From assembly GCA_900088475.1 (NCBI GenBank), contig FLMG01001010.1:1-64000 (forward strand): DNA of 64,000 bases, read 5' to 3'. This DNA comes from Hyphochytrium catenoides (lineage: Eukaryota; Protista; Hyphochytriomycota). Below, in pieces: positions 1-64,000 of this stretch (positions are counted from its first letter, which is position 1; the number at the start of each line of letters is the position of its first letter). The notes beneath the pieces were generated by a model. That model ran no database searches. It was not told the origin of the DNA and saw only the letters and a program-made list of their open reading frames with translations. The position numbers and the translations under genes were made by a program.

Positions 1-154
1 CGACGAGCTTGTTCAATGTGCGAAGGAGCTCTTTCCGACGCTGAATAGTGTTGGCGTCGCCGACGACCCATGCGTCTTTACATTCTTGCACTAGCCGAGG
101 GATATCGGCGACGGGAGTGAATAAAAGGTCGACGTTGTTCTTTGGACCATTCAT
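1..154 (-). CDS. 5' end of an aldehyde dehydrogenase (ALDH3/fatty-aldehyde dehydrogenase-like); gene continues beyond the window
   Basis: ATG at 154 (minus) reads MNGPKNNVDLLFTPVADIPRLVQECKDAWVVGDANTIQRRKELLRTLNKLV, open to the window edge. This resembles the family-3 ALDH N-terminal pattern TP..I..lV...r..f..G.t.....Rk..L..L. Not in the ORF track because it is truncated. Confidence 0.6.
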   Translation of the reverse strand, partial: MNGPKNNVDLLFTPVADIPRLVQECKDAWVVGDANTIQRRKELLRTLNKLV

Positions 155-629
155 GCTTGGCTCTTATCATCCAAGGCGCGGGTGGAAGAAGTGCCGTTGC
201 TTGCCAATGCGTCTTCTAAGCACTGGGTGTTAAGGGGAAGTAGCTTTTGATGGGTAGAAGGTGAATATGCGAATGCGTGAATACTAGGAAGAGCGCTTTC
301 TGGTCAGTCTCCATCCACACAAGAAAGTTATAAGGTAGCTCGCTCCACAGTTCTACTAGCAAACTCCTCTGCTTGTCCTCGCTCATAGGAGAGAATGAGC
401 TAGTCGGAGACGTATTGACAGAGACCGTTAGTTCAGCTGGTGTAAGCTCCTCTTGATGAGAACCAAAGCCGTCAACAGAGGGAAGAAGGAAGAGGGGAGA
501 GAGAAGAGTTCATCAAGTCGAAGTCTCCATTAGTTGAGGAGGAGATGATGGTGCCCTCAGAAACAAAGCTTAGGACATGCTTTACGCCTGTTCTAGAACT
601 ACTTGTACAGCTGGCTTCTGCATAGAACT

Positions 630-785
630 ACTCTCTCTCTCTCTCTCTCTCTCTCGTTCTCTCCCGTCCTCCCTCTCTCTCTCCTGTCCTTCTCTCTCTC
701 TCCTGTCCTCTCTTCTCCCTTTCGTCTCTCTTCCTTATCTCTCTCTGTCTCTCTGTGTCCTTCTCTCTCTCTCTCTCTCTCTGTG

Positions 786-823
<38 letters not shown>
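630..823. repeat. (CT)n-rich microsatellite/low-complexity tract
   Basis: Long imperfect CT dinucleotide run; the overlapping L/S-rich ORFs are artefacts of it. Confidence 0.95.
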
Positions 824-825
<2 letters not shown>

Positions 826-1481
826 TTCTGTACTGTTAATTTTTCTTCAACTGCATGACCCACCCTCCACCACGTTTGACCACGTCTGAGCAACGCGTCC
901 TCATAATAATACTCTCCTCCCTCTCTAGCCTACTACCCCCATACCCTGTCAGTAGTAATATAGTAGTTGATGGCCCGCAAAGAGCATCCGTCCAGTGCGC
1001 TCGTACTCGTACAACCTCCGCTTGAGATCAGTGAAACTTACATGAATTTTTAATTGGAAGGTTTCCCACGACCCGAAACAAATAGTCACGTTTATGAAGT
1101 ACAATGATAATGTACAATGATGTACCAGAAAGGAACTTTCCCAGCAAAATGTGGGGAAGGTTTCAAGAACTTTCGACCTCACCTGAAAAACAAGAAGAGG
1201 ATGACGTGGTGAGCAAGATGATTTGGGAGATCACGCCTAGATTCGGACGTAGAAGGTATGCCCTTCTTGAATTACGGCTCTTCCTGTTGATGACAAGCTC
1301 ATCTGAAGCTAAATGTGGTACATCTGTCTCTTATAATCGGCACGGGCCCTAAAATACAAGTACTGAAGGGACTTCACATCTTCACACCTCCCACCCTCCT
1401 CACGTCGGTCATCAGGGAAGGGTGATGATTGATGGTAAACCGTCTTTCACAGATGATGTTCCTTCTGATCTTCTGTTGCAC

Positions 1482-2078
1482 TCATTCATCTCCTCGCTTC
1501 ACCTCTCCCTCTCCTCTCTTCTCTCTCTTCCTCCTTTTCCGTCTCTCTTGCTTGCTTATATCGCTGGTGAGCTTCCCAATAGCATAGCAATAGCAGGAGA
1601 GGGCCTTCTTTCGCACTTTGTACTGAATCATCAACCACCTGTTATGTATCATTAACACCAGGAGGACCAAAGCTGTCTATCCTCTGGTGCAGTCTTCAAC
1701 ATCACCCCTTTCTTCTGCCCAGGGGTGCAAACGTTCGATCCTTATGTCAGGCAGCGGACATTTCGCGTCAGGGTTGCTGTCAGTGCTGCCGGACCGGATG
1801 TCCGCTCTCTTGAAAAAGAAACGCTGGAGGTTTAACCCTGCTAACAGCTCTTGTATCTTTTCGTCTTCGACCATGTTCTTCGGTTTGCTCTAGTTCTCTC
1901 CATTTGCCCTTGCGCAGCACCATTCCGTACCTTCTACTCGTAGTATTTCCCTTTCTCCTCTTGTCTTCAATTGCTGTTCTTCTCTTAATGCTGCTCCTAT
2001 GTCTTCTATCCTTCTTTCTATGCGTTCTTCTGTCTCTTTCCTTACTGTTTGACTGAGCTGGTGATTTCTATGCGACAT
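1482..2078 (-). mobile_element. Possible decayed retroelement gag-like remnant
   Basis: E/R-rich coiled-coil-like frame broken by TAG at 1890 and 1677. It contains two eroded CX2CX4HX4C-like motifs at ~1728-1825: AFLFQESGHPVRQH and, after repairing two 1-nt indels, CAKCPLPGHKDRTF. Confidence 0.35.
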
Positions 2079-2297
2079 AATGCTGGATGGGAAACTCTTT
2101 CAACCCATTGACCTCTATGTGCCCAGCGTATAAGGTCGAATAACAGAACCACTATTAAGATACCAAAGGATCAGGGCTTAACGGCTTTGAGCAACAACAT
2201 TTGTGAGGGGTAGGTAAAGTTTAGTCTTTTTTAAGCTGAGCTGTTTCAGCTTGACGAACCAATTAACCAACAAAGCTTCGCTAATGTGATCCCCCTC

Positions 2298-8381
<6,084 letters not shown>

Positions 8382-8400
8382 GATGGGAAAATGTTCCGCG

Positions 8401-8676
8401 GCCGGACTAGAGCTTACTGCGACCTCCCATTCGGCTCCCTCCGACGTACATTGCGGCTTCCTAAGAGGGCCCGCTTTTAAGCAAGCCACTGGTGCTGAAC
8501 TGCCGACTTGAGACTGGACACCCACCTCAAATGTCGGGCTTTTGCTACTGAACCCTCAGCCGAATCGGACCTTATTGCAGTGCCAGACCCCTTCCCATGT
8601 ACATGGTGACTCCTTAAGGGGCCCGCTGTTGAAGCAAGCTATTGACGTCGAAATATGGACTTAAGACTGAACCTCC
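8401..8676. repeat. Diverged ~150-bp tandem duplication upstream of the ABCC gene
   Basis: 8461 ctaagagggcccgcttttaagcaagccactgg...gacttgagactgg aligns with 8613 cttaaggggcccgctgttgaagcaagctattga...gacttaagactga. Similarity extends left to gccggactagagcttactgc / gccgaatcggaccttattgc. Confidence 0.75.
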
Positions 8677-11111
8677 TTGGCGTCTTATAATTTTTGAAAC
8701 CTTCCGTTCCTGTTCTCAGGGATGGTGTAGTTTGATGGCACTAGTCCTATTGAGAGCATATGGAAACTTGCTAACGATAAAGGCGGATCATCATTGGCAA
8801 GGATAGCTGGCCGTGCCGCGCTCCGTAAGTCTAATACCATCGTTAGTTGGCTAATCTGAGAAGATGCATCAAAGACCTTAGTAGATCTACTGATCAGCGA
8901 GGCAACATTCCGTAGTTACTCAGGGTAAAACAGACACACACACACGGGCAGCTGAACAGGGATGTAGGACTAGTGGAGGCCTGTCATTATTCGTCCTGCT
9001 ATTCCATAAGGAGAGGACTGATCGATTCCCTTTGCCACAACGGCTCGGCTTCATTATGGACACATAGAGTGTTGGACCATTGACCGGATAGCTGACAAGA
9101 CGAAGAAGAGAATGCCGCGCCTGCTCCCCCTACCCCATTCCCCCTACACCTTTGCCTAGGAACATCAACCTCATCCTTCATTCGCTCATTTGCTTTCTGC
9201 ACGCTTGATAAACTCTCTCTGTTTCCTACCCTACACTCTGAGTTAACTAGACAGAAGTCTATGATCAAGACAAAGGTTCTACGTCCTCGTACATCTTGCT
9301 CATCATCAATCACCATGAAGTGCTTGGTAGGACTTGAGTGGCCACTTACTGCTAGTCTTCCCACAGCAGTGGTGATCCCCGATCTAGCCCCACTCACCTT
9401 CTGGCACTCTCCTTAGCACTCTCTTCTGTCTTCCCTTGAAAGACTGAGCAGTGCTGCTCGGGGGCGCCGCCACGAAGCCCAGCAGCCAAGGAGACGACGA
9501 AGATCTGTTGGTGTGTGCTTTCTCACAGCACTGAAGACATCAGAATAGCAAGCATTGACCATAAGTCCTAGGAATGTCATATTACTACAAAGTGTCTTGG
9601 ATACACCTACATACCTTTGTAAAGTATAGACACGAAACGCCATCCCGTTCACAGGGACAATTCCTACCCACAGCTGCTTGGACGGACGAAGCCAATAATC
9701 GCCATTGCCCTCCGAGGATTGTCGCCTGTGGCGGTGATCTATGTCTATGAACTTGGACAAGGAGAAGCTGTCAGGGACGGACATGGAAGCCTGTTGATCA
9801 TGGGGAAGATGGGAATTCTCTTGTTACCTGCGGCCCTGCCCCTTCCTTACCAGCTGTGGAGGCCTGTCGACTGCCATCTCACTTCTCACTTCCCTTCTTA
9901 TTAGCTCGTTCCTGCGGCTGCTGTGCTGGTGGCTGGTGACGCTCCTTCTCTAGGCCTCCTCATGCCTCTGCGTGAGAGGCTCCCTGTTTGCCGACAAAGC
10001 CGAATCTGTGAGATGGAGCAAGCTACTGCTACGAAGCAGGATGGTTTGTTTGGCTTTACGGCCTTGCAAGTCCAATATGAGAGTAGAGATTAGTGAGAGG
10101 AGCAGCCAGTCAACTTATGGCTGGAACAAAAGTTCAGGCGACTGTGAACGTTTGCTCGTTTTATGGTGATAGAGAGGTGAAGGAGAATTAGGAAGAAGGA
10201 GAAGGTTGCTGGGCGGACAATCACTTGATCGGAAGGGACTGGTTCTGGGAAAAGAGCTCCTCACATTGGTAAAGCAAAGGTGGTAGAAGCAAGAGCGATA
10301 CGTCACATGCGAGGACTGAGAAATAACGGAGAGAGCCAAGGAGAAGAAGTACGAGGGACGTGTAAAAGGCTGGCTGTTAGGTGGGACAAGATGGAGGGCA
10401 GTCCATGCCAATGATCTCCGATGAGCGATGTGATGGAGACTGTCTCTGAGAAGCGTTGACCCGCACCACTTCGCTATGTCAGGCGTTACCTGCTAAAGAC
10501 GGTTGGTGCAGAAGTGATAAGAATCAAGTGGTAAGGGAACGGAAACCTTCCATCTCCCAGACCTCTGGCTACAGCGAACTTTCTGCAAGGCCGACGCGAT
10601 TGTGGCTCAAGCAGCCTACGATTACACCGAACCGGCATTAGAGTCAGAGGCACGTTGCTTCTTCTTCTCAGGCATAATCAGACTCATATGAACCCCTTGA
10701 CCTCTCCTTCATTGAGCTTTTAGTCGATGTGTTCGTTTAGCAAATAATCTGGATTGGAACAGAGGAAATGAGTGAGCGTCATGTGTGTGGGCTTTCACTC
10801 TAGAGAAAGGGTGAAAGATCTATCCTACCTAGGGCCTCTATAGAGGACCTTACCGATACAAGCTTTACCATGGGCAAGGCTAGCTTTTAGGTTGAATGAC
10901 AAAAATATGATGGGGAACTAAGGCAATCCGCAATTTCAGAGTACTCCTCGTTTGCAGAGCAGCCAGGCTCGTTATTGGATGGGCCTTGTTTGCCTACCTC
11001 TTCAAAGAGGCTCTCTAAAAGGCCATTTCTGAAAAGTAAGACTCATACGTAGCGACTTCGAAGCGGCTGGCAGTAGCTCTCGTAACCCGTCCTTGACCTC
11101 CGGCAATAGAG

Positions 11112-13043
11112 ATGACTAGGACGCGATCCGCAGATCAGGAGGGCCATACTTGCCATGGAAATGTCAACATCGTGGCAGAAAAGTCCGACATAACAGAGAC
11201 CCATGGCACCGATAAAAAGTCTGAGTATATACAGACTGGTGTCGCTCTCGCGATGGCAAGTCAAGACAAACGTATATGGACGAAGAGGGCCACGATCATC
11301 TTCTGGATTGGACTAATGACACTTGCCTACGTCTACACTCTGGAGCCGTCAACTACGTACCTTTACCTGTACACAGCGACCTCTTCCTATGCGAATCACT
11401 CGCTTCTTTCAACAGTACAGACAGCATCAATGATCGTTATCTCTGTCGGAAAGCCCCCTCTTGCGAAGCTTGCGGATGTAGTTGGAAGAGCAGAAAGCTA
11501 TTGCGTGTGCGTGCTCTGCTATGCGATCGGATATCTTACCGTGGCAGCATCCAACAGCTTGGGTTCTTTCTGTGCAGGAATCCTCGTCTACTCGCTTGGA
11601 TACACAGGGCTCCAGGTGCTGAATCAAGTCATCATCGCTGACATCAGCAATCTCAGATGGAGAGGACTGGCCTCAAGCATTATCAGTATTTGGTTCTTCG
11701 TCAACGCCTTTGTCGCATCCAACATTGCGGCTGACGTCCTGAAGAACTGGGGTTGGCGCTGGGGTTACGGAATGTTTGCCATCATCGTCCCCGTGGCTGC
11801 CACGCCTATCATCTCGACCCTCTGGTGGGCCCAGCGCCAAGCAATCAAGCTACAGCGGGTCCACGATTTGGCTGCTGATGACAGCAACGATTTGAGCACA
11901 GTGGTATCGCGAGGGTTAAGTCCCCGCGCGAGTCACTTGACAGCTCCAACGCGGAAAACCACGAGTTCAATCCACCGGTTGGTCTCCCTGATGGACCAGT
12001 TGGATATCATCGGCTTAGCTCTACTCACTGCGGGTATCACCTTGGTACTTATTCCCCTTACCTTGGCACGCAGAGGAGTGTCTACGGATTGGGACTCGGC
12101 AAAGTTTATTGCGATGTTTGTCTTTGGAGGACTGTCGCTTATCCTCTTCGTATTGTGGGAGAAGTATTACGCGCACTATCCTGTCATGCCGTTTCGGTTC
12201 TTCCGCATTCGCAATGTCCCTTTGGCTTCGCTCATTGGGTTCTTCGACTTCATATCTTTCTTTTTAACTTCCACCTATCTTCACTCTTTCGTCAAGGTCA
12301 CGCGCGATATGAATGACAGGGACATCGGATATGTCATGTACGCTCAGCTGCTGGCACTGACCGGGTTCGGCATCCTGGCAGGAATGCTGATGGCATACAC
12401 CAGAGACTTCAAATGGACGCTACTGGGTGGTCTGATTGTACGCCTTGTGGCTGTAGGGCTAATGATCCCATTCCGAGGGCCCGGAACGTCAACCGTTGAG
12501 TTTGTCCTAATCCAAGTGCTGCAAGGCGCTGGTGGAGGCTTCGCGGCAATTACTCTTCAGGTTGCTGCCCAGGGAGCGGTAAAGCATCANNNNNNNNNNN
12601 NNNNNNNNNNNNNNNNNNNNNNNNNNNNNNNNNNNNNNNNNTGGGCTAACACGATGCCTGCTAATTTGGAGGAGCAGCTTGGTGGTCTTCTCAACACCAC
12701 TGAGATTGCCTCGATCTATAGTTCTATCGATGCAGTTATGAGCTATGATATCACGTCCCCTGTGCGGGTGGCAGTTATAGCTGCTTATGCCGATGTCATG
12801 CAGATACTGAACATCATGGCCACAGTCACGGCTGTGCCGCCGCTATTCTGCGCCTTGCTCTTGCAGAACTTCGTGCTAACCAATGCTCACAATAGCGTTG
12901 AAGACAAAGATCTTCGTGAGCAGACAGTACAAGATGCGCCTGAAGGTTATGTGATACATCCGCAGACATCTGAGTCGATGGACCTCAAATCCCCTATGGC
13001 AACGAGAAGTCAACCACGACGTGATGGGCAGAGTCTCGTATAG
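11112..13043 (+). CDS. Siderophore-iron transporter, MFS ARN/SIT (Sit1/Str1/MirB-like) family; intronless
   Basis: 643-codon hydrophobic ORF with family motifs HSLLSTV, KPPLAKLADVVGR, GYTGLQVLNQVIIADISNLRWRG, WRWGYGMFAII, LDIIG and QVLQGAGGG..QVAAQGAV.H. An N-gap at 12590-12641 lies inside the CDS. Confidence 0.9.
   Translation: MTRTRSADQEGHTCHGNVNIVAEKSDITETHGTDKKSEYIQTGVALAMASQDKRIWTKRATIIFWIGLMTLAYVYTLEPSTTYLYLYTATSSYANHSLLSTVQTASMIVISVGKPPLAKLADVVGRAESYCVCVLCYAIGYLTVAASNSLGSFCAGILVYSLGYTGLQVLNQVIIADISNLRWRGLASSIISIWFFVNAFVASNIAADVLKNWGWRWGYGMFAIIVPVAATPIISTLWWAQRQAIKLQRVHDLAADDSNDLSTVVSRGLSPRASHLTAPTRKTTSSIHRLVSLMDQLDIIGLALLTAGITLVLIPLTLARRGVSTDWDSAKFIAMFVFGGLSLILFVLWEKYYAHYPVMPFRFFRIRNVPLASLIGFFDFISFFLTSTYLHSFVKVTRDMNDRDIGYVMYAQLLALTGFGILAGMLMAYTRDFKWTLLGGLIVRLVAVGLMIPFRGPGTSTVEFVLIQVLQGAGGGFAAITLQVAAQGAVKHXXXXXXXXXXXXXXXXXXWANTMPANLEEQLGGLLNTTEIASIYSSIDAVMSYDITSPVRVAVIAAYADVMQILNIMATVTAVPPLFCALLLQNFVLTNAHNSVEDKDLREQTVQDAPEGYVIHPQTSESMDLKSPMATRSQPRRDGQSLV
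12590..12641. other. Assembly gap (N run) inside the siderophore transporter CDS
   Basis: 52 Ns. Family members carry a full transmembrane helix here, so the true gap may be longer. Confidence 0.95.
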
Positions 13044-13423
13044 TCGTAGAAGTAGTCTTCATCCTCACTCGTTGGTCATAATACCCGTCCACTAATAATG
13101 CAAGGACAAACAGCAGAAGTTTATGTGACTATGTTGGGCGAGCGCTTCGTCTGAGCGGACCAATTACCTCATCCTTAACCATATATAAATTTTCTCACTC
13201 TCAGCAGCTCTCTCTCCAGGCGAGCTGCTTTGAAGCCTGCGGCAGAGTGGCTTGACGTCTAGCAGAGTCAGCTCTGTAAGTACTAGCAGTGGGGATGCAG
13301 CCAATGTAACTTAAGGGACGCGGCAAGGTTTCGCATCTCCTGTCACTCCCAAACTACTTGAAGAGAGGAAAGAAGTAAGAAAAAAAATAATACCAAGTAG
13401 TGGCTTCCGCCGTCCATATAGCA

Positions 13424-13843
13424 CCCCACCATGGCGAAGACGATCTGCCTCCCGTTAGCTTGGACTGGCGTAACCTGCCCACCAGAGCAGTGGAGACGCT
13501 AACCAACATAACCTACTACTCATTCCGGCATCTGCTGGGAGGCAACTCCAAACTTAGAAATAAGCATCATGCTCCACCAAGACCATGGAGGCAGGTGTAC
13601 ATGATACATTATGCGGTGGCGTGGGCTAGCTATTAGCCGTCCATGCACGCTTGCTTTCAGCGGTATACATAATGACGGTTAAGAGGAAAAGGAAGAGCTT
13701 CATGATGATGATGCTGCTCTGCGGACTTCAAGGACTCACGCTCAGGTCATCTATTGGTGTCAGTCGAGCAGAAGAACTTTATCGTCCAGGATCCGTGCTG
13801 ATGGAGGTGTGCCGGACGTGGACAAAGCGAACCTTATCGCGCA
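13424..13843 (+). pseudogene. Decayed papain-family (C1A, cathepsin Z/X-like) cysteine protease fragment
   Basis: Collinear eroded motifs across shifting frames: PHHGEDDLPPVSLDWRN (cf. PHE..DLP.swDWRN), LRNKH (cf. RNQHIP), tatgcggtggcgtgggct (cf. YCGsCWA with indels), AQVIYWC (cf. QVlinC) and GVPD...SEPYRA (cf. GiPDETC..Y.A). Confidence 0.55.
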
Positions 13844-14191
13844 CGTTGGTGCGCATCATTTACTTATGTTGATTATTGTAAATAATCGAAACTGTATGGT
13901 AGTAGTTTGTTATGCATTATTGTGCGTGGTGTGGTGAGGTAGACGCGCCATCTTTCGAAGAGCTAGGACACTGATGAGACAGATGCAGTCCTGCAGACGG
14001 GCAGACGGAGACAAGGTCGACCTGCTGTCCTGAAGCTAAAGAGTCCAAAGAAGGAAGTCAGCGGACTCCGCTAGGAGAGCTCCGTTGTATGGAAGCGCAC
14101 AGAGCTCAGGCCCTGCTTCGTTGCTGAAGAGAGATTGCTCACTCGATCACTAGGGCAACGTTGTCTGGCTCTAAGCCTTTGTTTCGGCAGA

Positions 14192-16374
14192 ATGGCAACG
14201 ACAGGTCATAAAGCAGTCTGCTCTCGCCGACCTTTACTTCTCCCTTCTAATATCTTGGTCTTGCACTCCTTCATTATACCCTTCCTCCAGGTCCTAGTGG
14301 CAATCAGGCAAGAATCGCCGTGTTAACTTATAACGTTCTCGCTCAAGTCTATGTCCGGTCCTCATTCTTTCCTTATTGCCGAAAGGATATTTTGAGGTGG
14401 AAGAACAGAAGCGAGGCACTGGTAGGAAAGTTCGAGACAGCTCGCCCTCCAGCCATTCTCCCTAGTTCTAGCTTGTCGCTCCGTTCATCTCCGCCTCTGA
14501 CCCTCACTACTTGGCAGCAGACTCACCTCTCCCTTAGATAACCTCTCACCATCGTTTCGTTGTCTGATCTTCTATCGTCTTTCATGCTCTGGATAGCGCC
14601 AGCAGTTCCTTAGCTTCACCCACCCAAAGCCTACGGTTCTCTGCTTACAGGTACGGATGCTACCCATCATAAGATAGGAACCCACATAATATCTCATGTT
14701 GCTGTCTCTCTTGCTCTGTTACATATCTCACTTTCTTTTGAATGTAGGAGGTTGATCAGTACGAGGAGTTCTGGTCAGGCCTCCTTTCATCTTTGGGGTT
14801 TGAGAGGTATGCAAGCGTTATCAATCAGCCCTTTACGTGCAAAAAATCCAGGGTTCTCACTCTCACGCTCTCCAACCCCGGTCTGTCTCTCCGGGCTCGC
14901 AGCACGTACCAGCAAAAAGGAACAGGAAAGAAGGACGGTCTCGTCATTGCCTGGGATCCTGAGAAGGTGGAGTTGCATCAGACTAGCCCAGTGTTGTTGG
15001 ACGAGGTCGCAGATGACATAGCAGGTCTGTCTCTCTCATTACCAGCAGCGTTGGCCCTTGCCCTCTTGAAGTCTCAATAGGTTGCGTTATTGAGACGCTT
15101 GCTGTGCAACCGGCGGGGTTCCTGTTTACTTTCCTGTTCCCAGTGCTTTTACTCTGTTCTCGGCTTTTTCCTTTTAGCGCCAGGGCTTGCTCAAATTTCT
15201 CGCAACCTTCTGCCGCAGACTCCTCTCTCCTTGGTGTCACTCTTTCCTTAGCTACGTTTTCGTCTCACCTCGAACGGCCTACTTCACCGTCTCTGTCCTC
15301 CCGCTGACTCCACCCGGGCACCCCATCCGCTGTGCACCCTCTATCTTAGACAGTTCGAACAGGGAATGCCCAGGTAGCGGAGACATATAGAAGGGGCAAT
15401 GTAGCGCTCTTTTCCGTCTTTAGAACAAGAGACGGAGACGCTGGAGATGAGAGCAGAAAGTTCATTCTCGCCACGACTCATATCTTTTGGGATCCGCTCT
15501 TCGCACACGTGAAGCTAGCTCAGGTTCGCAGCCCATCCCACATCTTGAATAGGTTGTTTCCTCTTTTTGGCCCGCCACCTCGTTCTCACAGCCATGGTGC
15601 CGGGACCGGGGTCTATTACTCTCTAGACCTTGTCTGCTTCGTTCGATTATACGCATCCTAACCATTCCTCATTCTTGTGAGGATGATGTGCTCGCTATAT
15701 GCCTAACGTTGGACTATTGTCTGACTAAGAGTCTGCCTATTTGAATTGATGCTAGGCGGACTACATACTCAAGAAACTAACAGCATTCAAGGCAGATGTA
15801 GGCGCTCCTGTTCTCTTCTGCGGTGACCTTAACTCTCTTCCCGACAGCGAAGTGTATCGCCTCATCACTAAGGGGGAACATGCCCTTCTTCCGGAGACCT
15901 CTGCAAAGCGATTGACGTTCAGTAGTGCCTATGCGTCCGTTGGCTCATACCCTTCTGCTCAGAACCATGAAAGAGAGCCGGACTTCACGACATACGTGGG
16001 CCAAAAGGAAGCTGGCGTGCCTGGGTTTAAGGGCTGTTTAGATTACATATTTTACGAGCCAGATAGGTCAGTAACTTAGAGATCAAGGCTCGTCCTGGCT
16101 GTGTCTCTACACCCTGTTCCTTTCCATGTGTCTGTAATGATTCTTTTCTGGCTCCTCTTCCTCATATCTAATGACCGATGATAACACACTTTCCCTTCTA
16201 CCTCCAACCTCTCAATCTTTCCTCCTTTTCTTTTTTTATAGCTTTGAGGTAGTAGGTGTCTCTCCTCTTATATCTGAGGAAGAAGCACAGAGAGAAGGTG
16301 GACTCCCGAACTCCAGATTCCCTTCAGATCATCTGCCGCTCCTGGCGGAGCTAACCCTTCGAGGATCGAGCTAG
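14192..16374 (+). CDS. CCR4/nocturnin/angel/PDE12-like EEP-family phosphodiesterase/deadenylase, multi-exon
   Basis: Spliced motifs LTYNVLAQVYV..FFPYC...LRWKNR, VLCLQ|EVD, KKDG, ATTHIFWDP...VKLAQ, CGDLNS.P.S.VY, CLDYIFY and LPN..FPSDHLPL. Stop TAG ends at 16374. Confidence 0.9.
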
Positions 16375-16494
16375 CGCTAACCATCGACACAAGGGACACG
16401 AGAGATTAGGTGATCCTGAGGGGCCGGTCTCGAGACGACAAACAGGATAATGGGTTTGCGTCGGATAAGCGCCCTTGATACGGGGTAAAAAGGG

Positions 16495-19400
16495 CTAGAA
16501 AATCTCCTCTTCGCTGAAGTCATAGACAAATTTAGACATGTTAGAGGACAGGCGAGGAAATTGAACCAACAGTAAGGGATAAGGAGTCAGACGAAAGGGA
16601 AGACACATCCCTACCTCTCATGGCCAGCATTGTCTGCCCCTGAGATGACAGAGAGCTGGTCGGAACCCTCGACACCCTCTTCGTTCTCGGAGACCTGAGG
16701 CAAGTGGTCAATGTCAAGAGGTTAGGGACTGGATCCCAAACTTGCAGATAATTCCTCCAATGTAAAGGACATTTGAAAATTTACCATACCTCGGAGCTTT
16801 GCTCTTGCTCTTCTTCCTCTTCGCTAACTACTACTTCATTTCCCTTCTCCTCCGCGTTAACGCTCGGCGCAGAAATTCCCTGTGCAGCAGCATCCTGTCT
16901 CTCTTTCTCCTCTGCTTGTTCTCTCCTTCTTCTCTCGAGCGCTCGCTGTCTGTACTGCTCAAGCAAGTTGGAGCTCTCCTGTTTTTTCTGCTCTTCCGCG
17001 AGCCGCTCTGCAGCTTCTTTTTCTTCTCGTTCTCGTTTTGCGGCCTCGTCTTTCATTCTCTCTTCCTCCTCCTGGCGGCCAATCTTCTCTTTCTGGCGGC
17101 TCGCTTCCTCTTCTTTTGGAGTGCTCTCCTCGCCTACTTCTTCCTCCTTGAGCGTCTCTTCTTTTTGTTGAGACGAGCCTCCTATAAAGGTCCTTTCTTC
17201 TTCTGTCAGCAATGGCCGTTCAGCAAGCTGTTCAGCCCCTTTGCTCCTCTCTACCGTAGTTTCTTTCTCTTCTAAGTCTTCACTATCGATACTACCCTCG
17301 CTTTGTCTCTCAGCCGTGTTGAAAGACTTTTCTTCCTCGTCTTCCTGTACTTCTTCCCCTGTGACCTCATCTTGGTCATTTGACGTTATCCTCTCCTGCA
17401 ATCTGTGGGGTTCTCTACTCTCCTGGTCGTCACTTCCTCTCGGCCCCGTGTCATGATCTATTTGTTGCATGTGAAACCTGTCTTGGTCTCGTCTCTCTCT
17501 TTTCGCCGCCTCCAATCTCTCGGCCTCTCGAATCTCTGCTTCTTCTTTATCTTTTCGTTGTCTTTCTTGTTCGTCTTCTAACCTCTTCCTTTCTAAGTTG
17601 TTCCTCTCTTCCTTTTCCCGTCTTTCATTTTCCCGCCTTTGCTCCTCCATCTTCACTTCGGCTTCCATCTTCTCCTTCTGTTCTTTCTCTCTCGCAAGTC
17701 TTGCTCGTTCTTCTTCTTCTTGCCTTGCTCGCATATTGGCCTCTTCCAGTCTAATCCTCTCTCTCTCCTGTTCCAGCTCTTTCTCCAGTTTTTGCCGAGC
17801 TTCTATCTGTTTCTGCCGTTCTGTTTCAAGCTCTGCTCTAAGTCTCTCTCTTTCGGACGCGATCTCTCTCTCCAGCTTTGCTCGGGCTTCCTCTCTCTCC
17901 CTCTGTTCGCTCTCTTCTAGCTTTTTCAAACGTTCTAGGGACGAGCGTTGGCTCTCCTCCTTCTTCAGCCTTTCTTCCTCCTCTAGTTTCCTTTTATGCC
18001 CCTCTTCTTGATGCCTTTCAGCCTCGAGTGCTCGTTCCTCGTCTATTCTCCCTCCACTAACAGAGTGGGGTGCCGTCAGCCTATTGCCTGGACTATATGA
18101 CCTTTCTGTTTCTCTCTCCACCCTGATTTCATCGTCTTTCGTAGATGATAGAGTGAGCTGGTAAGACACGTCCCTGCCTAAGCTAGAGGAGGCAGGAGGT
18201 GACGGCAACGGGGGAGGGGAAGGAAAAGGTGGGAAGGAAGTGGGGGAGAGAGGAATGGTAGAAGGAGGTGGCTGAGAAGGGAGTGCCGGTCTCGCCATAC
18301 GACCTCCTCCTTCACCCGACGTCCTTAGGAGGTTGAGGCCTGAGGACGAAGAGATATCTACCACATCATAGTAGGAGTGACCTAGACGATCGAGCTCTCT
18401 ATCTCTCCTCAGTTCTTCTTTCTCTTCTCGCGAACCTTCACCTATTTCGCCTGGTTGCCAAGGTGAACGGCATGCCGGTGGGTGCGGTGGAGGAGGAGGT
18501 GGTGGTGGAGGAGGTGGACGAGGAGAAGTTACGTGGCTGGGCCTGAGAGAGACAGGGCTGGCAAGGAAACGGGAGACTGCATCACCGCCATTGTCGCCTC
18601 CACCCATTCTGGCACCTCCGCTGCCACGATGAAGTGGGGGAGCTGGAGGGCGGACAGCTCTCGGACTCTCCTGCATTGGCGGAGTGGTCGGGCGAAGAAG
18701 AGACGAGGAGAGGGGTGGAGATCTTCTATCGCTGCCTGCTGTTGACAGACGGTAGTCTCTGTCAGCTGCATCCAGAGTGGCCTCGGCTGCTCTGACTTCC
18801 TCTTGCTCAGCGGGCCTAGAGCCCAACGAGGGAGCTTCCGAAGCAGCTATGAAGCCTGAATAGCAAGAGGGTAGATTGTTAGCTTTCTTCATCCTCTACT
18901 CTGCTACCGCCAAAATTAATTGCGGGTCATGGCATCTATGCTCTTGGACGATGTCCTTTACGCCCTAGCGAGCTCAAACGTCCTTGATGGATAGCCAAAT
19001 TAGGATAATTGGTCAAAGCACCGCCTTACAATACCTGAGAGATCTTGTCCAGCACCCTGTCCCACACTTCTACGATACTCCGCATCGTGAAGCGACCGCG
19101 ATCTTCGCCGATGATTTTCTTGAACAGAAGGCTGGCGTTGGGGCATGTAAGCTAGCATCGAGAACCTCGTGAGAGATTTATCCAAAGCAAGAGAGAGTGG
19201 CAGTAAGGGAAAGTAGGTATAACTAGGCATACCACGAGTCGCCGCTATAGCAGTCATGACAGAAATGAAGACAAGAGGCGGTAGAGAAAGCGAGAGGAGA
19301 CCAAAAGTTTCTCTGACACTCGAGAGGAGCAACCTACCAATGGAGTTTCGACTGGTTTGATCATAGCCTAGCACCTACAAAGAAAAGGACGTAAGTAGGA

Positions 19401-22400
19401 ATAGTACCCGACTCGTGGGATGTAAATGTCTAGTCCAATTGAGGTTTAGGGTTTACTGAAGTCCCTTCCCCAAGTCTGTGCATACCTCGGCCATGATCCC
19501 TCCAGAACTCCGAACCCACGTCCCAGAGCTGCGCCGTCTAGTACTGTCGGGGCCCCGAGGAAGACCCGACCGATCAATAGCTGCCAAAGCCTCTCTGGTA
19601 GAGGAAAGCAGCTGTCGGAGCTCCTCTGACTGTCAAGAAACATATGTTGAGGAAGAATGATGTGGACTGAGAGGCACTCAAGACCACGAGGGTCAGGAAG
19701 AGATGGGAGTGCATAGTAGCCAAGCGGACGACGGACGAAGACAAATGGGTAAGGCAGCGAAGGAATGGAAGCCAACCTCTCTTCTAGCCGCTTTGACTTT
19801 GATCTCCTCCTCCTCAAAGTGTCTCTGGGCTCTACTGCGTTCGGCTTCTCTTTCCTCAATCTTCCTCGTCAGTCTCTGCCGCTCATGTTCCCACGCCTCT
19901 GTTTGATGTCGGAAGAGAAGCCTCTCTCCCTCTCTTTCCCGACGCTCTTCGTCACGTTCTTTCCTGAGCTGTGAAATCTTCAGTTCCTCCTCTTCTTCCT
20001 TCCTCTTTGAAGCCTCCAGGACCTCCTTGATTCTGGTGTCCGCCTCCATTTGCTGTTTTGCATACGACTCCGCGTGGACTGTGCGCTGTCTAACAGCTTC
20101 ATTTAGGTCCATCTGGCGTCATGAATCAGACAGCACATGTTCAGTGGCTTTGCCTTACAGAATAAACGAGCAACAAAGTCCCATAAAGCTAGGAGCCGAG
20201 TATTGTTGACAGAAAGGTCATAGAACGGACAGCAGCAGTGTCGTTGAGTAGAAGAGCCGGTTACAGATTGCTGACATTCAATGAAGATAGACGGCATGCA
20301 TTTGTAAAGAAAACGTACCTCAAGCGCTTGAACTTTGCGCTGAAGCTCAAAGCATTTCTGTTCCATATTTCTTTTATCCTCTCGAAGTTTTTCTCCTTCT
20401 GCTCTTTCTCTCTCCAGTTGGAGGGTGAGCATCTCATTCACCCGCAATAGATCAGCAGCTGCATAGCTTTCTGGATCTCGCGCTGGAATCTGACACGGCA
20501 GAGAGGAGAGTATACGTCAATAAAGAGACTGCCAGTACAAGGCCAAGAATGCTGCGTTAGGGCACTTAAATGATCAACCGTCCTACAGGTATTGCCCGAG
20601 AGAAGTTACGGAGAAGCAAGGGCTAAGATAACCTACCATCTGGTGACGAGATCCAGATTTCTCGAGTTCCCTTAGCCGCTCCTCCACCATTCTCTTTGAA
20701 GATTCCAATTCTTGGCGCTTACTTTCAAGTGAAGCTGGCGGATGGGGGGAAAGCCTTTCTTAGCAACCGCGGTGTTGGTGTCGAAACAGAGAGATCGGGT
20801 CTTTAGGGAAGTTACGGGAGGATGAGAGGAGACGAGACAAGACGGCCAGATGCAGACAGAGCAGGACACAAAGAACTTGGACTACCTCCTTCAACGTCCA
20901 GCCGAGCTTCTCTTCGTACAATGTCTCGTTCTCTTTGCAGAAGTTCCTCAACTGCCGCAGCCTTTGCTTGTAAAAAATCACTTTTCTTTCTGCCTTCTAA
21001 CTCCTGGGATAGGCGGGCCAACTCATTCTCTTTATCTACTAACGTTTCTTCCATATCCTGAACGAGAGCAAGTGAACGAGAGCGACAGAGAGAAGGACAG
21101 TAGTGAAATTTGACGATGGTAAACCGTGCAAATGACTGTCAATCTTTCAGCCTTACATGTGTATGAACTCACAGTTCTTCGGCTTACCTGAAACTTCTTT
21201 GCTCGCAGCTCGATAGATTTGAGTCTACTCTCATATTTATGCTTGCTTTCATCTTCTCTTTCGGAAACTTCTTCTAGTCGCTTCAATAGCGTCTGCCGAA
21301 GTGCGAAAAGTTCGGACTCTAATTCCTGTCAAATAAGCCCAAGCGTCATCCTCCAGCGGAGAGGGCCGAAAGTAGAAAAGAAGCAAGCTCTTAATCATGC
21401 ATGGACTAATGCTGGAGAAGAGAGTCTTGAATTCAGATGCCCGCTTAGCCTCAAGTATTTGAGCAAGACTAGCATCGAAATCTTCCTCGCCTTACTTTCT
21501 TCTTCCTCTCCCATTCCGAAGCTGCTTCCTCTTCTTTTTCTCGGAAACGTTCTCGCAAGCGCCTAGCTTCTTCGTCTAATTGAATTCTTAACGCGTCTAC
21601 TTGACGACGATACTTCTCCGCCTCCTCCAGCTTGATCTTGGGTAAGACAAGTAAGGACGAGGTAAAGTCAGTAAGGAGACGTATCAAGGCTCCAAGAAAT
21701 TCGACGACACTTGTTGTGAACGTGGCGAATAAAGGATGAGCATGGCGCTCTATGTTCGACGCAGGAAGCTCCGGAAATGGCGCGTATAAGTAGATATTGA
21801 GAGAAGAAAGACAAGAAGGAATGAGTCAATGATGTCACAAACCTGCTTCAGCTCGTTCTCTCTAAGGCGTTCAATCTACGGCACGAAGGAGTCAGTGCCA
21901 TACCGAAGGCGGCACTCATTTTCTTTGGATCTCTCGCTTTCTCTAGCCCAGCCATTCACATCCTTGTTTTCTGGTCTGTATCTGAACTCACGAGAAAAAT
22001 CTACTCATCGCTCGCTGTCCCACCTCTTGCCTGATCTCCCGCTTGGCAGCTTCGTCAACCTCCTTCTGGTACTTCATCATCCTCTCTTCTAGCGACCGTA
22101 GTGGCTCCTCTCTCTGCTGTGCAGCGGTAAGAAGATAGCGTTCCTCCAGTTTCTGCAACTTTTGTCCTTACGAGTGATAAAACAAGGGTAAATGCGTAGA
22201 CAGTGTTTTTCTCTTCGAGGCAGAAAAGGCGTTCTGACGCAGCATAGATAGGAAGTTGAGAGCGGATAGACATTGAACGAGGTTAAATGTTAGACAACTT
22301 CCAAAGGCAGGCGCCCAGAGAGACAATAGTTATAGCCAGGAACGTAGAAGGGGATGCATAGAGAGGTACGTTGGCCAGACGTTTAATGCATGTCCGGCGT

Positions 22401-23469
22401 GCTACATGGCACACAATAAAAGCATATTCATGGGCTAGAAGAAGAGAAGAATGAGAGCGGGAGCGACTTATTACTCAGCATTTCTCGGTGATCTGGTCCT
22501 GACTCTTCGGTTTGAGTTCCGATATCAAATCCCCGCGACTGACTCACAGAAGCTGCCACCCGGGCAATTCCACTTAGAAGCGATTCGGATGGGACCGTGA
22601 GGGAAAAGCTTGACGGAAGATTGGAGGGCCGATCGAAGGCAACTCCTTCCTACATTAAGGGATTCAGCGCCAAAGGAATAAGAAGCTTGAGTAAGACCAA
22701 GAGTAGAAGTATAGCTGAAGACCGGGTCTTGTCGGGCACTTTAGTGTGAGACGAGGTGAACTTGACTGACTATAAAGGTGGAATGAAGCAGTTTCCTCTG
22801 CACCTTTGGGTGGGAGGGAGAAAAGGACTGAAAGACTTACCAGCTCTGCGTAGACCTTAGAGCCAGGCTCAAAGTGCAGTGCCTGTTCAAGGAGGAATAT
22901 TGGCGAATCTTAGAAGAGATGACATCAGCCAAGTTAAGGGAAGACGAGAGAAGGTTCAAAAGACAGCGGGCTAAGAGCTTGCGTCTACTGACAGACCTCT
23001 AAAATGTCATTTGATGTCATCACTCTACCCGTCATCCCACTTTCAGGGATGAAGATCGAGAGAGAGTGCGGCAAATCTGCTGTCCTCAGATAGTCCACAA
23101 TGAGACTGTGGCATAGCTGCTCCTGCAGAGAAAGGGGCTTCTTCTCCCGTCCCCCTCTTCCCGCTGACGATGGATAGCTATTCAAAAGGCGAAGGTCTTG
23201 AACAAACTTTGTTCGTAGCTGAGCCTAGGGCGATGTTCATTAAACGCTGTCAGACTATGAGGAGGCAGGGAAATTAGGGACAGCTAGGAGCTTACTCTAA
23301 GTAAGTCGATGGTCCCTGCTTGGCGGAGGGATTGATAGAGACGGGCCTTAAAATCATCAAGAGACAGTACATCTTCCTCCGAGTCCTCGTTCTCCCATGC
23401 GTCGTCCTTCCATTCTTCATGTCTCTGCTCCTGCGCACTGTCCTCAACACTGTCCCCCTGAGCCTGCAT
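16495..23469 (-). CDS. OFD1: OFD1-like centriolar/basal-body protein (LisH plus long coiled coil), multi-exon
   Basis: N-terminus FKARLYQSLRQAGTIDLLR|AQLRTKFV followed by LisH-like LCHSLIVDYLRTADLPHSLSIFIPESG, then GTQT, SLEERMMKYQKEVDE and extensive coiled coils. C-terminal LLEQYRQRALERR and an acidic tail ending SEEEIF, TAG at 16495-16497. Canonical splice sites throughout. Confidence 0.8.
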
Positions 23470-24443
23470 GGTCTCCAACAGATGCGGCCCAGCACCTGGG
23501 TCAACGTTCTCTCCGTCTTTACCCTAAAGCAGGAGTAATAGCAACCTAGCTAGATACGGTTCCATCTCCGAAGCACTAGCCGCTGGCGACAAAGCTTCCC
23601 AGACGATATGGATGCCATATACTGGCTGATGGGGTTAGCCGTCAGCGCTACGGCCGACAGCCTTCATCTGTAGAGGGGCTGATGCAAGAGAAAACCAAGG
23701 CAGCCTTGTCTAGGTCTGGTCAACTCATTGAAGAGTCTCCAGCGTCGTCATCGAGCTCCACATGAAAAAAAAACGCATTTGCTCGAACAGAAGTCTGACA
23801 ACGCGACGAGGCTGGTGACTTATAAGAGAGGCGGGAGGAAACGTGCCGCAGATATCAGGCTCACAGCTCACATCCCACCTTCACCTGCTCTCTCAGAACG
23901 GGGTAGACTGTACTTTGCACGCTGTCATCTTTGCCTCTCGGACTGTGACCATCCTGACTCTGATCCTTGCCAGGCCATTGCGAAGAACCTCAGCATCAGC
24001 TTGGACGCGATGGAGGAGCCAGGAGCCTGTGTCGGTTCAAAAACTGAACTTTGAGAACCACTTTGCGCTGCGTTAGCGGTACCACCAGCCGTTAGCTGCT
24101 CAATGGGCAGTCTCCGATGGTGATGGCTGTGAGAAGATTTTCTATGAGCTTGAAAGGTGAAGACAATTGCATCTGCATGGTCAAGCCTCTGTCCCATTTT
24201 AGAGCTCTTCTTCTTCCAGACGTTCTAGCTCTATTATCTAGCGTCATTATAAAGGGTAGAAGGTTCTATGCTACGCAGTACCTCGGTAGTCCTGGCTCTG
24301 GAAGTATCTCTCCGGTAGCAGCTGGGAGCTTAACTAGCCGTCTCTGTCCGTCCGCCTTAGGTCAGCCCTTGGTTGCTGTTGACCCAGCTTCCTAGTTTGA
24401 AGCTGGCAAGACTTCTTAGGGACACTTATCCTTAAACCCAAAG

Positions 24444-25947
24444 ATGGTGAACATAAGGAATGCTCGGGTAAGGACATTGACCTTATCTCTTGAACCGACC
24501 ACGCCACGAAGACCTTGCTTCAGTAAAGCTTCTGCTGGTTAGCTGTCGGGCTCTGTCCTTTGGCAATACTGTTCTCGTCCTGCCAGCCTAAGCCCTATTC
24601 TTGCGTGTGAGAACAGATGGACGACCTCATCCAGATGCAGAACGCCAATCTATGGTGTCTTCCAGAGAACTATCAGATGAAGTATTACTTCTATCATATC
24701 TTATCATGGCCCCAGTTGTTGTTTGTCGCGGAGGACTATGACGGCAAAATCGTTGGCTACGTTCTTGCCAAGATGTAGGGGCTGGACTTGCTCTCTCTAT
24801 CCTCTCTTCTATTCTCTTTTCTTCCCGTCTTTGCCTTCTATGTATCTCATCCCACTTCGTCCTCCAAATGACTCTCCGCCGTTGTCCTTGGAAGTTGTTT
24901 ATATAGTTCTGCTTTGGCGCTCACTCTCTTCTGTCCCTGTCTTTCTTTCGTTCATCTTATCTCCTATTGTCAGACCTTCACAGGCTGATATCCCTACGTA
25001 TTAGGTTTCTCTTCGCGTTCTCATTTCCTGCGCCTCTGTGAGCTGGCGTCTCCCTTCGTGCCTATTCACATGTGGGGCACTTTCGATCGTGCCGCCTTCG
25101 CGTCCTTTCTCTCTTCGTCCTAACACTTCTACTGCTAGTTCAGTCGCTCCTTTGCTATTGCCTATAGAGTCATATTGGTCCTTATAGCTCCATCTTCCGA
25201 ACTACACTAACACCGCCGCTCCACGTACCTTACAGGGAGGAAGATGCTTCTGTTCCCCATGGGCATATCACATCACTAGCAGTTCTTAGGACTCATCGAA
25301 AGTGTGGAATAGCGACGCGGCTTATGGAGGCATCCCGTAAGCTTCATCGTGGGTAATTGACGGTGACCAGGAAGCCCGACGGTCTGACTTCTTTCTTGGT
25401 CTCCTGTCCTTGTCCTGCAGAGCGAGCGATGGTAGAATGCTTCAAGGCCGAGTATGTGTCATTGCATGTGAGGAAGAGTAACAGAGCCGCATTCCACTTA
25501 TATACTCAAACTCTGAAGTACCAGTAAGTTCGGAACCCTTTGTACCTGAACGCGTTTCCTCCCATAGAGTTCGGCGCTACAAGTACTACTTCTACTGAAG
25601 GCTTCCCTTCCGCCATGTCTTGGCTTGATGCTTTATGCCCTTCCTTGACGCTGTGACCTGCAAAGCTTCCCCTCCCTTTATCCGTTAAGACTGCTGACGA
25701 CATTGTAGACCTTTCATAAGGTTGTATCTCTCTTCCATGAACTCTGCGTCTTGTATTAAGAGCAACTAATAAGCTCATTGTCACTTCAATCACTCCTGCA
25801 AACAGGATCAATGACATCGAACGAGGGTACTACGCTGACGGAGAAGATGCTTTTGATATGAGAAAGCCCTTCACTGAAAAATGCGCAGCACAGTTGGCTA
25901 TCCAGGCAAAAAAATATGAGTCAGAGCTGCTACCGGCAGCTCACTAG
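24444..25947 (+). CDS. NAA10: N-alpha-acetyltransferase 10 (ARD1), NatA catalytic subunit, 5 exons
   Basis: MVNIRNAR|[40 protein letters not shown]...IVGYVLAKM|[28 protein letters not shown]...[19 protein letters not shown]...[13 protein letters not shown]. Stop TAG at 25945-25947. Confidence 0.96.
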
Positions 25948-26100
25948 TCACTAAATAAACCTGATTGTGTATCTGCAAGGTCCGGCGTAGAGATCGTGAG
26001 ACAAGCGTCGGACTTCCTCAAATATCTATCCTATCTGATTGCCTGGCAGGAGACCGTGGTGTAGACTGTGAAAGCATACCGTATGATGTGGGATAATATG

Positions 26101-27725
26101 TCATGCTTTCAGATGCCCCAGATTCTCAGCTACCCAGTCAACTAAGCCTAGCATCCTGCTGTGGTCTTCTTCAAGCTGCAAGTCCAACTGCCACTCGTCA
26201 GAGACCCAGGAGCTTCGAACTCCTGAGTTATCCTCCTGCCGCCTTCGTAGCGGATGCAGCAGATGAGGATGATAAGAAACGCCTTGATTTACTGGCACAC
26301 ATTTCTGAGCTCTCAGAGCCTTCAACAGTAGGATTTGCACCTCAGTAGCAGAGAGGATGGCGTCACAGTGTCGTAGCAAGAGATTTACATCTTCCTGACA
26401 CCCTTCCCTGTCTTCAACCACGTGGGTGCGCAGCTGACATCCCTTTCCCTTCTGATGAGAGCGCCAAACAGGAGCTGCCTCCCCACAGCATGGGAAGAAG
26501 CGCACGCTGGAGCCATCTGCATCCAGGCTTTCAGTGGCTTGCATGGGGTGATGGCAACACATGGCCATTTCTACGCCTGTGAAGCATAATCCACAATCCG
26601 AACAACGGAAGTGTACCTGTGATACCCAGCAATGCCAGAAAATTTGTTGCCAATTGTACCCGCTCCTTGTGAGAAAGTTGAGAAGCTCCCGGACACTCCA
26701 GTCTTGTCGGGGCTTGTGTCTGGACGCACATTGTCTCTCGAATGAAAAGTTCCCTTCAGTTTCTCGGCAGTCTAACACACCGACAAGATGCCCTGGGAAG
26801 AGTACGCCGCATCTGTCACACAACTGCAGCGGATCGGACGGTGACAGGAAAAGTTCGGCCACCTTCGCCTGGTAGAGGGACTCCAAACTGTCTTCGTCTA
26901 CGATTTGGAGGTCGTCTAGTTTAAAGACCGAAATACGCTTGGCCAAAGCTCCGATGAGTTCCGACCCCAGGCATGAAAGATCAATGCCAAGGGACAAAAC
27001 TTCCTTCAAATTGGCTCCAACATAATCTAGACAGAGCTCCAAAAGCTCTGGAATTTCCAGGAAATGAGCAGCCACTAGAATAGAGACCGCCATGTGAGGT
27101 TCTGTGACAAAGATTCAGGAACTTTGTTAGGGCAATAAACATATCAAGCAACAACATCGTGAAGGAAAGAAAAAAAAAGGTAAGGTTGTAGACAGGGTGT
27201 GCATGAGGAAGAGAACAGGAAAGTGGCAATGTAATATGGGAGATAAATGACAGGCCATACGAAAGTGATAAGAATAAATGTACCAAGGTCAATTTTCTGA
27301 GAACCATCCGGAGCTAAGTAGAGAGATATCCAGGCAAAGACTTGTACATCACAGTGCACAGAGATCTCCACATCCTGGCAACCCAACTGGCAGTCTCTGA
27401 AATATCTATCAAAGTACTTCATTCTCTGAAGCAAAACTTTGCGCTCAAAGGTAAAATCTTGCTTCATGCCCCGAGCTTCATCATGAACTTGGACGTTGAT
27501 TTGACTTTCAGAAGGACACCCCCGGAGGGAAGGGTCCACCGTAGTCTCAACTTCTCGCTGTCTATCCTTCCAGTCCTGCCTAAAGACCTGCGTGTGATCC
27601 TCGTTTACCAATGCTCTCGGCCTTCTGCTTCGATCCTTGCTGTATGGAAACCTTTCAGACGGCAATGCAGGGCGCCCTATCCGGGAAGAAGGACCATGTA
27701 TTGCTGCAAGGGCACGTTGCTCCAT
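26101..27725 (-). CDS. SANBR: SANBR/KIAA1841-like protein (DUF3342, BTB-like)
   Basis: INVQVHDEARGMKQDF...LLQRMKYF...VEISVHCDVQVFAW, one intron (~27103-27284), then VSILVAAHFLEIPELLELCL..V, and Cys-rich motifs (CDRC, FRCSDC, CCHHP, FPCC, GCQLRTH). The 5' end is uncertain, with a possible extra exon near 27830-27900. Confidence 0.85.
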
Positions 27726-28446
27726 CAACTCCAGGATCCAACTCGTGTCATGGATTACAGATACCCACCTGTATTGTGCTTTGAGATGCTCAGTGCAGAC
27801 AGACCTCTCCTAACACCAGCGTCCCTCCAAATGGGACTGTCTTCCATGTCGCTAACTCTAGGAAGTGTCATAATATTATAAAGCAACTCTTCCGGAGTGA
27901 CAAGGAGTCTTTGCTTGAGGTCTGACGAGTCATGCCACAAGGCTCACAAGTTTAAATGGTTAAACTTGCGCGTATTTCTTCCTAGCTAGAGGCACACTTT
28001 TACATTCCCCTATCCACAGGAGCTTGCTTCCGAAAGCCCACTTTGAGTGTACGGTTGCATTCTAACGACAACCCATTTTTTGCCATTCGGAGATGAGCAC
28101 GAAGTTGTGTGTCTCTACAGGAACGGTGGCCAAAGCTAACTTTACTGAGAAGAAGGTGAGGATGAGAGCGTGTGCACAGCTAGGCAGTGCGGCGCGCGGT
28201 GGTCTTGATGATGACTGATTGCTGTGAGGGAAGAGAGGTGAAGAGGAGGAGGAATGCGATAGTGGTGCAGGAGGAAGATGACAAGGAGTGTCTTGAGTCT
28301 TGATGACTGATGATCTGATGATGTTGATGAGTCACGCCATCAAATCTCAAATTTCATGATGTCTCATCTTGTCATTGCCGTTTTCCCGACATCCTAGAGA
28401 TGCGGCTTTATAGTGAAGAAACGAGAAGGCTTGTGCAGACAGCACA

Positions 28447-28517
28447 GCATCTGTAGTTTAGTGGTAAAATACCTCGTTGCCATCGAGGTGTCCCGGGTTC
28501 GATTCCCGGCAGATGCA
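28447..28517 (+). tRNA. tRNA-Gly(GCC)
   Basis: Acceptor stem GCATCTG/CAGATGC with discriminator A, D-arm TAGTTTAGTGGTAAAA, anticodon arm CCTCG-TTGCCAT-CGAGG, T-arm CCGGG-TTCGATT-CCCGG; T-rich tract downstream. Confidence 0.96.
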
Positions 28518-29560
28518 ATTTATTTCTTCTTTTTGCTCTCCACACTTTGGCGCGGTTACCAGTAGAACTGATGGGTAAATACATGTAGCATAGAGCAGCA
28601 GAAAGCATCCTTATTACTAATAACACCTCATCCCAACAAAGAAGAAGAGGATCACGACAAGCAAAAAAAGCGGCTGAGTAGGAACTAGGAGCTCGTCTTT
28701 CTGTGGATGTCTAGGTACAGGATGATGATGATGCATGGGGTGCGTGAGCTATCACCATGATGTGGTGACACTGAAGGCACAAAGAGAAAGAAGGGAAGAT
28801 AGTAGAGAAATTGACAGTAGACAGCAGCAGCGCGGCGCGGAGAAGGAGCATAATAACCATCAAAGACCTCCTGGCTACATTTTTATAAAAGTAGTAAGCC
28901 GAACATTGATGTGATGATGGTAAGCAGGACTCACTTTGCCCAGCAGGAAGGAGAGGACTTTTGCCTTCATACTAGTAATTTGACGAACGAAGGAACTGAT
29001 TGATCTGCCTGCTGAGAGAGGCGAACGACGCACTATTATCCGCCAGTCGTCTCTGAACAAGAAAAGGTTTATTATAATAATGGCACAAGTAGTACTACTA
29101 TTGTTCTTATACATCACTCGTTATTAGCAACAGCGGATGCGAATCTTAAACTATATTCTTCAATACATCTTCCTCTTATCTCCTATTATTCACCACTACT
29201 AGGCTTACGGTAGCTCTATTATTAAGAATTGTTGGCCTACAAAAGTGAAGGTGGAACGGCTCGACGAGAAGAATTATAATGTTGCAGCACTACCTACCCA
29301 GAAGAATTGAGAGAAGGAGCTTGTGATGGTGTCACTCATGCATCATCAGTATTGGACATATTTCATTATTTTACAACAGGAAGAAGCAGGACAAACAACA
29401 ACAATTTGTTGGCTGATGGCCTTAGGTCCGCCTCCTTCCAATTGTTGGAAAGAACGTGTGTTTGGAGGGAGGATTCTTCCATGAGGGAATAGAATGAGCT
29501 GGCTCTACTTTTGGGCGGGGGTCATCAGTGATGATGAGCGGCAGCAAATAAATAGTATGA

Positions 29561-29586
29561 TATTGATCATCGTTCGATGATCAATA
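29561..29586. repeat. Perfect 12-bp inverted repeat with a 2-nt spacer
   Basis: tattgatcatcg-tt-cgatgatcaata. Confidence 0.9.
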
Positions 29587-29900
29587 GTGGCTGCTGGTGG
29601 TGGTGGTGGTGGCAGTGACAATTATCGTCGTTACGCCCTCTTATTGGTATTCTATATATAATAAAAAGACGAGCAACACAACAGCACCGTCTCATAATCA
29701 TACGCTTTACCTCTTATCATCTTCTTGATAGCTGTCTATGCACGCTGCTGCCTGGTGCTGCTATTATTGAGTGATAGAATGCAGGTTAGCGGCGAGAACT
29801 TTTTCCTTACCCATCTGCCCAAACACCAGCTCTCAAAGAGTGTCTCACCGCACAAATAGAGGTATATAGGATAGATTGAATCTTATACCACCATCTGAAA

Positions 29901-29973
29901 ACCCGTCTAGCTCAGTCGGTAGAGCGCAAGGCTCTTAACCTTGTGGTCGTGGGTTCGAGCCCCACGGTGGGTG
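29901..29973 (+). tRNA. tRNA-Lys(CTT)
   Basis: ACCCGTC TAGCTCAGTCGGTAGAGC G CAAGG CTCTTAA CCTTG TGGTC GTGGG TTCGAGC CCCAC GGTGGGT G, followed by a TTTTATTTTTT Pol III terminator. Confidence 0.96.
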
Positions 29974-30472
29974 ATCCTTTTATTTTTTGAGCAGCTACTG
30001 TACATTTGTAAGGCGTTCGTCTCGTACAAATGAACATTTCACGTGTACGCGCCGTGCTACCTGTACAGCACAAGGTACAGCGTACAGGCTCTTTTCGGTT
30101 CACAGCTTCGTTCGTGGCATGAAACGTCGTCTCGGGTTGGCTCCAGATCCTGCTGATAGTGCGGCTTCGCATCGGTGCGCGCTTTCGGCCTCCACACCAG
30201 CTGATAGGACATTGTTGAGTGACAACAGAGTACAAGCGCTACGGCTGCGAAGCGGCATCAGGCATCCGTGTCATCCGCTGAAGAGGAAGAGATGCATTCT
30301 CCATTGATCTAGGAGCTTGTAGGTAAAGCTTCACCTCAGCGCCCCCTCCCCCCGCTGCTTCCTTCCGGTGGTGCAAGCTTGGCGGGCTCGCTCATATAGA
30401 AAGTTCGCTAAAGAAGTATAGGTTTCTACACGACGCGGCGCCAAATAGAGAGTGCCAATCTATCCAGATATC

Positions 30473-33400
30473 ATGGCCTATGCAGAAAGCAGAGCATGGA
30501 TTGCTTACTACGCCAAGAATGGGCTGAGCGGCCATCTGGGAGCACTTTGCGAGTCGGAGTTGAAGGTCAAAGGCAAAGACCCATTCTTCATCTTCTGGGG
30601 GGCCGTGGCGTCTATGCTTGAAGGTACGAAGGGGTAGTTGCTGTCCATCCGTCCTTGACCACAATCCTCTCCGTCGTTGCAATGACCGGGCTTTCCCGCC
30701 GGAAGAACCTAACCTGACTGTACCTCCAGGCTCCTATTCTGAGGCTATCCATCTACTTGATTCAATCAGAACCAAGCGTGAAGTCGAACTACCAACAGTG
30801 GCTGCGCTACTGCACGCCCATAAGAAGTGCAACGTAGTGGATAAAGAGGAGGTAGCAGCCCTGGAGGCCCTGCTGCAGGTGGCAGAGGATCGCGCTCCAG
30901 ACACTGCGGCAGTTCATGTAAGACAAGGACAACCGCGCAGCAAGGGCTAGGCGGAGACAGCACACCGACAAATTTGGAGAGGCGCTTGCGATTATCAGTG
31001 GGAAGCTCAGCGTCACCAAAGGGGCAGTCTGGTGCGAAGAGAGAGAGCACATCCTCAAGCGTATGAACCATAAGGAGATAAGCATCTAGGCCAGAGTAGT
31101 AGTCTTCAAAGTATTGGTCACAAGTGCAAGTCTCACTCTCATGTACTAAAGTGAAGCTCCATCCCGTCCTTTCTCCATTATTCCGTAGGCGGCGTACTTC
31201 CATATCCATACGAGCGGCTTCAAGGAGGCTGCCTCGATTCTTGACAGTATACAGGCCAACGCTAATACTGAAGGGGCTATTCAGGCTCAGTCTGCACGAG
31301 GCCTTTTGCTCCTTTCTGACCCTTCTCAAGATCCTTCGGCCGCATTGGCTTACTTTGAGAATCTAGATGAGCGGTAGGTATTTAGTTCACCTACAGTGGC
31401 GGTAACCTCTTCCTGGTGATGCTTAGACATTACCAATCTCCAATCCGGATGCGTTGCATCTTTCATTCTTCTGTTTATGTCGCTTTATCAGTCGGGGCTG
31501 TATTATCTTCTTTCGTTTGGTGTGATCCCTTTCTCCCTGTGACTCTCATGTATCCCTTGTAGTCGGAAGAAAGATCTGGATGTCCTCATGGGCATGGCAG
31601 GATGCTTCTGGAGAATGAAGGCTTTTCCGCAGGCAAAGGAGATTCTCAACAAGGTACTCAGCCACCTATCCAGCGCAGTTTGTCTCTTGTCTTTCGCGAC
31701 TGCTCTCCTTCTCCGCGCTTGTCTGGGTCCCTCTTTAAACCTCAATCATCCCTCATCTTTAGGTTACCTGTGGTTCATCTGCCCATGTTTAGTGGTAGCC
31801 GATTCTCAGCGCACGATCCCATTTGGTTCACTCCTCTGGCTACTCCTCACTCTTTTTAAGTTTTATTAACCTCATTCCATTAGATCATCGCCACATACCC
31901 CACCTTCTACCCAGCTCTTAATGAAAAAGTGCGAGTTTGCGTCGCCCTCGGCGAATGGGAAATGGCCGTAGAGGTGGCTCAACGGGCGAGGACTGCCAGG
32001 CGGTACGTCGGCACCCATAGACATCTCTTAAACAAAGCTGCTCCTCTTCTCATCTACCCTAATCATATTGCCGCGGCACTAGGCAAAATCCCGATGCTTT
32101 GATCTCTTTGGCCCTCATCTACCTAGCTCGTGATGGAAATCTTGGAGAAGCACTGGAGACCACCAAAGAACTTACCAGTGCTCTAGAAAACACCGAGCGC
32201 AATAATCCTAAGATCCTGGGTATCCACTTCCTTATTCCCACCTCCATACTCTCTATGTCTCATTTCGTATCATCATGATCCCCTCCGCATTCGGTCCCTT
32301 CTAAATCACTGTTGAGCATTACTTCTTCGCTAGAAATGTTGGTTCGCACTTCTTTGAACCGAAAACATCGCGACTCTCTGTACGAAGGTCTTCTGGTAAC
32401 GATGGCTACCTGCTTACATCCTCTCTGAGAGGTGTTATCAGTCGTCTCTCGACAGCTCTTCACGTACCGCTATCTTGTGCTAACCTTTATTGCGTTTAGT
32501 TGACTACGCCAAGCCATTGGCTAGACTAGCGGGACGAAACGAGGCGATGCTCAAGGCCACGCTGACCATGGTAGGAAGGGCCAGGAAACTCAAACCAGAG
32601 GACGGGTAGGTCCTATTCGAATACTATCGACATCATGATGGATTCCTACTGTTTGTCGCTGAACACTGGGGCTGTTATATGCTTCCGTGTTTGTTCACCT
32701 TCAACTTTTCGTCAAACGCTGTTTTGCTGTCTTGCCAGCTCTCGTGCTGGTCATTCTCTGATACTTAGGAGCAATCTTAAAGTCCTCAAGGACTTCGGTC
32801 TTGCTTTCTTGTTCAGTGTTTGTCTTTTGGCCTCATACTGTTCCCTGCTACTGCTACGATGCAGTGCAATCCTCAATGAGCTGGGCTACGAACAAAGTCT
32901 ATTGGGACGGTACACGGAGGCATTAGAGTCATTCAAGCAGTCCCTTCGATTTGATGAGTCAAACCTAGATGCTGTTCAGGGTAAGAGTCGAAAGAGAACT
33001 CTGGCGCAAACCTTCTACCCTTATGTCCACTTTCCTTTACTTCTCTTTGTGATATGTGCTGCATTGGCAAAATCGGGACTGATCAGCTGTTGATTGACCC
33101 ATTCCAGGTATTATCTACTGCCAGATCAAAGATGGGAGAATAGAAGACGCAGAACAGCAGATGGAGTTTCTTAATGTCCTCACGGTACGAATGGCCCGTG
33201 CTGGGACACTGAGTTGCTATTTTAGCTTTGACTGAGATTCTTCTCTCCCAACCTAATATGTCTATGTGATACCCTTCCCACTCTTCTGTGCCTTTAATTC
33301 GTCCATATTCTGGTGATAGATCTATTTTATAGCTTGTCACCCCTTGCTCTTACCACTGTCCGTTCTTGCCATATTTTTTCCAGGAGGGAGAGAGTTTGAG

Positions 33401-36400
33401 CTCACAAATGGCGCTGCTACAAGCTATCCTCAGCTGGAAGAAAAGTAAGTGAATAGGGGCCCTTTCGCTTCTTCCTATTCACCAGATTACCATTGCTGCC
33501 ACTACGGCTAATACTCGCCTTTATCGCGTACTGTCCTCTTGTCCAGCACATGACAAGGAAAGCCACGTCAAACTTTTGAACAAGACACTAAAGATTCATA
33601 TGGAGAACCTAAAGGCGGTGGCAGGGGTATGGAAAGAGTTCTGTTGCCCTAAGCCGTCTGCTCCCATCCCCAACATGTCTTGCTATACGTCTCCATTCAC
33701 TCTGCGTGTCAAGAACCTGTTTATGGTGGCGCCACCCCAGAGACTGAGTGCCGTCAAGTTCCTGAATCTCCTAGTTCCTCCTCCAAAGTTTAGCTTGCAA
33801 GTCCTCGCACGTGGAAGAAATTTTTTATTTGACTGAGATTCACTTCTCCTGCCTTTTTGATCCCCCTACAACTGCTCATCGCCATTTTTCGGCTCATGTT
33901 CCAACTCCATAACCCAGTCGGACACGCTCACTATGGTTCAAGAGGTCATCCACCTAAACCCGGATTTCTTAGTAGAGGTTGCTGCAGAATTTCTCCAGTA
34001 CAGCTCACAAGGCAAAGACGGGGACGGGAAACTGATCAAGAAAGGAATTACTATCCTCCAAAAAGTGGTGAAAAGCTATCCCGGTCTCTTTCACGCGCAG
34101 CTTTCGCTTGCAAGGGCATATTTTGAGTCCAAAGATCATGAAAACGCCAGCAAAGCCTTGCAACAGGTAGGTAGAGAGAGAAGCTGACACGCTAACTATA
34201 CATGGCCACCACTCTTTATCAACAGTTAAATCTACCGAAGATTTGGTCTCCCGTCTTCCTAGCAATGTGTTCTTCAAAGAAAGCTCGAAGCTGCACTCAT
34301 CCTTGTTATGAAAATCCATCCGCCTCGAATCTCATTTCAATTGGAAGCACTCGCTTTGTTTGCCTGCTTTGTGGTCCCTCTGGCTGCTGTGTTCGTGTCT
34401 CTATCCGGTCTTCTTCTTGCCCAGAGCATAAGTCACTTAGTACGGCCCGCTACTGTTGGTAGGTGGTTAAACTGGACCAGAGTTGCGGCGAGGCACACTT
34501 GATGCTGGCGCGTATCGCTCTAGCCTCCGGCAACATCCAGACTGCTGCTGCATCTCTAGATCAGGCTCTCAGTTATGACTTTTCCATCAAGAACTCCGTT
34601 TCCTTCATGCTTGTTAAGGCCAAGGTAGAACCCGCTTCCAGTTGTGTCGATTATGGTCTTGCCTGACATACGCTCCGGGGGTACAACTTCGCTGCTCTGT
34701 AGGTACTGCAAAGCTCGGGAAACTGGAAAGAGGCACTAGAGCTCTTGGTCGAGGCTCTAAAGCCTGCATTTGGAGGTAAACTAGCAAGCCCAAGAACTTC
34801 GTCTTTCGCCGCTCCGTCTCATTCACTCAGCTCTCTTCCAAAACTTTTACCTTGCCTGATCTTCTGAACCTATCCCATATGTTCGACGTTTTTGCGTCAC
34901 TTTTATGTCTGTTTTTGCGTAACGTGTAGCTTACCTGCCATTCCCGTTTTGGCAGGACGTCGTGACAGCCAATTGAAAGCGACGGAGAGAGCAATGAAGC
35001 TTACTCAGGAGGAGAAGGCTGTCATCTACATCGCCATTATTGAGGTTAGGAGTCAAGCGAGTTGTTCTCAGTCGTCCTCCTTCTGCTGCTAATGATGAAA
35101 GTAGATATTCTCTCTTCCGTTCCTATCATCTGTAAGTTCATTATCAGCTGATCTAACGACACGTGACCCCATGGCTTCTGTCACAAACCCTTTGAACTCA
35201 CGATGGCACTTTCATTGTCCTCCATGCCAGCTCCATACAACGGAAGGAAATCTTGCAGAAGCCCAGAAATTTGCCTCAGAAGCCATGGATAAGTTTAGGT
35301 ACTGGACGCGAGCTCCCTCCTGTCGTTCCCTCTTCGTCATTCCGCTCTACAGCGTCTTCTGGCATGCAAGCAAAGTTTCCTTCTTCTGTATTTGAGTGGA
35401 CGCAATCCTCTCCGCCCTCAAGACTTAACAGTGCGCCAACGAATGTAGGGGAGCGCCGGAAGAGATCGAGATTCTCATTGCTAGCAGTGAGCTGGCTATC
35501 AAGAGCAACAGAATAGAGGCTGCCATTGCAATGCTCCAAAGTGTACCAAAGGTACCTCTTTAGCTGTGTATTCATTTGTTCATCTACTTCTTCATTGGCG
35601 ATCTATCCAACCTCACTCTTGGTTTCTTAACTTGCATGATTCGTTTTACATATCTATATCCATTTGGCGCTTATCGGATGTCTTTCACCTGCCTGCCCCA
35701 GTCTTCTGCGGCCTACGCTAAAGCTCAGACAGTCAAGGCGGATGTCTATCTCCAACACAAGCGAGATAAGAAGCTATACATTCAATGCTACAAGGTCTCC
35801 CACCTTCTGTTTTACCGTAGCTCTTGCTGTATGTTATTATGCTGGTCATCTCTTTCTCCAGACAAACCTCTTTCCTATCCGCTCCGAGTGCTGCTCTATG
35901 GACTTTTCTAGTTGGCACCATTCGGTCCTTCACTGTATAGCTCTCTGTTCTCTTCTCGACGCTCTCTCCTTCCTTATGTTCCCTTCTATCTTGTTTGCTT
36001 GCTCATAAGGAGAGACACTAATACTTCCGTGGTCCATAACAGGATATCGTCGAAATCAAGCCAACTGTTGCCTCCTATGTACAGCTGGGAGAAGCTTGTC
36101 TTAAAGTGCAGGTAGTGGAGGAAAGGACTGATTACGGTCCCTCAATAGTCTCATCATACCTCTGCAGGAACCTGATCAAGCCATTGAAGCCTTCCAGGGA
36201 GCGTTAAACTTGGACTCGACAGACTCTACGGTACATTGCTCTTTGGTCTTGGTTTTGAGATGCCCTGCTTTCTCTTGCATCGGAGTAGGCAACCTTATAG
36301 GGTCAAGTTTCGTTTCCTTGACAAATGCTACGTTTTGGATGATTGTTTGCCATACTATGGCATCACGGGTCTGAGCTTTCTAGCCTAATGGGTCTCGGCC

Positions 36401-39400
36401 GCTACCTCTCTCCATTGTTCTGTTACAATTACTCTATGCAGATTGCTGATCGTCTGGGTGAAGCTCTACTGTCGACCCACGACTACTTGAAGGCGATCAA
36501 TTATTATGATGCAGCGCTAAGGATGGATCCCAGTAGGGCCAGGGTCCGACACAAAGTAGTAGAGCTCTACATCCGACTGAAGAAGTATGAGCAGGTACAC
36601 AACTTCCGCTTATTTTGCTGTAGATTCCCTTTTCCCTACGAGTCCCTCTACCCTAAGATTCCCTCTACTGTTCTCTTGCTGTTTCGCTTTGTGACTTTGC
36701 ACTCTGGGTATAACGTCTCCGTGACCGAATTTTGTCCGCACTTCATTAAATACTTAGCCTTCACTTGTGCTTATGGTCCTGCTCTGATTGTTACATCTTT
36801 AGGCCCGACGAGTCTTGGAGAAGGCTCCCAGTAAGTCGACCGACGATATTCAGGACATAATCGCACAAGTGAAGGTAAGTGAAGCCTGCTACATCTGGAC
36901 TTCCTGCGGTATGACGGTGTGCTACTTCTATCTCGTGAGCCTGGTTTGCAACTCGACGGCCTCTTTGTCTTCTGCTTTCCTATCAACCCTCCCTCGTCCT
37001 CTATTTCATCCCGTGCAGGACATGCGACTTTTTTCGGAGATTTTGATGGGCCACGAAGATGTTGACAGGGCGGAAGAAGTGCTTTGCAAGTCCGCGTCCA
37101 TACAGAAGAGGGTCGTAGATAGGCTAAAATCAGATCAGCCAGAGCTTCTTAAAGCCCAAAAGGACATCTTAACGAATATTTATGTCACACTTGGCGAGAT
37201 GTTCTTGGTAAGCACTCACCTAGCCTCAGCCCTAGCACGTGTCATGTTATTTTCGTCGTTGACTCGCGTTGCCTCTCCAGCTTACTAGGTCTTCTTTGAA
37301 AGCAGCCGCTCCTGTTCTGTTCAGTTTTTAAACCTGCAATCTGCATCTTCTCCTTCTATGCATTTTAGGAGCTGGCATAGAATGTCGACGTCCTCATAGT
37401 TCATGCCCCGCTTCTTTCATACTTGTCAACTGCTATGTAGGAGAGAGCCCCCGAGAAAAGCATCCAATATTTTAATGACAGCCTGCGGTGCGACCCCTCT
37501 CATGAGAAGACTCTAATGCGGCTCGCCTCGCTATCTCTTAAAATGGGAGAGCATGAGCAGTGCAAGCACCAGTGCGAAACTCTATTAAGGATCGTTCCTG
37601 GCCACGATGGAGCAGCGATCATGTTATCAGACCTTAGCTTTCAGAAGGGAGAGTTTGAGACGGCCACGTACTACCTGCAGCAGGTGAGGATCTGAAACAG
37701 AGATGGATTTGTGTGAGTGGAGCATACGGGGCGAGATAGCGAGATGGATTTGTGTGAGCGTTGCTTGGAAACAAGGGACAGTGCAGATGCATAGCAAAAG
37801 CATCGCTCAGACTCTTGAAAAGTAACACTAGAGGCAAACGGGGCCAGGACCTTATGAAAAGTTGAGAACTAAGTAGGATCTACTGAAAGGCTCAGAAGAA
37901 TGGGCGGTAGTTTGGCATTGGCAGGTGGAGAGACAAGGGTGACAAAGACCCGGTTGAAAAGCATCGATGGCCTCGAGGGCGGTTCTGGGCCCATCAAAGC
38001 TATTACTCTACATCTCTCAACGCCTCCTCGTTCTTGCTCCATGCCCCAGATATTGGACCACAAGAAAGATCAATTCTTTGCACTTTCGAAACTGATCAAG
38101 CTGTTATGGAGGATTGGTAAGCTGCAGGACGCCACACAGCCTCTTGCAGCTGCGGAGAATTGCAGCATGCGGTCTGCCCAGTTGCCGGGTTACTTTTATT
38201 GCAAGGGGTTGTATCTCCGTTATAAGAATGACGTGGTCGAAGCCATCAAGTGCTTTAACAAAGCAAGGTAAGTAGAAGTAATAAGAAGCAAGGCGATTTA
38301 AACGAAAGCAACTAGACAACGTAGCCTAGAACGGACAGCTCAATTTGGCCGCCGGGAGCAGTGTGGCACCATCCACTAGTGTTTTCTTTCTCACCGCTTC
38401 CATTAAGGCGGGATGCTCAGTTTGGTGCCGATGCGGTAGCTGCCATGATCCAGCTCTATCTCAACCCTGATAGTGATAATATATGGGGAGACTCTTCTGC
38501 GGAGCTGGATCCAGAGAACCTTAGGGTCGTCGAGAAGTTACTAGGAGAGCTCCCAAAGGTACAGCGTGAGAGGGTGGCATCGTCGATCTGTTTAGGGTAT
38601 ATAAGCGCGCCCCACAGCCTTATTTGATGCTAGAAGTGCTAGCCTTTGATCAAGGTGCTTCAGAATGGAATTAGCCATTATCCCTTTGCATTGGTTTATT
38701 GTCGTCTAAGACTCTCACCATCAGAACGATACGAGGAGAGACATCCTACAAGCTTACTACCTCCTGGGCTCCCGCAACCCTGCGAGCATTGAAAAAGCTA
38801 TTCAAGCATTTACGGATATCACCGAGCAGAAGAAAGACTACATCCCCTCTCTTCTAGGGATGAGTGTGGGCTATATGCTCTTAAAGCAGGAGCCGAGAGC
38901 GAGAAATCAGCTCAAGAGAATCGCAAAAATGGACTATGATCTCAGGTTCATGGACGAACTTGAGCAGAGCTACCTGATGCTGGCCGACATCTATATTGGA
39001 AGGTATGACAGAGACCATAACGGTGTAGCGAGAGGATCGCCCCTGACTATCAGAGATGAGCGGTCAGTGGCTGTCAGCATCATTACGGCATGGGGTTAAT
39101 GCTGAGTGTGAGCGGGAGCTTGAGGAAGTGGCGGTAAAGCCCGTGTACATCACGTAGGAGATGATATAAGATGCCTCTCTTATTGTGCTTTTTGCGCCTG
39201 TCCGCAGCGGTAAGTATGACTTGGCTCAGGAGCTGTGCCAGCGGTGCTTAAAGTATAATAAGGCTTGCGGTCGGGCCTGGGAGACGATGGGCATGATCAT
39301 GGAAAAGGAGCAATCGTACCAGGACGCAGCTAGCAACTATGAGAAGGCGTGGAAGCTGCAAGGTAAGCCTCCCATACCAAGTACTACCAAGATGGATTCG

Positions 39401-39588
39401 AAAGACCGACTTGTTTCTCAGGTGAGAACTCCGCTCCCGTGGGATACAAGCTCGCTTTCAACTATCTGAAGGCTAGGCGAAACATCGAGGCCATCACGGT
39501 CTGTCAGAAAGTCCTCTCAGCTTTCCCCAACTATCCCAAGATTAGGGAGGACATCCTCGTGAAAGCGAGGGAAGGACTAAGGCCCTAA
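30473..39588 (+). CDS. TTC21B: Tetratricopeptide repeat protein 21B / IFT139 (IFT-A complex), ~29 exons
   Basis: N-terminus AWIAYYA...DPFFIFW, followed by many TPR exons (EDAEQQMEFL, LGEALLSTHDYLKAINYY, PGYFYCKGLY, ARNQLKRIAK, LMLADIYI, GKYDLAQELCQRCLKYNKACGRAWE). Diagnostic C-terminus GYKLAFNYLKA...YPKIREDILVKAREGLRP, TAA ending at 39588. Confidence 0.95.
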
Positions 39589-40100
39589 CCGCGGGACCGG
39601 GGGCAGATGTTTGTGCAGACTGAGTTATGACCATCCATATAGTAGGAGAGATCTTCATATATGTTTGAACGTTCTTCCACATGGCTTCAAGACAGCTTCC
39701 GACTAGCGAATAAAGCAGGTTATTCTGTTTTTGGCAGTCTGGTAACCTATTTCCACTCTGGCTCCCAAACGGTTGCATAGGACATTAGAAGGGGACGACT
39801 CCGCATTGGAGAAGATGCACGAAATAGGAAGGTCAGGTGTTCAATCTTGGTTGATGGGGAAATGTAGAACACGGACATCTACAGAGCAGAGCATAGGCGC
39901 AACTTCAATATTAAGCATTACTGTGAGAAACACGTGAAAGGGAACCAGAACGCTCCCCGTCCCTATAGGAAAGGATTAGCGGGTGGTGCAGGTCATCCCA
40001 CATCTCCTCGGCCCGCTGTCTCGCTCTCTTTCTCTTCCTTTACACTCATCACTTCCACCCCCTCCAAACATGTAAAGAACAGCATAAAAGAAGAGAGTCA

Positions 40101-41758
40101 CTAGATCATGAATGCCAGATCATTGTTCTTCCTTCCGTCACCAACGTATACGGTCCCGAATTTTGGCGTGTTGACTACATGGAAACTGCACGATCCTGGC
40201 CATACCAAGTTCCGAATGTTGACTACCTTCGAATCTGGCCGGATTTGGACGGTCCATGTGGCTAAGAAGCGGTGAGATGGAACGTTGACGATCAAACAGA
40301 GAAATATCAGAAGACTGCGCACCGCTGGCGGTACATAAGTCAAGGAAAAAGCATTTATAAAGAGCTGCGATAGAGAACAGAATAGGCTTGATGCCCAAGG
40401 AGTGAAGCGGGGCAATTAAAGCAGGAAGTGCTATGGAAAGGGCTTTTGCCCTGATAGTGGCCTAATAGTATGCATTTATGGCCCTACCTTTAGGCTCGTC
40501 ATCAGCGATGGGGTCCAAGAAGTCTGTTGACCTCACCATTCCTTCTTTCTCTAGCGCATTCTTCACTAGGTCTCCCCGAGCCGGTCGAAAGTGGTAGTAG
40601 GACTCGAGCAGTGCTGCTGACCTATGGTCTAGACCTAAACCAGCATATAGTAAGGTCGCAAGGAGCCATTAGAAGCATGTTAGGAAACCGTCTTAGAAAG
40701 GGCAGGAAGAGGCTTGTTTCGCTTTCCGAAAAGAGAAGTGATAAGGAAGGAAGGAAGGAAGGAAGAAGTAATCTGGAGAAGAGAAAGACGAGGGAAGGCT
40801 CGAACCTAAGGATTGCAAGAATCGGCGACAGGGGGCGAAAGTGCGTTACAGACACAGAATGAGACACACAGAGCATAAAAGTGAAAGGGCAGAGAACGTA
40901 TTGAACGACAAGCAAAGGGAAGGAGTTATAGTGTTGTTGAGGACATCGGAACGGGCAAAGAGTATCTGTGCACCTTGGAAGACAGTGTTTTTGATAACTT
41001 GATGGCTAGGCGAGACGATCCATGAGTCCCGAGGAACAATAGCGATTTCATCCTCTATTGCCTGGAGAGTAGTAGGGAGAGCAGCCGTAAGACCCGAGGA
41101 CGAATGCTCTATAGTTCTTAAGACACCAAAATCAATGGAAACAAATGCAGTCGGATACAGACGCCAAAGAGAAGGAGCCTCCAGGTTGAGACAAGAGACT
41201 AAACGTGACCGAGGAAGCGACCCTCCACCAAGGGGGAAGTGCAAGAGCGACGAAAAAGTATGAAGAATTCGAAGTATAAGGAGTTGTCATACAAGAATTG
41301 TAGCAGCTAGACGGTGCTCTTCCCGAATAGCTTTCCCTTCCTCAATGGGGTCTCTGAGATCTTCATAAGCTAGTGATGGGTCTCCCTTAAACCTCTTCAT
41401 CATGCCTAAGAGCTGGGGCTTGAGTGAAGAGTGCACCTGCGGAAGTTGCTGGAGCTCAAAGTTTGTGGTGGTGCTAAGATAAGAAGATGTGACTGAGAGG
41501 GCTGTCGTCGTAACTCTAGCAAAGTGGTGGTCAGGAGGCTTACCAGTAATAGAACTTCTTAGTAGGATGCTGCTTAGTTGGCAAGAGGCCAACAGCAATG
41601 AGGTAATCCTTTTCATCTCCTAAGATTCTGCCCCAAAACTGAATCTGGGACAGATTTTCTTGGTTTAGCCGCTTTGAGAGCTCGCCTTCAAGTGCGGAGA
41701 GCTCCTCAATGGTCAGAGTCCTTCCGATATTCAGATAACCGAGATGTTCGAGATCCAT
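40101..41758 (-). CDS. RSPH9: Radial spoke head protein 9, 5 exons
   Basis: FWGRILGDEKDYLIA, KKFYY, FKGDPS, REEHRLAATI..IEDEIAIVPR, FQGL...YYHFRP, DFLDPIADDEPK and RNLVWPG..FH....FGTVYVGDGRKNNDLAFMI, stop TAG. Confidence 0.93.
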
Positions 41759-44700
41759 GTTTCCTCTTCCTGGGCAGTCTCCGTTATGACAGCACAAACG
41801 GCTTATACGATACCCGTGCTCCTCTATGAAGCTAACAGTGCAACCCAATGAGAAATGAAAACTCTGACAGTTGATGGGAGAAGCGAAGTCATCGCTCCTG
41901 CTGACGGCAGTCGTCGGCCCTAACCTGCTGCGTGGGAGAGAGACGGAAAGCTTCGATCACCGGAGCAGCAAGCCAACGAAAGGGCACAAAACCTTCTTTG
42001 AGCCGTTATCTTCCTCAAATCACAACTCAGTAATCATATCAGTAAAGGCGCCAGTTATCAATTATACCTTCGCTAACGACTAGCGCTTTGTAGAGCACCG
42101 TGGTTCTCAAGCAGAGATGGGTCTCAAGTCTGGTGGGAGCTGTGACTGCATCAATCTGCATCTTCAATGACGGCACTGCTGACCGCTGCTGACCGCTGAC
42201 AGGCGCTGATTTGGCTTGTCGTCATTCACTTCGTTGCCATCATCATGCAACTCTTGAGGCGGCAGTTGCGTGGTCGTCCAAGCAAGGTTGTTGTTCTATG
42301 TCCATCCGATGTCTGAACATTCTGGGTCGGTGTTTGTCGAGAAAGACAAGCCCACCCTCTTATTTTTACTTCGCAGATATTGGTGGTGGTACCGTCATTG
42401 AAGTCTTTCATCGTCGGCAGTATGTCATCCCGTTCCCTCCTTGGTAATAAGAAGATGAGTATTGCGCATTTTCAAGACCATTACTCGTGGGTGGTCCGTC
42501 CGTCTTTAATAACCGGAACTTTTGCGACAAGGATGCACTACGATCCCGACTGCAATCTCATCACAGCACTTCCCAGCGACGATTGTGCTGAGATGATGAT
42601 ATTATAATGCCGTCTAGAGTCAGACGTCATGATTTGTGAGTGATGGGTTAAGGCTTAGTAGAAGGGGATGATATCCGCCCCTGCCGTTGATTGACTGGCG
42701 GTCGGCATTATATCACCATCCCTGCTCATCTTTCTATCTTTCGATTAGCAATGACAAAAGCTAGAGGCTCTGCTACTATTGTGACAGTAATCATGGAAAG
42801 AGTGAGCAGGTAGAGGTAGCTTGTTCAGTTGCTCTTTGAACTTCTTCTTCAACTTATTGGAAGTAGGTGTCAAGCACGTTCCATGTATGCTGCTAACAAT
42901 ATTCTTGAGGATGGGGAGAATGAAGCCACCCTATTGATCATCACTAGCGTCAATAATGAAGACGATCTCTTCCGCATCACAAATCGTGCCACTCGCACGG
43001 TGAGCACTCTTTCTCCCTCCTCTCCCAGCAGCTTGGAAAAGCGAAAGCTCGTGGGTTCTCAGTCCGTACGACGTTCATAAGTGTAATGATCTCCATCAGA
43101 GATGCATTGCGTTTCTTCCCCGCTGCAAGACTATCAGTAACAAAAGGCACTTGCGCGGCGATTTCACACTCGCGGCTGCGTTTATCGACTACAGAGCAAC
43201 AGATGCTCTAGAACCGCCCACGAACAGGTACGGCATCGAAACCCATCACCATGTAATCTACCTGTTACTCAATGCAGGATAAGCCTGCAATTCATTCCTT
43301 AGCACTATCCCTCATGTCCTTACCGCCGGCAGGAATCTATCTCCGTAGTTCTTATAGATGTGATAAGAGTCTCGTTTAGCAAGGTACCATAGGGCGCCGC
43401 ACGTACCGGGTCCAATGAGGCGCTCTCTGGAAGTCCAGCTAAGTTCATAGTGCAACGCAGGTCATTGAGGTTTACAGAATAGCAAAATGATAATAGTGGA
43501 GACTGGCAGAAGTGTGCCTGGCTCTATATTGCTAGTCTTGGTGGTATTCAAGCCAACAAGCGCTCACAAAAGAATGACTAGAACTACGTCGTCCATCCTC
43601 TTGATCCTCTTCCCTGCAGTCAACAGCATGGCCACAAGGAGACGGCCGACCTTAAGGCTATCCAGCATTCCGAAGGCGACTGAGAACGTTTGCTGTGACA
43701 GCTGCTGTCCTCTCGTACTCTTCGTTCTTTTCCTGGCCAAAACTTTTGCAGCGAGGGGTGGTGTTCTTTGATTCTCCAGGCGGAAAAAAGCAATCAAAGG
43801 CGTGAGAAAGAGGAGAATCCAACCCAGCTGACAGTTCACCAAAGGTAGGTACTTTGAGCACCGCTGACTCGTCCACCTTTCCTCCATGTAGGAAAACCCT
43901 TACCAAGCCCGAGCCTTTAGGAGCTGTTGCTGCGATCACATCTGTCTGATGTACTACTAAGATGCCCCATACAATTCAACAAGGGATAATAGTGGCGCGC
44001 TGCCCTCGCTTTCCTGGCCGCCAGCTCCTATAGCCCCCACTCTCTGCTAGCTTGCTGGTCTGCAAGAAGCAGCTGGTCTGTTAATGGCGGCAGCAGGGAC
44101 CGAAGGAAAGAAAGAAGTGATTCGCCGTAGTATCTGGAGCCTGCTGCCGCCATGGAACCCGTTTTATAAGAACAGCAACTGAAAGAATAACACTCTCTGG
44201 TTCCTATTGTATTCGCATATTGGTCAAGCCTATAAGCTAACCTGCGCAAATAGACTCCTAAACAGTCTATAGTCATACTTTCAGTAAGGGTTATGTGTAT
44301 GGCGCTTCCCAGATTATGCGCAATGAACCCATACAAGACCCCGTTATCCTTGTGATTTGTCCTTGCCACTCGACCGACCGTCATAGTGAATTGGGCTTCA
44401 TTATTTTCACAGAAGGGCTAATGCCGACCCACCCCACGGAAGGATTCGAAAGATCTGCCCAAGAAAATTCTTCAAGTTGAAGATGCGATTTTTCAGGATG
44501 CTCTGCCATTCTCAGGCATCTCAACGCCGCTGCTAACAGCGAGGTTATGACCATTAACATCATGGCGCACACCACTCAGAAAATTGTGGCAAGGAAAGCA
44601 GGGCTCGCCACGAGCAATAAGGTTGATTATTGGCAGCCAGGCTTGCGCTTGCTCTTTGAGAAAATTTATAATAGCAGGAGGACGGAGAAGGGAGGATGGA

Positions 44701-45768
44701 TGCGGCAGCATTGTTGGCCGCAGCCCACTAAAAAAGATCCAATGACATGATGGCCGGAATGGATAGAAGTCAATGCAACAGACCGCCTCATCTGTCCTTT
44801 CAATGTCCCTATAAAAGATCTGCTTGGTGGGCCCCTGCAAGCCAAAATTCTCAACGGTGGTAGAAACTTGATGATGAAGACGACCATTAGCGCCCTTCTA
44901 ATGCCTTCTCATCAGAAGAAGGTGCCGCCACCACTTACATCGCCCTCACAACATCAAGATCAATGGATAGGGCTGCTCGCTGGTGCCGCGGCCAGAGAAA
45001 GCGGTAGGTTGTGCCGCTGCAGATACAGGACAATTTAGAAAAAGGAACATATCCATCATTTGGCACTCTTCTTCGTAGAAAGGTCGAACCTGTCGTTCTT
45101 ATTTAGAAGAAGGAGGAGGTGGTGGTGGTCAAAGCTGCGAGGCGTAGATCTAAGCATTTGTTCACTCAGGAATGGCAAGTTGCTTTGAAGGGACGAGGTT
45201 GTAGCAAATGCCTCTCATACAGACTGAACCGCTTTATACAGCAGGCTGCTATTTTAACAGCTGGCGGTGGAGCAGGTGAGTGCAGCAGCGCACCGTGATA
45301 AGAAAAGGCAGCTTGGTGTACGGGCTTGTTAAGTCTCTTCCAGGGAAACGGTGTTAATGGTGTGCGAAGGCAATAATAACCTCTAGATAGAGAAGCTACA
45401 ATATTGAATGTGAGAGGGCTTCGGAACGTTAGAAAGCGCATCTTTATCTGGTTTTACTGGTAGCCCATGGTCACCTGATGCCGAAGGATGGCTACAAAGG
45501 CCAGCAGAATGAGGAGACTGATCCCCTTGCAACGGGACGATCCTTAGGAAGAGATGCAAAGCTTCTTAAGATGGCTGTGTGTGTTCCTGCTCAAAGTATG
45601 TTAACATCCACGAACGACCATGTAAAAGTGAAGCTTCCCTAGTTTCCTCAGCCTAGACAACCTCGATAATTGTTCTCACTTTTAAACTTCCTGTGTGTCG
45701 AGCAAGTGCGTGCTGGAAGCCTCAACACCGTGGCAAGACTGCTCAAAAGCCGCTGTTTAACTGAGAGC

Positions 45769-46725
45769 ATGTTGAGACAAATCCCCCTTCTCGTATACGT
45801 GGCGGCTACAGCCATAGGAGTGCTACAAACACTTGTTCAGAGGGCGGCGGCAGACTCATGCACAACTCCAGAGCAGGACGTCGACTTCTTTGGTAGCGAT
45901 ATTGCCAACTCGCTGGGAAGACCTGAAGACTGTTGCGGCAGGTGCCTCAGCAACCCAAACTGCGCGGCTTTTACCTGGAGCGACTGGGCGGGGAGCACTT
46001 GCTGGCTCAAGTCTAGCACTGGCACACGAACGTCGTCTAAGGGCAGAATATCTGCAGTTGTCGTCCCGAATACAAACTGCGGGCAGACATTTACGAACAC
46101 GGACTTCTATGGAGACGATCTTCCGAACGGGGCTGTATCTGGGCAGTACAAGAGCTGCTGCGGTGCGTGTAAGGCTCGCTCCGGCTGCGTGGCATGGACA
46201 TGGATAGATTATCTTGGAGGGACCTGCTTTTTAAAGCGTGGGACTGGGAACAGAATGACCAGACCTGGGGCGATCTCTGGTCTGCTATCGCCGCCACCAG
46301 ATTGTACCCGGGTGCCAAACATTGACTTCTTCGGCAGTGATATTCGAAACTTCAGAGGTTCACTTGACAATTGTTGCCCGGAATGCGTGGCAGACTCACG
46401 GTGTCGCGCATGGACCTGGAACAGCTACCTGGGTGGCACCTGCTGGTTGAAGTCATCTCAGGGTACACCCACAAATGCTCCTGGAACGACCTCTGGATTT
46501 GTCAACAATCGCTGCCAGACTGAAACCTATCCAGACAAGGACATAACGGATTCCGACATTGGAAACGTCAAGGGTACCCAGGAGAGCTGCTGCGACCAGT
46601 GTAAAGCTAGGGCGGGATGCCAAGGATGGGCGTGGAATAACTTCGAGGGTGGCACTTGCTGGCTCAAGAGTGCCAGCGCCCCTGTGATCAATAAGCCTGG
46701 TGTTACAGCTGGGAAGATGAAGTGA
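45769..46725 (+). CDS. Secreted protein with 4 PAN/apple domains (CBEL-like lectin-type repeats); intronless
   Basis: Signal peptide MLRQIPLLVYVAATAIG..., then four repeats of C..D.D(F/Y).G.D....CC..C.....C.A(F/W)TW....GGTCWLKS. Confidence 0.88.
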   Translation: MLRQIPLLVYVAATAIGVLQTLVQRAAADSCTTPEQDVDFFGSDIANSLGRPEDCCGRCLSNPNCAAFTWSDWAGSTCWLKSSTGTRTSSKGRISAVVVPNTNCGQTFTNTDFYGDDLPNGAVSGQYKSCCGACKARSGCVAWTWIDYLGGTCFLKRGTGNRMTRPGAISGLLSPPPDCTRVPNIDFFGSDIRNFRGSLDNCCPECVADSRCRAWTWNSYLGGTCWLKSSQGTPTNAPGTTSGFVNNRCQTETYPDKDITDSDIGNVKGTQESCCDQCKARAGCQGWAWNNFEGGTCWLKSASAPVINKPGVTAGKMK

Positions 46726-47329
46726 GCGACATGTCCGACCAGCGACATTTGAGGAACCGTACAGATGGATACTAGACACTCGTTGAACAGCTTCTTCCTC
46801 GCAGAGTTGAGAAGTTGTTAGCTCGGCTACTCAACTGCAGCCACTACTTATATGTTTAGCCATAGCGTAGAAACTTAGTATTCAAAGTAATGCAGTACAT
46901 GAGGAGCTAGCATCATGATGAATGGCCCTGCACTAACTCTATTAAGCGCCGGCGATACTTCCAATCCAAATGACTTTCAGCAGCACCAGCAGCTAGCTAA
47001 AGTAGATCTCTTTATTCGCGATGACATCTGTGGACTATCAAGGTCCTTTGACTGTCTGGCGGCAAACCAAAGGTTGCTCGCGGCGGCTGCACTACTACTA
47101 CAAAGTTGATGAAGAAGGAAGACAACGGCCTGCTGATCATTGCCTTGAAGACCATCGTACGGTGATGGTGGCAGAGATTCCTGTGGCATGCAGAGAAGAG
47201 AGACGGAAGAGAGAGAAGAGAGAAAAGAAGTAAAAAAAGATTTGAGGAAGAGAGAGAGATAGTGATGGGTGTAGGCCATAGCTGCACAGCAGCCTAAGTG
47301 ATAGGTTCCCCGATGGAGAGTGAAAATGA

Positions 47330-47521
47330 AGGAGAGAACATGACGCGAACAAAGAGAAAAAAGATAAGAGTGGTGAGGGAGACAGAGCGACAAAAAGAGA
47401 GAACCGGAGAGAGACAGAGAAAGGCAGAGAGAGGGAGGGGGGAGAGAGAGACACACACAGAGAGAGAGAGAGAAAGAGAAAGAGAGAGAGAAAGAGGGGT
47501 CTCTAGAGAGAGAGAGAGGAG
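47330..47521. repeat. (AG)n-rich microsatellite/low-complexity tract
   Basis: Imperfect AG/GA run. Confidence 0.9.
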
Positions 47522-49517
47522 GCACGCGTCCCTGTCCTTCCTTCTATCTCCAGATGTGAGCTTTAGGGGGTCTCACTGTACTGTTTTATGCCCACAATGA
47601 CCCATCCACCCTCCACTGCCCTTGCTAATTATTGTTTCAAATTCTTAGCCATAAATCGGATGGGTGGGCGCAAGTGCTCTGTACTACAAAAAATTTGTGC
47701 AGGTCCCTCTACCTGTTCCTACCCATCCTATGCCAAATGCTGTGAGATAGTGTGGTAGTTTTGTGTATGTCGGGTGGGTGGGAGCCCAAGGGCGGGGAGA
47801 GAGGCCTCCTCCTCTGTTGGTTTCGTTCTGCCTCCTCCTCTTCTTTATCTCTTCCTCCTACCTCCTCTGTTGATGAGAAGACCACGACAGAAGCAGCGGA
47901 GAGACGACAGACAGCCAGGGAGGAGAGAGGGAAAGAGAGGAGAGAGAGAGAGAGGGTTGACCAGCCCGACGGTAGCGTGGTCGCTACTACTATACTACTA
48001 CGGCCTGCAATAAAATGCTTGTCGTCGTCGTGGTGGACTTGCTCCTGGTCCTTCTCCTTCTGCTGCCGCTGCTGCTGCGGCGGCGTATGAGACCATTACT
48101 CTGGTGGCCGTCTGTGGCCTACTGGTGGTGAGGAGGAGGAAGACGGCTAGCAATAAACATGATTCAACGAACAAGGGCCAACCTTGCCGACAACAAGAAG
48201 GAAGATGAGATGATGGCCGGAAAGAGGAGCCTAGGGGCCACTTGCACTAAAACCAGGGCCATCACCCAGTGCAGCGGCTTTCTACTAGCAGCGGCGGTCT
48301 ACTAGGTGAGGTCGGGGAAGCAGCATGATGAATCATAGTTACTTTGTGCGCAAGCATCGTTTGAGACCACAACAGCTGATGAGGCCACCATTCAACTATC
48401 CTGCTTCTTCTTTTTCTCTAGTAGTAGAAAAATTCACAATGTCTCCTGAAGTAGTGGCGCATCGAAGACTGACTGACTTCGCCTTCAGGGGTCAGCTAAG
48501 CCCTTTATTACTATAGAAGTTATCCAGGGATAACATCACGCACAGTTAGATCATGACTAGTCTTTCATTATAGACCTGCTTTGATATCACTACTGACAGC
48601 TTTATTTCCGCTTGGACTGGTGATCGGCCATACTTCTCACTCTTCTTCTCCTCGTCTTCGATAAGTGTTCAGAGATATAAATGAGAGCGATTAGCAAACT
48701 GAACTTCTTGGCATTGTGAGTTTTCAGAAGGACAATCATTCTTAGGGCAGGTTGAGCTTCTTTTGTCAAGAAGAAGGAAGCCGTACAAACAAACTTCGTT
48801 TTTTTTTTCTGTTCTCTTATTATCTCTTTCCACTTCATATTGGTGCCCATTGATGAGTAGGCTTCTGGCTCCTATCCATTAGTAAGTAAGTGCTCAATGT
48901 AATAACCAATAATCTTCACGACTCTCTTAGCTTGCACCCAGTTCTTTCTCCTGTTAACTCCTTGTTGGCCCAAATCACTGCGGTGTAGCCTTATTACATT
49001 AGGTCCGCCGCCGTACGCCACGACAGGAAGGTGCGAGTCCGCGGGGGAGAGACCAGGTTCTCTGCAGGATAGACTGTCGATCACGGATTCCATCGCACTT
49101 CTTCTTGTTGAGTCAACGTTGCTGCCTCTATGTCCTACTACTACTATAGGTGGTCATCACTAGCTACAGCGCTACACTATGATGCACGAAAGCTTGAATA
49201 AACGAATTGCAGCAGGAGACATCTCATTCATTACCATTATTATATAACTAGGTGACCGATGAAGGCTGGCTGAGTATTTCTTGCTTTACTTCTCCCTTAC
49301 CTCTTTATAAGTGGGTCTGCCTTGTGAGCCACTGCCTGACGGACGACGTGAGATGCTCCTTTAGTCACTAGCAGCTACATCACAGGAGTGTCCGCCGGAA
49401 TTGATCATTCTTTAAAGTTCACTGCCACTGACAGGTGCGGCGTTATGGACACCAAGGTGGGAGTCCCAACTTCAAGTAGGAACCCTCATCAATACCTAAC
49501 GTGGCATCAGCAACACA

Positions 49518-50339
49518 ATGATGATGCTCCGCCGGGCTACCTCTAGTCCTTTGTTTCTCTCATTTTTGGCTATGGCCATAGGGGCACTTTGTCCGCACAA
49601 GACGATTATTGCAGCAGAAGATGGCAACACTGCAGAAGTGGCCGCTCCAGACAGGAGGAGCGAGTATTGCGGTCACCCACTCAAGGACATTGACCTCTAT
49701 GGTGATGACATCGGCTCCGTCCGTGGGCAGTATGACGACTGCTGTGAAGCATGTAAGAAGCTGGCTGAGTGCCAGGCATGGACCTGGATAGACTACCAGA
49801 CAGGCACCTGTTTCCTTAAGAAAGGACCCGGAACCAAGGTCAAAAGAGAAGGGACAGTCTCTGGTTCAATGTTTGGATTGCCTATAGACGGGCTGTGCAT
49901 CATCAAGCATGACATTAAGTATTTGGGCAAACCTCTGGCGGAGATTGGGGCAGCAAACCCTGATGAATGCTGCACTGAGTGCCTTAAACACCCGGAATGC
50001 CTGGCATATTACTGGACAAAAAATGCTGGTGGCACCTGCTGGATGCAGGCATCGCCCCTCCAGCCAAGATGGGACCCAGGCAGATGGTCAGGATTGGTGG
50101 AAGACCGCTGCGAGAGCGATGCGACATATCCTGACACGGATATATTGAACTCTGACATTGGTAACCAGCCAGGAAGGCTGGAGGATTGCTGCAAATACTG
50201 CAGAAAGACGCAGGGCTGCGTGGCCTGGGCGTGGAATACCCACGAAGAGGGCACATGCTGGCTGAAGAATGCCAGAGAGCCCATGATCAAGAAGACCGGA
50301 GTGACTGCGGGCACCCTGAGACGATGGGTCTGGTACTGA
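49518..50339 (+). CDS. Secreted protein with 3 PAN/apple domains; intronless
   Basis: Hydrophobic N-terminus (LFLSFLAMAIGALC) and three CC..C...C.AW.W...GTC(W/F) repeats; paralogue of the genes at 45769 and 54015. Confidence 0.86.
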   Translation: MMMLRRATSSPLFLSFLAMAIGALCPHKTIIAAEDGNTAEVAAPDRRSEYCGHPLKDIDLYGDDIGSVRGQYDDCCEACKKLAECQAWTWIDYQTGTCFLKKGPGTKVKREGTVSGSMFGLPIDGLCIIKHDIKYLGKPLAEIGAANPDECCTECLKHPECLAYYWTKNAGGTCWMQASPLQPRWDPGRWSGLVEDRCESDATYPDTDILNSDIGNQPGRLEDCCKYCRKTQGCVAWAWNTHEEGTCWLKNAREPMIKKTGVTAGTLRRWVWY

Positions 50340-52392
50340 TGAGGTGTGCACCACCAGGATTAAAGAATGCTTTTCTCAGCCTACTCTTGATTGTGCTCAA
50401 GGGTCTATCAAGTCTTATGTCTGTGCCTCTTCTTAGTTTTGGCCGATGAGAGGGGAAGATGACAAGCACTAACAGGAACAGTGACTTCGGTAATAGGAGA
50501 AGAAAAGATTACATATTCATCCTTATGAAGAGAGATCAAGTTTATGAAAGCTCCTTTAGCTATATGGCTCCTCTGCCTTGTCCATCTCTAACAGACGATG
50601 AGAGGCAACCCATCGCATCAAAGTCTGATGAATGGGCGACAAATACGACAATGCTCTATTCGACATGGGTCAAGCAATCAATCGAAGCTTCTTAAAGATG
50701 GAGAGCCATTCACCATAGCCCAGTAGGCCTGTACAGTCCATCATGAAGTTGGTTGGTGGCCGCTCCTTGTCAGGATGAACTGATTTTTATAAGTAGGAAA
50801 GGATGAGCTGTCCATCGTCCATGGTTGATCCTGATGATTTCTAGAAGAACAATTCTCTATTCCAAGCAAGATACGCGAACGTGCATGGCGAGAGAGAAGG
50901 AGCTGCATAGAGGAAGGCAGGGTGCTCCTGCTGCCATCGTAGCATCTAAGATAGCGGGCCATGGGCCGCAGGCTCGGCAGCTTCATCATCTGAGAATATC
51001 AGTGCTGCTCCTGAACGTGGTCTTGGGCCATCAGCAGTGAGAGGGTTTACGACGTAGATAATCAAAGTAGTGCTAGCCCCTTAATAAACTGAGTCCGACG
51101 ATGCAGTTGCGATGCTGGCCTCCGGGTTACAAAGTCAGGTACTACTACCTACTATTGGCGTACCAACTCTGATTGCCATTATTTGCTCGCTGCTGCGATG
51201 GGAACAAGAGGAGCCGATTGAGGACCAGCAGCAGCCTCCTTTCTCTTCTCCAAGCGCGCAAACTTCTGGTTGAAATAAAAAATGAATGTGTTATTTCATG
51301 ATCCTCCTCTTTGAGCGCCCTCTTCGGTAGCGAATCATCACAATGACAGTAGGCCACCCGCCCGTTGAAGAACATTAGTTACGAGGCAGCAGCCACGAGT
51401 CGAGAGCAGTCTTCGAGAATGCAAAAGCTGACAGTGGTGGTGGTGGTGCGAACAATGAGCCATGAAGCATAGATACTACGAAGCTTCTGTTCTGGCTGCT
51501 CTTCAATAATCTGATGATGATTGTCAGCTCGCTTCCCAAAGATCACAACGCTCTCATCATAGAAAGGAACTCTACTTTTAGCCACCATAAAGAATCCATG
51601 GCTGGCCAGAACTTCAAGAAGAGCACGCAGCAGCTGCTACCAAGTGCAGAGAAAATCATCAGCGCATGACCTGTCTGTCTACACTGCTGCTCCCTCCCTA
51701 TCCTTCTCTCCTCTTCTTTTGTCGTCCTGATGAAGAGCCATCGTATTGGGCGGGGACACCCTGCAACCAAAAAACTGCTTCTTCGCCCTTCCTCTTGTTC
51801 CGCGCCTCAATCTTCGAATCCACAATCTTTGAATCCACCAATCCGCAGCTTTCCTCTTTATTCGCGCGTCTTCAAGTCTTCGCCCTCGCGCCTGTCGCAG
51901 CTCCCAGGCCCTTCTTCTTCTTCCTCTTTCCCTGCTCCTCCTCGTCGCTCTTCGATCTTAGCAGCATGCAGCAGATCACTCAGTCATCATCAGGTCATCA
52001 AGCTCCTCCCCTTGCCGCCTAATAATAAGACTGGCGTTTCCATCATAACGGCGTTCTTATGAAGGGCTTGGCCTTGTGATAAATCTTGGAGCCTCACTCA
52101 TCCTTGTGAAAGGCCGTTTGATGTGGTAAGGTGGGTGGGGAGAGAGGGGAGATATTAACTATGAGGCCTAACTACCTTTCAACGGGTAGGACCCATCCGT
52201 CCTCATGTGCCTAAACTCGGGAAGAAGGGGTATATATGGCTATAACTTTCGGCAATTGATGTCGTGACTCTAGTCGTGTCCTTGGTCAGCCTTTTATCGA
52301 TTGGCAACTTTTGGGAAGAGGTTCATACTTTCGGTTGCCGGACACAGAAGCGTTACTTGGTGTCAAAGACACTGTCCTTTTGTAACCTTGTT

Positions 52393-52600
52393 TCTGTCTC
52401 TTTTGTTCTCTGTCTCACTCTCTCTCTCTCTTTTCTTCCATCCTTCTCTGTCTCTTTCTATCTCTTCCTCACTTACCTCTCTCCTCCTAGTGTGTCTCTT
52501 CCTCTCTCCGTCCTCCTCCTCTTTCTCCGTCTCTCTTTCTCTTTCTTTTATCCCTCTTTCTCCCGTCACTCCACTATCTCTCTCTCTCTCTGTTTCCCTT
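52393..52600. repeat. (CT)n-rich microsatellite/low-complexity tract
   Basis: Imperfect CT run. Confidence 0.88.
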
Positions 52601-54014
52601 CTAAGCCTCTGTCTTGCCGTGCACTTGCTGTGGCTGTTCGAAGGAGCTCTCGAAGGCTGCTCAAACAGATGAACGACGGCTCTCGCGCCTCAGCCTTGGA
52701 CCTGTCCAAACTGCAGAAGAGAGATGAGAAGAGACGAAGACAGAGAACGTGGTGCCGTTCAACCCCAATCATCACAAGGGAAGGACGGACGGGACGAGGC
52801 GCGGATGACGCGTGAGAGCCATGGGATCTATTTGTATGTCGGTGACTAGATAGCGTGCGTAATGAGAAGATCAAGGAGAGATGGAAGTAAGCGAAGCGGC
52901 GCTGAAGAAGAATGTGCAATCTGCGAGCAAATTTTAGGGTGCGGGGATACTTGCTGGCTGGCTGCGCAGGAACAGAGGGCGAGCTGAGTGCATCTATTAA
53001 TATGTGTGTGTGTGTGAGAGAGAGAGAAGAGTGAGAGAGAGAAGGGAGGAGAGGACAGATGACTGAGGAAACCAGCTCCTAAATTTTCATCTCATAGAGC
53101 ACCCTATCTTTACTCCTTCGTCCAGTGCTGCGTTCACTGCATTCCTTGTCCTTTGTTTCTCAGGGTCTGGGGCTCATGCCATGCTAGTGTGCAAGGCAGG
53201 GCCACACCATTCTGCGCTTCGCGCTTCTACAACCATCCATCTAGGACTCTCTGTTGAGGGCAATGTTGCGACGTGTGAAGAGGGCATACAATGGCAAATA
53301 GTTAGATGCAGCGCTGCTCGGCTCTCCCTTCTTTCCCTCCAACCCTACAGCTCTCTTTGTCCCCAGGGGACAGCTGACGTCCGCTAGCGCCGAAGAAAGG
53401 ATCGTCTTTATCATGTTTAGCTAAATAATGAAAGATAAACTATCATCCCTCTCTTTCCTCCCTCCTATCGTCCTACGCTGCTGCTGTGTCCCATAAGAGC
53501 ACATTCGACGGGGAATTTTCGTATCCGTTGGCGCTACACCTTTGTTCCGCCTGAAAAAACCTCAGAAGTTTGGGGAGAGAGCTTGTGAATAGCGCTGAGC
53601 ACATGGCAACCTCGCTGTTCCTTGGAGCGTTGCTAATGAACCTTGAGCAGCTCAGAGGACCGCCCCAGTGTCATAGTCAGGGCATATGATGATCCACCTT
53701 TCTTTCTTGGTCTCTGTTACTATATTTGGTCGTGGGCGAGCACATATAATGAAGAGCTGAGTCGAAGGAGGAGGGGTAAGCAAGAGGGAGAAGGCAGAGA
53801 GAGACGCTGCTAGTTGAGAGGCTAGAAGCCACGCACGACAGCATGGATCAGGGCGTCAGATCGCTCTCCATCACTCAGCTCATTATCAAACTTTCAACGT
53901 GGAGCACAATTTCCAAGAGCAAACAAAAAGAGCAGAAGAGAAGACGACAGGAACAACAGATCCTGTCCTCTAAAGTGACATCCCCTTCCCAACAAGGCAG
54001 TCAAAGTGTCCATC

Positions 54015-55157
54015 ATGAGACAGCTTACCCTTCTCTTACTGCTGGTGGCTGGCAGTGCCTTCGTGGCCAAAGCCGATAACTATTGCACTGAGCCAGAGAA
54101 GGACGTCGACTACTTCGGCGGTGACCTCAGCAATGCACCTGGGAAAGACGCCAAAGCTTGCTGCGACCTTTGTCTGAAAACCAAGGGCTGCGCAGTCTAC
54201 ACCTGGAGTGACTACCAGGGCGGAACGTGCTGGCTCAAGTCCAACACGGGCACGAGAACTGTATCGAAGGGCAGAATCTCTGCCGTCGTGGCGACCAATG
54301 CCGAGTGTGGCAAGACCTTCCCAAACACCGACTTCTACGGCGATGATATTGGCAATGCTGCTGGCCAGTACAAGGACTGCTGTGCTGCATGCAAAAAGCT
54401 GGACGGCTGCAAGGCCTGGACGTGGGTAGACTACCGAGGTGGAACCTGTTTCCTGAAGAAAGGAACGGGCAACAAAGTGCCTAAGGATGGCGCTGTCTCT
54501 GGTCTTCTGGATGACGTTCCGCAGGAGTGCGTCATTGAGAAGGACTATGACTACTACGGCAGCGACCTAAAGAATGTGAAGGCTAAGGCCTTCGGGGAAT
54601 GCTGCAATCACTGTCATGCCACTCCGAACTGCAAAGCATGGACCTGGAGCGACTATGAGGGTGGCATGTGCTGGCTGAAAACATCACAAGGCGCTCGTAT
54701 GAAGGCACCAGGCAAAGTGTCTGGCTACCCAAAGGGTATCCCTGAGCCTCAGTGCGAGCTCTGGGACGGTATGGACATTATCGATCATGACATTGGGAAC
54801 AAGATGGCCAAAAAGGAAGAATGCTGCGACCTGTGCAAGGGCTTCAAAGGCTGTGTGGCCTTTGCTTGGAATGACTATCAAGGCGGCACGTGCTGGTTCA
54901 AGAGTGCAGTCGGGACCAAGATTCCAAAAGCTGGCACTGTTGCAGGCAAACTCAAGGGCACTCCTGAGCTGGAAATCTGCAAGGGCAAGTGTCTAAGGGG
55001 TAACTACGGACCAAATGGCTGGGCAGTGGCTCCTAATGCCCCTCCTTGCTGGATCCCCGAGGCCGGAGGCTACTTTAGCTGTTTTGACTATGTGAATGGC
55101 AAGTGCCCATGGTCCCAGGAGACGGACTGCAAGTTTACCAGGAGGCTTAGAGTCTAA
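54015..55157 (+). CDS. Secreted protein with 4 PAN/apple domains plus a C-terminal 6-Cys module; intronless
   Basis: Signal peptide MRQLTLLLLLVAGSAFVAKA, four PAN/apple repeats, then the tail CKGKCLRGNYGPNGWAVAPNAPPCWIPEAGGYFSCFDYVNGKCPWSQETDC. Confidence 0.9.
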   Translation: MRQLTLLLLLVAGSAFVAKADNYCTEPEKDVDYFGGDLSNAPGKDAKACCDLCLKTKGCAVYTWSDYQGGTCWLKSNTGTRTVSKGRISAVVATNAECGKTFPNTDFYGDDIGNAAGQYKDCCAACKKLDGCKAWTWVDYRGGTCFLKKGTGNKVPKDGAVSGLLDDVPQECVIEKDYDYYGSDLKNVKAKAFGECCNHCHATPNCKAWTWSDYEGGMCWLKTSQGARMKAPGKVSGYPKGIPEPQCELWDGMDIIDHDIGNKMAKKEECCDLCKGFKGCVAFAWNDYQGGTCWFKSAVGTKIPKAGTVAGKLKGTPELEICKGKCLRGNYGPNGWAVAPNAPPCWIPEAGGYFSCFDYVNGKCPWSQETDCKFTRRLRV

Positions 55158-55805
55158 GTCTGGCCTGCAGTGGAGCAGGGGCGAGGGGGAAGGAAGCAGA
55201 GGTGGTGGATAGAGACTGCGACTGCGACAACGATGAAGAGGAAGGGATAAGCATAGGAAAATGGAGGACAGGCAAGGGGAAATATGAGAAGAACAAGGTA
55301 AGTAGCTGGCGGGCGGAGACACTGATAGACATAACGTTTGGTCTGTGTGTACATAGGATTGATATTAGACTTTATGGCGCTGACTGGTCACTCTATGATG
55401 TAGATAGTGCTCTGCTCTCCTAGGAAGCAGCTTGTAGACGTAGGTAAATAAAGACAATCAACAGATTTGAATGTCCGCTTTGATAGGTGTCGCACCGTTC
55501 TCCTCCTCTATTCTCTTCCTTCTGGGCCGCCTAAGGTTTGGCCTAACCGTGCCTTCTTGATCTCATGCGTGCTGACCTTCCGCTGTCTGACTACATGGGT
55601 TGGCATTGTAAAGCATACGAGCTACTCTGTCTGTCGTCACCAGAACCCCCACTTGTCGTGTATGGTTTGACACAGAGAGGCGAGGCGTGAGCGAAAGGTT
55701 GGAGAGACGGCGTGAGAGAAGAGAGTGCTCGAGGTTTAGCAAGAAGAGAGAGAGAGATGGAGTGAAAAATGCACTCTTGGAGCTGGTTTCATGGACTTCC
55801 GTCGC

Positions 55806-56666
55806 TCAGACAACAAAAGCAATCTTCAAATCTTCTTTTAATCCCAGAAGAGGCGACTTCACAGTGATGGGAGGAATTGGGCTCTTCACTGTTAGCGATG
55901 GTTCTCTGACTGCTTCTGCTGGCGGCGCGCCGGTGTCAACCCTTAAGTCCGGCTTACGTGAGAGAGAAGTTGTCTCTTGGTAGTACTCAGGCTGTCCACC
56001 GCCGACTGTCCCCACCTCTTCATCCTCCAAGATAGCATTGGCACTCTTCCTATATCTAAGGTAGACCACGATCTGCAGGCTCGCAGCCAGGAAGCCCAGG
56101 ACATTGGGACCCCAGATAAGGACATCTTCTGTCATGAAAGCACCGTAGATAAACCAGCTGATAGCGTTGAACCAACCAGCAATTGACATCGGGAACGGAA
56201 TGGAGCTTGAATCCTTCGTTTTAACAACCTCCACCAGCGTTGCCAGAGGTGACGCGGTGAGGACAACGCCCATGACACAGCCCAAGATACCAATGAAGTT
56301 TGCCGCTACTTCTGCTCTAAAGATTGCGGCACTGAGCACTGCAGCGCCCACTACAGATAAGCCTACTACGTGGTACCATAGCATCTTCTTTGCTGTGTAT
56401 CGATGGAAGATGATAATCCCTAAGAATCCCACTGCTATGCCGCTGAAGTTTGCATACAGAACGGTAGGGTCACGGGTGAGAATCCCATAGAGCGTCCAGA
56501 GAGAGCCGTTGCCATAAGCTCCGATGAAAGGCAAGGGGCTCTTACTCTCAGTGCATTTACGCACGAATATTTCTCTGACAGAGATTAAAGGGCTCAAGTA
56601 GAGGATCTGAAGCAGTAGAGGTGGCAGGACGCGGAAGACATCTGCCCAGATGCCCTCGATGGCCAT
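55806..56666 (-). CDS. SWEET (MtN3/saliva) sugar transporter; intronless
   Basis: Two MtN3 repeats: LYLSPL...I..K.TE..SPLPF....N..LW.LYG and ASPLATL..VVKTKDSSSIPFPMS....NAISW.IYG......IWGPNVLG; about 7 TM segments and a hydrophilic C-tail. Confidence 0.93.
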   Translation of the reverse strand: MAIEGIWADVFRVLPPLLLQILYLSPLISVREIFVRKCTESKSPLPFIGAYGNGSLWTLYGILTRDPTVLYANFSGIAVGFLGIIIFHRYTAKKMLWYHVVGLSVVGAAVLSAAIFRAEVAANFIGILGCVMGVVLTASPLATLVEVVKTKDSSSIPFPMSIAGWFNAISWFIYGAFMTEDVLIWGPNVLGFLAASLQIVVYLRYRKSANAILEDEEVGTVGGGQPEYYQETTSLSRKPDLRVDTGAPPAEAVREPSLTVKSPIPPITVKSPLLGLKEDLKIAFVV

Positions 56667-57494
56667 GTCTAGAACGTGCTCCTAACACTGCAGACCAGTC
56701 ACAGAGCTAAGCGACAGGAGTGCTGGTAGTAGGGCAAGATAGCAGAGGATAGCTTGACGGAGGGTGGAAGATGGATACTGAGACAGCGGCAGTCAGACGT
56801 CTTAAGTGGCTTCCTTTTATTGACAAGCTCGTTACACTTAGATGTCTTTCTACCTGCTACATCTCAATGGCTCTGAATCAGTGGCAAGGAGAGTAGATCG
56901 GAGCGAACGGTCACGCTTGGGAGGCGTCACAAACAAGTGGAGGAAGGAGGAGGGGGCGTGGGTCGAGATAGTAGAGCAGCCAATGGATGGCAGAGAGTTC
57001 TTTCCCGCTCCATCACCTTGTTGTCCGTTGCAAGAGAAAGAGGAGCAGCAGTCGACAAACATTGAGCACCAAAGGGAACAGAAGAAGGGGTGGGAAGGGC
57101 TGTCTGTACACAAGCAGGTTGGAGAGAGAGAGGAGAAAGAGAGAGTGGATGAGAGGTGCAGAAGAGAGAGAGAGAAGGAAATGATGACCGAGGCATAGCC
57201 AGTGGAGGATGTTTGCTTGTCAAAGGGCTGCTCGTTCACAATGTGGACTGTGGACGCACTGTGGACCGACAAGGGAAAGCACTCGCTTTCAAAGCTGTGT
57301 CATAACCGCTCAACCATCAAGATAAGTGCGTTGCTCACACTTGACGAGAGAAGAAGGCCGGCTGCTCTGCCTCCACGATGTGAATCAGAGGGAAACCAAA
57401 GGAGCAGGGACCACCAGCCGAAGTGCTCCACCGGCTAAGAAAGAGGGAAGAGTTGGAGATTGGGCGGAGGAGGAGGAAGGCAGCTTTTCTCCAA

Positions 57495-57532
57495 NNNNNN
57501 NNNNNNNNNNNNNNNNNNNNNNNNNNNNNNNN
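57495..57532. other. Assembly gap (N run) abutting an AG microsatellite
   Basis: 38 Ns. Confidence 0.95.
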
Positions 57533-57812
57533 AGAGAGAGAGAGAGAGAGAGACAAAGAGACTTGATCAGGATTCACAGCTCCCCCAGGACTCAATAGCA
57601 CATGATATGTAACCGCTGAGGAGCTTCTGTGAGACAGAGAATCTAATACGCAGACTTCCCTCCTCCTTGTCTATTTATTTAGCTGAACAAGTAGCCGTAG
57701 TAAGGATCTCACATTCAACCGAAGACATTTGGCCCTGGATGCTGTTTGCTTGTGGGAAGAGAGAGAGAGAGAGAGAGAGAGAGATGAGAGAAAACTAGAG
57801 GAAGAAAGTGCT

Positions 57813-57851
<39 letters not shown>

Positions 57852-57955
57852 GAGAGATGAGAAACAGAGAGAAGGGAAAGTGAAGGGAGAAGAGAGAAGA
57901 CAGTTGACCTGGGAAGCGAAGAGACACCGAAGCGCTAGGGAGAGAGAGAGAGAGC
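57533..57955. repeat. Cluster of (AG)n microsatellites
   Basis: AG runs at 57533-57552, 57759-57783, 57819-57847 and 57940-57954. Confidence 0.88.
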
Positions 57956-58373
57956 CATCAGCGCCGAACAGAGATGAATGGAATGGACGTGGCCATCCTC
58001 CGTCTACTTCCCAGCCAGTGCTTCCCAGTCTCTTCCTCCCACATTCTGCATTGGACAACATGGTCACCACGCCCTATTAACCCCAAAGCTTCTCGGTTTC
58101 TGCTATCGTAGTATCGCTCTCTGGCCTGGCAGGATAGCATACACAGCTCATGGCTACCACTGCCCGTGCGTCGAACTGAAGTCGATGTTTAGGGTGTTAG
58201 CCCAATTGATGACTGTTGCTGGCCACCAAATGAGTCGATTGCGTACGATGCACAGCATTGATGACCATGGCAAGGAGAAGTCATCTAGTTAGAAGAGGCA
58301 GACTTATGAGTTTATTAGTATTATTGCATCTTTTTTGATGATGTTAACTTTGATCTCGCCGCGCCACCACAAC

Positions 58374-58397
58374 CAGCAGCAGCAGCAGCAGCAGCAG
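58374..58397. repeat. (CAG)8 trinucleotide repeat
   Basis: Perfect CAG x8 in intergenic DNA. Confidence 0.9.
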
Positions 58398-58809
58398 GTC
58401 CTCTCTGGACTCTTGATCTCCGATGCAGGACCTCATGTCCTGGACGTTATGTTTTCCTTTGGCAGTTCCTCGCTTCGCTTTTGCTGCGGCGCTTTACTCT
58501 TGGTGCTCTCAGCCCCAGCAGCTTAGACGCTGGGCTATGACGAGATGCACAGGGCCTCACTATCTACTAATGGACGGACAGGTTGTTTTCTACGTCGCTA
58601 GCGCTATAGATCTATACAGATAAAAAGAAAAGCCTGACGTGCACGTAGCCATTAGCTGATGGCTTACTAGCCTCTTTTCTCACGACCCTCTGGCCGTTGA
58701 TACTCTACCCTCATCTCTACGTACGAGTAAGTGCAAGACACTTAGCAGCAGACATCCACTTGATGGTAATGCAACTCTAGCTGTTTTACTTTGTCTAAAT
58801 TATTTGTAC

Positions 58810-61800
58810 CTATGAAGGCCACCGAAGCACAGATGTCAGTGCTGTTGCCCCTGAAGCTGCGCTGTAATCAAACTCCAAGTCAGTGATCAGCAGACCAAAG
58901 CATGCAAGGACGGCCAAGAGCGAGTAGTACGACATGCCCTTAGGGAATAGGGCTTCCGTGATAACGTTGGTGGCTTCAAAGGCCAAATGCGACAAAAAAG
59001 TAAAGACGACAGTCGCAACGAAGAAGTTGAGCCATCTGCCCCGCTCTGTGTAGACCAAAACCAGCTTAGCTTCAGCGCTGCCCCACACCGAGACCTGGAG
59101 AAGGTAGAGCTCCAAGGACCTTTGGCCAACCCATCGCAAGAGAGGAGAATACTTCTCTCTGAGAGAGAAAGTGAAGTTCCTGAGAACAGTGAAGCAGATG
59201 ATAGGGATAAACCCTAGATAAGGGTGAAGGGCATTGTACTCGTGCTTTTCAAGAGCGAGGAAGAACCACGCATAGATCGAGAGAACACTGAGTATCCCAC
59301 TGACCGCAATTATCTTCAAAGCCATAGAAGCTGCCTCCAGGCGGTCAAAAAAAGAGGGTAGAAAGGGGCTAAAGAGGGCAAAGCTTACTCCTAACATTCC
59401 TTGATATCTGTCGAGACCGAGGCGGAACCACCATTCATAAAAGGTTCCGTCCTTGGATAAGAAAGGTGCAACCTGAAAAATCTCCTCGAACAGTGTCCGC
59501 GAGGAGAAGAGCAGGGAGAAGCAGGAGATGCCTAAGACCAAAATGGCGAAAGGCGAAGAGAGAGAGAGGGCACTTGCCCCTCTTAACAGGGCGTAGACAA
59601 AGAGAAAGTGAAAAGAAACCATTGCAGGAAAGTACATGGTGATATAGGGCATAGGCACCACCTGATCCAGAAGGACGACGAGAAGATTGACTCGGAAAAG
59701 AACCTTGATGACTCGGAAGAGAGAGAAGTCTCCTCGAAATATGAAGTAGGAAGCGTGTCCATAGCCGGAGAGGAAGATGTACCCTGCTATGAAAAGACGG
59801 ATGACGGTGTAGCACTCTCCCAGGGCAAAATAGTGATAGAGAAGGATACCGATCTGCATCCAGCCTTTCCATTCCTCTGTTTGCTCTCTTCCTAGGAAGA
59901 CCGGCTTGACCACAGAATTGAGTCTGCGGAGAGAGAGAAGAAGGATCATGATGGAGACTAATCCTGCAAGTAGCAGGTCCCTTCTCCTTGTCGCGACAGA
60001 GAGAACTTGCCAGCCGTGAGGGCCATCGAAGAGGAAACAGAGAGAGAGGACGAAGCCCAAATGAGCCATCGCCTTTACAACTGTATACCCCTTGTTCAGG
60101 TAGTAATGCGTACTTCCCTCGTGCATAGGAGCATCACACCCTAGGTAAGGCAGACATGGGACATCAGATATGGTGGCTGTCTCCTTTGCTGTCTTCTCCA
60201 TTAACCACCTCCTAGAACCAATAGCAGTCAAAGGGCGGCCGAGCAGTGGGTTGCTCCTTGTGCCCTGTGTCTCCAATTTTCCTTCCTCTGTTGGGTCCAG
60301 CTCTATATCCTTTTTCTCCGTCAATGGCCCATAAGATGATGCCAGCATGGAGCCATGCAGACGAGGCAAAAGGTCTCTAGCGAGGAGAAGCACTCGCATC
60401 ACCTCCACTATCCCTACGGCAAGCATGCAAGAGAAAAAGAGAAGCAACAGCAGAGATTGTCCTAGAGTGAGACTTCCATCACTTGTCCTCTCAACAAGTA
60501 AGGGGTATACTGCTGCCAATCTGGTCGCTTCTGTCCGCATTAAAGACATAGAATGCAAGCCATCACTTTCTTCTCCCTCCAACGGTCTAGAGAGAGATGC
60601 ATTATAACGGTCCTGGGGACAAAGACAATGTTGGTTGGGTCAGCCAAGCAGAAAACCACTATGCCAGGCGGACACAGAAGGGGTAACGGGGTTGAAAGCA
60701 GAGAAGATAGACAAGAGTGCGAGCTTCAGTTTTAAAAGGGAATAGGGAGACATACGGGGCCGTGCAATTGAATGAGAGACGAGCTAGAGGGATCCTGCTC
60801 ATGTCATTGCAGGTATAGGGTAGCAAAGAGAGCATGAACCCCCAGAAGAGAAACCATCAAAGAGTCTCAGTAGATGTGTTGTTTGACAATGGATTCTTCC
60901 CTACCGCATAGAATTTGTTGGGGTTCTCTAGTCCCACTTCGTTGCTGAAGAGCTCGGAGAAGAGCGCATTAATCTTCACAACCTCTGCGTTCCGAAAGGT
61001 AAGGGAGAGGTTCCTGTGGCCTGTCAGCTGACCTTCTTGAAGCGAGTGCAGACCAGCAAAAAGGACTCGGGCGCTGAGGATTCAGAAGCATGATGGCAGG
61101 TAGTCATCAAGGGGATCATCGTCAACTGTTAGAAGCAAGTGGGAGAACCATTCGAAGCCAAACAAATATTACCTTGACTGAGCTAGTCTTCTCATCAACA
61201 GATGGGCGTCCTGAGCAAACTGGTTAAAGGTATAGTTGTATAACAGATCATGGTAGCCCACCGATACAACTATCAAGTCAGGTTTGCCTACTCCTCTGTC
61301 TGCCGGTCGCCGTTCTTCTATCTTCCGAAGGTGGTGAGAGACATCTGAGAGACGGGGAGCCCACGAGAAGGAGAGAAAGGATGCGCCAACTCTCATCCTC
61401 TGGTCTGAGTGGCTCCTATTGTCCAGGTAGGTTTGATTCTCTAGTAATGAAGCCATGGTGAAATACCATTGCCTAGCCGTAGACTCTCCCAACTGCAGCA
61501 GCAGGTCGGAGTAGAGATAACAAAAAGCATTCAGCATAACGGGAAGTGGAAGAGGAGAAGGAGGCGGAAGTGAGACCGGGCTCTTGAGGAAAGAGAAGGA
61601 CCTTAGACCTACTTACGAAGTGTATCTTCTGTCCTCTGAGCGCCCTGAGCGCCGTACTCTGAGTAATGGCGGATGGCAGGGGACGGGGACAGTCTGCAGG
61701 CCATTGGCCCTGGAAGACGTGATAAGCGCAGCTGTGAACGCTGTCTTTCTTCGTCAATCTGCTAACTCAGAGAAGCGATGGCCAGTCAGCAGATGTCGAA

Positions 61801-62025
61801 TGTCCGCAGCTATCACATAGAGTTGAACAATGTAGGTTGTTATTACCTGTGACCGAGAGGGGCAGAGGCGGTCGTGGCCGCCTCGATGTCTGAGCCAAAA
61901 GCTGACAAGAGAAGAGCAACCAGTACCAAGATGGTGGCAGTTCTTCTCTGCGATGGCACAGTGGGAGCTCTCCAGCCACCAAAGAGGAGAGGGTATAGCG
62001 GTACCACCATGACAGGTAGCATCAT
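58810..62025 (-). CDS. Cas1p/CASD1-type polysaccharide/glycan O-acetyltransferase (luminal SGNH-like domain plus multi-pass Cas1_AcylT domain), ~6 exons
   Basis: The large 3' exon has GREQTEEWKGWMQ..ILLYHYF, IRLFIAGYIFLSGYGH, LFRVNLL, YFPAMVSFHF, EWWFRLGLDRY, HPY.GFIPI..F.VLRN and WVGQRSLELYLLQ. Upstream exons give a signal anchor, C....GQW..C, KIHF|LGESTARQ, PDLIVVSVGYHD and DGLH. Start uncertain (62025 or 62010). Confidence 0.88.
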
Positions 62026-64000
62026 GATCAGTGTTCCCTTCCCTAGAGTAATGCGAAGTGCCAAGCACATGCTGAAGCTCTTTTGAATGTGTTAGCATGA
62101 GGGGTGTCAAGAAGGAATCACTTCTCTCCACCAAGCAAGACGCTGAACCGCTCTCTTCTGTATAGGATAGCATCTCTCTCTTAGAGAAAGGAACAGAATG
62201 GCAGCCAAGTAAGCAGGGATTCTTAGCCCTAACTGCGCGCCACTGAAGGCGAGCAAAAGCAAACGCTGTGTGACAAGGCGAGGAATGCGCATATTAAGTC
62301 TTATATAACCTGCGGGCTGCCTTTCTACGGCTAGACCGACCCTTGTGGTGCCGCAGGCAAGGAAGGTTAGGGCGGTAAGACTTGAGCTCTACTTGGCTTG
62401 CGCTCGTCGGTCAATGTCTTTCTCTACTCTCATTACTTTCAGGAGTCGAAGAGTCTTTAGGGATCTAGTAGCATGGATGGTCCATCCCATGGTAAGACAA
62501 GTGCAGCTCTTCAGCACCCATGACCCTCCTCGCATCAGCAGGCGCAGGTCTACTAGTGCGTATCCATGTAGGAGGCTCCCTAGCTGATGGCGCATAAGGA
62601 GATATCTACTAAGGAGGACTTGTTGCAGTACCATTGAGGCAGCAGCCTCAGCAGTGACCGCATCCGTAGCAAGATAGCATAAGAACCAGTTGCACCGTTA
62701 CATCTCTTGGCTCACACCGTCCTGGCTCTTTCTTCTCTGATCAGTCCTGCTTCCCTCGTGTCTTTCCCGCCAAGTCTTACCTGCCATCAGCACTTGTTGC
62801 GCACAGGAGCAGCAGCAGCAGCACCAGCAGTTGCGAGCAACAAGACTCTTCCTTAGCAGCAATGGCAAGCGAAGAAGTACAAGGTAGGCTGCAAAGGAAG
62901 TAGGGCTCTCACCTCTATCATCCTCACAGCTCAAGGCTCAACAGCAGGGGCGATCATCATGATGAGCAGTGTTGTTGCTACTGTAACATTCTAATCTTCT
63001 AAGCGGTTAACGGTAGAGCCCCACACAAGAAGCGTCAACTTGCATGGCGATTGACCCATTGATGATAAGAAGCTTCATTGGACAGAGACGATTGGGTCTC
63101 GCTTTTCGAAGTCCATGCTCTGTTGTCCTATCCCTTATAGAACTAAAAGAGATTGCTGAGTCCACTTTCTGGGGAGTAACGGGCACCTGCTGACTGCTCT
63201 TCATCAGCGCTGTCAGAGAGATGATTGAGCCAAGGCTGTTATTCCATGAGGTGCAGGTGCAGCAGGGCTCGAAGTAGGCCTCCGCTCACCGTTGTTCTTA
63301 TGGATCTCTAGACTACATCTACTATGATGGACTGCACCATTCATTTGTCATCGAGTAGTGCGTAGCAATAGGTCAGGCGTCTCGTAGAAGAAAACTGGGC
63401 CAGACGCCGCTGATAATACTTGCTTCTCACTCTCGCCGCAAAGAGTTATCAACAACCTAAGCATTGAGCAGCAGCTCCCCAAGATCGGGAGCGTGACTGG
63501 GCAGCAAGAATGTTAGCATAGCCGTCAGAGTCGTCTTGGCTGACCCATCGAGATCCCACTTCTAACTCATATTATGCTTGTTCTACCCTGCGGCGCCTTA
63601 CATACATCGACTACTCGTTCCCAGTTGCAACTCATCCCTCGACCTCTCCTCCTCTGGGCCCCTCTTACATCTTGATCAAGGGTCAGGGTTGACCCGGAAG
63701 AGTGAAGATAGAAAGGAAAATGAGTGGTAGGCTGGCATAGTGCCGAGAAGAAGACTCTCTATCTGCTTTTGTCCCTTCACGCAGAATGCATAGTAAAACT
63801 CTCCAATAGGTCGCAGCGGCTGCGCAGTAGCTTGTCCTTCAGGTCAGGGAACTGAAGCCACACGCATCACTATGACGACCTCGTGACTTGCTGACTGAGT
63901 CGGCAAGGGAAGAGCAGCGTGGACGTCAAAGGAAGAGCCTGATTAAGGGTAAATTGACCAATGGTTCAAAGGTGGCATTCATATACAAGTGGGAACGTCG

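Follow-up and report, generated by a model that had tools for sequence, protein, structure and literature searches.

A SIT/ARN-family transporter gene resident in the stramenopile Hyphochytrium catenoides and probably acquired from a fungus

A review of fungal siderophore metabolism counts the siderophore-iron transporters (SITs) among the small number of protein families found in fungi only, and on these grounds proposes them for fungus-specific drug delivery and imaging; it also summarises the role and energetics of the family, whose characterised members in Ascomycota as well as Basidiomycota are importers of ferric siderophores (Haas 2014). Aspergillus nidulans MirA and MirB and Saccharomyces cerevisiae Arn1-4 are characterised ferri-siderophore:H+ symporters of the SIT/ARN family, to which the protein described here also belongs. 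Gene transfer from fungi to Pseudofungi is likewise on record. It has involved transporters and cell-wall enzymes of oomycetes, and cases of transfer from Spizellomyces to Hyphochytrium are described in a recent osmotrophy study (Nat Ecol Evol 2026). The same study includes OG21887, a 'Major Facilitator Superfamily' family shared by Pseudofungi and Fungi with an uncertain direction of transfer, which could be the gene analysed below or another MFS gene.

We analysed a window of 64,000 nucleotides of the Hyphochytrium catenoides assembly (contig FLMG01001010.1, positions 1 to 64,000). An earlier note, made from the letters of this window alone, had placed an intronless fungal-type siderophore transporter in a flagellated protist and proposed that it arrived by horizontal transfer. 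The non-fungal identity of the host was borne out: the genome encodes HcKCR1 with 100% identity to PDB 8h86, and the 4759 contigs of the assembly searched agree with the published assembly of H. catenoides, which has 4758 scaffolds plus the mitochondrion. The host is thus a flagellated stramenopile 'pseudofungus', a relative of the water moulds and not a fungus.

The transporter CDS occupies 11112..13043 on the forward strand, stop codon included, as a single exon of 643 codons as assembled (18 of them X), running from an ATG start to a TAG stop with no internal stop codon. The ORF is therefore uninterrupted, as had been claimed. Pfam MFS_1 matches the N-terminal 492 aa at 2e-20 (73 bits, cut-off 33), fungal SIT homologues align along the ORF in order, and the gene is single-copy in the whole assembly.

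One of only two N-runs in the window, an assembly gap of 52 N at 12590..12641, lies inside the CDS, a caveat that the earlier note had rightly raised. The part before the gap (11112..12589) carries the N-terminal tail, helices 1-12 and a long central loop spanning roughly residues 245-295, and the part after it (12642..13043) carries the last extracellular loop, helix 14, the C-terminal tail and the stop codon. This predicted layout, DHA2-like with 14 helices, derives from hydropathy and homology: 13 helices are visible in the profile, which peaks at residues 565-583 in the post-gap piece, and the fourteenth, helix 13, would fall under the gap. The pre-gap piece, whose best fungal matches cover 99% of its length, ends at a conserved 'PH' (H492), and the post-gap piece alone matches residues 492-581 of the 593-aa fungal homologue P0006 (41% identity, E 6e-14). 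Since the post-gap piece continues the homologue where the pre-gap piece ends, the two flanks are taken to be consecutive parts of one gene of the SIT family, a join that rests on homology. From H492 to W511 the homologues have 28 residues, as against 18 X in the window, and a hydrophobic 28-residue stretch is present at this position in every homologue compared. The real gap is thus expected to measure about 82 nt, 30 nt above the 52-N estimate and with the frame unchanged, which would give a gene of about 653 codons. Each flank occurs once in the assembly, and no other contig or haplotig supplied a fill. Apart from the assembly gap, the gene is intact.

The best relatives of the protein are all fungal SIT/ARN transporters, collinear from start to end at 40-49% identity (E 1e-115 to 1e-80). 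Those of Basidiomycota come first (E 1e-115 to 1e-100, 42-49% identity over the full length); they include Rhodotorula toruloides JCM10295v2_006903, an Exidia glandulosa 'drug:H+ antiporter', Kwoniella newhampshirensis IAR55_000936 and a protein of Sistotremastrum suecicum, and they share with the H. catenoides protein a length of about 600-640 aa and the conserved motifs, and have the 14-helix layout that is predicted for it. They form its sister group in the maximum-likelihood (ML) tree, but their hosts are fungi, and the H. catenoides protein stands outside their 31-row clade on a longer branch. The characterised MirA, MirB and Arn1-4 are more distant, at 25-35% identity; their substrate specificity is not transferable, and the yeast Arn proteins lie outside our alignments; MirA itself aligns end to end at 29% identity (E 6e-53).

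In the site-heterogeneous ML tree, a SIT clade of 49 rows, 48 of them fungal and one from H. catenoides, splits from bacterial EmrB/QacA rows with 100/100 support and includes proteins labelled MirA, MirB, MirC, Str1 and SIT3. The H. catenoides protein also keeps 33 of the 38 positions that are invariant among nine fungal SITs (87%), within the leave-one-out range of 64-100% obtained for the fungal members themselves. The SIT/ARN assignment made in the earlier note is confirmed by this clade, the conserved columns and the MirA alignment, and by these sequence measures the protein belongs to family TC 2.A.1.16. The long last loop was considered as a SIT-specific trait and rejected, as bacterial EmrB-type outgroups carry a loop of similar length.

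Relatives outside fungi were sought in two protein collections. A word search returned 95 matches, of which all the named ones are fungal except two weak matches labelled EmrB/QacA. HMMER, run exhaustively against 1.84 billion representatives, gave 3508 matches, none at 50% identity or more, and every named cluster among the best 30 representatives looked up belongs to Dikarya. Names are missing for about 100 of the top 150 representatives; in a tree of 199 rows, none of the unnamed ones is a specific sister of the H. catenoides protein. The protein has no self-match in either collection, and so the gene is not independently confirmed by a second assembly. Apart from the two weak EmrB/QacA matches, no non-fungal relative was thus detectable by sequence in the word search, the HMMER search or the named clusters. 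This distinguishes the gene from the known transfers from fungi to Pseudofungi, with which it shares the proposed direction, the recipient group and the nature of the product, an osmotrophy-related membrane transporter: within the protein representatives searched, it is seen only in the hyphochytrid and not in oomycetes.

Both halves of the gene are anchored in DNA of host type. Upstream, a multi-exon ABC transporter lies at 3437..7865 on the reverse strand. Five short, separate ORF pieces match its ABC_membrane and ABC_tran domains, and the exons, at about 3900-7100, are split into many small parts; no N-run separates this gene from position 12589, so that the sequence continues unbroken into the 5' half of the transporter gene. 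Downstream, the sequence is free of N from 12642 to 57494, which makes the 3' half contiguous with the N-terminal exons of the ciliary marker TTC21/IFT139 at 30500..30905 (+). These exons match ARM_TT21_N with 53.6 and 25.8 bits, the only such matches in the whole genome. IFT139 is not known from Dikarya. An Exo_endo_phos exon (CCR4-type, EEP) at 15765-16088 came from the genome-wide family scan, while Pfam gave no match on three CCR4-like ORF pieces; a SWEET gene follows downstream on the linked host sequence, and a radial-spoke match at 40086-40253 is weak. Of the neighbours listed in the earlier note, those of ABC, CCR4 and TTC21/IFT139 type were found, and one of radial-spoke type with a weak match.

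The composition of the gene is that of its surroundings. Its GC content is 0.50-0.52, its GC3 0.52-0.59 against 0.49-0.65 for the neighbours, and its codon-usage correlation 0.50 against 0.24-0.66 for host genes. The gap-free linkage to the intron-rich ABC transporter and to IFT139, together with this host-like composition, excludes a Dikarya contaminant and shows that host DNA surrounds the gene.

An assembly artefact, whether through contamination by a fungus or through a chimeric joining of scaffolds at the N-gap, is highly improbable. Such an origin might be suspected from the short-read Platanus scaffolding of the published assembly, from the position of the sole nearby scaffold join, inside the gene itself, and from the missing self-match in the protein collections. 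However, each half is contiguous, without N, with genes of host type (ABC upstream; EEP, IFT139 and SWEET downstream), the halves follow one another in frame as successive stretches of a single family member, and their composition equals that of the neighbours. A contaminant should moreover be nearly identical to some sequenced fungus, whereas the best identity is 49%, and the screens reported in the genome paper found no eukaryotic contamination.

Two features that might have pointed to transfer proved uninformative. Neither GC3 nor codon usage bears a foreign signature relative to the neighbours and host genes, and composition was dropped as a transfer signal. [quoted passage not shown]

The ML tree was built with bacterial EmrB-type proteins as the outgroup; it contains no named early-diverging fungi, fungal DHA2/GEX outgroups, oomycetes or other hyphochytrids. 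Its ML topology places the H. catenoides protein as sister to a 31-row clade dominated by Basidiomycota (UFBoot 51) and outside that clade (90/88), that is, not nested within it. A FastTree placement inside a Basidiomycota-dominated clade (99 SH-like, 199 rows) did not recur with the site-heterogeneous model and is not relied on; the AU test described below is not significant. In the unrooted tree, 700 of 1000 replicates attach the protein to the central branch that divides the two main groups of fungal SITs; this deep branch separates the Basidiomycota-dominated group from the Ascomycota/Ustilaginomycotina group. The H. catenoides branch itself is a long one (1.0 changes per site).

Of the earlier proposal of horizontal transfer, the non-fungal host and the absence of detectable non-fungal relatives stood, whereas the topology gave little: UFBoot is 51, a tree uniting all 48 fungal rows to the exclusion of the H. 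catenoides protein withstands an AU test (delta lnL 3.0, p 0.22), and the tree singles out no donor lineage. We favour horizontal transfer, on a weak topology: the gene probably came from a fungus in the distant past, although transfer cannot be proved from the family tree by itself. The gene would then have entered the hyphochytrid lineage from a fungus in an event that appears old because identity to the nearest known proteins is 40-49%, codon usage is host-like and the position on the internal branch is deep.

A real SIT gene that did not come from fungi is unlikely. The family could be older and lost elsewhere, or a hyphochytrid or a third party could have passed it to the ancestor of Dikarya. 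The AU test leaves room for a position as sister to all sampled fungal SITs, the central branch favoured in the unrooted tree is where a root could lie, and hyphochytrids are represented by a single genome. On the other hand, H. catenoides has one copy against many paralogues across Dikarya, the 1.84 billion representatives yielded no stramenopile or protist relative, the protein falls outside all fungal rows in just 2 of 1000 bootstrap trees, and a vertical history would need many independent losses. That the gene is a sister of the whole fungal family and not a twig within it is very unlikely; if it were so, the SIT family would have arisen outside fungi and then passed to the Dikarya ancestor or, alternatively, would be an older eukaryotic family surviving in just two distant osmotrophic lineages.

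As far as the literature searched shows, a bona fide SIT of a stramenopile would have no precedent outside fungi. Iron piracy would then join the osmotrophy traits that pseudofungi seem to owe to fungi. The general picture would be unchanged, transporter transfer from fungus to pseudofungus being already well documented. The word 'siderophore' is absent from the main text of Leonard 2018, iron is not mentioned by Savory 2015, and we found no literature joining 'Hyphochytrium' and 'siderophore'. The word is also absent from the text of the Nat Ecol Evol 2026 osmotrophy study and from the available part of its supplementary tables, which is no proof of absence from that study.

From the family function only, the protein is predicted to bring ferric siderophore chelates into the cell across the plasma membrane by proton-coupled transport. 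Neither an NRPS condensation domain nor an IucA/IucC synthetase was found when the genome was searched for siderophore synthesis genes, so the substrates would be foreign siderophores that fungi or bacteria nearby produce. Uptake of such foreign siderophores is the likely role, judging from the gene content of the genome, and we infer from family membership only that hydroxamate siderophores are taken up. The same strategy of siderophore piracy is used by Saccharomyces and Cryptococcus. As a whole, the account of a resident single-copy nuclear SIT gene, obtained from a fungus by an old transfer and serving ferric-siderophore import, a function taken from the family only, seems to us moderately probable.

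Not every member of the family is an importer: Gex1/2 of yeast are glutathione exchangers, and MirC of A. fumigatus has an intracellular location. It is conceivable, if rather doubtful, that the H. catenoides gene was acquired as described and does not import siderophores, its product acting instead in DHA2-like efflux of drugs or metabolites, in GEX-like glutathione exchange or in a MirC-like intracellular role. NCBIfam finds weak similarity of DHA2/EmrB type only, and most close homologues are annotated automatically as 'drug:H+ antiporter' or plain 'MFS'. The set compared contains no experimentally characterised member of the nearest, Basidiomycota-dominated subfamily; the 5 of 38 fungal-SIT-invariant columns that differ and the long branch are also consistent with a changed role. 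Against this, the protein lies inside the clade of MirA, MirB, MirC, Str1 and SIT3, apart from the EmrB-type rows at 100/100, the 'drug:H+ antiporter' label stems from automatic pipelines, and the characterised SITs of Ascomycota and Basidiomycota import ferric siderophores (Haas 2014).

A single intronless gene offers a simple testable case, as it is directly expressible in a standard yeast arn mutant. No solved SIT structure was found on which binding residues could be mapped, the sole match in a PDB search being a distant glucose transporter (1.9e-05); ESM Atlas look-ups gave family-level agreement only.

The siderophore-iron transporter (SIT/ARN) gene of Hyphochytrium catenoides occupies 11112-13043 (+) as a single open frame of 643 codons, running from ATG to TAG with no internal stop. 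This bears out the earlier note's description of an uninterrupted MFS ORF that spans an assembly gap, and the 492-residue part ahead of the gap matches Pfam MFS_1 at 2e-20. The gap consists of 52 N at 12590-12641; the only other N-run of the window lies at 57495-57532. When aligned with nine fungal homologues, the pre-gap sequence stops at a conserved 'PH' (H492) and the post-gap sequence opens at an invariant W (W511), with 28 residues between them in the homologues versus 18 X in the window. From H492 to the start of the last helix there are 73 residues versus 82-83 in the homologues. The 133 post-gap residues by themselves match residues 492-581 of P0006, a fungal homologue of 593 aa (41% identity, E 6e-14). 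Order, spacing and this separate C-terminal match thus identify the two flanks as consecutive parts of one gene, and neither flank was found in any other contig of the assembly. Hydropathy makes 13 helices visible, and a single further hydrophobic helix is predicted to be hidden under the gap. A true gap length of about 82 nt would be expected (28 codons minus two bases already read); 82 and 52 share the same remainder modulo 3, and therefore the reading frame is kept at either length.

Hyphochytriomycetes are the sister group of oomycetes and have a flagellated zoospore. Contig C2531 of the assembly encodes, over two exons, a protein 100% identical to PDB 8h86 (269 aligned residues), which is HcKCR1, the H. 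catenoides kalium channelrhodopsin. The host genome (61.0 Mb) comprises 4759 contigs, a count equal to the 4758 scaffolds plus mitochondrial genome of the deposited assembly (Leonard 2018, PMC5795050). Consequently, the host is a hyphochytriomycete, flagellated and non-fungal as had been supposed, and not itself a zoosporic fungus.

No N separates the 5' half of the gene from many short ABC_membrane and ABC_tran exons (- strand). From 12642 to 57494 the sequence has no gap, and this stretch carries the 3' half together with an Exo_endo_phos exon found by family scan (15765-16088), a weak radial-spoke match, PAN/apple genes, a two-domain SWEET and two TTC21/IFT139 N-terminal matches (30500-30905), the last being the only ones in the whole genome. 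Family matches of the Pfam type thereby confirm the multi-exon ABC neighbour and the TTC21B/IFT139 gene read earlier from the sequence. Dikarya are not known to have cilia, and linkage to a ciliary gene on gap-free sequence therefore excludes a contaminating Dikarya contig. Composition is likewise host-like: GC is flat along the window, GC3 is 0.52-0.59 in the SIT/ARN gene versus 0.49-0.65 in its neighbours, and its codon usage correlates with that of the pooled neighbours at r = 0.50, their own range being r 0.24-0.66. The gene is single-copy in the host genome.

A word-index search returned 95 matches, the named ones all fungal except two weak ones labelled EmrB/QacA. Basidiomycota came first (E 1e-115 to 1e-80, 40-46% identity, 86-100% coverage), followed by Ascomycota labelled MirC, MirB or siderophore transporter (25-35% identity). 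NCBIfam gave the 492 pre-gap residues weak matches to DHA2/EmrB-type models. A further word search that started from a Saccharomycotina member added the characterised Aspergillus nidulans MirA, which is 29% identical to the H. catenoides protein end to end (E 6e-53). Because the absence of other relatives carries the claim, 1.84 billion representatives were also searched exhaustively with HMMER. There were 3508 matches below 1e-3, of which 266 lay below 1e-30; identity was 46-49% at best, and none reached 50%. Names were looked up for 30 representatives, highest-scoring or tree-relevant, many high-scoring ones being nameless; all named clusters among them were Dikarya (Rhodosporidiobolus, Kwoniella, Sistotremastrum, Guyanagaster, Jaminaea, Pterulicium, Tilletia, Saitoella, Acaromyces, Wallemia, Rhizoctonia, Favolaschia, Thecaphora, Phenoliferia, Malassezia, Aphanocladium and Pseudovirgaria). 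The putative transporter retains 33 of 38 columns that do not vary among nine fungal SITs, a share inside the leave-one-out range for the fungal members, and this argues for continued selection on it. Although reads and gene models of H. catenoides have been released, no identical or near-identical protein (query 11112-12587) appeared in the word search of 5.8 billion clusters or among the HMMER representatives; the gap may have disrupted the gene model, or these collections may lack the genome.

Fragments and fusions longer than 720 aa were left out of the trees, which sampled no named early-diverging fungi, oomycetes or other hyphochytrids. FastTree (199 rows) placed the protein inside an 88-row clade whose named rows are Basidiomycota in all but one (99 SH-like), and none of the unnamed representatives came out as its specific sister. 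With IQ-TREE (LG+C20+F+G4 by PMSF, 52 rows and 592 columns, bacterial EmrB/QacA-type rows as the root), the SIT clade including the protein was recovered at 100/100. The protein fell outside a 31-row Basidiomycota-dominated clade (90/88), its position within the SIT clade having low support. Of 1000 bootstrap trees, 514 made it sister to the 31-row clade and 290 to a small Ascomycota clade; only two placed it outside all 48 fungal rows. In the topology test proposed earlier, an AU test did not reject the 48 fungal rows together with the protein outside (delta lnL 3.0, p 0.22). A third tree dropped the distant outgroup and the longest rows, the rows left out of it being P0072, P0083, P0084, P0092-94, P0134 and P0234, and gained three MirA-clade rows; 700 of its 1000 replicates put the protein on the central branch between the Basidiomycota group (29 rows) and the Ascomycota/Ustilaginomycotina group (17 rows). 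Its branch measures 1.0-1.1 changes per site versus a median of 0.6. The protein is thus a deep, long branch within or beside the fungal radiation, and no donor lineage can be named from the trees.

Transfer from a fungus into the hyphochytrid lineage is the most economical reading, mainly because of distribution: many paralogues in Dikarya, one copy in one stramenopile and none elsewhere in 15 billion proteins. Tree topology lends only secondary support. The low identity, host-like codon usage and deep branch point to an event that would be old or followed by fast divergence. The intron argument advanced earlier for transfer carries little weight, the genome averaging 3.64 introns per gene (Leonard 2018, PMC5795050) and the window holding other long single-exon ORFs. 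These include a two-domain eukaryotic SWEET sugar transporter (55806-56666, -), whose nearest Atlas clusters are from plants, and a Cas1p-type 10-TM acyltransferase (58810-60582, -; 1.2e-75).

Characterised SITs are regarded as proton symporters importing ferric siderophores, also in non-producing fungi (Haas 2014, PMC4162504). For the H. catenoides protein we infer siderophore uptake from family membership alone. Exon-by-exon family scans of the draft genome detected neither an NRPS condensation domain nor an IucA/IucC synthetase nor an FTR1 iron permease, and what matched lysine/ornithine N-oxygenase was marginal and generic; on a draft assembly scanned in this way, these absences are provisional. 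As synthesis genes were not found, siderophores made by other microbes would be the likely substrate. A different substrate or direction of transport is less likely but a fair possibility, as yeast Gex1/2 and A. fumigatus MirC are SIT-family members with other roles. If the absences of FTR1, NRPS and IucA/IucC hold, import through the candidate SIT would be the only high-affinity iron uptake route identified in the organism.

SITs have been described as unique to the fungal kingdom (Haas 2014, PMC4162504). A literature search found no paper pairing 'Hyphochytrium' and 'siderophore', and the main text of the genome paper (Leonard 2018, PMC5795050) does not mention siderophores. Nor does the word occur in the text or available tables of a recent survey of transfers among osmotrophs (Nat Ecol Evol 2026), which lists one MFS family shared by Pseudofungi and Fungi, its direction uncertain, that could be this gene. 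Fungus-to-pseudofungus transfer is an already known pattern; what is new is a SIT/ARN member in an unexpected lineage.

Elsewhere in the window, three ORFs share the + strand at 45670-55157, and both of those scanned carry several PAN/apple domains. A single-exon ORF of 703 aa at 16781-18892 (-), without a Pfam match, is proline-rich in its N-terminal third; the rest is very long, Glu/Arg/Lys-rich and coiled-coil-like. Just downstream of the ABC gene, 577-858 (+) is of low complexity, and two of its + frames, which overlap, translate as long Leu/Ser repeats. On C2531, the HcKCR1 gene (about 15.5-17.2 kb) reads as a single 557-codon ORF because its intron of about 237 codons has no in-frame stop; the PDB 8h86 protein matches only residues 1-194 and 432-506 of this ORF, and ORF-based callers would therefore over-predict HcKCR1.
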